Below the pieces are notes generated by a model. The model was not told the origin of the DNA and did no database searches. It worked only from the letters and a program-made list of their open reading frames with translations. The position numbers and the translations under genes were made by a program. A DNA stretch of 64,000 nucleotides from Neophaeotheca triangularis (lineage: Eukaryota): the NCBI GenBank assembly GCA_054600435.1, contig BAAIJX010000057.1:1-64000 (forward strand), in the 5' to 3' direction. Of this stretch, positions 1 to 64,000 are shown in pieces. Position 1 is the stretch's first letter, and each line of letters starts with the position of its first letter.

Positions 1-1285
1 GGGGGGGGTTGTGCATGTCTGAGCGATTTTGCTGTTGTGCATGTTGTAGGCTGGCTCGAGTGATGTTTTTGTCCCAGGCATTTGAGGGGTTTGGGGGGCT
101 TTGCTACACTTTACCTATGAGGATGGACAATTGAAAACGCATCGGCGGATTGGACGAAACGCCGGCTTTCGAAAAAAGGGACGGCGTGTTCCTCTGGGCA
201 TTTTAGCGAATACCTGATAGATTTGTCTTGTTCTTGCTATTCAATTTACCCTACTATTCAACTAGCGTGGACGAGAAGAATACTCTTTCGGTAGGTTGCA
301 CAATCGTCCTGTCGTGTGTGTTCCCACAACCGAGTGTTTCACTACATGCCGTTTCTCGAACGTTTCTTCCTGCATTGCACATGCATGCAGCTGTGAAGAA
401 TCCAAAGTTATGGTGGAATGCACGTTATCACGCGTGTCGCAAATGTTGCAGCTATTGAGGAGGTTTGTGTTTTGGTTTCGTGCCGCCGGGTCGGGCACGT
501 CGGGCTATCTTGTGGCAGCTGTAAGCGTTTTCCAACGTCGTGGTCGATTCAGGGGTAATATTATTGCATGCCATAAGTCTCGTCGGTGGTTGTTCAGGGG
601 TACTTAGATAGGGAAGCTCGGTCACGTGGCGGGCGATAAGCCGGAGAGTATCTGGCTCGGACCGCACACGGACCCTAGCGCGGCGTGGGTGCCTGTCGCC
701 GGTAGGCAAGGTACTAGTAGGCGGTCCTTGTACCTAACGTTAGTGGTTACTAGTGTGGGGATGCTGCTGCTTCTACAAAGTTAAGTGGGAGCACGGCAAT
801 CGTGAAACATCCAGCCAATCCTCACTTCACGACTCTCTACTACTCTCTACTCCTCACTCCCTACTTCCTTCTTCCTCTTCATACCTCAGCTCGTCGGCCA
901 AAGGAGGCTACGCTTCTTGAGTCTCTTGTCCATCGATTGCAGTCTTCACCCCTCACCCCAATGCGGTAAAGGGAGATCGATCGAGGCTTCCGCATCTCTC
1001 TAGCAAAAGTCATTCCTCCACCGCCAATCAAGCCGAGCTCCCCCCTTCACCCCTTGACTCGCTACACTACTACCTTCACCCGCCCAGACCCTGTCCATCT
1101 ACCCTTCCCCTTGAGCGAGGCTATTGTGACAGGAGTCTGTCTGCCTCCTGCTATTTCCATCTGTCTCTCCCGACAACGCGCGACTGCTAAAGGTAAGAGA
1201 TCAACAACCTCACCTCACCTGCTGTTCACCGATCATAGAGCACATTTGATCCAGACTAACCTCCAATCATAGGCCAACCTTCAAC

Positions 1286-3464
1286 ATGGCGTACAACAAT
1301 CAGCAGCAGCAGAACAACAACCGCGACCCCAATGCCAACCCGAACCGCCTCCACCTCAACTTCGGTTTCAACACACAGCAGCCCAACTTTGGCGCTGAGC
1401 AGGGTCGCAATTTTCCCACTACTCCTTCCACCTTCCCCCAACCCCTCAACCAGCAACAGATGTGGGGTACACAACAACCACAAAGCGGCATCACCGATCA
1501 AGGCTACTTCTACAACACCAACCAGGCTGGCTACCCAAACAACCAGTACCCTCAAGGCGCCTCTACCCCAGGCTACGCCCGCACGCCAGGGGCAGGCGGC
1601 TACAACGATCCCACCAACGGCCTCTCACACCAATTCGCTCACCAGAACCTCGGAGGAGCCAACAGCCCTCGCGCGGGTTCTCCAGCCTATCGTACCAACT
1701 CCCCAGCCAACGCTCAGAGGCCTAGGACAGGGGGAGGACAGCAGCAACAGTATGGCAATTATCTGGGTGGGCCGTTACCGATGCAGCAGCAACAACAACA
1801 GCAGCAGGGTCCTTCGATATATGACGATGAGTTGCCTCCACGCAACCCGGAGAAATATTCGAACGGTATCGTTGGACAGGCTAAGATGCAGACTGAACTC
1901 ACGAGCTCATTCTTCAAGGACAATGTCGAGAGAGCGAGGGACAGGAACGCAAGGTTGGTCCCTCTACGCTTCCTACCAAGCTGTATCACGGCGCTGACAG
2001 CGAACACAGATCACAAGAATTGGAGGCCATCCTCAAGTCGGATGATCTTTCCGCGGCCCGCAAAGAGCAGAAGAAGAACAACATCCGCAAGTCAGAAGCC
2101 AATTTCCTACGCTTCCTGCGTACTAGCGAGCGTCCACAAAACTACGCAACCCTCAAGATCATCGGCAAAGGTGCTTTCGGTGAAGTCAAGCTCGTACAGA
2201 GAAAGCATGACGGCAAGATCTACGCGCTCAAAGCACTGATCAAGGCTGAAATGGTAATTATTGGCACCCGTCCCCGCAGGAACAGAGCTCATTTTGACAA
2301 ACGTTTCATCCAGCATAAAAAAGATCAACTTGCGCATGTTCGTGCCGAACGCGACATCCTCGCCAATGCCGACTCGCCCTGGCTTGTCAAGCTGCATACT
2401 TCTTTCCAGGACTCGACTTTCCTCTACATGTTGATGGAGTTTTTGCCCGGTGGTGATTTGATGACTATGCTCATCAAGTACGAGATCTTCTCGGAGGACA
2501 TCACGCGCTTCTACATGGCCGAGATTGTCCTTGCCATTGAGGCGGTGCACAAGCTCGGCTTCATTCATCGGTGAGTGGTTACTGCTCTGTGGGTATCTGC
2601 TCAATTCCGCTAATTGATTACCTAGCGACATCAAACCCGACAATATCCTTCTCGACCGCGGCGGCCACATCAAGCTGACTGACTTTGGACTGTCGACCGG
2701 TTTCAAGGCTGAGCATGCCGCTACCTACTACCAACAACTCATGTCCAACACTCGCCCAAAATCCGTTTCCGCGAACAGACAGTCTGTATCCCTCGACCAA
2801 ATTCAACTTACAGTCAGCAACCGCGCTCAGGTCAACACCTGGCGCAAGTCTCGCAGGCAACTCGCCTATTCGACCGTCGGAACACCAGACTACATCGCCC
2901 CCGAGATTTTCTCTGGCAGGGGTTACGACTTCTCCTGTGACTGGTGGTCCGTCGGGACAATCATGTTTGAGTGCCTGATTGGCTGGCCTCCGTTCTGCGC
3001 CGAAGAACCCCACGACACTTACCGCAAGATTGTCGAGTGGCCCCGTCACCTTCACTTCCCGCCTGAGCAGCCTTTGGGCCCCGAGGCAGAACACTTCGTC
3101 AAGTCGTGCGTATCTTCCCCATCAAAGCTTGCCCGCGCCTTCACTGACCACCATCAACAGCCTAATCTGCGACCCGCAAAACCGCCTCGGTCGCGTCGGC
3201 GGCGCCGCAGAGCTCAAAGCCCACCCATTCTTCAGCGGCGTACAATGGGACGGCCTCCGCAAAATCCGCGCCCCCTTCGAGCCGAAACTGCAATCCAACG
3301 TCGACACGCAATACTTCCCTATCGACGAAATCCCGCAAGTCGACAACAGCGCTGCACTGCGGGCGCAGACGGAAGCGGCCAACGGTATTGGAGACGACCC
3401 CATTGGTGCGCTGCCATTTGTCGGATATACTTATAAGAGATTTGATGCTTTTAGGGGGTCTTGA
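1286..3464 (+). CDS. cot-1: NDR-family Ser/Thr kinase COT-1/Cbk1/Orb6 with Q/N-rich N-terminus; introns 1954-2009, 2254-2313, 2571-2625, 3106-3160; probable 5'UTR intron 1193-1272
   Basis: [38 protein letters not shown] and the C-terminal hydrophobic motif FVGYTY. GT..AG introns with branch sites restore one frame. Confidence 0.95.
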
Positions 3465-4465
3465 GGAAGACGACTATCACTTTGTCTGCTTGACAGATAA
3501 GGCGGTGGGGTGTGGAGAGCAAGCGAGGTCGATGCATTTTCAACCTAAGCAGGGTATGATGCTCCTACCACTACTACTATCACTGCTACTGCCAAAAGAC
3601 ATACGCGATGAAGCGACGATGCTTGACGGAAGCGAGCGAGAGGTATGCTGGAGTTGTTGGTTTTTTTTCTCGCGGTGGTTTCGACTACTGCGTTGTAGGG
3701 CTCGGGAACGGCGGTTTCTTGCCCTCGCCGCTGGTGCTCCGGCGGCAGAGCGGAGTTTCACAAACCGTAAAGAAAAACGAGAGAGGCGAGACTTTCTCCG
3801 CCGCGAAAAGGCGAGAAAGCACACGCGTGGCTCTGCTGTGGGTTCACTAACAAAGTCAAGTTGATTGAGAAGGCTGTTGTGCATGGAAAATTGCGCGCAA
3901 GACAGCTAGCTATTGATAGTGGTCTCCATTACTCGGCACTGTTTCAATCTGAGACTGAAGTGGAGCCCGAGCAGAGCAGTCTAGATTCGTAACTGTCGAT
4001 TGAAGACCGAAAAAGATGCATGAACAGACTTGAATATGTGTGATGTAATATTTCTTACGACTGACTGAAGTTTGTGTGTGCAAGGTTGAAGTCAGATGAA
4101 ATACAATGGTTGATTCGAATGCCGGGAGTGAATACAAGTAGCTCTCGCCTTAAAACTCCTCGCTTGCAAACACACATGTACCGCAAAGACGTTCCCGACC
4201 CGGGGAATGACTTTACCCAGAACTTCCTAGAGTAGTAGTAGAGGTACACATTGGCTTTTGTCGCAGTCCAGAGCGCTTCAGAGCTCGCCAAAGCCCAGGC
4301 GAAGCCAAGCTGTCTCCATAGACGTCTTCAAGATGTGGTCGTGATAACAGTCGTGACTTCCTCATTCGTCGTCGACCGTTGCCCTTTACCCGTTTAGTCC
4401 CCGCGCAAGGGTGCTTTCAGGTATTGTCTTGGGTTTTGAAATACTGATAGATTGCCGGAGTTGGT

Positions 4466-4503
4466 GGATGGAAGGATGGTTGGATGGATGGGTGGATGGA
4501 TGA
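4466..4503. repeat. Imperfect (GGAT)n microsatellite in the RPB12 3' region
   Basis: ggatggaaggatggttggatggatgggtggatggatga. Confidence 0.6.
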
Positions 4504-4517
4504 ATGAGCGAGCGTCT

Positions 4518-5139
4518 TCATCGCGCTTCGAATTGAATCATCCTGGGATTTTGAATGTTAGCGATTTGTTGTTTTCCATCATTTGTATGTCTCGGATCGT
4601 TTCGCTATTGCCATCTTTTGGACCTCCGTAGACTTGTTGAGATCCTGATTCCTCGTGATGTAGGGGAGTAGGTGTCGGCCAGCTTTCCCTCCTCTTTCGC
4701 GCTTCTCCCAGCAAGCACTCGAGCAAATCGCAGCAGCCTAACCCAAGGCGAAAAAACGTCCTCTCCAACACCCTTGACCCGGCCAGTCCATTCGTCCATT
4801 CGTCCTTCTCCTCCGAAACCCAGAAAAAGCCTCGGTAAAGAAAACAGAAAAAGAAAAGAAAAAATCTCACCTGTTAGTCCTCCCCTTGTAAAGAACCCGA
4901 TACCCACACTCCTTGCAACGAATCGGATCACCGCGTTTGAGAGTCACTTTGGAGTCGCAATCGCCGCACAGGTAGTGCACGGGTTTGGAAATATTCTCGT
5001 TGAAAGCGCCGTCGGTGCCCGCTTGGGCGCCGCTGCCGGTTGTGATGGCTGTTGAGGAGGAGGTCGCGGCTGCTGGGTTCGAGGTTTGGTTTTGGAGGGA
5101 GGAGGACGGGATGTGGGGGGTGAAGGCTTCGCGGGACAT
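4518..5139 (-). CDS. RPB12: RNA polymerases I/II/III shared subunit RPABC4 (Rpb12/Rpc10); intron 4543-4870
   Basis: Zn ribbon YLCGDC...IRCKECGYRVLYK-RT. A small exon 2 gives the canonical C-terminus R-MIQFEAR*. Confidence 0.95.
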
Positions 5140-5569
5140 TGTTGGAAGGGGTCTGGGTAAGTTTTGGGTTTTGTTGGTGGATGGTATGCTGGTGCTTGTG
5201 TTGTTGTTGTTGCTGCTTGTGAGCTGCTGACTTCGAGCTCGAAGACAAAGAGGGAAGGGCTTGTCTTTTGATAAGATAAGATGGCGGCGAGGATAAGATC
5301 CGACTTCGGCAGAATAGGCAAATATTGTATGACATAAGAAGAGCTGGTGGGGCTGTTAAGTTAGAAGTGGCGGGCGGCGGGTCTTTTTTCCTCAGCCTGG
5401 TAAGGTTCCGCTGCCCTCAGATTGCTGAACAATCACGAGACGTCGATTCGCCCATTCGAATCTTGCTATTGCTGTACAATACTATCACCACTACTACCAA
5501 CCTTCCTTCTCCTCCTCCTCCTCCTCTCCCACTCTCCCACATGTGTCCCAGCAGAGGCAAACAACAACC

Positions 5570-7408
5570 ATGTCGGCCATTCTCTCCTCCGACGACCTGA
5601 ACGACTTCATCTCCCCTGGCGTAGCCTGCATCAAGCCCGTGGAGACACTGCCGCAACAACAACCACCCGAAGAAACAAACCAAAACGCCCTCGAGGTCAC
5701 GACTGAAGACAAAGTCAAACCCGATCCAAGTAATGCCCCTCCAGCCGAGATATCTCTTACGGATTGCCTAGCCTGCTCTGGCTGCGTGACGAGTGCAGAG
5801 GCCGTATTGGTTAGTTTGCAAAGCCACAGTGAGGTGCTGGAGACGTTGGACAAATATGAAGAATTGAAGTTTGGAGGGCAGGCTGTACAAACCCCAGGAG
5901 ACGGGAAGATCTTCGTCGCCAGCGTATCGCCGCAGACACGAGCCAGTCTGGCCGCTACGTACAACGTTTCTGAGCGCGAGGCAGGGCATATGATCGGTCA
6001 GTTGTTGAGCGGGCCGTACGGCCTTAGAGCTGGCGGAAAGAATGGCTCCGGCTTTCGCTGGATCATCGACACCAACGCCATGCGCGAAGCTTGCCTTGTC
6101 GCCGCCGCGGACGAAGTTCAGCAGGCTTTGACGACTCCAGTGGAAGGGCAGAAGAAGCCTGTCCTGACGTCTGCCTGCCCTGGCTGGATTTGCTATGCCG
6201 AGAAGACACATCCGCATGTCCTGCCCCATCTCAGTAAACTCAAAAGCCCGCAAGCCCTCACGGGAACACTCATGAAATCCGTCCTAGCGAGGAAGTACGG
6301 TGTCCCACCCGAACAAATATGGCACATGGCTGTAATGCCGTGTTTCGACAAGAAACTCGAGGCCTCTCGCGCGGAACTAACATCTCATACCTGGCACGGA
6401 CAAGAAGGCGACGCCATCCGAGACGTCGACTGCGTAATCACCGCTCGCGAGCTACTCATGCTGGCGGAAAGCCGCGACATCAGCTTCCCCTGCCTGCCGC
6501 GCAAACCCTTGGCCAGAGACTATGCTCCATCTTTTCCCGATGCAACCCTTAACCGCTTCCTCTTCAGCCGCGCTCGCGGTCAAAAACGTAAACGTCCCGA
6601 AACACCCCCAGAACCCGACACCCCCTCGGCCATCGGCACAAGCGGCGGCTACCTCCACCACGTACTTAAAACCCAACAATCTCTCCACCCAGGCTCCACT
6701 CTCGCCGTCCAACGCGGCCGTAACGCCGACGTCGCAGACTACACCGTCCTGTCGCCTGAAGGCCGCGAACTCTTTCGCGCAGCCCGCTACTATGGCTTCC
6801 GAAACATCCAGAACCTCGTGCGCCGGCTCAAACCGCCCAAGGCTTCGCGCATCACCGGTGCCGTAAAGCGGCCGGCGGGCGCGAGACGTCCCGGTGCCAA
6901 AGCTGGCGAGGACATGCAAGCTGGCGCGGGCGATCATGCGTACGTGGAAGTAATGGCCTGTCCCGGCGGTTGCACGAACGGGGGCGGACAGATTAAAGTC
7001 GGGGATGTGGCGACGCTGAGGCAGGTCGGGGGTACTGGTGTGGAGAATGGGAGTGCGGAGCAGGAGGTTCTGCCTGCACAGAAGGAGTGGTTGGGGAGGG
7101 TCGATGAGGCGTATTGGAGTGCTGACTCTGAGGAGGAAGATCTCTCAATGGAGGAGGATGGGGATGGAGATGTCGGAATGGTCGAGGCACACGACTCGCC
7201 CGTTGAGGAAGTTGGTGAGAATGTGGTGGATGGTATTGACCATGATCGCATCAAAAAGATATTCGAGCATTGGGCTGCTACCACAGATGTTGGATTGGAC
7301 AAGCTGCTTTACACCACTTTCAGGGTTGTCGAGAGCGATGTGGGAAAGAGCGCGGGGGATATGGAGAAGGTTGCTGGGCTTGCTGTTGCCGCTGGGGGAG
7401 GCTGGTAG
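5570..7408 (+). CDS. NAR1: Cytosolic Fe-S cluster assembly factor Nar1 (Fe-hydrogenase-like), intronless
   Basis: MSAILSSDDLNDFISPGVACIKP, ISLTDCLACSGCVTSAE, SACPGW, MPCFDKKLEASR, YVEVMACPGGCTNGGGQ. Confidence 0.96.
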   Translation: MSAILSSDDLNDFISPGVACIKPVETLPQQQPPEETNQNALEVTTEDKVKPDPSNAPPAEISLTDCLACSGCVTSAEAVLVSLQSHSEVLETLDKYEELKFGGQAVQTPGDGKIFVASVSPQTRASLAATYNVSEREAGHMIGQLLSGPYGLRAGGKNGSGFRWIIDTNAMREACLVAAADEVQQALTTPVEGQKKPVLTSACPGWICYAEKTHPHVLPHLSKLKSPQALTGTLMKSVLARKYGVPPEQIWHMAVMPCFDKKLEASRAELTSHTWHGQEGDAIRDVDCVITARELLMLAESRDISFPCLPRKPLARDYAPSFPDATLNRFLFSRARGQKRKRPETPPEPDTPSAIGTSGGYLHHVLKTQQSLHPGSTLAVQRGRNADVADYTVLSPEGRELFRAARYYGFRNIQNLVRRLKPPKASRITGAVKRPAGARRPGAKAGEDMQAGAGDHAYVEVMACPGGCTNGGGQIKVGDVATLRQVGGTGVENGSAEQEVLPAQKEWLGRVDEAYWSADSEEEDLSMEEDGDGDVGMVEAHDSPVEEVGENVVDGIDHDRIKKIFEHWAATTDVGLDKLLYTTFRVVESDVGKSAGDMEKVAGLAVAAGGGW

Positions 7409-7970
7409 GGTGTACGGCGCAGCATGGCAAGAGGGGGAAAGGCGTGCTTCCCAACTTTGCTGATGGATCTGGCTTTCGAGGTCGGTAAGATCACAAGCCA
7501 CCCGAGAAGGCTGTCTTCACTGAGCCCTTCAATGCCGAGAGTTGTAGTAGCAGTCTTGGTCCAAAGAAAGCTAGCTCATCGCTGCCTCTTTTCTTGGGTC
7601 TGTAACTTGATGTTCACGCGCTCGATTGGCTCTTGAATGGCTCAGTGAGGACAGTCTTCTCGAGTGGCTTGTGATCTTCCCGGCTTTGAGAGGCATCTCT
7701 GGACATGAGAACAGAAAGCAAATTGATACCAATGTTCAATCGGCGGCACTAGGTACGTAGCTACTTCCAGCCTGGACTCTAAACTCTGGTTGGCATCTTG
7801 GCCTACCATCACGACTGCCTCTGATCTTCATCACCATCATCATCATCTATCATATCCTGCTCCAGCTTTGAGGGCGACGGCAGCGCGCTTATTCCGCCCC
7901 AGGAATAGCTGCGTTTGGCATATATCTTACTCGTGACAGTCGTTGATTAGCACCACTGCAGTCCGTTATG

Positions 7971-8453
7971 CTACCTCCGCAAAATCAGCTTGCCTCCCCC
8001 AATGCCTATAAAAGCGACGACAGTATCGAACGGGTTGCGCACTGCACAAGTAACACCCATGTACGAAGGGATAGGCATTGACGGAACAAGCCCTTGCACT
8101 CGTCGACGCTCGCGGGCCCGGAAAGCACGCAATCGTGGTCCGCCTGTGAAGTGTATGAAACCAGGCCCGGGCCGGCCTGGTACGTGTTCTAGGTATGATC
8201 GTCGCAAGGCCAACTGCCAGGTATCCCCGTCAGCATGGCACGTGGGGACGAAGAGGAAGTGGAGCGGGGAGCGAGTAGTGGCGGCGACGTACTCTCCCGC
8301 TCTCCCGCAGAGATCGTTGAGATCGTCGTCTGAGCGCAGACCCCCTATTTGCAAGTCGAGCGGGCCGCATGCCGAATCCTGTGGGATCACGTCGTCGTCG
8401 CGCATGTTTGAAGGATCCCAGGCTTGGGCGGCGACGGGGCTCGTGAGGGCCAT
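7971..8453 (-). CDS. Hypothetical protein (~160 aa), no family recognised
   Basis: ATG-initiated ORF (MALTSPVAAQAW...) with a TATAA-like box on the minus strand near 8616-8621. No motif recognised. Confidence 0.4.
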   Translation of the reverse strand: MALTSPVAAQAWDPSNMRDDDVIPQDSACGPLDLQIGGLRSDDDLNDLCGRAGEYVAATTRSPLHFLFVPTCHADGDTWQLALRRSYLEHVPGRPGPGFIHFTGGPRLRAFRARERRRVQGLVPSMPIPSYMGVTCAVRNPFDTVVAFIGIGGGKLILRR

Positions 8454-9524
8454 GGAGGCTAGAGCCAAGGGGTTGGAGAGGATCACGTTGCGAAGACTGG
8501 GTTGCTGGATGAGTCGAGACAAGAAGAGGTTCGAAGCCGATTCAGAGTGAGACGGCTGGAAGGATCAAGGTTGATTTTCTGTCTGTCCGTGTCGACGAGC
8601 GTGCAACACAGCTACTTATATGGCGGTCTCCCTCCTAGCACACGCCTTATTTCATACCTCGCCCTGATGTCAGTGCAAGCCACGGGATAGAAAGCATAGT
8701 CTTTTGAGTGAACAAAAGCATCCAGGTGTTTTAAGGGATGCCAAATCAGAATCACTCTTTACCGCACGCACTGCTCCACTCACGTAGGTATACTGAAATG
8801 TCACCAGGATGAAGAGGTAAGCCCCGGACAAAGACTAGCTCACAATCTATATTCTATGCGAGCAATTGGAGCGAAGGATCCTTTCCCTGGCAATCACCGG
8901 CGCCACTTCCCATGGGTCTTGAATGATGAGACTTATTCGTCAATTTGCTCTTCACTGACCTCGACTCCCGCGACCGGCAAGGACGGCCCGTCGACGCCGG
9001 GAAGGCTTCACCCGACTTGAATGGTAGCTTTAGCAGGCATTGGATAGCAGTTTCATCGAGGTCGCCGAGGCGGAGATGTACAGGTGATACTTTCCGGCTC
9101 CAACGACTTTGAAAGGGACTTGCGCATACAGCGGACCTGTATCCCCACGACGGCTTTCGCCGAGGGATTGACATGGGGGCTGTCGGATCTACCGAGCGCG
9201 ATCGGTTGTACAAGGGGTTGCACAGTCTTAGTGGGAGCAGGCCAGTCAGTCTTCTCGGCTGGCTGGTAATCTCTCATAGTTTGGGGGTACTTGACGAGGG
9301 GAGGCTCAGGAACAGAAGACGGTAGCAAATCGGTATCTTTTGCCTCATCGGGCTTACTAGGTACATGGCTTCCTACGCTAAGCCATGAGCACCTTGTCTT
9401 CGTTCACGCAGCAACATTCCGGTTTTTCCATCTCACGCTCCTCGACACGAACGCAACGTCGTCCACTCCGAGCTTCCACTCCATACGCTTCAACTTACCC
9501 CCCCCCCCAAAGCGAACAACCTAC

Positions 9525-11987
9525 CTACCTACTCAAAACCCCACGTACAACCCCCTCGAGCTCCAAATTCCCCTTGACAGCCAACTCGCCAATGCCACTC
9601 CCCCCACTCCCCTCTCTCAACCACCTAGCGAGCAAATCATTCGACTCCTTGGGCTTGACAGCCGGCGAAACCGTACCCACAGTAATGTGCGCAGTCTGGT
9701 TGACCGTGTGGAAAACCCCCGGCGCATCGCCCTCTCCCCCTTTGGGAGCAAGTCTAACGACAAAAGCCATGACCCTATCGTCCCAGACAAGTCTCTCGAG
9801 ACGCACATCGCAGACGCCGAGTTTGACATCGGGGGAAGCGTAAGCGCGCTCGGCGTTGGGGGCGCTGACTTTTTCGTGTAGACTGGTGAGTGCCGCCCAG
9901 TAGTCTTTGTGCTCGGAGGCGGCGGCGCGGTGGATGAGGGTTACGTGGAAAGCAGATTGCAGGCGTTGATGGGTTTTGAGGGTTTCGTACATTTGTGCGG
10001 TTTCCGGGGGGGTGTCGCGGAAGATGGCGTCGAGGATGGTGGTGATGCGGGTTGTAGGGACTTGAACGGCGAAGTATTCGAGGGCGCGGGGCCTTTGTTT
10101 GCTGTTGTTGGGTTGGGGTTGGGAACCGTTTTGGGGCTTGGGGTTCTTTGGTTTGGCCCCGTTGATCTCGTGTTTGAGGCTAACGGTATAGCCGTGGAGA
10201 GCGGCTTCGATGGCTTGGTCCATGTCATATTCGCTCGGCATTTGCTGCGTGGTGAAGAGTTTGGGGTATTGTTCGTAGAGTTTGGTGATGATGGTTTCGA
10301 GGTTTTCTCTTGAGGAGAGACAGGGGTCGAGGTTGATGACGCTGTCAAATCCATCGTCGGGTGGGTTTTGCTGGTTGACAGGCTCAAATCTGTGCATGAA
10401 GCCTTCCATAATGCCGATAATCTCCTGTTCGCCTTTGGTCGACGGGTGGATGGTTTGGTGGTTGTCACCGCGCTGGAGGACTCGCTCACGTAAGGCCTGG
10501 CGGATTTTGTCGTAGTCGCTGCGGTCGTGCGCGTAGTGCATGCAGACGAACCGAGCACGAGGCACCACTTTGGAGACGTCTTCGATGAGCTGCTTCCTCT
10601 CCCGACGCTGGTGGTTGTTGCGATCCGCAACCATAGCGGCCTGGGTTTCAAGCTCTTTCGCGCAAGCAGTGGCGAAGGCTTGCGGTTTCTTTCCCTTGAT
10701 CGTGATGTTGTCGTTCTGAATATGACCCCAGCCGAAGAGCTTGCACAGAGCTAGGGCGACTGTAGTCTTACCGCAGCCAATGGTGGCAACAGGTACGAGA
10801 ACGATATCCTGAGCCGCGTCTTGGTGGGCAGCTTCGCCTTCGAGCGCCTCCTGTCGAATGATATCCGAACCCTTTAGCCCCCGAGAAGCCAAGAAGTCGT
10901 CGCGCATTTTGATGATGCCGTGGTTCGCCTGGTATGCTTTGGCGAGGTCGGGCCTTCCATGAAGCTGCCTACGAGCGAAGTCGATATACTCCTCGGTGAT
11001 CTTCTTGTGCTGTTTGTACCGTGGCTCTTTGCCCGCGATGATGGCCTTTGTGCACTCTCGCCATTGCCGGTACATAAGGTAGGGCTCATCGAACTTGTAC
11101 TTGAAAAACCAGTCATGCCATTCGTCGCTCCCCGCTTTGGACTGGCATCTAATGACGAAGCCTTCGGTGTCACGTCCAGCGTAGTTGCCAGTTTCCGCAA
11201 TCTTATCGAGAAAGCTCTTCACGTCGTTCAGGCTGTCCATGGTGATGTACTGCGTCTTCTTGAATCCCCACTCGTCTGCAAACTTGTCGACCAGGTGATG
11301 TGGGTAAGTTGCAAACTCTGGTAGGTTAAGGTTGATGCCATGAAGATACAGCCCAGCACTTTCCGGAGTGTAGGCTAAAACGTGCTCCTCAAACTCATCA
11401 TCGCACAGCTCTGCCACCGCGGTTGCGTTCATCGCCCTGAGCTGGCTGGAAAGCTGATGCCGGTTTCTGCCGATCCTTGCAAGGTGACGGTCAACCCATT
11501 CCTCTCCGACCTTTGCATGGCTGGCTTCAGTATCGGTCCTTGAACCTGTCGAGTGTTTGCTGCAGACCAGCAGTGTGCCGTCTGGGAGACCGGAAATGAA
11601 GATGATGCACCCATTCTCCTTCACGCTGAGCTCGTAAGGTCCACGGGTATTTTGCTCGACATTGGGCCACTCGGTCTCACGAACTTCGCCGTGGTTGAAA
11701 AATTTGTCGTACCCTCTCGCCACGATTTCAGGCTGTCCATGTTCGTTTAGTGCAGTGAAGAGTCCTCTGGCGTAGGTGGGGAGAATAGGCTTCTTGAAAT
11801 CCCACTCTTGGAACTTCCAGGAGTCGACAGTGATATCGGTTCCGTCGACGCTGTAGGTGTTCTTCTTGCAAGAGTAGCCTCCCTTGGCTTTCCCTTTGCC
11901 TTTGTTGTTTTCAAGCCCTTGAAGCATGGTCGCCACTTCGGAAGCATCCTGAGGGCGGTAGGGTGGTGCTTCTTCCCGGATCGCCAT
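9525..11987 (-). CDS. TRL1: Fungal tRNA ligase Trl1 (ligase, kinase, cyclic phosphodiesterase), 820 aa
   Basis: ARGLF, RGYDKFFN, KENGCII (adenylylated Lys), EGFVIR, FFKYK, P-loop-like ATIGCGKTT, ADRNNH, and the 2H motifs HVTL and HITV. Confidence 0.96.
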   Translation of the reverse strand: MAIREEAPPYRPQDASEVATMLQGLENNKGKGKAKGGYSCKKNTYSVDGTDITVDSWKFQEWDFKKPILPTYARGLFTALNEHGQPEIVARGYDKFFNHGEVRETEWPNVEQNTRGPYELSVKENGCIIFISGLPDGTLLVCSKHSTGSRTDTEASHAKVGEEWVDRHLARIGRNRHQLSSQLRAMNATAVAELCDDEFEEHVLAYTPESAGLYLHGINLNLPEFATYPHHLVDKFADEWGFKKTQYITMDSLNDVKSFLDKIAETGNYAGRDTEGFVIRCQSKAGSDEWHDWFFKYKFDEPYLMYRQWRECTKAIIAGKEPRYKQHKKITEEYIDFARRQLHGRPDLAKAYQANHGIIKMRDDFLASRGLKGSDIIRQEALEGEAAHQDAAQDIVLVPVATIGCGKTTVALALCKLFGWGHIQNDNITIKGKKPQAFATACAKELETQAAMVADRNNHQRRERKQLIEDVSKVVPRARFVCMHYAHDRSDYDKIRQALRERVLQRGDNHQTIHPSTKGEQEIIGIMEGFMHRFEPVNQQNPPDDGFDSVINLDPCLSSRENLETIITKLYEQYPKLFTTQQMPSEYDMDQAIEAALHGYTVSLKHEINGAKPKNPKPQNGSQPQPNNSKQRPRALEYFAVQVPTTRITTILDAIFRDTPPETAQMYETLKTHQRLQSAFHVTLIHRAAASEHKDYWAALTSLHEKVSAPNAERAYASPDVKLGVCDVRLERLVWDDRVMAFVVRLAPKGGEGDAPGVFHTVNQTAHITVGTVSPAVKPKESNDLLARWLREGSGGSGIGELAVKGNLELEGVVRGVLSR

Positions 11988-12559
11988 GGTGGAGGTTTTG
12001 TCTGCTCTTTGTAGAGCTTTACTGGGTGGTTTATCCACTGATATTCGTGTTAGGTCGTCAAAGGAATTATGGTAGAAGTTGATTGTTACGATAATAATCC
12101 ATGGATGTTGACGAAACTTCGCAAGCAGCTGCGACTTCAGGCAGAAACGCTCTGGAGGGAATTGTGGCCCAACTATCAATTCTACCGCAGAAAATGACTC
12201 ACATGGTTTGGAGGCGTCGTTGTTATTATCTGAATTACAACGTAAGGTATCCAGGATATTCCAAAGCACAGTAGTAGTACGTACGAACGGTCAAGAAACG
12301 TTCCATTGAGTTGGGTAAGGTAAGACATGCCAGCCAAGCCACACTTGCGCCACAGCAAACGAACGCTTCACATTATTCACATCGGCTACCTAACAACCTA
12401 CTAGTAGGTACCTTATGAGCCAACACCCGGCGAACCATTCCCGACCCCGTCCGTCTTGTTGGACTTTACCCACGTCCCATAAGATACCAACAATCTGATC
12501 TAGCAAGACGTGCTTGCAGCACAGCACAGCTTCTGTACTCATCCCTCCGAGAAGCCTCA

Positions 12560-13774
12560 TCAGTCTCCCGAGCCTGTGCTCGCGCTTGTTGCATGCACCT
12601 TCTCCGATAAGAGCAGATCCTCTACGCACTCAGCCGAGACGTTTCCCATACCGTGATGCACGATACCGCCGCAGTAGTGCGTCTTGATGGTACCCTCAAT
12701 ATGCTTCCCCATAGCCAATTTGGTCAGTCTCAATATGTGATGTATCTTCAATTTCGCAAAATCCGACGTCGGCGAAATGTTCTTCTTGAGCGTCTCAGCC
12801 AGGATGGTAATCGCAAAAGCTCTGTCCATGAAACAGATGCAAGCGCGGTTGTTGTAGTCCATAAAGGAGCGGAAGTGTTTGTCCCGCTTCATGGCATCTT
12901 CATCAACTGACTTCTCATCTGGCTGCATAACGAACTGGGGCTCTATGCCGGCACGCTCGGCAGCCTTTTGAATTAGTGACTGGAGGTCTTGCTGCGACCA
13001 GGACTTTGCGAGAACCTTGACCAGGATAGGCTTCATCTTCTGAAAGATCTTGGCCTTCGTCTTGAGGTTCTTGAAGATCTTGATGTTCTCGGGGCCAAAG
13101 TTAAACGACTGGTGCATCTTGCCAGCGTATGCTTCCTTTTGCGTTGACCCCTGTGGAAGTTAGCAAAGTCACTTTCAGACTGAAAGGCAGCATGCACTGA
13201 CGTATTGCTTGGCTCTTGTTGGCTGGTCACCGCCTGGCATATTGGTGGATAGCTGGATCTTAATGTCGCCGTCGTAGCTGAATGGTTTGACGATTGTGGT
13301 GTACATCTTGTCGTCGCTCCAAAGCTCTTTGCAGAACTTCTTGATGTCTTCGGTCGAGATGCGAGGGTCTTCTCTTGGCAGAAGGAACTGAACGTAGGGT
13401 CGGAAGCGCTCGACAAACGGATGATCCTTTTCTATAGCCTTCGCCTCGGTCGCGCAGTCCTTGCAAGGGCACTCGACCAGGAAAGGGTCTTCTGCTCTGC
13501 AAGGTTGAGAGTCGAAGGTGAAGATACCGTAATCATGAAGACGAAGAAGACCGGGCACCAGATGGTCGGTTTCGTGTTCCAGTTGGTGAGGGACGTATGG
13601 CGTGAGATGGATTTGCCGAACGAGGTACTTGCGGTTGAGTTGGAGGATGTCGTCGTACGTTTTGGCATTGTCCCACAAAGCTTGCTCCTGATGCTTCTCG
13701 TCGTCTGGCCGGACGTAGTGGGCCTTGAAGTACGCTGCCAGCTTTTCCATCTCAGGCTGCTGGGAGGATGCCAT
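12560..13774 (-). CDS. Hypothetical protein with a DUF6919-like N-terminal region; intron 13151-13201
   Basis: Two ORFs join in frame across a GTCAGT...GCTAAC...CAG intron. Motif LLRLHDYGIFTFDSQP...RPYVQFLLP. Confidence 0.6.
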
Positions 13775-14392
13775 CGTGACGGGGTCTCGGGGTCGTACGT
13801 GACGAGAGAGCAAGAGTTGTTGTGCCACCTGTCAGCTGGGTGAATTGACCTGATGAAAGTAGTTGGAGTGCAGGTGGTCAGAGGGGTTGGTTTGAAAGCA
13901 GTCCAGTAGCAGAAATGGTTGAGGTGTTAGCGTGCAGGTTGCCGGCGATGGCGTTCCAGCGTAGGCTCCAGTCGCGTGAAAGGCGTAGGCGTCCACGTCG
14001 CGTGATCTTGTGATCCAACACACCTTCCTCTTCTGTTGCGCGTTGAAACGCAGCGACAGTGTGTCTTCTTATATGTGCAACTTAACATGAGGTGGGCGGA
14101 GGCAAATCCAAGAAAGGGCAGGTGTGTGCCTGACTTTCATGCAGCTTTTCTTTCATCTGCGTCAATCCAACGTCCCCTTAGCCCGGGACAGAGTGCCCTA
14201 CAAAGCGCCTTGTGCCTGCCAACATTGTAGTGGATAGTCCAGGCCAGTGTCATGAAAGCGTCCTACAGCAGGCCAAAGCCATGCCCACAACTCGTCCACG
14301 AAACACCAATGTATCCCCTTCCATGGCCAATGCTCCTTACTCCAGCCCAATATCCAAACGAACCCCTTCAGTCAGACTCCTCAATCCCACCC

Positions 14393-14908
14393 TCACCAAA
14401 ACCCTCGCCCAGCCCCTGCACCCAGAGGCTGCTGCTTGCCCCTCGCCATCCGCGCCCCAGCCTCCTGATCCTTCCAATACTTATACTCCCGGCCCCAAGC
14501 CTCCATCCAATACCCAAAGTCGTTCATCACACCCTCCGGACCACGGGTATACAGCCACAAGCCCAACAACACGGCCCCTCCCCAAAAGACGATGCGCCAG
14601 GCCAGCCGCACCCAGAACATGACAGCCTGATAGAGCATGTTGAGGATTTTGAGCGAGATGAAGAAGATGACGAGTAGGAGGGCTATGGTCGCGAGGTCGG
14701 GTTTTTGCGTTAGGTTTGTGATGAGCGGGAGTAGGTAGGCGCGGGCGTAGGTTGTGAGGAGTGTCGTGTAGTTGAGGGCTTGGCGGAGGTAGGGGGAGTA
14801 GTCATTGTCGTTGGAGTGGAGGAAGTGGACGGCCCAGTCTTGGGAGGTGTGTTAGTGCGTCGGTCGTCGTGAGACGAAGGTCTGAGGCTTGCCTTGAACC
14901 ATGTCCAT
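14393..14908 (-). CDS. APQ12: Apq12-like nuclear envelope membrane protein; GC-AG intron 14839-14892
   Basis: Spliced product MDMVQDWAVHFL...PDLATIALLLVIFFISLKILNMLYQAVMFWVRLAWRIVFWGGAVLLGLWLYTRGPEG, with two TM segments in the Apq12 pattern. Confidence 0.75.
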
Positions 14909-15694
14909 GGCGATGGCTGTGGTGTGGTTTTCGGGATAGGAAAGTGGGCGTTTCTGGAGATGGAGTTCGGTGATGAAAGCGTTGGGTGCCCTGCGAGGGA
15001 TTCGAGATAGCTTTCAATGTGACAAGCAAGACAGTGAGCGGTGTAGAGTGTTTTGGAAGGGTCGTGTAAACATGTTGTTGATGTTATGTTGTCTATCACA
15101 TGCTGAGACAAAGTAGCTATATAGTGTGGAGAAACGATGGCCCGTGCATACATCGAGGTGAGGGTTTGGGGAGAGGTTGTGACCTACATATAACATTTAC
15201 ATATTGAAAGACCTGACAAGCTAGATAACCATAACGCCTCAAAGCCTTGAATGGGAAGATGTGCTCCAGCATGGCCTTTTCCAGAGGTGTCTTGCGGGTC
15301 CTGTTCGCTAGCAATGCCGCCACTGCTGAGGAAGAAACCACTCCAAGTTCCCGTTCAGCATCGCCAAAAAGAAGCGAGAGCTCCTAGTCATCTGTGTCTC
15401 GCCGTCCATCACTTCTGCCCCACTGTCAAAGAGTAAGAGTTCTGCAGGCCCCGCTACTCCCGTATAGAACTTTGATCTCCTTGAAAGTGAGAGGTTAAAA
15501 AACTTATTGCATTCAGACCTCTGGTATGGGATATATTTACGTATTGCCATTCTGTACATTTCCATTCTGTAATCGTAACGACAGTGCGAACATCAAAACG
15601 CAAAAATCCCGGGTATCCCGCTCGAAAACGCACGGCAACACAGCAATCAAAAGACACTTTACAGCAAGCGAGCCAGCGCTACCTGATGACATCC

Positions 15695-16918
15695 TCAAGC
15701 CAGCTCATGTCTGCCAACAGTACTGTCCTTGCTCCTGAGCGGTCTCCACCCATCCTCGCCATCGCTTCCACTGCTCTGTTCTCTCAAGCTCCTGCCCCTG
15801 CCCGCGTCGTCTGATCTCTCATCACCGCTGAAGTTGAACTCCGACATCTCCGACCACGAAGGGTAGTGTACTTGCGGAGAGTGTCTGCGTTGAGGGTGCT
15901 TGGCGGGCACGATGGGCGAGACCACGTCGTCCGCTTCGCCGTCTTCGGGCGACGAGAAGGGGTTGTCGTGGTGCACGGGTTGTTGGGCTTTGTTGCCCAT
16001 CATCATCATCATTGGGGAGAAGGGCGTGGGTGGTCGATCGGGGTTCGAGGACTCGGATGGTCGGGCCGTGGATGCTGAGCGTCTGGTTGTTTCGTGATCG
16101 TGGGCTAGCTCAGCGGGAGTGTGCTGCTCAGTGGTCGAATGGCTGTTGTGGTTCGAAGCCGCTGCTGCGGATCGGTCTTCCGGGGTGAAGAAAGGGTTGC
16201 CGTCGGAGTTTGAGGCTTGGGTGTATTGCCCGGCGAATGCGGGATGTTTGGCAATTGGGGGTGTACGGAAGTCCGAAGAGCGATTGTAGTGGTCGACCCA
16301 TTCTTGTGAAGGACCGCTGTGATGATTGTGGTTGTGGCCGTTGTTGGCGGCAACCATCTCGGGTTGAGAGTGTCGCCAGCCACCAATTTCGCTGTCAGTG
16401 ACGGAGCTTCTTCGTGCGTTGAAGTACGAGCCAGTGCTTCGTTTTCGGCGACGCATGCACCAGAAGAGAAAGCCCATCAATGCCAATGCAACGACTCCGA
16501 CGACTACCCCAACGATGATGCCGACACGGCGATCCAGTCCACCACTGCCTCCAGATCCCGACGCGCTTGCAGACTCTGACGCGGTGGGAGATGCTCCTGC
16601 GCTAGCTGCAGTCGATTGAGCTACAACGGAGCCACTTTCCGTTGTGAAGCCCGCTGGTGCCGAATTCGCGTTGTAAGTCGTGCCACCAATCACCATGCTC
16701 GATGATGGCGCGTTGTCGACATTATAAGTTTTGCCATCTATCACTACGGCTGATGGCCAGGTCAAAGCAGCGACGTCCGTTAGTGTGGCAGAAGGATAGT
16801 GTGATGACAAAAGGCCTTCTGCCTGCTCCAACAAGTGTCCCGGTACATCCGTGATGGTCGAGGAGGTCGAAGTTGTCGCCGATGCGGCTTCCTGCCTGGC
16901 AACAGTAGTGGTCGCCAT
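15695..16918 (-). CDS. Single-pass membrane protein: S/T-rich ectodomain, TM followed by RRRKR, disordered tail (Mid2/Skg6/Axl2-TM-like architecture)
   Basis: 407-aa ORF; VGIIVGVVVGVVALALMGFLFWCMRRRKR; NPF motifs in the tail. Confidence 0.8.
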   Translation of the reverse strand: MATTTVARQEAASATTSTSSTITDVPGHLLEQAEGLLSSHYPSATLTDVAALTWPSAVVIDGKTYNVDNAPSSSMVIGGTTYNANSAPAGFTTESGSVVAQSTAASAGASPTASESASASGSGGSGGLDRRVGIIVGVVVGVVALALMGFLFWCMRRRKRSTGSYFNARRSSVTDSEIGGWRHSQPEMVAANNGHNHNHHSGPSQEWVDHYNRSSDFRTPPIAKHPAFAGQYTQASNSDGNPFFTPEDRSAAAASNHNSHSTTEQHTPAELAHDHETTRRSASTARPSESSNPDRPPTPFSPMMMMMGNKAQQPVHHDNPFSSPEDGEADDVVSPIVPAKHPQRRHSPQVHYPSWSEMSEFNFSGDERSDDAGRGRSLREQSSGSDGEDGWRPLRSKDSTVGRHELA

Positions 16919-17994
16919 TATGATGGGCGCTCACACTAGCGAGAACTGATAAACGTCCGTCGACAAAAAAGCTAGGATGAAAAGCTACTCCGTTGGAAAT
17001 AGTAAAAGTGGGAAAGTGTGATGCTCGAAGGGAATATCTCGAGCAGAGAGTGTAAGTACAATGGCAAGAAGGAAGGGAAAAGATGTGCGGGTCTGAAACA
17101 AGATAACCAGAGAGGGTGACGGTCACGGTATACTTGGTGGGTGCTCTTGGAAACCCTGGGGAGCTGGCAGAGAGAAGCAGGAGAAGAGTTCCAGATGTTA
17201 CGGCACAGCGCCGTCGAAAGAGTCCCTACATCAATCCGGAAGCCTTTTCCACCCGTGGACCTGTTGAGCAAGGACATATGACGATCGCATATTGTTTCCC
17301 ACCTATCTTCGAGACGCTACTGGCAGAAACGACGGTAATGGCGGTAAGCGAAGGGACTTGACAGCTGCCAGGAGATATTCCTAGTGGCTCACAAGGCCGA
17401 TACATCATCTTCAGGGTCCTCTCCTCTGCAGGGTGAGGTGTAGTCCGGGTATGAAGCCAGTCGCCAAGATGGAAGACGTCGAGAGAACTCTCCAGAGTCT
17501 CCACTTCTCGTCGAACGTGGCCGCACGAGCAGGGGAGGTGTGGCGCCAATGCCTTGTTTGTGCAGTCTAGCCACATTGATCAGCGACATCCTTACCGAAG
17601 AGAGCTGACATGATGTTCGAAACCGTCGGTTGGCTTGCGAGGGGGTTGGATATCGAAGCTGAAACCTGCTTTTTGATGTGGCTGTGCAAGGCATGTTCGT
17701 CAGGTGCCATGGATTCAGGGCTCAGCTGTGGCGCTTACACACATTAACTTAGGTTGACGTAGGTAGAGTGTTGGTTCGACCACACGTGCAGGTGCCTTCC
17801 GGGGAAATCGCCTACCGCCTCCTAAGCGAGGAGGTATACAGGGTATGCCCTATATTGCTTCTAGCTCCTATCACAGAAAACCTTGGGCATCAGGTGTGAT
17901 GAAGAAAGCCTGAACCCGCAGTGTCTAAGCTTGGTGTTGGAGGTGCTGTTTTGACAAACACCATATACGCTAAACCATGTCACGTGAGTTAATC

Positions 17995-18067
17995 GCCCTG
18001 CTGGCGCAATGGCTAGCGCACTTGACTTCTAATCAAGAGGTTGCCAGTTCGAGTCTGGCGTAGGGCT
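17995..18067 (+). tRNA. tRNA-Arg(UCU), intronless
   Basis: Acceptor stem GCCCTGC/GTAGGGC, D arm GCGC..GCGC, anticodon arm CTTGA-CTTCTAA-TCAAG, T arm GCCAG-TTCGAGT-CTGGC, T-runs downstream. Confidence 0.95.
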
Positions 18068-18526
18068 CTCATTCTGCGATGCAGAGAGGGCTGAATCACT
18101 TTATTTTTGCGCTTTTTTCTTTCTACCTTTTTACCAGATCTCAAATCATTTTGCAATGCTTCCGGGTTCCTTTTTGCAACTTCCAGCTTTACGCTTGCTC
18201 TTGCATTAGTCTTGACCTTCAGTAGCGAGTTCGACACCCGATCCGGATTTCTAACAAGCCAGCGAGTTTGAGATGCATGGATCCTCTCGCTATGCCTTTC
18301 GACTTCGTTTATCCTCTACGACAACCTGAGGCTGGGAACAGGAAACACGGAAACAATAAGAAGCAAGACTCAATCGGTATGCATTATGCAAGATCTATGA
18401 ACACAAATATACACAAGCAACAAACCCCACCAACACCACGCTTTCAAGAAGATATAAAACAAAAGCAAAGATACAACCAAACCAACCTCCACCCTCTTCC
18501 ACTCACTCCCTCATCACCCGCTCAAC

Positions 18527-20458
18527 TCACAACTCATCCCTCCTCCTGACGCTAGGCACGGGCCCGCGCTCAAAAGCCTGCAAAGTCCACGTCCTAGGCG
18601 GCACCGGATACCCCAGCCAAGCATTCCAAGCCCTCCTGGCCTCGAGCGCGAAAATCTCGGCCCCCGTTATCGGCAACCGCGCCCAGCTTTTGAGAACGTA
18701 GACCCAGGTGCGGAACACGAGGTCGAGTTCTTGCCAGAAGATTTCGCCGACGGTTTGGGGGCGGGCGGGTGGGTCGGCTGGCCAGTCGTCCAGGGCGTCT
18801 AGATCGTCTAGGTCGTCGAGGCTGGAGCGGGGTTGGGTGGTGGGTGGTTTGGGGACTGGTGAGGCGTTTGAGATGACGGGCTGGACTTGGGGTTGGGACT
18901 GCTCGTTCTCCATGACCATCATGGCTCGGAATTCCTCTAGTGCTTTGAGAGCTGCGGAGATCTTGTCGAGAGTGTTGATCAGCGCAACCAACTCCGTGCG
19001 TCTGAGAAGAGGTTTCGAATTCTCGACGTCCCCGTGACCAAACTCAAACAGCACTTTCAACGCCGTGCCGAAACCATTCGTCTGCAACTTCCCCCACAAT
19101 CGACACTTGTCGCAACCCACGCAATCCATGATCCTACTCACGTTGCGGAAGCGATTCCGGAAATCCTCCTTCAGCTCGATGCCATTCTGGCCGCCGGCGT
19201 CGGTGAACATGACGCTCTCGTCGAAAATGCGAGGGCCAGCTGGTATGGCGTCGGCGAGGGTCGCAATCATCTTTTTAGTCTTGGCATCCGATGCCGGGTC
19301 TCCCGTGCAGAATGTGTAGTCGGCCACGTAGTCGCGCAGCTTGCCCACGGCGCGCAGCACAAAGGCGTAGTTGAAGTAGAGGTTGGAGATGCGCTCTGGG
19401 TGGGCGTGCAAGCGCTCTTTGTAGCACTCTAGATTCGGGCCCCATTCACCCGTGCTTTGGTTTAGGTAGTCGTGGCATAGGTGCGTGGAGATGGAGGCGT
19501 GCATGCCGGACACTACGCGGTAGAAGACGCGTTTTTCCAGGCATTCGTCTTCAGCTTCGTAGGCATCCTCGCCCGAACCGGAGCTGAAGGCCTGAAGACG
19601 GTCGTGTGCCTTCATCACTTGCCGAAAGTCAAGAGCGGCTTGCGCTTGGTTCTGGTTGGGGGAGAGAAGACTGCCGGCGTGCGGCACGGAAAGCCCATCT
19701 GCAGGACTCGCACCAACCTCCGCTTGAGAGATGGACCGCGGCCGTGAAAAGCAGTTCTCCCGGTAAATGGCCTCCCAAACCTGGTGCGCGCCTTCACCGG
19801 CATAGCCCGTGAACCGCTCAGGGTTATCCACCAAACTGACATAATCGCCCTTGGCACTCGCGCTCTCGTCCTCGGGAACACAATAGTCCCTCTCGTCACA
19901 CTCATCATCGTACTCCACAACACAGCTCTCGCCAACGCCCTCGCCCAGCTCCCCCATCAAAGGCCTCTGCCGCTCCCTCTGCTGCTTGCGCCCTGGATGC
20001 TGCGCCTTGGGCCCCTCCAGCCGGCTCAACTCCTTGGCCCGCCATATTTCCGGCACGTCTTCCTCGTTCTCCAAAGTCGTCACTGCACAGGCCCTGTTGC
20101 CGCAAAGTCCATTCTCATCGTCCCAGAATGGACACTTTTTGTTATAAAGATTGAGTCGGTAGTAGGAGAAGAAGTCGGTGTTGTTGGCGAGGTTACGCAC
20201 GTAGGGGTGCAGGCGGTCATTTAGCGAGTCAAGGTCGGCGTACGAAGCGCAGGCGTCGGAGACTTTGGTTGTGGGTTCGAACTGCCAGGGTTTAGTTTGG
20301 GAGGGGTGGGGGCAGGGATGGTGAGGGGGATTTGGGCTTACGGCGCAGACGTCTGGGCTTGTGTGGGAAGAGGCAGGGGAGGCGGTTTGGGCGATGCAGT
20401 CGTTGGTGAAGAGGGCGAAGACTGCAAGGTAGAAGGCTGATATGGAGGGGTTCCTCAT
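18527..20458 (-). CDS. ERO1: ER oxidoreductin Ero1; 60-nt in-frame intron 20282-20341
   Basis: Signal peptide, FFSYYRLNL..CPFW..CGNRAC, NPERFTGY, SGMHASIS, CVGCDKCRLWGK, C-terminal RDEL. Confidence 0.96.
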   Translation of the reverse strand: MRNPSISAFYLAVFALFTNDCIAQTASPASSHTSPDVCAVSPNPPHHPCPHPSQTKPWQFEPTTKVSDACASYADLDSLNDRLHPYVRNLANNTDFFSYYRLNLYNKKCPFWDDENGLCGNRACAVTTLENEEDVPEIWRAKELSRLEGPKAQHPGRKQQRERQRPLMGELGEGVGESCVVEYDDECDERDYCVPEDESASAKGDYVSLVDNPERFTGYAGEGAHQVWEAIYRENCFSRPRSISQAEVGASPADGLSVPHAGSLLSPNQNQAQAALDFRQVMKAHDRLQAFSSGSGEDAYEAEDECLEKRVFYRVVSGMHASISTHLCHDYLNQSTGEWGPNLECYKERLHAHPERISNLYFNYAFVLRAVGKLRDYVADYTFCTGDPASDAKTKKMIATLADAIPAGPRIFDESVMFTDAGGQNGIELKEDFRNRFRNVSRIMDCVGCDKCRLWGKLQTNGFGTALKVLFEFGHGDVENSKPLLRRTELVALINTLDKISAALKALEEFRAMMVMENEQSQPQVQPVISNASPVPKPPTTQPRSSLDDLDDLDALDDWPADPPARPQTVGEIFWQELDLVFRTWVYVLKSWARLPITGAEIFALEARRAWNAWLGYPVPPRTWTLQAFERGPVPSVRRRDEL

Positions 20459-21727
20459 GGTGGGCGATGTGGTATGTGTATGCTTCTTGTGGTGCCAGAC
20501 GTCAGCGCTGTTGCTGGGTAGGAGGGGTTTCGGACGCATTGTATGTACCTTTGAGGGCTTCTATATCGAAATCACATGCGTCGGGTTTTCTATTGACATT
20601 CCCATGCGAATATGATGACAGAGTTGAAAGAACAGCAACGGGACAAAGAATGCCTTTACTCAGATCGGGTTAGAACAAATCGTCTTTGGTCAATAGTGGT
20701 CGAACGAGTGACGGAAAGGAAAAGAAAGACGACGAGAGAGGAATAGAAGGAGAGGGAGTCTTGTACAGGGCCAACAATGAGGTTACGTGGTGAATACTGT
20801 ATAGCAATTCACCAGGTACTGTATTGTATGCAAGTGTACACATTGCACATGCTATTAGTAGCAGTTGGTCCTGACAAACCCGACGCCACACCGGAACTCA
20901 CTCGAATCGAGTTGAAACGTGGCTGTGTGTGAGAGTGAGGGAGGTCCTGTCACTCCCGCTCCTGTCCGCAAGCGCAACGAGCAGCGGCCCGTGCAGCCAA
21001 GAGATGGATACCTTATCTTTCAATTTGCAACTTCGCCCCTCCTCATCAGACCACAAGTCTCCCTACCTCCCGGACGAAAAAACAACCAAACCCTCGACAC
21101 GCCTGGCTCGCAACTCCTCACCAAGAAAGTAAGCCATCTTCTCCTCCCGAATAGCCTAGTCTATTCACCCGCACCTACCAATAAAACATAAAAAATGATG
21201 AGATCCATCAAAACACCCAAAAATTATCTTTAGGAAGAGCCGGAAAAGGCATGGCAGGTATCGACACATACCCGTCGTCGATGCTTAGAAATGGGAGTCT
21301 GAAAAAAGCGCAAAAGCCGAGAGACTCTTAACGCTTGCACTGCGCAATAGCTACGATGCTGGAAATTGACCGGATAATGTTTGCATCTTACTGACAATCT
21401 CGGCTGTGCAGGTATTGCTTTTGTTCGTGTACACGTTTCTTGCTCTCGTGGGTGGGAGTCTGGAAACACTCAGCCAGGGTCGTGTGTGTCATGAGAGGGT
21501 TTACGGATGGGTGGTTAAATAGTTATACAGCAGCTCTCTATCGTTTTCCGACGTGATTGTAACAAGCGCGCAAAACCTCTACATCCATTCTAGCGAAAAA
21601 GGTTTTTCCCGCCATCACCAGCCAACTGCCTCCCTTCCCATCTAGAGCTACAGGTACAAGCCACGCACCACGCGGTGTTGGAAACCAAAATGCCCAGACA
21701 CCTCGCCACATACTCAACCTCCTCAAG

Positions 21728-24325
21728 TCATTTCACATCCGTGCCCTCCCGCAAAGGCACATCATCCCTATACCTACTCCCCCTGCCCTTCTCGTCCACC
21801 TCGCTCTCGGCCCCGCTCTCATCGCTCTCGCCATCGTGCAGCCCAAAAGCCCCGCCATCTTCATCCTCGCTGCCTCCCGCAAAAGCGTCATACAATTCGC
21901 CCGCCCGTCTGGGCCTGCCTCTGCCCGTCGTAGCTCCCGCGGCGGCACCTCTCGCACCGGCATTGGGGTCATCGTAACCCTCGCCCCCTTCTGTGTCCTC
22001 GCGGTTCACGAGCTCAAAGTCGTACTCCTGGTTGTTCATCCAGCGCGTCTTGCGACGGTGGTGGTACCAGTATCCCGCGATACAGCTCAGGAAGATGATT
22101 ATCAGGACCAAGGTACCGTAGATCCAGATTTGCGTGTGCTTGTTGACGCCGAAAGTGGGAAATGGACGAGGTAGGAAATTGGAAGCGTCCGAGGAGTCGG
22201 TGGGTTTGCTTTTGTCGGGCTGGTCTTCAGGCGGGGTTGGGGGGAGGGTGCCGGTGGGGACGCCGGCGGCGTCGGTGGGGAGGGATGGGGTGGTGCTGAC
22301 TTTGTTGTTGATGGGGCGGTGAGGGTGGTCTGTGGGGTTGCCGGCCGGAGCACCGGTGTCGGTGGGTACGGCGATGGAGGTTGTGCTGGGGATGACCGAA
22401 GTGCGGATATTGTCTTCGTGGTCGTCGTCGTCGTGTTCGGTTGGCATTGGGAGGAGGGTTTGCGACTCGGCGTCTATGCACTCGCCCCAGAGGCGCAATT
22501 TCCAGTCGGTGAAGACGCCAGAGTGCTCATTGATGTTGGTGTCTTTGACGATCACGGTCCATTTGCCGATGCCGGATTCACCCCAGTGTGCGACGGACAT
22601 GAACGTCCAGTCGACGTAGCCGGCGTTGGCCTCGTCACTGCGGCGAGTGGTGGCAATGTGCGAGACGAAACCATCAGGGCTTTTGAGCTCGACGGAAAGG
22701 TCACCCCGGCGGGTGTGCTCTACGTTCATTGTGACAGTGACGTGCTCTATGCGTTCAAAGTTGGCCTTCTTGAGCATGTCCTCCTTCACTTCAAAAGAAC
22801 TGGCTAGTCCCTTGTCGCCCTGAGGAATCTTGTGCTCGACATGCATCCATGGCGAGAAAAACCAAGCTTGTGGTTTCACATTCGTCCAATTCTTGGCGGA
22901 CTCAACCAGCGCCCAAGCGTCTGCTTTGCCGTAGCCGAATTGGTGAGAAAATTCCTTCCCAATGCCCTTGTTCATCACCCAGTCGCTCGGCTGGTCGATC
23001 TTGACGGCAGTCAGGGCAGTGATCCACTGTATGTCTCTCCACGTGAGAGTGGGATTGACTTCGAGCATGAGAGCGTACATTCCTGCTACGAGCGGGCCTG
23101 CAGCTGATGTACCTCCATGATTTGTATAGCATTGATCGAGGCCAACATCCGTAGTGTGGATGGCATCTCCAGAGCCGCTGGAGTAGGTGACTACCAGCTG
23201 GGCTGAGCACTTCTCCGAATAGTAAGGGTGCAGTCCTTTGCGGTCAATGCCGCCAACACTTACGCTATAGATAGAATTGGTATATCCATCAAAATTGCAG
23301 TTGTCGTCGTTGGCAGCACCATTACCGCAAGCGAACACAAAGATTGAGCCTAGACCCTGACGCCCTTTTTGGATGCCAGTCAACATGGCGCGCCTAATCA
23401 GGATTCCCGGCTGTTCCATGCTTTGGCCGTCGTCTGGCGGGCCCCACGAGCAAGAATATATCTGGTTGCTCTGAAAGCCGTAGTTTAGAGCAATCGCTTC
23501 GTCTGCGTCGCTAATCACTTTGGACAATATCCGCACACCAGAGACCTTGCCATCGTATGCCACTCCCACGCCGCACACGTCGTTTCTCACTGCAGAAATC
23601 TCACCCGCGCATCTCGTGCCGTGCTTATCGTCACTGAGTCGCGGTTTGGGATCGTCCACATGATCGTTGAAATCGTAAGAGCCTTCGCGGAAGTAATTGG
23701 CCTTGAGGTCGTTCGAGTCCATGTCCAGGCCATCGTCCACAATACAGACGGTGCTGTTCTTTCCCGTGACCCCTTGCTGCCACACGCCCGTAACGTTGAT
23801 GTCGTGTCCAGGTTGAGCCGCATTGTACAGGTGCCATTGCTCTTGGTAGATGGGATCTTCAATTTCCAACTCTTTCGCGATATCCAGCCCTTTTTGGACC
23901 AAGGAATCCACTTGAGGTGCAGCTGGACTAAGGTCATCGGCCAAAGAATCCTTTGTGAAGCTGTGATCGCGCTTCACAAGAGGAAAACGTTTGTGCAGTT
24001 CTTGTTTTTGGGAGAGCAGAATATGGTCGAGAAGATGAGGAGTATCCCATCCTGTCGAACGTTTCCTTCTTCTTTGGTTGAGATTTGCGATCTCGGTGTT
24101 GACATGGTCGTAGCCATGCGATCGCGTGGTTCGGAAAAGATGGTGGTCGTCGAGCTCGCCGAGCTTGCCGTCGTATGTGAGGCCAAGGTGTTGGGCGAGG
24201 GCAGAAGGGTCGGCATCTGGTCGCAAATGCAGGGCGTAGTAGTCGTGTGTCTCGTAGTCTCGTGCATAAGTGACTCCTGCTAGACAGCACCCCGCCAGCA
24301 GCAGCGCAGTCCGTGGCCACTTCAT
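21728..24325 (-). CDS. KEX2: Kexin proprotein convertase (S8B)
   Basis: Signal peptide, VDDG, HGTRCAGEI, GNG, HGGTSAA, P-domain RRGDL, S/T-rich linker, TM, acidic tail with YDFE and LYDAF. Confidence 0.96.
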   Translation of the reverse strand: MKWPRTALLLAGCCLAGVTYARDYETHDYYALHLRPDADPSALAQHLGLTYDGKLGELDDHHLFRTTRSHGYDHVNTEIANLNQRRRKRSTGWDTPHLLDHILLSQKQELHKRFPLVKRDHSFTKDSLADDLSPAAPQVDSLVQKGLDIAKELEIEDPIYQEQWHLYNAAQPGHDINVTGVWQQGVTGKNSTVCIVDDGLDMDSNDLKANYFREGSYDFNDHVDDPKPRLSDDKHGTRCAGEISAVRNDVCGVGVAYDGKVSGVRILSKVISDADEAIALNYGFQSNQIYSCSWGPPDDGQSMEQPGILIRRAMLTGIQKGRQGLGSIFVFACGNGAANDDNCNFDGYTNSIYSVSVGGIDRKGLHPYYSEKCSAQLVVTYSSGSGDAIHTTDVGLDQCYTNHGGTSAAGPLVAGMYALMLEVNPTLTWRDIQWITALTAVKIDQPSDWVMNKGIGKEFSHQFGYGKADAWALVESAKNWTNVKPQAWFFSPWMHVEHKIPQGDKGLASSFEVKEDMLKKANFERIEHVTVTMNVEHTRRGDLSVELKSPDGFVSHIATTRRSDEANAGYVDWTFMSVAHWGESGIGKWTVIVKDTNINEHSGVFTDWKLRLWGECIDAESQTLLPMPTEHDDDDHEDNIRTSVIPSTTSIAVPTDTGAPAGNPTDHPHRPINNKVSTTPSLPTDAAGVPTGTLPPTPPEDQPDKSKPTDSSDASNFLPRPFPTFGVNKHTQIWIYGTLVLIIIFLSCIAGYWYHHRRKTRWMNNQEYDFELVNREDTEGGEGYDDPNAGARGAAAGATTGRGRPRRAGELYDAFAGGSEDEDGGAFGLHDGESDESGAESEVDEKGRGSRYRDDVPLREGTDVK

Positions 24326-25541
24326 CGTTTCGAGTAGGTTCAATGGTAGAAAGCACCCGTTTACGCCATGCCCGTGTTGAGTACAGTACAGTACAGTACA
24401 ATACAGATATTAGGGGAATCCAGCTCCTGAGACGAGAAGTGAAGGTGGAATATAGTAGAGGTAGTGAGCGGACGTGCGACTTGCGTGGCCTTTGTCTACC
24501 AAAGCTACTAACTAGGAGGTAATGGGACGTGAAAGGTCAGGTAAGCCGAATCTAGTAACAATGGCGAGCATAGCCAGGAGCGGCCCGCTTTGTTCCTTTA
24601 GCCAAAAGTTAATACATACACAACCTGAAATACTATTATAATAATAATAATAAGTCAGCGGCCAAGAAAGCTTTCCCGAGGTCTACCTAGGTACTACAAA
24701 ACGCGAAAGTAACGGTGGTAAGCTTTAACGTTATTACTCGACGAGTAGTTCGTCGGCAAGTAACCCTAATAAATAAAGAGGTATCTAACCTAAAGTAGGT
24801 AGGCAAGGTAGGTAGCTTGCACTGCTTCTTCTTCTTCATCGCGTCTTCACTTCCCGTCCATGCCGTCTTCCTTCTTACAGGCGGGCACATGTATACCTCG
24901 TTCACTTGGCACTAGGTACTAAGATATGCAACAGTCCAGGCATTGCAGCCTTCACCTACCTCGCTAGCTAATGACGAGACTTGTCGTTTGCGCGAGTCGA
25001 CGTATGTAGCCGGCGCCATTTCTAAACGACGATACAATCAAGGAAATCGAAACCGAGCAGGGATGTACGATGTACTGTAACTTATGATGTATCCAGCCAC
25101 ATGCAGCGGCTAGTCCCACCTGCACCTCTCTTCAACTACCTCATTTATACTAGTACCACCGTCCTACTTTATATCATTCTCTCGCCCGTTTCCCTCTCCC
25201 TTGACCGCATTCCCGCATTCCTCCTTTGTCTTCTGCGTTGATAGCGACTGCATATATCTACTCGAAAAAATTTACATGCCCATTATGCGAATCTGCGCTG
25301 CGTGACATCCGCTGGCATTGTCTGTCTAGTGACCGTGTCGCACACCTCGCGTTGCTACTGACGTCTTAGAAGCGCATATACACCTCGCACGAGCTCGACT
25401 GCTTAGACTCATTGGCTCCACTTTGATCGAGCTTGGAATCTGTTCGGTGTTCCAGGGAGTACGCACACGACTCCCTTCTCCCCGGCGATAGCTCTCGTTC
25501 CGCCGGGGTCGGTATCCGGAGCAACTCAGATCTAGCTTTCA

Positions 25542-28500
25542 ATGGCATCCATGGACGACCGCCGCCAGTCAGGGGTTTGGAAGGAGAATGGGGATGGCTA
25601 CTTTGATCAGGACTTCTCTCAGCAGTCACAGGCACCTTATCAGTACTACCAACCTCCGCCGCCCACCGACAAACGCCGTTCCTTCTCCGAGCGAGCTGGC
25701 GCCGCTAACATATCCTCATACCCTTCCAATGGCATTTCCAAGTCAACTCCTAAGAAACACCGAGCCAGCGCCCAGCCGGACCACTACGCCCCCAAAGCAA
25801 CATCCGACCCACCCTCCGCCCAACCGCAACTTCGTGTCGATCCAGATGCGCCGCCAGCCAACGACCGCTCAGGGCCATGGTCGCCGACTTCCCCTCAATC
25901 CCCCGAAACGCAGAGATTCAATCAGCGGCAAGCCGGCAATGCTACCGATCTCTTACGCCGTGGGTCAGTGCCTGACCGCAGCCCTCTACAGAATTTGGAG
26001 GTGAAACTAGACGATATCAGTAAAGAGGAGAAGCGCGCACGAATGGAAGAGGCTGAGTACCGTTCACGAAAGAAGAGTTCGGCTAAGCCCGCAATGCCTG
26101 CCGAGGGGGATATACTGCGCGCCAAGACTATGAGAGACCCAGGGAGATCGGCATCTGACGGGTCGAGGAGGCCTCATGAAAGCAATGGGCATTACGATAG
26201 CTCTAGACAAGCTTCTTCTGGCGCGCAGATGCCTCCAAATATCCAGGGCGCCGCTGAGGGTCAAACATATAGAGGCACCGGCGCTCAGCCCTATCCGCAG
26301 GATCGCTACGCCCAGCCTTCGAGCAATAACGTTGGAGTTCCCACGCGGCAGCCCTCAGGACGGAGCCGCGCGCCTAGCCAAGCGTTGCCTAGCCAAGCGT
26401 CGGGGCTATCAGGCGCAGACCAACCAGTCCAAAACCGATCCGAACAACAGCCACGTGCAAGTCTCGACAGAACGGCAAGCGGTAGCTATAAGCACCGAGC
26501 ACGAGATGCAGGCTTTGCTGGTGCAGCTGCGGCGGCCGCAACCGCAGGCGGCTCTCTTTCAGGATATAGCGCTGCCGACAGGGGTCGTATAGCCCATGAG
26601 CGACGCAAGGCACAGATGTCTGAATCACCTGCTGCGTCGCCAAATGGAAACGGCCCGAGTGCAGGCCAAAACCAAGGCAGTGTCGGTCGGAGCGAGAGTA
26701 GGAAATTGCAGAAGCGGCGCAACCCAACTGATGGTAGCTACAAACAGCCACCGCAGCCGGACTACTTAGCAGACCAGTTTAGGCCTCAAGGGCGAGACAT
26801 GAGCCACCGAGATGGTAGAGCTGCGCTTGGGGAAACTCTAATGCAGAATCGCGGAGGACACGGCGTCCAATCGGCGCAGCGAGCAGCCGCCGCGCATGAA
26901 GAGGCTGATATTGTTTCCCCTGATCAAGTCAAGACAGGTCCAAACGATCCATTGGCCTATAACGTTCCGCCTCAAACGGCAGCTGCTCGGCGAGCCAAGG
27001 AAGCGGTTGATTATGGCAACAGTACGCCTCCACAAGCGCAGCAACCCAATCAGACGCAGCAAAAACATCATCGGTTCCGCGACATGTTGCATCATCACAG
27101 CGGCCCAGAACGGAAATACCAGAGCTCTTCCAACCCGCTTGATGATTGGCGGTATGCAAGCATTGCTAGACTGACCGCGCAGGATCTTGAGTTCGATCCA
27201 TCTGCTACTGCACAGTCAAATACCGACGCTCAACGGTGGGATAAGGACAAGCAACGACGGCCAAGCACCAGTGGCTCTACACGCGGCTCTGCGCAGTACG
27301 ACCAGCCTTATGACGAAACAGCGCAGAGCTTCCGACCGCCCCTCTTCTTGAAGAGCGGACCTCTGCTACGCTACACTGGAATGCGTTTTGATGGTGCCGG
27401 TGAAACTTGGCGTGGAAGCATCATGATTGTTACCGAAGATGGGCAGTCTGACTACTCTCCTGTACCTAAGCTGCGTCTCTTCGCGCAACCTATGGAGCTA
27501 CATCAGCCACCCCCCAAACACCTATTGGAAAGTGGGCAAGAGCTGCCTCCCGAGTACGAAGATCCAGTCGCCGGCCAAGTCAAACTTTCCAGAACCGGCA
27601 GACCGTTGTACGTCCGGCCGGTCCATGATATCGACGGCGAGATTGACCTCAGTCGCGAGGAAAACAATTCTGGACTCTATGCCGCGACTCGCACACCGAT
27701 GCTTGGGCCTCAATCGAGTTCGGGTCCAGAGGGTCGTCAAGCCCCGCACATCACCTTCCAGGACAAGTCACGCATCAAGCGTAACGATGGCGAGCAAGCT
27801 GGCAAGTATCGAGAAGTTGAAGCCATACGTCTTCACAAAGAGCGCGGATTCACCTTTTGGCGCTTCAATGTCGAAATTGAGCTCGCATCATACCAAGCAC
27901 GCGTCGCCTACCGCATCAATCGTGGTCCTGCCATTGGCTTTTGGGTGCCCGCTCGTGGCCAGACGATGAACATCATGTTTCACTCCTGCAACGGTTTCTC
28001 CAAAACGGTCGATCCAGACCTCTTCTCCGGCCCCGATCCACTCTGGCGGGACGTCATGAACAAGCATCAAAGTCGCCCTTTCCATGTCATGCTCGGTGGA
28101 GGTGATCAGATATACAATGACAAGGTCATGAGCGAGACTGATTTGTTCAGAGAATGGCTTGAGATCAAGAACGCAGACCATAAGTATGAGGCAGAGTTCA
28201 CAGAAGAGATGCAAGATGAGCTTGAAGACTTCTACCTGGACCGATACGCCATGTGGTTCTCGCAGGGATTGTTTGCCATGGCTAATTCGCAAATACCCAT
28301 GGTGAACATTTGGGACGATCACGACATCATTGACGGCTTTGGATCGTACCCTCACCATTTCATGAGCACAAACGTCTTCACTGGCCTTGGTGCCGTGGCT
28401 TTCAAATACTACATGCTGTTCCAGCACCAATCGCTCATCTCCGAAACGACCAAGGAGGAGCCTAGTTGGTTGTTGGGCGCTAGCCCAGGACCTTATATCG

Positions 28501-30950
28501 ACCAGCTCAGTCGAAGTTTGTTTATGCACCTTGGTCGCAGCGTTGCTTTCCTAGGTCTTGATTGCCGTACTGAGCGCATGCGGGATGAAGTCCTGAGCGA
28601 AGAGACTTATAACGTCATATTTCAGCGTTGCCGACAGGAGATCGTCAAGGATGGGCCAGTGAAGCATCTTATTGTCTTGCTGGGCGTGCCTATTGCTTAC
28701 CCTCGACTCAATTTTCTGGAGAACATTCTTACGAGTCGCGCTATGGACCCTATCAAGGCCATTGGCCGTACCGGAGCTCTGGGAGGCTTCGTCAACAAGT
28801 TTGATGGAGGCGTAGAGATTCTGGACGATCTGGATGACCATTGGACGGCCAAGCATCACAAGGCTGAGCGAAATTGGTTCATTCAAGAGCTGCAGGAACT
28901 GGCCGCAGAGAGAAGCGTCCGTATCACTATTTTAGGTGGAGATGTGCATCTTGGCGCTGTCGGCCAGTTCTATTCCAACAAGAAGTTGGGAATTGCCAAA
29001 GACCAGGACCACCGATACATGCCTAACGTTATCTCGTCTGCTATTGTCAATACTCCTCCGCCCAACACGATGGCTGATGTGCTGAACAAGCGCAACAAAA
29101 TTCACCACCTCGACCACGAGACCGACGAAGACATGATCCCGATGTTCTCCCACGACGTAGACGGCTCGAGGCGCAACAATCATCATCTCCTTCCTAGACG
29201 CAATTATTGCACCATCAGAGAGTACACTCCAGGCTATACTCCACCACACAGCCCGGCACCCGACGATAGGCCCTCCTCTAATGCTTCAAACTTCTCCCCA
29301 CAATATCCCGAAGGGTTTGCGCCTGATGAACAGGACCAGAGAGACCGTCGCTACCCGCCTGGGTCGATGAAACGTAGCTCAAGCCTTGGCCGTGCCGGCA
29401 ACTTGATACGTCGACTTTCCGGCTCGAGAAGCAAGAACCCTCCACCTTCTCTCGCTCGACATAGCCCACGCGAAGACTCACAAGCAGCGCCAGGCAGCGT
29501 GCAAAGAAGCAGCAGCATGGGTTCCTCGCGCCAAAATGACTCACAGCATACACTCCAACGTCCAAGCTTCCATCGTCGTCCTACCGATCTCTCCGAGAAA
29601 GCGCGTGCAAAGAAAGCAGCCAACAAAGGTGGCGCCGACACCGACGCCGGTGCAATCAATCTGCAGGGCGGTCTCGACATCTCCCTGCGCCTTGAGATTG
29701 ACCAGAAAGATCCCGCCGGCTCCACGGAACCGTATCGACTTCTTGTCCCAGCACTGTTCTACGAAGGCCCTCCCGACGAGAACACTGCTCAATATCAGGG
29801 CCACAAGGTCGGTTTCATGGATCGTATCCGCGGTAGAGGGGGCGAGGAACGTAGCAGAAGTGGCAGCAGGGGTTCTAGCCGCAGCTCCTCCAGAAGCAGC
29901 TCGAGGTCCCCTAGCCCGCGTCCAACAGGCGATTCCCCCGCTGTCGCTGCTGGGCCTCTTGGTCAAGGGCAATCGCAACGTCTACCACCAGACCAACAAA
30001 TGGGACACGGCCGAAGGCACTCGACGCAGCAGCCGCGATTCGCCTCTCAGATCCAAGACCCGCCTCTGAGAGCCTCCATGCAACAACAACGCTCCTCTTC
30101 TCAACGAGTGCCCCAGCATATCCGCGGCATAGACGAGAACGACCCGGACGGGACTGCAGCCGCGCCACAACGTTCAAGCAGCGCGCGGGATCCGGTGAGA
30201 CAGAGCTACGACGCTGGCAACCGCTACCAAACCTCTGGTGGCGCAGCATCACGACGACAACAACAACAGAGCAACACTTCCATGGCTTACAACAAAGGCT
30301 ACGACATGTCCAACCCTCCAATCGGCTCCTCAGCCCCCCAGCCCCACCCGCAGCAGCAGCCACAACAACGCTCCACCTCCTACGACGCCGCCTACAACAC
30401 CCCCGCCCCCGCGCCTCAACAACAACGTGCAACCCTCAACCCGCCCCGCTCCCCGTACCCCCAGAACCGCCCCGCCAGCCCCGGAACCTCGAGTCTCGCT
30501 TCCGAAAATTACTCTGACAATGGCAACGACTTCAACAACGACAGGTACCCGCCGCAAAACGAGAAGAAACCCAGCGGGCTCAAACGCCTACTATCTCTCG
30601 GCAAGAGCGGGCGGAAAAAGGATAAATTCTCTTCAAAGCATGAGTATGACGATCCGCGAGACCGCGAGCGGTATGATGATGGTGGGTACGATAGCCAAGG
30701 CAGCTTGACGCCTTCGGAGGAGTGGAGCGAGGATGAGTACCAGCACAACGATGGGCGTGGGAGTGGGGCGGGGGCCGAGGGCTATGTGTCACCTGACGGA
30801 GAGGGGTATGAGCGACGCAGGCCTGTGGGTAAGGCGGAAAGGTTTTTGGGCATGGATGATGGGAAGAGTGGGCCGAGGACTTGGGATAATGGGGGCGAGG
30901 AGGGGGAAAGCAAGAAGGCGGGGAAGAAGAGTTGGAAGATTTGGAAGTAG
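25542..30950 (+). CDS. PhoD-like metallophosphatase domain protein with long disordered termini (1802 aa)
   Basis: FHSCNGFS, GGGDQIYND, WDDHDIIDGFGSY, LDCRTER, GGDVH motifs. Confidence 0.88.
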   Translation: MASMDDRRQSGVWKENGDGYFDQDFSQQSQAPYQYYQPPPPTDKRRSFSERAGAANISSYPSNGISKSTPKKHRASAQPDHYAPKATSDPPSAQPQLRVDPDAPPANDRSGPWSPTSPQSPETQRFNQRQAGNATDLLRRGSVPDRSPLQNLEVKLDDISKEEKRARMEEAEYRSRKKSSAKPAMPAEGDILRAKTMRDPGRSASDGSRRPHESNGHYDSSRQASSGAQMPPNIQGAAEGQTYRGTGAQPYPQDRYAQPSSNNVGVPTRQPSGRSRAPSQALPSQASGLSGADQPVQNRSEQQPRASLDRTASGSYKHRARDAGFAGAAAAAATAGGSLSGYSAADRGRIAHERRKAQMSESPAASPNGNGPSAGQNQGSVGRSESRKLQKRRNPTDGSYKQPPQPDYLADQFRPQGRDMSHRDGRAALGETLMQNRGGHGVQSAQRAAAAHEEADIVSPDQVKTGPNDPLAYNVPPQTAAARRAKEAVDYGNSTPPQAQQPNQTQQKHHRFRDMLHHHSGPERKYQSSSNPLDDWRYASIARLTAQDLEFDPSATAQSNTDAQRWDKDKQRRPSTSGSTRGSAQYDQPYDETAQSFRPPLFLKSGPLLRYTGMRFDGAGETWRGSIMIVTEDGQSDYSPVPKLRLFAQPMELHQPPPKHLLESGQELPPEYEDPVAGQVKLSRTGRPLYVRPVHDIDGEIDLSREENNSGLYAATRTPMLGPQSSSGPEGRQAPHITFQDKSRIKRNDGEQAGKYREVEAIRLHKERGFTFWRFNVEIELASYQARVAYRINRGPAIGFWVPARGQTMNIMFHSCNGFSKTVDPDLFSGPDPLWRDVMNKHQSRPFHVMLGGGDQIYNDKVMSETDLFREWLEIKNADHKYEAEFTEEMQDELEDFYLDRYAMWFSQGLFAMANSQIPMVNIWDDHDIIDGFGSYPHHFMSTNVFTGLGAVAFKYYMLFQHQSLISETTKEEPSWLLGASPGPYIDQLSRSLFMHLGRSVAFLGLDCRTERMRDEVLSEETYNVIFQRCRQEIVKDGPVKHLIVLLGVPIAYPRLNFLENILTSRAMDPIKAIGRTGALGGFVNKFDGGVEILDDLDDHWTAKHHKAERNWFIQELQELAAERSVRITILGGDVHLGAVGQFYSNKKLGIAKDQDHRYMPNVISSAIVNTPPPNTMADVLNKRNKIHHLDHETDEDMIPMFSHDVDGSRRNNHHLLPRRNYCTIREYTPGYTPPHSPAPDDRPSSNASNFSPQYPEGFAPDEQDQRDRRYPPGSMKRSSSLGRAGNLIRRLSGSRSKNPPPSLARHSPREDSQAAPGSVQRSSSMGSSRQNDSQHTLQRPSFHRRPTDLSEKARAKKAANKGGADTDAGAINLQGGLDISLRLEIDQKDPAGSTEPYRLLVPALFYEGPPDENTAQYQGHKVGFMDRIRGRGGEERSRSGSRGSSRSSSRSSSRSPSPRPTGDSPAVAAGPLGQGQSQRLPPDQQMGHGRRHSTQQPRFASQIQDPPLRASMQQQRSSSQRVPQHIRGIDENDPDGTAAAPQRSSSARDPVRQSYDAGNRYQTSGGAASRRQQQQSNTSMAYNKGYDMSNPPIGSSAPQPHPQQQPQQRSTSYDAAYNTPAPAPQQQRATLNPPRSPYPQNRPASPGTSSLASENYSDNGNDFNNDRYPPQNEKKPSGLKRLLSLGKSGRKKDKFSSKHEYDDPRDRERYDDGGYDSQGSLTPSEEWSEDEYQHNDGRGSGAGAEGYVSPDGEGYERRRPVGKAERFLGMDDGKSGPRTWDNGGEEGESKKAGKKSWKIWK

Positions 30951-31553
30951 ACTGGAAAATGTGTGGAACTGTGGAAGGTGGAGTGGCGCTGGAATGACGA
31001 GGTTTTTCTCTGGATACGAACGAGTTTGGAGGTGCTTTTGGCCGTGTGGTGCTTGGAGATATTTTGTCGCGAAGAGAGAGAGAGATTTTGGAAAGATTTA
31101 GGAGAGAGAGAGGGGGTTTCGGATTGAGATTGTAGCCTTCTTCCTGCTATATACCCATTCTAGTATTTGTTTGTATTCGAGCATTGACGATTCAAATGAC
31201 TAGTACACTTCAGGAAGCATCTGACCCAGTGTTCGAAAAGTGTTGACCCGGCGGATCCGGCGTCATCAACCGAGGGCGAACACAGCTAATAGGGAGAAGC
31301 ATGTAGATTCGACTTTGGTCAAGTGGAAAGAAAACAGTCGAAAAGCAAGACGAGAGTTCTTCTCGATATTAACCAAACAAAAGGGGGTATAAGTGGACGC
31401 GCCAACCACCGGTCCAGTCCAGTAATGCTCCCGCCCTCCGAACAATACAAAACAACCACAACAGCACAACAAATGAAACTAAGCAACCGCCTCAACTTTC
31501 GCAACCCCTATCTAGCGCCCCCAAAAACCCCTCTGTACCCCACCCACCCACAT

Positions 31554-34500
31554 TCACACCGCAACCCTCCCCTTCCCAGCATCCCCAACCCAATACCCAG
31601 CAATATCCGTCAAGCACTCGCCCATCACAAACGGACTAGCCATCAACCCATGGCCCTCGCCCTGCAGCACCCGAACCTCACACCGACCCCTGCGCGAGCC
31701 AGTACCGCCACCACCACCCTCACGACCCGCCTCCTCATTCCCCACCCACGCCCTGCGATTCATCTGCTCCGCAAGCCACCTGACATTGGCCAGCGGCACG
31801 CGCTTGTCGTCGGAACCGTGCGTGACGACCGTCTCGACGCCGACGTCGGTGTAGCGGAAGCCGACGTCGCGGTTGCGCTCGAGGCACACGAGCAAGTCGG
31901 TCGCGGGGTTGGAGTCGCGGATCGCGAGTTCCCAGGTGTGTTGCGTGAGGCGCGAAGTGTATTCGAGCTGGCGCTCGCGGGCGGCGTGCTCGGCCGCGTT
32001 GAGGGCCGTGGCGGCGTAGTCGAGGGCTGGGTCTGTGGGGCTGGCGGTGGCCGAGAGCACGACGCTGCTTCTTTTGGGTGTGACTTTGGGCGGTGTTTGG
32101 AGACGGGTTAGGTCGTCTTGGCTGAGGTGGAGGGGAAAGTTTTCCATGGAGCGTGGGTCGATGATTGGCATGTCTTGGTCCATGGTCATCATTGATTGCC
32201 GGCGGTTGTAGTCGGGGCGGCCGGCAAGTTTGCTGTTCGTGCCTTCTGAGGAGGTTGGACGGTTGTCTAAGGGTGGTCGTGCTGGGGAGAGAGAGGCTTG
32301 CCGTTGCGCGTCTTTTGATGCCTTTACTTGGCGCTTATTGGCGGGCTTGAGAGATGCGGAAGTTGCGTTCATGAATGAGGAGTTTGCTGCTTTGAGAAAA
32401 GGTGTCGGGAGGACACGGAGGAGACGCTGAGATCGCGGGAGGGCACCGGCGGGTGGTGCTGAGGACGTCGGATGTGATATGGTTTCGAGCTGGCTGGGTG
32501 GAATCCAAGGTGCTAGTAGGTGGACCTTGCCCTTTACCATCTGTGGCAGTATCAGAGCGGTTGCGAGTGCATAGATGGCGCCCGCAGAGTGTGCGAGAAT
32601 ACTGAACTTCGCTATTCCGAGCTCTTGACATATCGCCAAAACATCGTCTGGCCATCCTAGGGGCCCGGTTCTGTAATTAGCTGGATAGGGATCGCTGCCT
32701 CCGACCCCCGGTCTATCAATCGTAATTAAGCGTAATCGCAAAGTCGTAGCAAGCTCATCGTAGAACGCTGTTACGAACCGGGTCAAGCCCATGCCAACAC
32801 ACACAAAGACCGCCGCACCATCAGGGTCTCCCACTTCGGAATAGCTGATGCTACGCGCCGAAGATGAGCTCTTCACTCTGCGACTTAAACGAGGGTGCTG
32901 CAAATACTCGAGTACGTCATCCTCGACGCTGTCCCTGCGCGGTATAGGCTCGCGCTCCTCGTCAGCAACATTTCCATTGCGAGCGTCGCTCATCGACCTG
33001 CGCCGACTTTTCCGCCTCTGACTATCTGTCGGGAGGTCAGGATGGTTGGTGATCCAACGCTGGGACGTCTTGAGTTTGCCGGCAGGCTCAGAGGTTGTCT
33101 GTTGCAAGGATCTGGCAGTAGGCTCGGTTCTGTTCGTCTTGTTATTGTTCGCGAACGGATCGTACTCGTCCATCGGTGTCGGGATGCCGCTGCTGCGTCC
33201 CTTCGAAGCTCCTGCCTTCTTGTCGAGGTCCTGCAGTGCATCTACAGCTTGTACGTAAGAATAGTCGAGACTAAAGTTTAAAGTGTCCGAATTTGCCGTA
33301 GGTGGCCGTACAAGCATCGAAGGATTAGGCGTAGGCGTCCGTCCTTCGGCTGAATGAGTACGTTTGCGGTTTTGTTCAACTGATACGCGTTCTGGGGACG
33401 GGCCACGAAGATGATTCGCTGAATTCAAAGATGGTACGATTGACTGATGGCTTGCAATACCGAGCAGCCTATGCGCTTTGGCCGGAGGCTCGGTGGACGC
33501 TCTGTTGGCCGTTGGTCGGCTGTAGCCTACAGTGTCCGGACTTTCGCTCAAGAAAGGCGCCATCGGTCCGGAAGATTCGTCTTGGACTGGCGACCCAGAG
33601 AGATCTTTGCTTTCTCGAATGCGCTGTTCTCGCAATTGCTTGAGCTGCCGAATACGCCTCACTGTCCCGTCTTCCTCTCCGAGGTCTGCCCAGCTGGTCT
33701 CATCGACCGAATGACTTTGCGCCATTGGTGAAGGTTTGCAATCGCTCGGTTCCATCAAATTCGACCTCTTTTTCTTCTCCTTGCGTTTTTGCGCACTCGG
33801 ACTCTTAGTATGCCGTAGCGACGAAGTGCGAAGAGGTATCGAGTCTGTGATGGGACTCTCCTTTGGCGATGTCTTCACCGAGGAAACTGAAGGCTGCGAC
33901 AGGGTTTCGGTCGGCCGTTTGCTAACTCTTCTAGAGTTGTCGACGGCTTCCGGCTGCGTAGTAGAATTTGGCGATTCCGATGCGATCGTTTCCTCTTCAA
34001 TTGTCGTGTCCGTCAAGTACAGCCTCGCTTTGCTTATTTTCTGTGGCGGCGTCTTGACGATAACCTCCTCGCCTGCCGAGGTATCCGGCCTTTCAGCAAT
34101 TTGCTCTGGTACAGTCACCCTCTTGTCCGCTCTGAATGTTTCATAAGAGCTCATTCTTCTCACGCTGCCTCCCCCACCATTGCTCCGGCTGCCCTGGCTC
34201 TCCAACGACTCCCGACTAGCTCCGTGCGACTTGTTCCAACCGTCGGCACTCAGTTTCTTTCCATTTTGTGCACCTCCTTCGGTCGCGTCTTTACTCGGTC
34301 CGGACCAAGAGCTCTTGCGCGACGCAACGCTGGCTGGCTTGAAACGCTGAGTAGTGCTCCTCGAGAGACTAGGACTGCGCGACCTCGAATAGGTGCTCTG
34401 TCCACTGGGAGCTCGTGACGTTCGTATTGTGGGTGGCATAGCGGCGTCGCTGCTACTCCCTTCGTCATCGGTGGGCGCGCCGGTCTCGTATTCCATGCCA

Positions 34501-34835
34501 AACCCACTCACACCCGGGGCGGGAAGGGAGAAGCGTTTGGAGCGCCTAGACCGCGCGCCTCCCGCACTCGACCAGCGCCGTGAAGGCGCCTCTTGTTGAC
34601 CATTGGACGCGGTGCCATTGGACAGCGGAAGCGCCTCCAGAGACGAGATGATGCTGGAGATGACGGTGGGATCTGCTGGACGGGCGCGTACATGGTTCGG
34701 TGAGCGCTTCTTGGGAGTAGAGCGACTAGCGTGCGAGGATGGAGGTTGCGACTTTGGTCGGCGCGATTTGGAAGCCTCGGACCATCGTTGTTCACGTAAT
34801 GACGGGGTGGCAGGCAGAGGATGATGGACGTCCAT
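31554..34835 (-). CDS. Alpha/beta hydrolase with long low-complexity N-terminus
   Basis: DRPGVGGS, nucleophile elbow AHSAG, HGSDDKRVP, GEGHGLM. First in-frame ATG is at 34835, so the start is uncertain. Confidence 0.88.
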   Translation of the reverse strand: MDVHHPLPATPSLREQRWSEASKSRRPKSQPPSSHASRSTPKKRSPNHVRARPADPTVISSIISSLEALPLSNGTASNGQQEAPSRRWSSAGGARSRRSKRFSLPAPGVSGFGMEYETGAPTDDEGSSSDAAMPPTIRTSRAPSGQSTYSRSRSPSLSRSTTQRFKPASVASRKSSWSGPSKDATEGGAQNGKKLSADGWNKSHGASRESLESQGSRSNGGGGSVRRMSSYETFRADKRVTVPEQIAERPDTSAGEEVIVKTPPQKISKARLYLTDTTIEEETIASESPNSTTQPEAVDNSRRVSKRPTETLSQPSVSSVKTSPKESPITDSIPLRTSSLRHTKSPSAQKRKEKKKRSNLMEPSDCKPSPMAQSHSVDETSWADLGEEDGTVRRIRQLKQLREQRIRESKDLSGSPVQDESSGPMAPFLSESPDTVGYSRPTANRASTEPPAKAHRLLGIASHQSIVPSLNSANHLRGPSPERVSVEQNRKRTHSAEGRTPTPNPSMLVRPPTANSDTLNFSLDYSYVQAVDALQDLDKKAGASKGRSSGIPTPMDEYDPFANNNKTNRTEPTARSLQQTTSEPAGKLKTSQRWITNHPDLPTDSQRRKSRRRSMSDARNGNVADEEREPIPRRDSVEDDVLEYLQHPRLSRRVKSSSSARSISYSEVGDPDGAAVFVCVGMGLTRFVTAFYDELATTLRLRLITIDRPGVGGSDPYPANYRTGPLGWPDDVLAICQELGIAKFSILAHSAGAIYALATALILPQMVKGKVHLLAPWIPPSQLETISHPTSSAPPAGALPRSQRLLRVLPTPFLKAANSSFMNATSASLKPANKRQVKASKDAQRQASLSPARPPLDNRPTSSEGTNSKLAGRPDYNRRQSMMTMDQDMPIIDPRSMENFPLHLSQDDLTRLQTPPKVTPKRSSVVLSATASPTDPALDYAATALNAAEHAARERQLEYTSRLTQHTWELAIRDSNPATDLLVCLERNRDVGFRYTDVGVETVVTHGSDDKRVPLANVRWLAEQMNRRAWVGNEEAGREGGGGGTGSRRGRCEVRVLQGEGHGLMASPFVMGECLTDIAGYWVGDAGKGRVAV

Positions 34836-35125
34836 GGTTTCAAGTAGTTGGTGTACCGTCCACTCGGTATCTTCACCTTTCTCCCATTGGACATGCGTTC
34901 GCTCCGCTCTCTTCACGGCCAATAATAAAGCTGCTAGGCGAGGGGTGAGGCTGTTCTGTCGGCGATGCCCGGCGGCTCCCTTAGCGTTCGCGTTTGGATT
35001 GTCGCGTAGGGTCCATGTTCGATAACACTACTGCGTCACTCGCTGTGCAGCTCTCAGAAATGCTCGCGCGATCCGAGACAGAAGTGGTGATAAGTTAGGG
35101 AGAGGAAAGATGGTAAACGGTGGAG

Positions 35126-35171
35126 GGTAGAGGGTAGAGGGTAGACGGTAGACGGTAGACGGTAGACGGTA
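35126..35171. repeat. 7-bp tandem repeat (GGTAGAG/GGTAGAC) x~6.5
   Basis: ggtagag x2, ggtagac x4, ggta. Confidence 0.85.
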
Positions 35172-36008
35172 TCAAAGTTCCCAGGGTGTCAAGGCGAGGC
35201 TGACGATGTGCCGGATCAAGCTCCTGAGTACTCACTACTAGCACTGCTTCCTATATGTATTTATTATGTACCTCCTATACGTATTCATAGGGTAAGGTAA
35301 AGGGGTGCACTGTACTGTGCAGGGCCCAGGGGGGGAAATGATCGACAGAAACTCCTTCGGCGCCACCAGCCGGCTTCCCGCCACACGCTTCATTAAGTGC
35401 TTGCATGAAATAAACACAGCATCGCATCGCATCGCACCTCTATCCTGCGGCGAGCATACGCTCTCGTTCCACCACGGACAATCAATCTCCTTTTGCGTTT
35501 GACAACTACGGGTAGGATATTCAAAATATAGCGATTCCAATGTTATTAATGTTATCCACGTACTTAAAAGAATAATCACTACTACCTTAATTAGGTATAA
35601 CGTACCTGGCCTAGGTGCTCCAACGAATTGCCAAGAGCTTGCTCACGTGCTGGGTGGGGCCATCTCCATCCAGCCTTCGACTTCTCGACCTCATCCCGAC
35701 CATCACACGCCTGCGCGATACATGACGACGGGGTTCTCAAAGTTGCTTGATGACCCCGACCCTTTTACGTTCTTCTCACATACCACCCTGGCCTATGGAT
35801 GAATATGACCTCAAGGAGGTATACTGTCGACAATATTCTACGCGCTACAACAACATCTTAGTCCCATCCCATTCGAGCCACACATCCTCAGGAACGCATG
35901 AACTGGGTCGCGTCCATCATAAGTCAGGAAATCGTACATTGAATCTATATCCAAGTAGCCCTGTTCATACCCCAATGAGGGTTCCGCCAGCGCGTCAACA
36001 ATCAAAAC

Positions 36009-37289
36009 ATGACTAGCCCCATGGCTTCAGCCCTCACCCAAACCCTTCGCGAGAGGGCACTCTACGCGTACGGCTACACCCAAGGCAGATACTTTGACTT
36101 ACCTACCAGCCTGTCAGAGCTCTACGGCAAGACCGTCTCCAAGCTGACCAGCGGCTTGGCCCTCCCATTACCCTTGTTGTCATTCCTCGCCTTGCCCTTC
36201 TTCGGAGGCTCCGCAACCAGCATCAATCTCGTCTTCTTCTATCTCACCTGGAGCGCAATTATCGTCAGCCATGACCCTCTGCACGTCGAAATTTACGGAA
36301 CTTTGCTGGTACGAGGCATCTGCTTCCTCCTGCCAGCTCTAGGCTTCCTAGCCTTCGATTGCGCCATCCCAAGCCTCAGCTCCAGTATCAAAGCCCGCGG
36401 CGACGCCCACCTCCCACAGCGCCTACACCGGCAAAAACTCCTCAAAGTCATCGTAGTAGCCACCTTCAACACCCTCCTAGCCGTTGCCCTCCAAGCGGCC
36501 CTAGAATACCTCGCGACCACCATCCTCCACACCCGCAGCATCCTCAAAGTCACCACCGCCGTGCCCCTCCCCTGGAACATCGCCAAACACCTCGTCTACG
36601 GCCTGCTCTGCCGCGGCCTCCTCCACTACCCCATCCACCGCTTCATCCTGCACCAAAACCCCTCCCCCTTCCGCACCTGGCACCAGCAATGGCAACACTC
36701 CCTGCGCCTCCCCTTCAGCCTCGCAGCCGCCTACGACCACCCCCTCAACCACCTCCTCGCCACCTTTCTGCCCCTCTACCTCCCCGCCGCCCTCTTCCGC
36801 TTCCACGTCCTGACCTACCACCTCCTCCTCGCAATCACCAGTCTCGAAGACCTCTTCCTCTACTCCGGCTACGCCGTGCTGCCCTCCAGCATCGTGGTCG
36901 CGGGCATGGCGCGACGCACTGACGGGCATTTCGCCACGTCGGCGTCTTCCAAGGCGGACGCGGGAAATTTCGGGCATTGGGGGGTTCTGGATTTTGTTTG
37001 CGGGACTGGTTGTCCGGGCGAGGCTGGGCAGGATGTTGTCGAGGATGTGAAGGAGGAGGGGAGGAAGCATGATGTCAAGGAGAGGGCTGGGGATGCCATT
37101 GATGGGGCTGTGGATGGGTTGAGGGGGTGGAGTGTTGACGAGGATGAGGATGCTGATGATGGAGAGGAAGACGTAGGTGTCGAGGGTGGGGAGGATGGCG
37201 AGGATGGTGATTTTGAGCCCGAAGAGGTGCAGGAGAAGCAGCCAACGCCCGGCAAGAGGAGGAGCAAGCGCGGGAAAGGAAAGAAGTGA
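36009..37289 (+). CDS. Fatty acid hydroxylase/sterol desaturase superfamily membrane protein
   Basis: Several TM segments; HYPIHRFILH, WHQQWQH, AAYDHPL, SGY, GNFGHWGVLDFVCGT; acidic/basic tail. Confidence 0.85.
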   Translation: MTSPMASALTQTLRERALYAYGYTQGRYFDLPTSLSELYGKTVSKLTSGLALPLPLLSFLALPFFGGSATSINLVFFYLTWSAIIVSHDPLHVEIYGTLLVRGICFLLPALGFLAFDCAIPSLSSSIKARGDAHLPQRLHRQKLLKVIVVATFNTLLAVALQAALEYLATTILHTRSILKVTTAVPLPWNIAKHLVYGLLCRGLLHYPIHRFILHQNPSPFRTWHQQWQHSLRLPFSLAAAYDHPLNHLLATFLPLYLPAALFRFHVLTYHLLLAITSLEDLFLYSGYAVLPSSIVVAGMARRTDGHFATSASSKADAGNFGHWGVLDFVCGTGCPGEAGQDVVEDVKEEGRKHDVKERAGDAIDGAVDGLRGWSVDEDEDADDGEEDVGVEGGEDGEDGDFEPEEVQEKQPTPGKRRSKRGKGKK

Positions 37290-37502
37290 TTCGTTTGGAA
37301 AGTCGTGATGAGTTCGCAGACGGGAGGATCTAATGCATGGCGACGAATCTGTGGGATGAGATACCCTCCATGTAGTGTTTTTGCTGTTCTGATGCTCGTT
37401 CGAGCTAGGTATACACTAGTATACACAACAAAGAGCATGTTGCTCACAGTGTCTCGCCTTCTCAGCCAGCGGACAGCAACCATAACCTCTTGAGACCTTC
37501 AT

Positions 37503-38970
37503 CTATTTCTTCTCCTCCTCCTTGACAGTAGCAGCGACACCCTCAACAAACCCCTCAACAGCGGCACCGCCTCCTAACGGCATAACGCCACCCCTCACCA
37601 TCCCGCCATTCGGCACTTTCAACTTCAGCGCCTCCCCAATCATGGGCAGACCCCCGTCCCTGAGTGCGACCGTCAAACTTCCCAAGCTCTGATGCAGTTG
37701 CGGTGACCTGAGTACGCGCTCGAGAACGTTCTTCTTCTGGTCTTGCGAGAGAGCTTCAATGGCTGCCTGGTGAGCGGTGGGCGTGGGTGTAGTGCCTGCG
37801 ATGGTGGAGTCGGGTATTTGCTCCAAGACTAGGAGCTCGGCGGGGAGGAGGGAGCACAGGTTGTCCACGGTTGCTGGAGAGGCTGAGCGAATGAACGGGA
37901 TCGTTGTAGAGGACGGTAGGAGGTCAGGAAGGGTGGTGTATGGCTTGTCCATTTGAGATTGTTGTTGTTGCCGTTGTTCGCCGGTGCTGCCACTGCCCCC
38001 TTGGTTGAGAGAGTTGAGGAAGTTTTGGACAGCGGTGTCTGCGTCACTGTATGCGGCACAAAGTGTCAGCATGAGTGCTCTGAGTCTGAAATTGAATCCC
38101 GAGATATCGCTGCTATGCTAGGCTATGGTTTTAAAGCGCTAATGCGTTCCAGAATACGGTTCCGTTGAAATACAGGTTTGGCGAACGAGAACTCTTATAG
38201 GAGATGATACTCCCAAGCCGCAGAAACTCCTTTTACGCCTTTTTCACCCATTTCCCAGCTCATGCCCATCGAATACTGCTTTTTTGGCAGCTGGAGCAAC
38301 CCTCGAAAGAAATCATCTCATCGAGCGCCGAGATCTGATCTTGCTCCTTAAGAAATGAAAAGGTCCCAACTTACGATGCACCACCACCAGCTCCGCTTCC
38401 TCTGCTCGCCTCACCCGCACCACTCGCGCCACCACCAGCACCCGTACTACGACCCTCAGGCTCATCATCATCCAAATCCATGAGATCATCCTCGCCAGCC
38501 GCACCGCCCGCACCGCCGTTGCCACCCCGTTTCATGTCGGCCACCTCGGCTTGCACGTCGATTTCCTCATCGCCTTGCAGAAGAGCATCGACAACCTGCC
38601 CACATCTCTGATCCCTTTGTGAGAACCAGCTTTCACTGCCGTCCTTATGCTGGCTCCTGCTTTGCATCCAGAAGTACCGCTTCTCGCCCGAGCTGGAAAA
38701 CTTGAGCCTGTAAATGCGGCCGTTTGTTGGTGAGTGGAGATCCTCGGCTCCCTGCTCTTTGAGGACTGGTGAGAAAGTTCCATCGCCGGGGAACATGAGG
38801 AGGTCGATCTCGGGTTCGGTAGATGGTGCAGAGCGTGGGCGCCAGCAGAAATGGAGGAGGCCATCGTCGTTGAAGAGGTAGAGGTAGCCCGGGGTTGGGA
38901 TCGGCTTGATCTTGTTGCCTACTTTATCGCACTGGCCGGCTTTGAAGGTGATGAGAGGGGTTTCGGCCAT
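37503..38970 (-). CDS. RPN13: Proteasome ubiquitin receptor Rpn13/ADRM1 (Pru domain plus UCH-binding C-terminal domain); intron 38047-38374
   Basis: ITFKAG, LHFCWRPR, TNGRIYRLKFSSS..YFWMQ in exon 1; VLRSPQLHQSLGSLTVALRDGGL in exon 2; splicing restores the frame. Confidence 0.92.
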
Positions 38971-39376
38971 TTTGTGGTTGCTTCGAGTCGATGGGGTGGG
39001 TGAGAGAAGTTTGTTAGACGGTCAAAAGCTCTTAAACGCGTTGATGGGTGAGGTGTTTCCAAGGTGATGCTTGAGGCGAGAGCTTCCAGCAACAAGTGAC
39101 GTTGAAGGCAGGTCGTCCGAGCGTTTGGTCAGTCATGGTTCCTGCCTGACTTTACAGGCACCACACCTTACGCCAAGCCCATCGGCTTCAAGCCGCACCC
39201 TCACCCGCACTTCTCGAAATCCACCAAAAGTGGAAGTGTTGCGACTTGCGCCAGCGACATCACCTCAACTAACCCGGACAGATCATACCCCAAAACAACG
39301 TCGGTACGCCAATCGATTACATTTGTGCATATTCAGGACACCAAACTCTGACACTGAACCCAAAAGGTCGCCCAAG

Positions 39377-40108
39377 ATGTCCGCCAAAGCAGAGGGCCAG
39401 CAGACGAAGAAGTTCCAGAAGGGCGAGAGGGTCATCCCAGCCGCTGGCGACAAGGCCCTGAAGTACTACCCTGCCGAGGATGAGGCCCAGCCCAAGAAGG
39501 TACGCTACACTTGTGACGGGGAGGGTCGATTGAAGGCGCTGTGAGGGACAGATGGCGATTGATGGGGGCCACGAGGAGGCAAGCAGGAAACAACATACTA
39601 ACTCAAGTTACTCCTTCAGGCCCGCAAGACCCAGCGCCCCTACAAGCCTCGCGCATCTCTCCAGCCTGGTACCGTCCTGATCCTCCTCGCCGGCCGCTAC
39701 CGTGGCAAGCGTGTGGTCCTCCTCAAGACCCTCCCCCAGGGCGTCCTCCTCGTTACCGGCCCCTTCAAGATCAACGGTGTTCCCCTCCGCAGAGTCAACG
39801 CCCGCTACGTCATCGCCACATCCACCAAGGTCGACCTTTCCGGCATTGATGGCTCCGCGGTAGAGAAGGCTTCTTCGGATGAGTTCTTCGCTCGTGACAG
39901 GAGCGCTGAGAAGAAGGGTGAGGAGGCCTTCTTCAAGCAGGGTGAGAAGCCGGAGAAGAAGCAGATCAGCTCCGAGAGGGCGCAGGGACAGAAGAGCGTG
40001 GACAAGGCCCTGTTGGCCAACGTCAAGAAGGAGCCTTTCTTGATGAGCTACCTGGCAAGCAACTTCAGCTTGAGGAAGGGCCAGAAGCCTCACGAGATGG
40101 TCTTTTAG
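39377..40108 (+). CDS. RPL6: 60S ribosomal protein L6 (eL6); intron 39500-39619; probable 5'UTR intron 39304-39366
   Basis: [56 protein letters not shown]. Confidence 0.97.
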
Positions 40109-40994
40109 ATTATGCGTGTTGAGCGAGACATGAGATGCACTTCTCTTGCCGGGCGTTTTGCTGCATGCGGGAGGTAGACATGGCGATGCTCTTCATCTCA
40201 AAAAGATAGCCAAATTCAAGAAAGCCCATCGAAACTCGCAGTACGATTGATTGCACATCACCAAATATCACGATCGAGGTCTTCATTCGACGATGGTGCT
40301 TCATGGCTTGGTGTAGCCTTGAAGCCACTCTGTTCTACGGGTGGCACGACGAAGTAGTTCCACGCTCGAATGGACATTGAATTTGTGAGACGACTTTGAT
40401 GCAGGCTCTCCTGTTGATTTACAAGCTAAATTGTACAGTATCATACACTATATCTCGCCTGCATGTCTCTCGCAGTAGCGAACCCCCCCCTCCCCGTTTC
40501 TCATCTCTTTAGTCCGCACGTTGCCCTTGATGACCCTCCAGAAGCATTTCACTTCACTTGAGACGCTTGCCTTTCACCCCACCCTCACGCTCTCCTGGAG
40601 CCGGTGGCGGAAGCTCCAAGCGGCCCTCCATAAGCGTCTTGGTGATGTTTACGTCTGCCGTCTGTACGTGATACTCGAACACAATGAGCCGTTCCAAACA
40701 GCCGGCAAAAGTGCAAGTCCGGGTCTGTTGTAAACTTTGCTGGAACCCTGTCTCCTTTCGAGCGGCGAGGTACCGAGGACTTAAGGACGAGACGGCGTTC
40801 CTGGGGCGTGAAGGGCTGCACCTGGGTCGGACTTCTACTTCTGCATTCAAATAGCGTCGTGTCGGTTGTGAACGCATGGTGCGGTAGCGATCCAGCGCGC
40901 CGTGACAAAACCACGCGTTCCGTTGCCAGTCTAGGGGTCATCTCCAACGCGCATTGCCCCAGTCATCACATGTTATACACCCCAAAACCCTCTC

Positions 40995-41444
40995 TCAAGG
41001 CGTCTCATCCCTCCCATCCCTTCCCCGCCTCCTATCCAAATCCTTCACCACAACCTCCGTCGGCTGCCTACCCTCATGCTCCTGCCTCCTAAACCCCAGA
41101 ACCTGACCCACCAGCCCCCCAGGCTTGGGAACAGGGCACTCCCTCTTCTTCAAATCACTCTCACTCAACACGACCTCTTCGGAAGGGATTTCGGATCCCG
41201 TGCCAAACCCAGCGCCATTCTGTTCGCAGATCGGAGACTCCTCTGGTAGCGGTTGCGGCTGCTTGCGCCGTCGTCGCTTGATCGGGGTGCCGTTTCCATC
41301 CACGATGGTGTCTGCGAATTGTCGGCGGTCGACTGGGCATGAGGGGAGGAAGTGCGGGGCTGCTACTACTAGGAAGGAGATTGCGAGCGTGCTGGTGAAG
41401 AGAGTGCCCGTTGCTCGTGATCGGGGATGTAGGTGTGGCGGCAT
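40995..41444 (-). CDS. Small mitochondrial Coa2-like cytochrome c oxidase assembly protein (conserved ascomycete family)
   Basis: MPPHLHPRSR..LFTSTLAISFLVVAAPHFLPSCP and ECPVPKPGGLVGQVLGF. Confidence 0.65.
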   Translation of the reverse strand: MPPHLHPRSRATGTLFTSTLAISFLVVAAPHFLPSCPVDRRQFADTIVDGNGTPIKRRRRKQPQPLPEESPICEQNGAGFGTGSEIPSEEVVLSESDLKKRECPVPKPGGLVGQVLGFRRQEHEGRQPTEVVVKDLDRRRGRDGRDETP

Positions 41445-42032
41445 GCTGGGATGAATGGATGGGCTCGGTTATTGCAGCATGTCCGGAGGGTTTGGGTTCG
41501 CGGTTATGTAGGAGCGATTGGCGGTATGGAAGTTTGATATTTGTCTACAGTGGTTTTTATCACGAATTCGAAGACGTCTCGAGTGGTTGCTGTTCGGTGG
41601 TTGTTCGGCTGTCAGCCTGATATGGACTAGTCTCGTTTCCTGCCAACATCACCTCGACGGCAATCATATACTTACTCCAAGACAAGAAATAATCAGCTTT
41701 GTCGCTCTTGGTTTGATGAGAGATCGAGGCAATAAGAGCTAAGTGTAGGAAGATCGAGAAGTGTGGAGGTGCAGACACTGCAGAGACCTTGGGCATTTGT
41801 GTAGACAGAGCCAAGCTTGCTTTCTGAACCTCGGTGCAATGCTGACCATTAGGTTTGCTGTTTACATGACCTCGAGACAGAGGATAATATCAAGTTTCCG
41901 GCATCATTTGACGCGCAACGTATGATCACTGTGGTAGCAACCGAAGCAACAAGTCCTGTTGTTGGTCCCACAGAACTTCCGGAATAGACTCTGTCAACAG
42001 CTCGCCGATCGGACGTACACTTCTCTGCCAGG

Positions 42033-42493
42033 ATGTCACACCTCCAATACTCTCGCTATGAAGGCTACGGCGAAGAGGCACAACGCAAATACTGGTATAA
42101 CCAAGCAGTGCGCGTAGGAGACCGAATCGAAGCCGCTGGTCAAGGTTGAGAATCCCACCCACAACCTCAACAACTCCTCTTCCTGACAGATGTACAGGCG
42201 GCTGGGATCCCAAGACATCGCAGATCCACGCCGACATCGCCGAAGAGATCTCTCAGGCTTTTGCAAATGTTGATCTCACTTTGAAGACTGCTGGTGGCAA
42301 AGGCTGGGATCAGGTCTTTCGCGTCAACACTTACCATACTGGCGACGATGAGAGGACTGTTCAGCTCTTGGTGGAGAATTTGAAAAAGTGGATGCCTGGC
42401 CATCAGCCTATTTGGACTTGTATCGGTGTTAGAGCGCTTGCGGTTCCGGATATGAGGGTCGAGGTCGAGGTTGTTGCTCACGTTCCACAGTAG
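42033..42493 (+). CDS. YjgF/YER057c/UK114 (Rid) family protein; intron 42145-42197
   Basis: YNQAVRVGDRIEAAGQGG, QAFANV, PIWTCIGVRAL..MRVEVEVVA. Confidence 0.9.
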
Positions 42494-43495
42494 TGGATGT
42501 CGATGTAAGACTCAGACGAATAGAGTGTTCATGATTGCCCTCTCACTTTTGCAGGTATAGCATCCTGTTTGTTGTCCCAGCGATGTAGCATGGGGTTTGT
42601 GTTGCCGCATGCCTCCCTAACTGGATGATACAGTCAGTACTGGACATGGCTGGGGGAGGCTACGACAGAAAGGAGAGGCAGGTAGTCCAATGTTTTCGAA
42701 TCGAACCCCAACACCAACCCTGCTCGATCGAGTAACAAACACGACCGCTGACCGCTATAGCCGATGAGGGCTGGGCGTCGTTGGAACGTTCGGCGGCGCT
42801 GGCTCTTGCCGTGCCGTTGCAACGGGCCAACACGCTGCGCTGCGCACGTGCACAAAAATCAAAGTGGCGGTTGGTTTGTTTTGTCGATCGCAAAAAACAA
42901 CACCACCACCTACCCGACTCTCTTTTTGCCTGGAATCCTCTTTTCAACCTACCTTATACAACAGAGACGCGCGGTTGGTCATACACTCTGTTTGCTGCGA
43001 AACCGTACATACTAGTACACGCTGCCGACCAACAACTGCCTGAGTCCTCACGGTAGTAGGAGGTAGCGCCGTGCCCCCTCCTGCAGGCTGCACTGCAGGC
43101 ATCGAAAGAAAGCAGAAAGCACCCCACATCGCTTTGCGCCTGCGAGACCAGAAGCTACAGCCAGCCAACAAACAACACACCCGACTACTACACTACTCAG
43201 CTAGTACCTGAATCTCTTACTCACTACTACCACCTCCACTAGCCCTCACACACACGGCCATTTCTCGCATCGCGCGCCTCGATCCAGCCAAACACTCTTA
43301 GGGGCTCCGCTTCCTGCTGCATATTATACGACTACATTCTCCCTCGGCTTGCTGTCACCATCTTCCATCTTTTCCATCCTGCCGAGCTTGTCCGTCGACC
43401 TCTCCGCCTTGCGCACTCCCATCTGCCACATCACGCTTCATCAGGCTAGACCTAATCAGCCAGTACCAGCAGGGCGCAACGCGACAAATATCAAA

Positions 43496-44044
43496 ATGGC
43501 GCTCGACATTGACTACACCCGCCGCAACAAGAAGCCTCGCCTACTCTCCGACAACGAGAGAGACAAGCTGGACGAGTTTGTTGATTCCATTCACTACTCT
43601 TCGCGGTAAGCATGGCGCCTCTTTGAATTCAAAGACCGAACATAGTGAAAGAGGACCTTGCTGACCCGATCTGTTTTCGCAGCTACGATGACGGCACCTT
43701 CGAATACCGCCACGTGCAGCTGCCCAAGGCCATGCTCAAAGCGATACCAAAAGACTACTTTGATGGCTCGAGGGGAACACTGAAGCTACTTTGGGAGGAT
43801 GAATGGAGAGGCTTGGGCATCACACAGGTAGGATCAAATAATCCAGTAGCTGTATCGTCACAACAAGCTGACACACCAACAGAGTCTGGGTTGGGAACAC
43901 TACGAAGTGCACGAGCCGGAGCCGCACATCCTGCTGTTCAAGTGAGTATTCCATTGCAGCCACTCCACCACATCACTGCTAACGAATGCTACAGACGTGC
44001 TCTATAGGAGACCATGCAAGTACATGGCGCCTGCGCAGCACTAA
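43496..44044 (+). CDS. CKS1: Cyclin-dependent kinase regulatory subunit Cks1/Suc1; introns 43606-43682, 43828-43882, 43942-44007 (alternative acceptor 43994)
   Basis: [51 protein letters not shown]. Confidence 0.95.
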
Positions 44045-44608
44045 AAATCGACAACAACCGACTCCTCTTGGCTGTATCGCCTTCGCAAGCGGTTGCAACA
44101 ACGAAACGAAACGAAAAACGAAATACACGTACACCTCTCAACTCTTGATTTACATCTTGGAAGACCGAGACCGCGCGGGACTTCGTGCGCCAATGACTGC
44201 ACGGACGGAGGAGGTGTGGCAGTTGAAGCACGTGGAACCTTGCTAAGGAATTAGCCTTTGGTCTTCGTGGATGAAAATTGCGAGCTCGCTCCGCATTTGA
44301 TGGCATTGGGATGGCGGTCGCAGAACTCTAAGGAGGGAAGCGCAACGATGGAGCGGAAGCTCACGACTTAACGTGGTGTCTATGATAACTTCTGGGCAAC
44401 ACATGGCCGATGAGGCGTCAAAACTATTGTAGCGGTCTGTGCATACAACGGAGAGGAGAGAATGCGAGCGAGCTTGAGCACGTATGCGAGTAATCAGATG
44501 ATTGAAGAGAAGAAGCTACAAGTTGAAGTGTGGTATCGCATGCCCAAACGCCGCCGTGACATCTATCCAGAACACCAATGCACCGAAGATAGTGAAAGCC
44601 GCCTCTTC

Positions 44609-45918
44609 TCAATCGTCCTGATCCACCTTCTCCCAAGTCAAACTACCTTGACTAGATCTGAGCGTCTCCTCTCCGCTGCTTTCTCTTACCTCATCAACCT
44701 TGCCCTTCCGTCTACTCGCACCCATCATCCACCCCACAACCCCACCCGGCACCCATCTTCCAATAACATCATACGCCAGACTACCCCTACCCACATACCA
44801 AGTCCCCTTTGGCTTCTTCGCTACGAGCGCATCAAAAACAGCATCATGCAGCTTCCTAACTGGCGTCGCCCTCGTCCTACCCACCGCCTGCCCCTCCCTC
44901 TTCTGCCTCGCAGTCACAGCCGGAATATCAATATGCCCCAATTTAAAATGCGCCATTCCGACACCCGAATCCCTCAACTCCGCCGCCAACGAGTGCGCGA
45001 ACCCCTGCAGAGCCCCGTACACAGTGTTCTCCACGCCGTGGCCGGGCAAGCGCAGACTCGGCGTGATGCTCGGCGTCAGCATCAGCAGCCTGGCCTGGTG
45101 CTCCACGACGGATGGCAGCAGCAACTGCGTGGTCGCAATGGTGTTCAGTACTTTTGCGTTCAGCGCGTCACTCCATTCCTCGCTGCTGATGTCCTCGATG
45201 CCCGCGGCCGGCGTCGCAGCAGTGTCAGGTGCGAGCACCAGGCCCACCAGCCGAAGCCTGTGCGACTCGGCGCCCTCGAACGCCCAGTGCGGTCGCCCCA
45301 GTAGGTTCGCGAACTGCGATAATTGTTCTCTTGCCGTAAAAGGGTCGGTGAGGTCGAGACGCAAGGGCAGCACGTCGGCGCGCTGCTGGGACCGGATGTA
45401 GTGCTCGTCCTCGGCAGTGCTGGCTACCACGTACACAATGAAACCTCTGCGTTCGAGGTCCAGACTCAGCGCGCTGGTGACAGGCGAAGCGGCAGCGCTG
45501 CCAGCGAGGATAACGACATCTGTACGGGCGCCGCTCGGGCTGCGGCGGGCGCGGCGCTTTTTGGGTTTGTTGTTGCGGATGTAGATGAAAGTGCCTATGG
45601 AGCCTGTCGTGACGAAGGCGAGAATTGCTGCCGTCAGGGCGCGGTGACTGGAGATCCAGTTTTGGACCAGTTGGAACGTTGTCGGGGGTGGCAGTCGGCG
45701 GGGTTTCGGGGGTTGGCGGGCGAAGGTGGAATCGGAGGGGATCCAGTCGCGGAGCTGGAGTGCTACTTGCTCGAAATGGCGCTCGACGTCGTTGGCGATG
45801 TCGTTGAACTGGGTTCGAGCCTGGAGAGGGTCATATTGTTAGTATGGTCGAAACGAGGGGTGATTGATTGCCGCGAGCCGGTACATACGTAATCGAAGAG
45901 CTGCTGAGCGTCCGTCAT
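44609..45918 (-). CDS. DUF1776/Ysc83-like SDR-fold protein; intron 45821-45888
   Basis: Spliced start MTDAQQLFDYARTQFNDIANDVERHFE; RRARRSPSGARTDVVILAG, LDLERRGFIVY, YVGRGSLAYD. Confidence 0.8.
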
Positions 45919-46412
45919 ATTGCTTCCGGCAAATGAAGCACAGTGAAGACGCTACGCGAGAGTGCGTTATTGGGGAAAACGTGTCTTGTTTGTACTGCGA
46001 GAGAGAGTCGTGGCGAGGTGAAAGCAAGACCAAGACGCCGGGATGGTGACGACCAAGTCGTCAGGTCGTCCTCAACTCGAGAGTTGCGGGGGTGACGTCG
46101 CGGCAAGCGTCCCAATCTGGCTAGGACAAGTTCGGCTGGTCCCAGAGCAGCCTTGGGAATACTTAATGTTAAGTGCGCGTCTGAACGCGTCCCGAAAACG
46201 ATGCGTTCAATTAATTCGGTGCTGACTGGCTGGCTGTATCTCTGTGCAGAGGTATTATCTTCACATATTGACAAGTCTGTGCTGTATCTCTAGCGGCTCC
46301 CAATTTTCAATCAAATCCTGACTTCCTCGAAAGCGTCGCCACTCAACTCCGTGATTATTACAGATATCTGTTCAACCCCCTGCCCATCAAACGGACCATC
46401 ACATCCTTCCCC

Positions 46413-46895
46413 ATGCTTGCTGGCAACCACAAGAGCCCGCCTCGCCAGGAGCCCACCAATCTGACATTGGGACAACGACGCGAGTGGAACCGTGGGCCAA
46501 TCTTTGACATCTTCCCCTGTATCCCTCCAAGTGCTCTCGAACGCGTGCTAGACCTCTGTATCGACAAAGGCTTCACTTATGACCTCTCGGAATCCAAGTT
46601 TTACAACGCCCGGCGCTATACCAGCATCATTGTCGCCCACGTTCGGCATCAGTATAGCGACTACGACAGATTGCTGCAAGAGGAGCGGCTGGCGCGCTAT
46701 GATGCTCGCGCTGCGACTGCCGAGACGGTCTGGAAAGTGCTGCGGCAATGGTGCCCTTGGGATGAGTCCAACGAGGCCTTGAAGCGTTGCTACCACGCCA
46801 GCGTGGTGCTGCCAGAGCATCGCGGCAATGCATGGGATCCAATGGATATCGATGAAGATTCCGATGACGGGGGCGACCCTATGGATCTCGATTGA
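46413..46895 (+). CDS. DUF2293 domain protein
   Basis: FPCIP, AHVRHQYSDYDRLL..RYDAR..VLRQW pattern. Confidence 0.75.
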   Translation: MLAGNHKSPPRQEPTNLTLGQRREWNRGPIFDIFPCIPPSALERVLDLCIDKGFTYDLSESKFYNARRYTSIIVAHVRHQYSDYDRLLQEERLARYDARAATAETVWKVLRQWCPWDESNEALKRCYHASVVLPEHRGNAWDPMDIDEDSDDGGDPMDLD

Positions 46896-48867
46896 CGGTT
46901 GTGCTATTCCTACTCCGGCTACTTTTGCGACTCCTTGTACTGCTCTCATCATCGCTGGAATCAGGTCTTGCGTTGTCGGGGTGTTCTTCAGGCTCGTCGT
47001 CTTTGATATTCGGCTCGCGATCTCTGGTTAGCTCGCCGTCGGCCTCTTCGGTCGTCTTCTTCCAGTCTGACCGGTTGGAGCGCTTGTAGTGGTCTTCGAT
47101 CGATGACGCCGTCGGTTTCACATGCAGCCACACTTCGCCGCCTTCGCCAGGCGGCTCATGACCTTGACGGTTGGACAACAACCGCACCTTCTGAGCGGCT
47201 TTTGGAAAGATGCGAAACATCCATTCGTGTGGGATACGCAATCGAGCCGCCGTGTACTTTTGCTTCGGCATGTGCTTTTGTATTTCCGGAACCGCTTCCA
47301 AAGGCGCAAGATCGGCAGACAGAAGTTCTTCGTTGGTGTATGCTCTAAGCACATCTGCAAATTCTGATGGGAGAGCATGGCTGAGGAACTCGAGACTGGC
47401 GTTGATGTTCAAATCAAGCGCTCGTTGTGGGTCAGCCATTGACTTCAACGCGAAAGAGCAGAGTTTTGGGTAGAGAAGGGAAAAGTCGGATTGGTTAACA
47501 TGTACCGTGCCACGGACCGTCATGAGCCACGCAGGGGATCGAGAGGGTGCGTTCTGAGCCTCTTGAACGACGTTAGACACGGTTGCGAAGTTCTCGGGCC
47601 AGTAGGTAAAAGCTTCGCTGTTGATAGCCAGCAGAGGTATGTCGATGACGTTGCTGACTTTAGTCCTCTCCTCAATTTTTTTAGAGGCAACTCCCCAAAT
47701 ATCATAACAAATCCCCTGGGAGATATAGGGAAAACGATTGTTGTCACGCATCATCTCGCAGGCAGTGGCAGCGCCAAACGAATGTCCAGCGGCCGTGACA
47801 TGGGTAAGATGAATTCGATGCTTCCACTGATCAAATTGCACCCCATTCAGGCCGTGCGAACTGGATCCCTTATACCCTTTACGCCTCAAATTCTTTCGGA
47901 CAATCTCTTCGCCATGGCCCTCGTTGATCATCCTTAGCACTTTGTAGCTTTCCTCCAGCTCCGCTATGCGCAAGTCGATTTGCGCGGCCCGGAGATCGCT
48001 ATCCGGGCCCTGCGGATTTTGAGGGGAGGTGTCAAAAGGGTTATCCCTGGGATATATATACTCTTTCTTTTCGTAGCCTCGGCGTTTGTCCTCTGCATGG
48101 TGGTGCACGCTTCCCTTGGTTTCGCGTTCATCTGCGCTGCCCTCTTGCTCGGCTTTCGGAGCATGATTAACATAGGTCCGCGGCCCGGAGCCATCGCGAT
48201 GCTCAACGGCGCAGACGACAAAACCATAGCTTGCAAATTCGCCGCACATTGAAGAGTACATCGTCCTTGTCCCGCCAAGACCGTGACTGAATAGCATGAC
48301 CGGAAACTTGGGCATCTTCGTCGCCTCCTGCGGCTTCGACCCTTCGCGCGTCTTCACGGAAACATTCTCGTCCCTAACATTGACCTTGGCCGCCCAGTGC
48401 TGCGCTATCGGCGCGTTGCGGTACGCAGGCAGTTTCGTAAACATCGTGGGTAAGAAGATGGGGTAAGCCAGACGACCCATCCCAGCGAAGTTTCCATAGC
48501 CCTGCGCGATGCCCAGCCTAGGCCTCCCCAGCCACAACTCTCGCGAATACTGGAAGGGATCCTTCTCGTCGGCCTGGTGGGCCTCGCGGGAGACCGGGTA
48601 GTACACGGTCATGAGAACAGTCTCCAATTGCAGTGCGTATTTGTGATCACGTTTGATTTCGGAAAAATGTCTTGGGTTGTCCACGGGGACTTCGATCTCC
48701 ATGGTGCCGACGGAGTAGGGTCCGGTGTATGTTGGCAGCGATCGTCCAGGGAACAGCAAATGGTCCCTCCAACCCCTTGGGGGTCTTGCTTTGGGATCTT
48801 GTGGATTCGGGACATTCTCCGACGTGTCGGCACCCAATGGAGGTGGGTTCGATCCTGGTTTTCTCAT
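46879..48867 (-). CDS. Platelet-activating factor acetylhydrolase-like lipase
   Basis: GPYSVG, FSHGLGGTR, YGFVVCAVEHRDGSG, GHSFGAAT, INSEAF, HVNQSDF. Confidence 0.93.
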   Translation of the reverse strand: MRKPGSNPPPLGADTSENVPNPQDPKARPPRGWRDHLLFPGRSLPTYTGPYSVGTMEIEVPVDNPRHFSEIKRDHKYALQLETVLMTVYYPVSREAHQADEKDPFQYSRELWLGRPRLGIAQGYGNFAGMGRLAYPIFLPTMFTKLPAYRNAPIAQHWAAKVNVRDENVSVKTREGSKPQEATKMPKFPVMLFSHGLGGTRTMYSSMCGEFASYGFVVCAVEHRDGSGPRTYVNHAPKAEQEGSADERETKGSVHHHAEDKRRGYEKKEYIYPRDNPFDTSPQNPQGPDSDLRAAQIDLRIAELEESYKVLRMINEGHGEEIVRKNLRRKGYKGSSSHGLNGVQFDQWKHRIHLTHVTAAGHSFGAATACEMMRDNNRFPYISQGICYDIWGVASKKIEERTKVSNVIDIPLLAINSEAFTYWPENFATVSNVVQEAQNAPSRSPAWLMTVRGTVHVNQSDFSLLYPKLCSFALKSMADPQRALDLNINASLEFLSHALPSEFADVLRAYTNEELLSADLAPLEAVPEIQKHMPKQKYTAARLRIPHEWMFRIFPKAAQKVRLLSNRQGHEPPGEGGEVWLHVKPTASSIEDHYKRSNRSDWKKTTEEADGELTRDREPNIKDDEPEEHPDNARPDSSDDESSTRSRKSSRSRNSTTVNRDP

Positions 48868-49750
48868 GTCGATGATTGACGTTTAAGGAATCGCGAGACT
48901 GGATTTCGACGTTTTGGCAGTATTCGGATATATTTCCCACCTTCGAAACCGTCCCTGGCCTTGAGACTCACTTAATGCCGTCGAACAGTATCTGGTTATG
49001 GGCTTGTTTCGAGGCAGTATGCCAGTCTTGCGATGGGTAGCACCGCGTACTTCGAGTATTTTGATGCGCCTCTCAGCGCGATCTTTTTCTGGGGGAAGAT
49101 CTCGCCATGCCCCTACGCCGGTGCGGGAGGTGGCGACAGCAGATACAAAAGAATCAATGCAACCTCCGCAGGTTCCCGAGCGCGCACTTTTGTTGTTCAA
49201 GCCGAACCACCACCCCGCCGACTTCTTGCAAAACTCAGCGAGCCGTCGACTGCCGGCGACTGAGTCAAAGAAATAATAATGTGGATGTTGTTACGCAGCG
49301 GCCGGTATCCAGCCGAGGAGTTAGGTAGTCGACTTCGCAACCTAACCCTTACGCTTGGCGTCTAGCTAGGTAGAGTCAAAATGGCGCCCACTGCTATCAC
49401 ACGCGTTTTGGAGATTGCGGTCGTCGATCTTTCACCCCATCAGCCCTATTTCCTCCTATCTAATTGTAATCTGTGAGTCTTGGCCCAATGCACATGGTAT
49501 TTCGAATACCTCACTGATGCATCACTGGCTGATTTGATTGAAACACCTCGCTAAGCAATGCAAAGCCGTCTAAGCACTTAGCAAACGCTTGGAATTTACC
49601 AACGTACCTTACGAAGATTCAGCGATATAAGCGTCACGCTACTGAAAGCTAATCTCTCTCCAGTAGATTCCCGTCCATACCTCCTACCTACCTCACCCGC
49701 AGATAGGTAAGGTATAGAGTCGCATCAGAAAGCCACCACATCCCACATCC

Positions 49751-50684
49751 CTACTCGTCCTTGTGGTCTTCGTCACCCTGTTCGGCGTCTTCAAGCAAGT
49801 CCTGCACCGACATCTCTTCCGCCAGGTCGAAGCTTACAACCTCCTCCTCTTCCTCTCTTGCGCGCTTCCGGCCTAGGATGGACCAAGTGACCTTGGAGTC
49901 AAGCATCGACACTTCGACCGGTCTACGCCTTTGATTTCAGCTTTTCCAAACCACTTTTCTGTATCCAACGGCAAAATTGTTCTCGCCATCCATTTAGAAA
50001 TTCTTCTTCAACTGCTTGGACATTGAACAGCTTGCGCCGGGCCCTGAATCGGCTACAGCCCCGATGCCAAGTATGTCGGCACCGTCAGTAGCAACCAGGC
50101 TCACAGGACTCGTCAGCTCGACATCAGTACGGCGGTGGCGACCCTCGCTGCGAGTTATTTTTGGGTCCAATGCCGTCTGCAACTCGACAATGAGGTAGCT
50201 CTTCGCGCCGTGTTTGATACCCTCTTCGAGCCACTCTCGGGCTTTGCTGTCGCCAGTGCACAGATTGCGGAAGACTGATCGGGGCTGTCTCAGCTGATAC
50301 CTTGTAACGAGGATGGAATCCAGGCGTTCGCTTGAACTCTCGCCGCCCCCATGTGAGGTTCTCAACAGCTGAGTCAAGGCGCCGTTAAAGGCCAAGTCTT
50401 TGCTACGCAAGATTAGTATGTGCAGTGCTCGGGAAACGACGAGAAGCCCTTCTGCGACTGGGAAAGGCTCCCAAACCTCATGCCTGCCACTTTTTTGACC
50501 TACCTTGTCGATAACATGGCAGCGAAGGATGTAGCACTGGATGGGAAAATTTCTTCCGCAGACAGAGGCGGCTCTCTGGGACGTATACGTCCAAGATCGG
50601 ATGCTTGATCGACTCGACGAGCGTTCCTAGACTCAACGCTTTTGTCGGTAACATTTCGTCGAGAAGCAGCATTCGGGAGTCCAT
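49751..50684 (-). pseudogene. Fungal gasdermin-like gene (RCD-1/HET-Q1-type), ~277 codons; intron 50403-50503; one frameshift and two premature stops
   Basis: Reconstructed: MDSRMLLLDEMLP..LSLGTLVESIKHPILDVYVP / ..RYQLRQPRSVFRNLC..AREWLEEGIKHGAKSYLIVELQTALDPKI..ELTSPVS..F*MDGENNFAVGYRKVVW..W..GRKRAR then an acidic tail. Frameshift near 50573; stops at 49994-49996 and 49937-49939. Confidence 0.7.
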
Positions 50685-50899
50685 TGTCGACGCCTGGCAA
50701 AGTGCTTGACGCTACGGTTTGTCTTGGCTTGTTTTGCGCTTTGAGAGTAGACTTGAGACGATTTGACCGTATGATTGCGCTTTTATGCAACTAAAGTACT
50801 GAGCTGGAATTAGAGCAGGTGAGTGAAAGCAGTAATGCCGTTGAGCTATGATCCGCGTAGTGTGGACGAGGCTGAGGCTGAATCAGCTGTTGAACCAGC

Positions 50900-50933
50900 T
50901 ATATATATATATATTATATATATATATATATAT
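50900..50933. repeat. (TA)n microsatellite in the divergent intergenic region
   Basis: tatatatatatatattatatatatatatatatat. Confidence 0.9.
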
Positions 50934-51096
50934 GTAAGGCGCTTAGAAGGACGTGAGAAACGCCGCGCCTACACGTGCAGCAACAACACAAAGAGACAAC
51001 CGAACCTACCTAGGTAATGGACAAGCTTACGTAAATACCAGAAAAGGGCATACGACTCCGCGACCACGCGTGGCCAAGACACTTGACGATTACAGC

Positions 51097-53822
51097 ATGT
51101 CTGACGCTTCCGCGTCTCTGTGCACCTCAGTGTCGGATTGCAAGCCCAACGGCACATTTTCAGCACTGGATGAGGCGGAGCAACTCAACACCAACTACCT
51201 CGAGTTTTCGAGCCAATACACTCGTACTTCTGACCTTGGCCTTTTACTGCAAGCACTTGATGCTATCCAAGGAGCTGTGGACATAGTCACCAACAGCGTA
51301 ACAGCTAAGCACGAGCGGTAAAGAAGTCAACATGCTGGATACCTCAACAACCTAGGTCGGTGTTGCCGATTGTACTTTGAAGCGACAAATGAGCTCCATT
51401 TTCTGGCCAGGGCAATCGACGCTGGTGAGATGAGTCTTAACGTTGCGAAGCAGGCCTCGCCATTGCACTCCTTGTATTCCACCAATTTAAGCGAATCGCT
51501 GGCTTCCCGATGCCTTGCAGGTGGGCATACCTGTAGCGAAGGTGACATCTGGCGTACCCTCGAGTTGGCACGTGAAGCTGCCATGTGGTCTGAGGAGGCC
51601 AAAGAACATGAAAATGATGCGCTTGCGACTCTGGCATCACGGCTGAGTCAAATCCTCAGCCACATCAGCAGGGATGACCAATACCTGAAAGAAGCAATCG
51701 ATATCGAGAGAAAGTTGGTCGATAAAGACTGCAAAAACCGTGCCGTCTACCTTTTCAACCTAGCCGAGGATCTTTGTCTACTCTTTGCGCGCTACGGCAG
51801 TCAGGCGGATCTGCTCGAGGCTTGCGCAAACCCTGAAGGCGCTTCGCAACAATTTGGTCCAAAGAATGTTCACTACTTTAAAAAATGCCCGGCGCTTCAC
51901 CCACTGTACCATCGACTTGACGTTTGAAACGAGGAATCCGACTGGCCTTGACAACGCTTTGAAGCTACTTGACAGCATTCAACCATCCACTTTGGCGGCA
52001 CGCGACCGCGCCGCTCTGCACCACACCAGGAGTAGATTGCTTTGCACAAAGTAAGATTTGGCTTCCGACTTTAAAGATCTCAATCAATCTATCGATGCTG
52101 CGGAGACCGCCGTGGGCCTCTCGAAGTGCCATGGCTAGGTCGGGGACTAAGATGCTCTTTACGCACAGCTAAGCAGCCGTCTTAGCAAGCGCGCAGAGAG
52201 CTCGTTATCTCTACAACACATGGAGATGGCATCAAATATGCCAGAAAAGCTGTCGAGGCATGAGCTGCTTACCCGGCTCGCCAAGCTTTTGCGTACAGCA
52301 CTATCGGCAATGCGCTCGCAATGCGACACACCCTCTTCGGTGGCACGAATTACATGAAAGACACTCTGGTCGCAAGACGCCAGACAGTGGCACTGCTTCC
52401 CGACGACCATCATGACAAACCTACCCGCACGCACAACCTTGCAGTTAGCCTAAGAGCCCAGTTCGACTCCTCTGGAATCATGGCTGCGCTAGACGAGAGT
52501 ATCATGCTAGAGAGACAGGCCTCCTCCAGCGAGAATAACGATTTGGCTGACAGGGCCATGATCCTGGACGGCCTCAGCATCTCCTTATCGGATCGCTATA
52601 AACTCGAAGGCAATAGGAGAGATCTAGACGATGCAATCCTTGCTTCAGAAAGCGCCGTCTCTGGAAGCCTCGACGATCAACGAAAGCCGGGATACCTCAA
52701 CAATCTGGCCAATCGTCTCAGCCATCGGTTCAGACGCCACAACAACAGATCCGACCTCGACGAGGCTGTGTCTAAAGTGAAAGAGGCGCTGCGTGCAGTT
52801 ACAGAAGAATCTCACAGTCATCGGATCTTGTACATGACTACGCTCAGCAATATGTTAGCTGAGCGGTTTGATGCCTTCCGCAGCCACGAGGACTGATGCG
52901 CAGACCAACTCGAAAACCTGCTGCAGTCTGTAACAGCGGCTAGAAGTGTTATAGCACTTGCCCCCGCTTTACACCCGCACTGGCATTGGTACGTTCATAA
53001 TCTTGGCCTCAGGTTGTAGCGGCTCTATGACACGGAGTCAGATGTTCGGAAGAAACGAGCGTATCTTGATGAAGCTTTGGAACTGGCCGAGCACTGCGTA
53101 CCCTAAGACTGGCGAGGTCAAAGGTCACCAAGAGGGCCGCCGCGAATAGGAAAATGGCTGCTTTGCTCAGTTGGCTTTGGGAGGTTGCGATTAGCCCTGT
53201 GCTCGACCATCTCAAACTTGAGCTGACCGAAGCGCATCAGCCCAGCACCAGGCTTTGGTGGGTGATGAGTGGTCCCCTTGGACTGCTAGCCTTACATGTG
53301 GCCGGGAAAGGGAGAAAGAATTCAGCTGCAGACGTTTACAACTACGTCGTGTCGTCTTACACCCCTAGCCTCACAGCTCTAGCTTTTGCGAGAGAATGTG
53401 AAGGAAGATCCGGCGGTATCTCTTCGACAGCCGCTCTCACCACCATGCCAGAGACCCCTGGCAAACTCGCAAATATATCCGCGGACCAGGAGTCAACCGC
53501 GATTGTTCAAGCTTTCGAATCAGCAAAGTCGCCGCATCAACTTCTTCAACTACGGCAACCGTCAGCAAAGCAGGCACTGTCAGCTGTCGTTGATGGAAAC
53601 ACTAGCATTCTCTATCTGGCCTGCCATGCTGATCCCGATGTCACCAACCCGTTACGGTCGTCATTGCTCTTCGGAAGCAATCCAGATGCTGCCTCACCAG
53701 ATCCAGATCGACTACCAATAGAGGAACTCATAACTGCACAAAAGAGCGCAACAGCCCTTCCTCAGCCGCTACGCCTTGCCTATCTGTCCGCCCAGCAGTC
53801 GGCCTCATCGACGAGAATATAG
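51097..53822 (+). pseudogene. TPR-repeat plus CHAT (caspase-like) protease, multiply disrupted and C-terminally truncated
   Basis: Repeated YLNNL.../DLDEA TPR-like units; CHAT signatures LSWLWEVAISPVL, RLWWVMSGPLGLLALHVAG, VVSSYTPSLTAL, LACHA, NPLRSSL, LAYLSA. Stops at 51319, 52052, 52136, 52148, 52894, plus frameshifts. Confidence 0.88.
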
Positions 53823-55789
53823 TGAGTGGCCCGACTTCTCCCCCCTTAGCAGTCTGCAAGAGTATACATACCACACCCCGAACACGTTTCCATCAGCCAC
53901 CTCTCGGGTCCTTGGCACAGTGGATAGTGCGCCTCACGCAAACTAGGGCCATAGAGTGCCCCTGACACTCACCGTGGGATCGTGTAGGGGTACTCTCGCT
54001 CCCCCTGAATAAGGAATGAGGAGAGCCCAGTTCGAATCTAGGAGGATCCAGTAAGTTGCTTCTCACACAATACCATCTTTTTGCTCCTCTTCTCGTTCTT
54101 GTGAGTTTTCTCATTACGCCGCACAATAGCTCCCTAGCTAGCTAGGGCTGTATCAACAATACTCACTCCCCCGTATTGGCTCTAGACTCGGTCGGGTTTA
54201 GGCACAATGATAGATAGTGCGTCTTGCGCAGGCAGACCTCGCGACAGCAGTATACATACCCGCCACTGGTGAAAGATGGCGGCGCGCTTGACGCTCACCG
54301 TGGATTCGTGGAGGGGTGTTTCTATGGGCATAGCAGTGTGAGGATTACAGGAGGATCCAGTAAACCTTTTTCGCTTGCGAGGTGTTCACGGCTCTCGTCG
54401 GCGGCTTTTCACCTTCTCCCGGCGAGAGAGACCTTTCTTTCTCTGGTGGAACCGTGTTGGGATGAGACTGCTACGAGAGATCTTGTCTGGACCTGCCTGT
54501 GACATCTGCTCCTCCTAGGAATTCGCCGGTGGGTTTGGAGTTGGGGTCAAGGAGGTCGAGCTCACTCTTCAGGGGTGATTTAGATCTCCTTTACTGGAGG
54601 CTTTCTTTAGGTGGTGCCCGCACATACCGCGTTGATGATTAATTGGTCGAGCTAAGTAAGGTTCCATTCTTCACTTGGGATGGATGGGGTTGTCAAAGTT
54701 TTGTTGTCATTTCCGATCCAGTTTTACAAGCTACATTGATTATGTATGAGTACGGAGGCAGATGTTGGTTAGTAAAAAGACCGACCGGCGTAGTTAGCTG
54801 TCTACTGTACCCAAGCCACACAGATACCACACCACGCCAAGCAGCGCCAAGCAACGCGAGATGCTCTCTAGTGGAGTGGGCGGGTCAATTCTGCTCGGGC
54901 AGAATGATTACTTACCTTACGGTGGTAGGTACCTAGGGCTGTCAACTAAGGCCCTCGGAAACTAGATACAGGTAGTTTGTATGTATGTGTGTAGTAGTCG
55001 TCTCCCTTTGCCTCACTCAAGTCTCAAAGTCGTGTTATGCTGACGTTTATATCAGTCGGCCAAGACTGATGGATGGATGACCAAGCACAACGGACGAGCA
55101 TCCAATGTGTTCTCATTACCATTGTCAAGATTGTCCAAAAGAGTTTGTGGCTTGACATTAATAAGTCAGTACTGACTGCAGGTGGGGGAAAGACTAAAAT
55201 TGAGTTTATGCTTTTGCGACTGTCACCACCCTCTTAAGGCTCGAACCGAGGAGACGACTCTTTCACGCCCGACTTTGTGGTGGCGGCACAAGACGGCAGT
55301 CGTCGTTGAGTTTTGAGTACTGGGTACTAGGTAGTTAGGTATTCTTACTTAGTTGATGAGTAGTCAACTACCTAACTTATACCATATCTATTCCTCCACC
55401 TACTTATCACCACTACTACTACTACTGGCAGAATAGCATCCCCCCAGAGCCAAACGACTACTACTACCTTGAGGCTTAAAGTCTTTGACCCCCGCCGCCC
55501 TTGTAATACGCCAACTACAACTGCCGAGTCAAGCCGCCCCCAGGTCATCCTTTCCACACAGCCCAGGCATTTCTTTCATTCATTCATTCATTGGTGCGCG
55601 AGCTTGACAAGCCCACTCCTCTCAAGCAAGAGTCAAGCTTGTTTGGTCCACTTCTTTAATCTGGAAGCGAGTGGCCAATATAGTACTATCTACTAATCAT
55701 CAGCCACTCACCAACATCTAATACCCTCAAGGTACTCGTAACTACTCGTACTCTTCACCTCTCGACTGCTTGCCTCAGCTTTGTTGAAC

Positions 55790-57766
55790 ATGGTCGACTT
55801 CTCCCAACGCGATCCCTACACTTGGCACGACCAGAAGGGATGGAGAGCCTACCGGGTATTCAGACCCGGCCGAGGCATGTATTGGGATGTTCGTCGACGC
55901 CTTCCCTACTACTGGTCCGACATCAAGGATGGCTTCAACTACCAGACAGCCGTCGGCACGGTTCGAATCTTCTTCGTCAACCTGCTCCCCGCCATAGCCT
56001 TCATGCTGGACATGCAACGCCGAACCGACGGCTTCTTCGGATTGAACGAGGCCCTCTTCTCTTCTGCATTGGCCGCGTTGGTCTTTAGCCTGCTCTCTGC
56101 CCAGCCCTTGACGGTCGTGGGAATTACGGGCTTGATCAGTTTGTTCAACTATACCATCTACGATATTGCTGTCGACCAGGGCATTGGGAACCTTTACCCG
56201 GAGTTCTTGGCTTGGGTCGGTATTTGGGCCGCCATCACGCATTGGTTGGCGAGTATCTTCAACTTGAACGACTACATGCGCTACATTACCGACTTTTCGA
56301 GCCATTCGTTTGGCATGTATGTTGGTATCATCTACATGAGTGAGTAGCCAGTCCGCTTCTCGTTCGGCCCGAGTGCATGTGCTAACAACATCACAGTCAA
56401 AGGAGTTGAGGAGCTGGTTGCTCAATTCGACGAGAACAATGGAGGATCTTTGAGCGCTGGCTATTTATCAGTAGTCATTGCACTTTGCTACTGGGCCAGC
56501 GTTTACTTTCTTGAATTCCTGGGATCGACCACATGGCTCACACCCATCGTACGCAAGATGCTGTCCGACTACGCCTACCCCATAGCCACAGTATGGTGGA
56601 CGGGCTTCTCTCACATCCCTGGCAGGATCGCCAATACAAACCTCCAACGACTCGAACACACCCGGGCGTTCTATCCATCCATCGATCGATCGTGGCTGAT
56701 CCCCTTTTGGGACCTACCCGTCAAGTGGGTGTTCGTGGCCCTCCCCATCGGAATCCTAATCACCCTCCTCTTCTACTACGACCACAACGTCTCCTCCCTC
56801 ATCGCCCAAGCCCGTAGCTTCCCTCTCACCAAACCCGCCGGCTTCAACTGGGACTTCTTCCTTCTCGGCTGCACCACCTTCATCTCCGCCATCATCGGCA
56901 TCCCCCTCCCTAACGGCCTCGTCCCCCAAGCCCCCGTCCACACCGACGCCTGCACCACATACGTGGAAAAGCTCGAAACCTACAGAGAAAAGGACGATAC
57001 CGAAAACGCCTCGACCCAACACCGACGCCGCAGACTCGTCGTCCCCCACGACACAAAAGAACAACGCGTCTCGCACTTCATCATGGCGCTCCTCTTCGTC
57101 GGCCTCATGACCGGCCCGCTCCTCACAGTCCTCGCGACCATGCCCCTCGGCCTCTTCTGCGGCGTCTTCTTCGTTGTAGGCTTCAGCAGTATCCAAGGCA
57201 TGGGCATCACCAAAAACGTCATCTTTCTGCTCAGCGAGCGACAATTCCTCGACCCTCAAGACCCACGACTGACGCTCAAACGCCGCCGCATCTGGTTCTA
57301 CCTCACTTTTCAAGGCCTGGGTGTCGCCTTCTCCGTCGCCATCAGCCAGACCATTGGCGCCATTGGTTTCCCCGTCATCATCATCGCCCTCATCCCCATC
57401 CGTTGGCTCCTGCTGCCCCGCATCTTCACCAAACACGAACTCCTCACCCTCGATGCACCGACTGCCGATGCCCCTGTCGTAATGGCGAGTATGGGCGGCC
57501 AGCCGGAATTACCCGAAGTCAGGCTCGCGAGAGCTAGAGGGGAGAACGTCGACGGCGATGGCGAGAATGCCGGGTATGAGGCGGGTAAAGGCCAGGGCGC
57601 TGGGGGGAGTAGTAGTGGTTTTAGCGAGGAGAGCAAGGAGCGGGAGCGCAACGTACGGGATCGGACTGGAGTCAGGGATACGGAGCATCTTGGTCTTGCG
57701 GGGGAGAAGGAGAGGAGAAATCCCGAGGGTGCTGTCGATCAGAATTCGAGGACAGGGCATCTTTGA
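55790..57766 (+). CDS. BOR1: SLC4/HCO3- transporter family borate exporter; intron 56340-56396
   Basis: DVRRRLPYYWSD, NLLPAIAF, QPLTVVGITG, LFYYDHNVSSL, GFNWDFFLLG, NGLVPQAPVHT, EQRVSH. Confidence 0.94.
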
Positions 57767-58299
57767 GCTTTTAACGTACAGGGAAGGGGGTGTTTGGTGT
57801 TTGCTGCGTTGAAGTATGGCGTACATGGGCGCATGCGGAGGTATTGTTGAGTTCTTCAGCGCTCGCGCACGTGGTCCAAAACTGTAGATAGGTTCAAAGA
57901 GACTGGTTAGGATGATCGAGAAATCAATGCATCATTGCCATTTCTTTTGATTGTAGCTTTTCTTCCGGATCATGGCGCGGGCTCGACTTTTGCGACCCAG
58001 CTTTGACTGAAATTTGTCTGCCAACTTCTTGAGCAGCTTATATCTTGATCATAACTCAGCTATTAGTAATGCCGCAAAACCTCCACTGTGGAATCAAATC
58101 ATCCATCGTATGTCCGTGGTCGTAGCAAAACGCCTCCCCCCTAAGCAACCCACCCTCCACCCCAGCAAGTCGTCTAAACCCGAAAGCAAGCAGCAACAGC
58201 AACGCCCTCAACCCCTGCCCATGCACCTTTCAAAACCCGCCCTCGAAACCACAGCAAACCAGCAACCCATCCCAACCTCCCCCCCAAAACCCCAAGGCC

Positions 58300-59055
58300 T
58301 CAAGTCTTCAAACTCTCAATCTCCGCCCGCTCATTCTCAGCCATCTCAAAAGGATCCCCGTACCGACCTACCGCGACCAAAGACGTCAGCAATCCCATTC
58401 CGCAACCCCCCAGCAACCACTCCCAACCGACCCACCCCCCAAAATGCACCTCCCACGCTCTCCACCCGGCTTGAAAGAGAAACCAAAACGGCCAGGGAGA
58501 AAAAAAAAAGAAAAAAAAAAACTTACTCGCAACACTATAATCCTTGTGCGCCAGCCCATCCCACGCGCGCGCGCTCTCGTCCTGCGCTTTCTTGCTCAGC
58601 CACGCGTGTCCCGGCTCGTCCTCCTGGCGCGTGTACGTGTAAGTGAAAGCTTTGCCCGCTGGGCTGTGGCCGTGGTAGGAGCGGGGCGTGAATTGGGATG
58701 GTTTGGTGGAGGATGAGGACTGCGTTGTTTCTGAGGGAGAGGTTGTTGTTGCTGTTGTTGTCGTGGGCGGAGCGGCGTCGTTGTTGCTGAGGGCGTTGAG
58801 GGGGCGTTTGCCGTTGGCGTTTGCGCCGGCGTGGGAGGCGGGTGGCATTGTTGTTGTTGTTGTTGGGGGTTCGGGCGCGGAGGAGCGGGTGGAGGCGCGG
58901 GTTCCTGACGATGGAGGGGAGAGGGTTGCTGGGTCTGAGGCTGAGGGGGGTTGGGAGGTATTGGGGATTGCTGTTGTGGTGGTGGTGGGGTTGGAGGGTT
59001 CGGAGTCCGAGGGGGAAGAGAGCATTTGGCTGTCGCCGTCGTTGTCTGCTGACAT
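58300..59055 (-). CDS. Small hypothetical protein with low-complexity N-terminus; 159-nt in-frame intron 58368-58526
   Basis: EPGHAWLSKKAQDESARAW..RYGDPFE. The intron has GTAAGT, a poly-T tract, GCTGAC and TAG. Confidence 0.75.
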   Translation of the reverse strand: MSADNDGDSQMLSSPSDSEPSNPTTTTTAIPNTSQPPSASDPATLSPPSSGTRASTRSSAPEPPTTTTTMPPASHAGANANGKRPLNALSNNDAAPPTTTTATTTSPSETTQSSSSTKPSQFTPRSYHGHSPAGKAFTYTYTRQEDEPGHAWLSKKAQDESARAWDGLAHKDYSVASKFFFFFFFSPWPFWFLFQAGWRAWEVHFGGWVGWEWLLGGCGMGLLTSLVAVGRYGDPFEMAENERAEIESLKT

Positions 59056-59445
59056 GTTTTGGGAGTAGGAGTGAATTTCGAGGTGATTGGAGAGTGAGCA
59101 CGTGTCGTTGGAGGGCTGGTGGAAGTGAAGGCAGCGGTCTTGTCCCAAAGAGGAAGTCATGCATCTTTATGACGGAACACCTAGGGCCAAAGCTTTACGG
59201 GAGCCGGCCCGCAGTGTGGGGGGCTTGTTCGGCGTTAAGGGTCCCTTCTTCCAGCTGCCTCTGCCCAATTTCACCTCATATGCAGAATATTATTTCACTC
59301 CTCCAAATGCGTATACTTGGTGACACTGAGAAAGCATAGCATACCCGACGCTAGTAGCATTTATTCCTTCCCGAACACCGTCACTCGACACGCCCAGACA
59401 ACAACATCCATCCCTTATTGCGAGCGACCACCGAGAGACCTCACA

Positions 59446-60283
59446 ATGAGCAAGAACGGCGCAGTCCCCGATGCTTGGGACGATGACTGGACCACCGTGG
59501 CAGACGTGAGTTGAAGTGACTCTTCTTATAAAAACGGACCAATCGCTGAACAGACTACAGAAATCCGAAAAAGCACCCAAACCCCAAGAACCAACCAAAC
59601 TGACCAAAGCCGAACGCCGCGCAAAACACGCCGAAGAGCAGCGATTGCTCTGGGAAACAGCAGATCGGCAAGGCGACCAGAACCGCTCCTACTTCCTGGA
59701 ATCCCAAGGCGTGGTGCCCTTGAAAGACGAGTTCAAAGCTCCCGTGAAAGTGCTAGCGCGGAAACCCGCACCGAGCATTGCGAAGCGGGAGGGGGGTCCT
59801 GATTTGGCGAAATTGGCTTTGGAAGATGAAGACGATAGTGAGGAGGAAGCGAAGAAGAAGCGGGAAGCTGATTTTGAGAGTCGGAGGCAGAAGGCCAAGT
59901 TGGAGCGGGAGGAGAAGGAGAGGAAGTATGCCGAGGTCAGGGAGAGGATTATGGGGTCGCCTGTGCCTGGTACGCCAGCTTCGAATAATTCTAGGGAGAG
60001 CTCCAGGGGTGGGGATATGCGGAAGCAAGGAGGGAGGGGTGTCGGGTATGTTGGCGCGAATGGTAGTCGACCTGGCTCTGGACGTCAGTCGCCAGCGAGA
60101 TCGACTATGAATGGCGACGCGCAAGTTTTTGATCCGGAGGATATGGGACGTAGGCTGCCGCCTAGGAGGGAAATTACGCCTAGAACGCCAAAGGAGGGCG
60201 AGCCTATGAGACAGCCGAGGAACCCTGAGCAGAACGGGAGAGGCGGTTTTGGTTTTGGCGCGAGAGGTGGTCGGCCAACCTGA
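59446..60283 (+). CDS. SUZ-domain protein (SZRD1-like); intron 59506-59560
   Basis: VPDAWDDDW, KVLARKP, EEKERKYAEVRERIMG, C-terminal RQPRNPE..GFGF. Confidence 0.8.
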
Positions 60284-61583
60284 GATGCTACTTCGCCTTT
60301 AGTCGAGTACCTGGCAGACTTGTTTGGACTTTGCAAGTTCGCTGGCATCAGGTCATGGATGTGGAATCACGAAGGGCCAGACGACAAACACAAACGCAAG
60401 TGGAACATAGCGGCTTCATTCCGAGCTCGCGGCCATACATACTGGTGGCCGATCCAGAAAGCATCATACCGTCATGCTACCGCAGCACGAAGAGAACAGG
60501 GGCTTTGAATCTTCGAGGTCTGACTCCCGCCGAGCAGCGACGACGCTCCTCCGTCGCGGTGTACGGAGGCCGACAACATTCGTCTCGCTCCAATTACACG
60601 GAGCGTCGACGAAGTCTCATAAATATGAGGCACATCAAGAGCACGGCGAATCTGTTATGGACGAGCCCTCGATGGGGCTTTCTTTACAGCGCCCAATCAC
60701 GACGATGTGGAAAAGTGGTTCAGCTAAGTATGGAAACGAACGGCTCTCGTTAGCTGGTACTCGAGTTGAAAAGACCAATACCACGACGTCTTCATCACTC
60801 GACTCACCATGGTAAAAAACATTGCCGCCCAGGGCCGTGGCGTCTAGAAAGTAGTAGCTACTGGCCTAATGGCCATTGTAGCACACTGTACGTGTCTAGC
60901 ATAGGCGCGGGATGCAGAACATGATTCGCACACAGTAGCGGGCTAGGCAGTCGTACGCAGCAGCTCTCTACCTACAGTACATATGTACTTCATTCATCGT
61001 TCTTCTATGTGATAGTTATTCGGAGGGGGCGCTCACGTCATACACGGGTGCTGATGTATGCAGGAGGTATTACAGTACCATGAAGGGTGTGGGCCAGCAA
61101 GCACCACCTGTTATACGAAGCTGTTTCTCCTTTCTCGGGGAAGGGTGAAGGTAACTCTCATCGGTGTAAAGCAGAGTGAGGAAGAGGTCAGTCGTGGCTA
61201 GGTAATCTTGCCAACGTTGAATATATAATTAGCAGAGATATTCATGGTGGCCATCCTTACGAGTTCTCAAGAGAACAGATTCGGTGGGAAGTGGGCGCCC
61301 AGCTGGGGGCGCGGCGCAGCTGGTTGGACTGTGAATGTAAGAGGTACCTAGGTACTCCGCAGGTCGTGTGCTACGCGACAAGGTAGTGGCGGGACGCATT
61401 CCCACAGCAGCCTTGCTACGGTGGGACCTCCATCAACAGAACTGGCTGGCTGCTCAAGTTGCTTCGAACATTGTAGTAAAGTGTATGTGCGCCATGGCCC
61501 ATGGTCGCAGTCGTCTTGAAGTGGACCCTCAGGGTCAAGTAACGCTGAAGGGCATAATAGGAGGCCAAAGCGAGAGCGGTGGT

Positions 61584-61711
61584 TATTCGAAGCAACATGA
61601 GCTCGACCCAATCACTGTTAGGGCTTTTAGGTGTCATGTGTTAGCGAAGGGGCCTGATGATTTTCTTGGTCAGGTGGATAGGTTTGGGTCGGGCTCAAGT
61701 TGCTTCGAATA
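61584..61711. repeat. 28-bp inverted repeat (26/28 match) around a 72-bp spacer; MITE-like or hairpin
   Basis: tattcgaagcaacatgagctcgacccaa (61584-61611) versus ttgggtcgggctcaagttgcttcgaata (61684-61711); a third 17-bp core copy lies at 61452-61468. Confidence 0.8.
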
Positions 61712-62648
61712 TGCACCCTCTCCCGAGCTCTCCCGAGGGAAGATCACTAGTTTACTACTATCTGCACTGATCCGCTGCCTCCTAGGTACTACTGTCCCCC
61801 GGGAAAGTGCATGTGCATACACATAGCCCGTGAAACGAAAGGGTGGTCTGTGCATATACCCTTGCCACCTCGGACACTAATGCGAGCCTCCCACACCACC
61901 TTTATCATTGGCCACTACTAGTACTACGAAGACGGCGCAGACGGGACCTCCAGACATCGGCAAACGGCACTTGCAGGAATGGCACTCAAAGGCGTGGCGC
62001 AGGAGGCCCTGGCCACCACGACGAACCAACATGCCTACTACTGGCTTCAGGTGGGCAAATTTGTGGGGTCATCTCGCCTTGTTTCTCTTTTATCTACGGG
62101 GGGCGCGCCCCTTCTAAACGGGCGCGCCCTTCTTGCGCCCTTTCTTCGACGCCGACTCGCTTTCACGTCTGCTCTCTGTTAAGTACGCTTCATCGTTAGA
62201 ACCATCAAAACCGGCACTTTCTGGCATGCGCGACACCCAAAATTCATTACCAGTCTCTTCACATATGAAAAGGTTGGAAATCAAAAGCCACACACACACA
62301 AACGGTGAGGACAAGGCCGCTTTCCACCACAAGTTGGCTGACTGCACGTCGACCATCAACAGCAGTTGTCTGTCCGTGTTCACTCTCCTAGCCACGGCGT
62401 GGCATACAACTCTGCCTCCATTTCGGCATCTTGGTTGCCATAATCCCATTTTGTGCTAAACATCGGGTGCAGTTCCAACACGTCGACTGCCTCGCCACGT
62501 TCTAGTATGGATGCTTCGGCTGTAACGCATGGTTAGCCTCTGCTACTACTGCGACGAGCGCGCCAAGGAAACCTTTCGGAGCCCGGATCACGGCTTCACA
62601 CCAGCAACACGTCACCATCGATTACTTCCACGCGACGGAATCCCAACA

Positions 62649-62879
62649 TTAGGACATCTTCTCATCGTCGCCCCGGAACAGCATTGCAGGATGGAGAAGA
62701 CAAGATCGGCGAGGCTTACACTGAGGTCGTTGTCGCCAGCGATCCAGCAATCCTTGAAAGAACGTCTTCGCCTCCCTGTGTGCCTTTCGGAGTATATCCC
62801 AAAAGGCTTTTGCCAGTGCTATGAGGACCATCACCGCTAGTGTTGCTAACGCAACCTTCGTCTCGGCGGTCAAACCCAT
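62649..62879 (-). CDS. Possible small single-TM protein (76 aa)
   Basis: MGLTAETKVALATLAVMVLIALAKAFW followed by basic residues; no other support. Confidence 0.3.
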   Translation of the reverse strand: MGLTAETKVALATLAVMVLIALAKAFWDILRKAHREAKTFFQGLLDRWRQRPQCKPRRSCLLHPAMLFRGDDEKMS

Positions 62880-64000
62880 GCTCGTGGTCGGCTGACAAAT
62901 TGCTCGCAGGCACCGCGGGTGACTGATGTGCGGCTTGGCCTCACAGTATAGGTTCGATCCAAAGTATGCTCGCCGCTTAGGACTTCGACACACGCACTCC
63001 TAGGCAGCTCTCTGTCAGCTTGACTGGATCCACTCGAAAGCACCGCTGTCGCCATTTTACAGACAGATCAGTCGTGCCTGCGACTCGTAACGGCCTCATC
63101 CCTTGCCGCCTCTCGAACAACATCATCGGTACTCTAATCCATGGGCCCAGCTTATGTACGCCACAGTAGCAAGTACTGCCGTCATAACGCCTGGTAAAGT
63201 CGCGAAGAGGCGACTGAGAACCTGTCTGGCTCAGGTCGGCCCAAAGAGAGCGCGATGTACTGCCACCGCTGGAGGAGGAAAGGGTTGTGATACTCACCAA
63301 TTGATGCTCCCACCAGGCCACTTCGACCAAACCACGCTCCTCTGATGTGGCAACCTTGCCGCCGAGGCTAGCTGCTCTTGCACCGGAACGACTCGCCGCG
63401 CTTCCTGCTGACTTCAGGCTTGAACTCTTAGGGAGTCGAGTGTCAGTTGTTATGTTCGACGAACCATCGCAGATGGCCATCATCTGTTTCAGTACAACGA
63501 GAGACCAGACGAGGCGAGACTGTTGCGCGCACTTCGCTGCACTGGACCCTTACTCAGGAGACCGCCCCACGATCTCGCGCGAGCGTTTGGTACTCCATCT
63601 TTGAGCTCAGGTTCGGTTGTGCTGGTCACCAACATCATAAAAGGCTTGACAGCGTGGTGTGTTAGAACGGGGAATCACATACCACTGCGTTGGCACTGCG
63701 CTGCTCCGTCGGCGGAAGCTTTGCCTTGGTCTCGTCGAGTACCGTCACGGGACTGAAGATGGCGATGTATCATATGCGATGCGTCTTTGTTAAGTGTGTT
63801 CGTCAACATGCGGTTGATGTTGCTGGAAGATGAGGTGGTCGCAAGGTCAGGTGTGCTTCGCCTCCAACCCCATTGTAAGCACCCAATCGCACACCCTGGT
63901 AAGTATCTTGGTGGTGTAACAGTCGTCAACCCCACTTTTTATTGGGCTCTTGATTTACCTTCTCCTTTGCTGTAGAAACAGTCTTCAGCCTATTGGTATC

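Follow-up and report, generated by a model that had tools for sequence, protein, structure and literature searches.

A divergent pair of broken genes at nt 49751–53822 of the window (the whole 64,000-nt stretch of DNA that was analysed) is very probably a two-gene regulated-cell-death cassette of the het-Q1/het-Q2-like class, pseudogenised in both members and decayed without RIP. One gene was related to fungal gasdermins and the other to proteases with a TPR arm and a CHAT domain; judged from their reading frames, both appear dead. The initial annotation had proposed a hidden fungal cell-death module here, an identity that holds, but the class had already been published (Clavé et al. 2022), hence the pair is no new kind. 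It is a documented pseudogenised example that gene callers would overlook, and censuses of fungal cell-death or immune repertoires that are drawn from annotated proteins would undercount such relics.

Organization of the locus

The gasdermin-like (het-Q1-like) pseudogene lay on the minus strand, from an ATG at nt 50684 to a terminal TAG at nt 49751–49753 (about 278 codons when read through), and the TPR-CHAT (het-Q2-like) protease pseudogene on the plus strand, from an ATG at nt 51097 to the TAG of its last homologous frame at nt 53820–53822. The divergent intergenic region between the two ATGs, a presumed promoter region at nt 50685–51096, was 412 bp long with a GC content of 0.46 and contained (TA)n runs at nt 50900–50932. 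A PAF-AH gene (nt 46882–48882, minus strand; PAF-AH_p_II, E 2.3e-53) and a BOR1-like transporter gene (nt 55742–57763, plus strand; HCO3_cotransp of the BOR1 family, E 2.3e-37 and 7.2e-41) flanked the pair, in agreement with the divergent arrangement, the start codons and the neighbours reported in the initial annotation. The protease-domain gene was thus less than 10 kb away from the gasdermin gene, the distance that defines clusters of the het-Q1/het-Q2 kind in Clavé et al. 2022. No tRNA was detected in a scan of nt 48800–55800.

Structure and lesions of the minus-strand gene

The minus-strand gene was resolved into two exons. In a three-frame translation, exon 1 (nt 50504–50684) was collinear with residues 1–60 of the relative P0105, following the ATG frame until about nt 50565 and another frame for its last 22 or so codons. 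The switch was assigned to a single +/-1 frameshift within nt 50560–50572, near codon 38–40, where homology to the relatives P0104 and P0105 changes frame; tblastn of these two proteins covered residues 1–40 and 46/50–272. A putative phase 2 intron of 101 nt (nt 50403–50503) with a GTAGGT donor, a CTAAT branch site and a TAG acceptor followed; once it was removed, 18 residues lined up exactly with P0105. Relatives at the loci L001 and L002 had no intron at this position. Exon 2 (nt 49751–50402) supplied the acidic C-terminal tail and the bulk of the pore-forming domain.

Two premature stops interrupted exon 2. The first, a TAA at nt 49994–49996 (about codon 198 of 278), fell within a stretch of alignment immediately preceding the conserved GE..FA.GY[KR]K strand, and the second, a TGA at nt 49937–49939 (about codon 217), was aligned to the Trp (W) in the WKSW motif shared by P0104, P0105 and P0108. 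With one frameshift and two premature stops, the coding sequence was not intact, and the gene is read as a pseudogene of the fungal gasdermin family rather than a working member. Reconstruction gave about 278 aa, close to the 277 aa first estimated, and the motifs named at that time (LGTLV..P..D, YQL..P..F, AREWLEE, SYLIV, FAVGYRKV and an acidic tail) were all found in the translations. The predicted tail was some 40 aa long and was preceded by a conserved basic patch.

Relationship of the minus-strand gene to gasdermins

A phmmer search of 1.84 billion representatives with the read-through returned 297 relatives at E <= 0.001, mostly 270–290 aa in length; because the best of them matched with E 6.3e-48 (44% identity) in a set of this size, the pattern of the minus-strand gene is not due to chance. 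A word-index protein search with exon 2 had yielded 220 candidates, none of them at E <= 0.001, and the family was found later by the exhaustive phmmer search. The single sequence had one irrelevant match in the PDB (E 0.29). No significant Pfam match was obtained for any of four pieces of the gene or any of 12 small relatives, one of which, P0117, had a chance-level match (E 0.036). This silence was not counted against a gasdermin, since no fungal gasdermin model matched any member of the family.

When a profile built from 115 relatives was searched against PDB sequences, all four matches at E <= 10 were fungal gasdermins, namely RCD-1-1 (E 0.0016), MBP-RCD-1-1 (0.043), RCD-1-2 (0.3) and the HET-Q1 pore, for which the match was not significant (1.4). 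A sequence relationship between the family and a characterised gasdermin is thus suggested, by a weak margin, through RCD-1-1.

Structural models pointed the same way. The AF2 model of P0104, the closest intact relative (44% identical to the gene in the window), had a pLDDT of 80.3; its ten best Foldseek matches were all gasdermins, including the RCD-1 pore (E 1.2e-09), and in VIA gasdermins occupied ranks 1 to 20 (Z 7.0–11.8), with the RCD-1 pore in first place (Z 11.8; rmsd of 4.7 A across 194 residues). The non-pore crystal structures of RCD-1-2 (Z 11.2) and RCD-1-1 (Z 9.8) as well as a bacterial gasdermin (Z 10.5) were among the matches, while cytolysins and MACPF proteins mostly scored lower (Z 5.2–6.7), in a range where four gasdermin entries were also placed. 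The model of exon 2 of the window itself, made with X at both stops and without exon 1, was of middling confidence (pLDDT 72.9), and its seven best Foldseek matches were again all gasdermins (best E 1.5e-04). In the ESM Atlas, the nearest named clusters to the family carry Bact_GSDM and Gasdermin. The fold predicted for the family is that of the gasdermin N-terminal, pore-forming domain, and the models and profile matches together support the gasdermin identity first proposed for the gene.

That the gene encoded some other beta-rich protein, superficially similar to gasdermins, is exceedingly improbable. Such a reading would account for the lack of a Pfam match and for the identity of just 10–16% to solved gasdermins, and AF2 drew extended pore-like hairpins that inflate matches to other pore formers; however, the non-pore crystal structures of RCD-1-2 and RCD-1-1 matched as well, cytolysins and MACPF proteins mostly ranked below the gasdermins, every PDB profile match was a fungal gasdermin, and the genomic partner belongs to the protease class expected for a gasdermin.

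The TPR-CHAT protease gene

The TPR repeats and the CHAT domain ascribed to the plus-strand gene were both recovered with Pfam: TPR_10 (PF13374) in the open reading frame at nt 52264–52896 (E 3.9e-08, 33.5 bits versus a cut-off of 27.5) and CHAT (PF12770; E 1.3e-14, 54.7 bits versus a cut-off of 24), the latter over profile positions 3–203 of 289 only. The best matches were Dothideomycete TPR-CHAT proteins with 46% to 52% identity over the CHAT part. Relatives aligned by tblastn to four segments in three frames, and the TPR arm of the gene aligned to those of P0002–P0004. This arm (nt 51097–53103) consisted of three frame segments, with changes of frame near nt 51822–51881 and 52189–52237, and contained seven in-frame stops starting at nt 51319, 52052, 52136, 52148, 52261, 52894 and 53017. 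At nt 53085–53160, tblastn of P0002, P0003 and P0004 located the junction of an internal deletion accompanied by a frame change, where about 265 aa were lost (P0003 residues ~640–905 had no counterpart).

The remnant of the CHAT domain (nt 53163–53810) retained the His of the LACHA motif at nt 53625–53627. At the site of the Cys motif (nt 53784–53822), LSACC, which is conserved in P0002–P0004, was replaced by LSA-QQ, after which the frame shifts; homology could be recognised no further than LIDENI (nt 53821), and tblastn downstream of nt 53822 gave nothing above noise for the C-terminal ~110 aa of the protease. The His of LACHA and the Cys of LSACC are presumed to form the catalytic dyad, as in caspase-fold proteases, and of this dyad the Cys motif was lost. 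The gene is accordingly classed, on its translated segments, as a pseudogenised TPR-CHAT protease gene. Both members of the pair had initially been described as fragmented, which is correct for each, but the word does not convey how much further decay has gone in the protease gene, with its large internal loss and missing catalytic Cys.

It is very improbable that the genes are intact and functional, with stops and frame changes that stem from misassembly, fall in introns or are bypassed. One frame change of the minus-strand gene is indeed explained by the canonical intron at nt 50403–50503; however, the stops interrupt conserved parts of the alignment, with the TGA aligned to a conserved W, and the frame changes of the plus-strand gene occur in sequence that is collinear with the relatives and too tightly spaced to contain introns, as at nt 51822–51881, where only 58 nt stand opposite 20 residues of P0004. 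Moreover, the Cys motif and about 265 aa are absent altogether.

Linkage of the two genes in relatives

The initial annotation had named homologues of the minus-strand gene that are never linked to CHAT or other proteases as evidence against the proposal. Linkage was found in three ways. First, P0219 was a predicted fusion protein with a CHAT domain (residues 850–1139) and a gasdermin-like part (1203–1398) belonging to the minus-strand gene family. Second, a search for related loci gave three, of which L001 and L003, at about 1.5 kb each, were too short to show linkage, while L002, the only long metagenome contig with a relative, carried both genes in divergent orientation. Third, two of the three best CHAT relatives, P0002 (52% identity over the CHAT part) and P0004 (46%), were identical in sequence to KAF1345096.1 and KAF2238011.1, respectively, both of which are listed as TPR-CHAT het-Q2-like partners of het-Q1 genes in Datasets S1/S2 of Clavé et al. 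2022; Rhizodiscina, from which the third originates, was absent from Dataset S1.

Gasdermin relatives were also found in catalogued species, P0105 in Lophiotrema and P0259 in Viridothelium, and are presumably the gasdermin partners in the respective pairs. P0259 and P0004, both from Viridothelium, are each on a contig of 607,529 bp, which is only a hint of partnership.

Comparison with known systems

According to Clavé et al. 2022 (PMC8851545), 353 of 1,884 fungal gasdermin genes are near a CHAT gene. That source describes one CHAT-type pair with cleavage shown, in which the CHAT domain of Podospora anserina Q2L-6 processes Q1-6 (Pa_6_6615/Pa_6_6610 for Q1-6/Q2L-6); this two-gene cluster of a gasdermin and a TPR-CHAT protease resembles the pair in the window in architecture, on which the likeness rests, whereas the latter is broken in both genes. 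Closest are the catalogued CHAT-type pairs of Delphinella strobiligena (KAF1345094.1/KAF1345096.1), Viridothelium virens (KAF2238010.1/KAF2238011.1) and Lophiotrema nucula (KAF2123086.1/KAF2123085.1) in Datasets S1/S2 of the same study, the protease members of which are the closest relatives of the plus-strand gene and have the LSACC..LIDEN motif region in common; these are annotated as intact proteins, unlike the pseudogenes described here.

HET-Q1 of Podospora anserina, which is reported in PMC13475620 to have 278 aa and a C-terminal inhibitory peptide of about 40 aa cleaved at F238-A239, is similar to the minus-strand product in size, in gasdermin character and in having a short C-terminal peptide removed by a protease. 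[quoted passage not shown] Neurospora crassa RCD-1 was the best structural match (PDB 8jyz, 8jyy and 8jyx; Z 11.8, 11.2 and 9.8, respectively) and the only significant match of the sequence profile, but is described in PMC13475620 as acting without cleavage, through two antagonistic alleles, and without an inhibitory tail. Bacterial gasdermins (PDB 8sl0, 9a84 and 7n50-52) shared the fold (Z 10.5 and 10.4) and, as described in PMC8851545, end in a short inhibitory peptide and are encoded beside a caspase-like or CHAT protease, often with repeat domains; they differ in being prokaryotic, encoded in operons and devoted to anti-phage defence, with an identity of 11% to 16%.

Proposed mechanism

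The ancestral cassette would have consisted of a gasdermin-like pore-former and a TPR-CHAT (caspase-like) protease transcribed divergently from the shared 412-bp region. In intact relatives, by a mechanism of which a part has been shown in Podospora and the rest is inferred, the TPR arm would keep the protease inactive until a trigger is perceived; the CHAT domain would then cleave the neighbouring gasdermin and so remove its short, acidic C-terminal peptide, and the freed N-terminal domain would form membrane pores, leading to cell death. None of these steps would be possible in this genome, because the gasdermin gene has a frameshift at about codon 40 and two premature stops in the pore-forming domain, and because the protease gene is interrupted by 7 stops, changes frame at least 4 times, carries the ~265-aa deletion and has lost its Cys motif and any recognisable C-terminus.

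Decay of the pair and comparison of isolates

RIP was considered as the cause of decay in the window and rejected, as its indices were normal in both genes (TpA/ApT 0.67–0.71; (CpA+TpG)/(ApC+GpT) 1.17–1.39). The copy of the same pair on L002, by contrast, was RIP-mutated. Two modes of death of such cassettes are thereby illustrated, namely ordinary mutation plus deletion here and RIP in the related metagenome contig.

Isolates were compared at the level of contigs, without reads, and two were informative. A contig of run X1 matched the stretch with 0 differences, although X1 may be the source of the same DNA. Isolate X2, of the same organism, had one contig, 3,805 nt long, that spanned the whole stretch, with 53 differing letters over 3,728 aligned nt. 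This agreement, complete in X1 and extending to most of the sequence in X2, also argues against assembly errors as the source of the lesions. Among the 40 of 80 X2 differences listed, there was no indel at the gasdermin frameshift (nt 50560–50572), and the five protease stops within nt 51319–52263 were untouched by fully supported differences up to nt 52657; an X2 contig over nt 49879–50025 had two differences, which could abolish no more than one of the gasdermin gene's two stops. Lesions nevertheless differ between isolates, because X2 has an extra G behind nt 52230 that joins two frames of the protease gene. In a second contig of X2, the 29 letters behind nt 50194 were those of nt 53949–53977 of the window, indicating a form without nt 50195–53948, that is, a deletion of 3.75 kb. 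In a repeat scan, no long direct repeats flanked this deletion; the matches there were short, in two copies, and perhaps due to chance. The pair decayed by ordinary point mutations and indels, a process that began before the two sampled isolates diverged and is still ongoing.

Because the deletion is polymorphic, it hints that the pair may vary by presence and absence, as allorecognition loci do, and two readings, both rather unlikely, go further. In the first, the pair in the window is a null allele at a segregating locus, with other strains carrying it intact or lacking it, as at het or immune loci under balancing selection. The occurrence in X2 of both the full decayed stretch and the deletion form, together with the extra G, would fit, as would run X4 of the same organism, in which sampled words of the stretch were not found, short of proving absence. 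Against it, no intact allele was seen in the contigs of the two informative isolates, and none of the differences listed for X2 removes the gasdermin frameshift or, where fully supported, the five protease stops, while at least one gasdermin stop would remain over nt 49879–50025.

The second, equally doubtful, is that a former immune or allorecognition cassette is caught in the middle of its loss, the decayed pair and the 3.75-kb deletion coexisting in the species, possibly in one sample, with lesions that still accumulate, while the same Dothideomycete pair has been inactivated independently by RIP in another organism, on L002. If so, loss of gasdermin cell-death modules might be recurrent and perhaps driven by cost; alternatively, null alleles might be kept beside intact ones by balancing selection.

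The plain reading of a cassette pseudogenised by ordinary mutation is retained here. In run X3 (organism B), the stretch was represented by two short low-depth pieces only, corresponding to nt 51464–51718 and 51965–52230.

Organization of the locus

The window DNA was fungal-looking, with a GC content of about 0.54 and short introns. No long ORF was found between the PAF-AH gene at 46882–48882 on the minus strand (PF03403, E 2.3e-53) and the bicarbonate/borate-transporter-family gene at 55742–57763 on the plus strand (PF00955, E 2.3e-37 and 7.2e-41); this interval held two divergent gene relics with ATGs at 50684 (-) and 51097 (+), separated by a spacer of 412 bp with (TA)n runs at 50900–50932. 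The coordinates, motifs and flanks assigned to the pair in the initial annotation were all correct, and the observation is thus confirmed. Upstream of the PAF-AH gene, a gene related to short-chain dehydrogenases and carrying the fungal domain DUF1776 (E 7.6e-64) was located at 44612–45838 (-). The stretch of about 1.9 kb from the protease relic to the transporter gene, 53823–55741, contained no ORF of at least 130 aa and included a two-copy 34-nt repeat (53958–53991 and 54284–54317, 82% identical); over 53823–55500, TpA/ApT was 1.30, (CpA+TpG)/(ApC+GpT) 0.95 and GC 0.50.

A gasdermin-like gene relic on the minus strand

The structure of the minus-strand gene (49751–50684) was drawn from homology to its closest relatives. 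Exon 1 ran from the ATG at 50684 to 50504, with a single frame change within about 50560–50572, and was followed by a canonical phase 2 intron of 101 nt (50403–50503) possessing a GTAGGT donor, a CTAAT branch and a TAG acceptor, whose excision gave exact collinearity with P0105, one of the closest gasdermin relatives, across the junction. Exon 2 extended from 50402 to the TAG at 49751–49753 and contained a premature TAA at 49994–49996 (about codon 198) and a premature TGA at 49937–49939 (about codon 217), the latter aligned with a conserved W in the relatives. Read-through gave about 278 aa, in agreement with the earlier estimate of about 277 aa. As it stands, the gene would encode only 68 residues from its ATG; the frameshift aside, the first stop would truncate the product before the conserved core strand GE..FA.GY[KR]K. 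The gasdermin relatives at metagenome loci L001 and L002 had no intron at this position, so that the family has seen either a gain or a loss of an intron.

No match in Pfam was obtained for four pieces of the minus-strand gene or for 12 small relatives, and a word-index protein search with its sequence found no relatives. When 1.84 billion representatives were searched exhaustively with phmmer, the result was 297 proteins at E <= 0.001, 57 of them at <= 1e-10 and 5 at <= 1e-30, the best match showing 44% identity (E 6.3e-48); the matches were mostly of 270–290 aa, with the alignment starting at about residue 64. When a profile built from 115 relatives was compared with PDB, all four distinct sequences at E <= 10 were fungal gasdermins, namely RCD-1-1 (E 0.0016), an MBP fusion of RCD-1-1 (E 0.043), RCD-1-2 (E 0.3) and the HET-Q1 pore (E 1.4).

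The AF2 model of P0104, the closest intact relative (pLDDT 80.3, pTM 0.74), had gasdermins as its ten best Foldseek matches (RCD-1 pore, E 1.2e-09), and gasdermins held all of ranks 1–20 in VIA-align, with Z scores of 11.8 for the RCD-1 pore (rmsd 4.7 Å, 194 residues), 11.2 for the RCD-1-2 crystal and 10.5 for a bacterial gasdermin; cytolysins and MACPF proteins came next at Z 5.2–6.7. This model has long extended beta-hairpins, and pore-state gasdermin structures were therefore matched no less well than those of the resting state. Exon 2 of the window itself, modeled with X at both stops together with 71 relatives, gave a pLDDT of 72.9, and its seven top Foldseek matches were all gasdermins (GSDMD pore, E 1.5e-04; RCD-1, E 2.2e-04). 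In agreement, the nearest named ESM Atlas clusters carried Bact_GSDM or Gasdermin. Together, the profile and structural evidence upholds the assignment of a gasdermin fold to the minus-strand gene, which thereby withstood the check proposed with the initial annotation.

A TPR-CHAT protease gene relic on the plus strand

The plus-strand gene (51097–53822) was described as TPR repeats followed by CHAT, and both domains scored above the Pfam cut-offs: TPR_10 in ORF 52264–52896 (33.5 bits, cut-off 27.5) and CHAT in ORF 53073–53822 (54.7 bits, cut-off 24; profile positions 3–203 of 289). A search with the CHAT part alone, with length limits fitted to the full-length protein, yielded 102 proteins at E <= 0.001 from 6,177 candidates. 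The three top matches were CHAT proteins of Dothideomycetes, P0002 from Delphinella strobiligena (52% identity), P0003 from Rhizodiscina lignyota (48%) and P0004 from Viridothelium virens (46%), and the remainder were mostly actinomycete CHAT proteins of about 30–37% identity.

In tblastn, the gene was collinear with these three proteins yet shattered. Residues 10–223 of P0004 corresponded to 51175–51822 in a first frame, 243–359 to 51881–52237 in a second, 343–635 to 52189–53088 back in the first, and 914–1155 to 53085–53792 in a third. Between CHAT and the TPR arm, some 265 residues (roughly 640–905 of P0003) lacked a counterpart, the junction lying at 53085–53160, and seven in-frame stops began at 51319, 52052, 52136, 52148, 52261, 52894 and 53017 along the homology path. 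The His motif LACHA was retained (53625–53627), while LSACC....LIDEN of the relatives read LSA-QQ, followed by a frame shift and a stop at 53820–53822; in caspase-fold proteases, the His and Cys of these motifs form the catalytic dyad. No recognizable trace of the last 110 or so residues was detected by tblastn downstream of the relic.

Linkage of gasdermin and CHAT genes

Linkage of the gasdermin homologues to CHAT proteases, as proposed at the outset, was supported by three independent lines. Firstly, P0219, a single predicted protein of 1,422 aa among the gasdermin-search matches, comprised a TPR arm, CHAT (850–1139) and a gasdermin-like part (1203–1398); regardless of whether protease and gasdermin are naturally fused here or two gene models were merged, the CHAT and gasdermin-like parts are adjacent. 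Secondly, among three loci found in the metagenome scan, only L002 (15.9 kb; 1–15921) was of sufficient size to judge linkage, and here the gasdermin relative (9154–10053) was accompanied 7.8 kb away by a divergently oriented relative of the P0003/P0004 TPR arm (53% identity) that extends past the contig end.

Thirdly, in the catalogue of Clavé et al. 2022 (PMC8851545), 353 of 1,884 fungal gasdermin genes have a CHAT gene within 10 kb, and Q2L-6, a TPR-CHAT protein of Podospora, processes the adjoining Q1-6. In its Datasets S1-S2, KAF1345096.1 (Delphinella) and KAF2238011.1 (Viridothelium) are each entered as the TPR-CHAT partner of a het-Q1 gene; compared by eye across the printed cells, these entries agree with P0002 and P0004, respectively. 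The species of the named relatives of the minus-strand gasdermin (Lophiotrema nucula, Viridothelium virens and others) partly coincide with those of the catalogue, and the contigs bearing the Viridothelium gasdermin relative and P0004 are of equal length, 607,529 bp; the gasdermin relatives from these species may be the catalogued het-Q1 partners.

These findings support the interpretation of the locus as a gasdermin and TPR-CHAT pair. Because its class was already published in 2022 and the copy here is a relic, the pair is new only as a further, decayed member. By analogy with that class, the TPR arm would hold the protease inactive until a trigger, the CHAT domain would then cut away the acidic C-terminal peptide of the gasdermin, and the released N-domain would form pores; cleavage of HET-Q1 at F238-A239 removes about 40 aa (PMC13475620). 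In the clade of the window, where domain content, fold and linkage were observed, each of these steps may apply by the same analogy. The cassette in this genome is dead in both halves.

Decay and variation of the pair

Both relics showed normal RIP indices (TpA/ApT 0.67 and 0.71; (CpA+TpG)/(ApC+GpT) 1.17 and 1.39; GC 0.53–0.54), which rules out RIP as the cause of decay and indicates that the lesions are ordinary substitutions and indels. L002 was RIP-like along the whole contig (GC 0.37, TpA/ApT 1.1–1.9), with 6 and about 10 stops in its two relatives; a pair of this kind was inactivated there independently.

The window was also compared with contigs of run X2, one extra isolate of the same organism. 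Over 3,728 nt, a contig of 3,805 nt aligned to 50165–53900 with 53 differing letters. Among the differences listed (40 of 80 entries), no fully supported one up to 52657 touched the five protease stops at 51319–52263, and no indel occurred at the gasdermin frameshift. An additional G behind 52230, exactly at the frame change in the window, joined two protease frame segments, so that the frameshift there is private to the window lineage. The same run contained, beside this full-length form, a contig joining 50194 directly to letters identical to 53949–53977, that is, a 3,754-bp deletion form without 50195–53948, which lacks the first 130 or so gasdermin codons, the promoter region and the entire protease relic. 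At 49879–50118, X2 had two contig variants whose depths were similar (2 versus 11 and 0 versus 5 differences), consistent with that sample containing two haplotypes or two copies. The most interesting aspect of the locus is that a presence/absence/null polymorphism may be segregating there, at which these data hint. In run X3 of organism B, from a different study, two short low-depth contigs were nearly identical to the TPR arm at 51464–51718 (6 differences) and 51965–52230 (2 differences).
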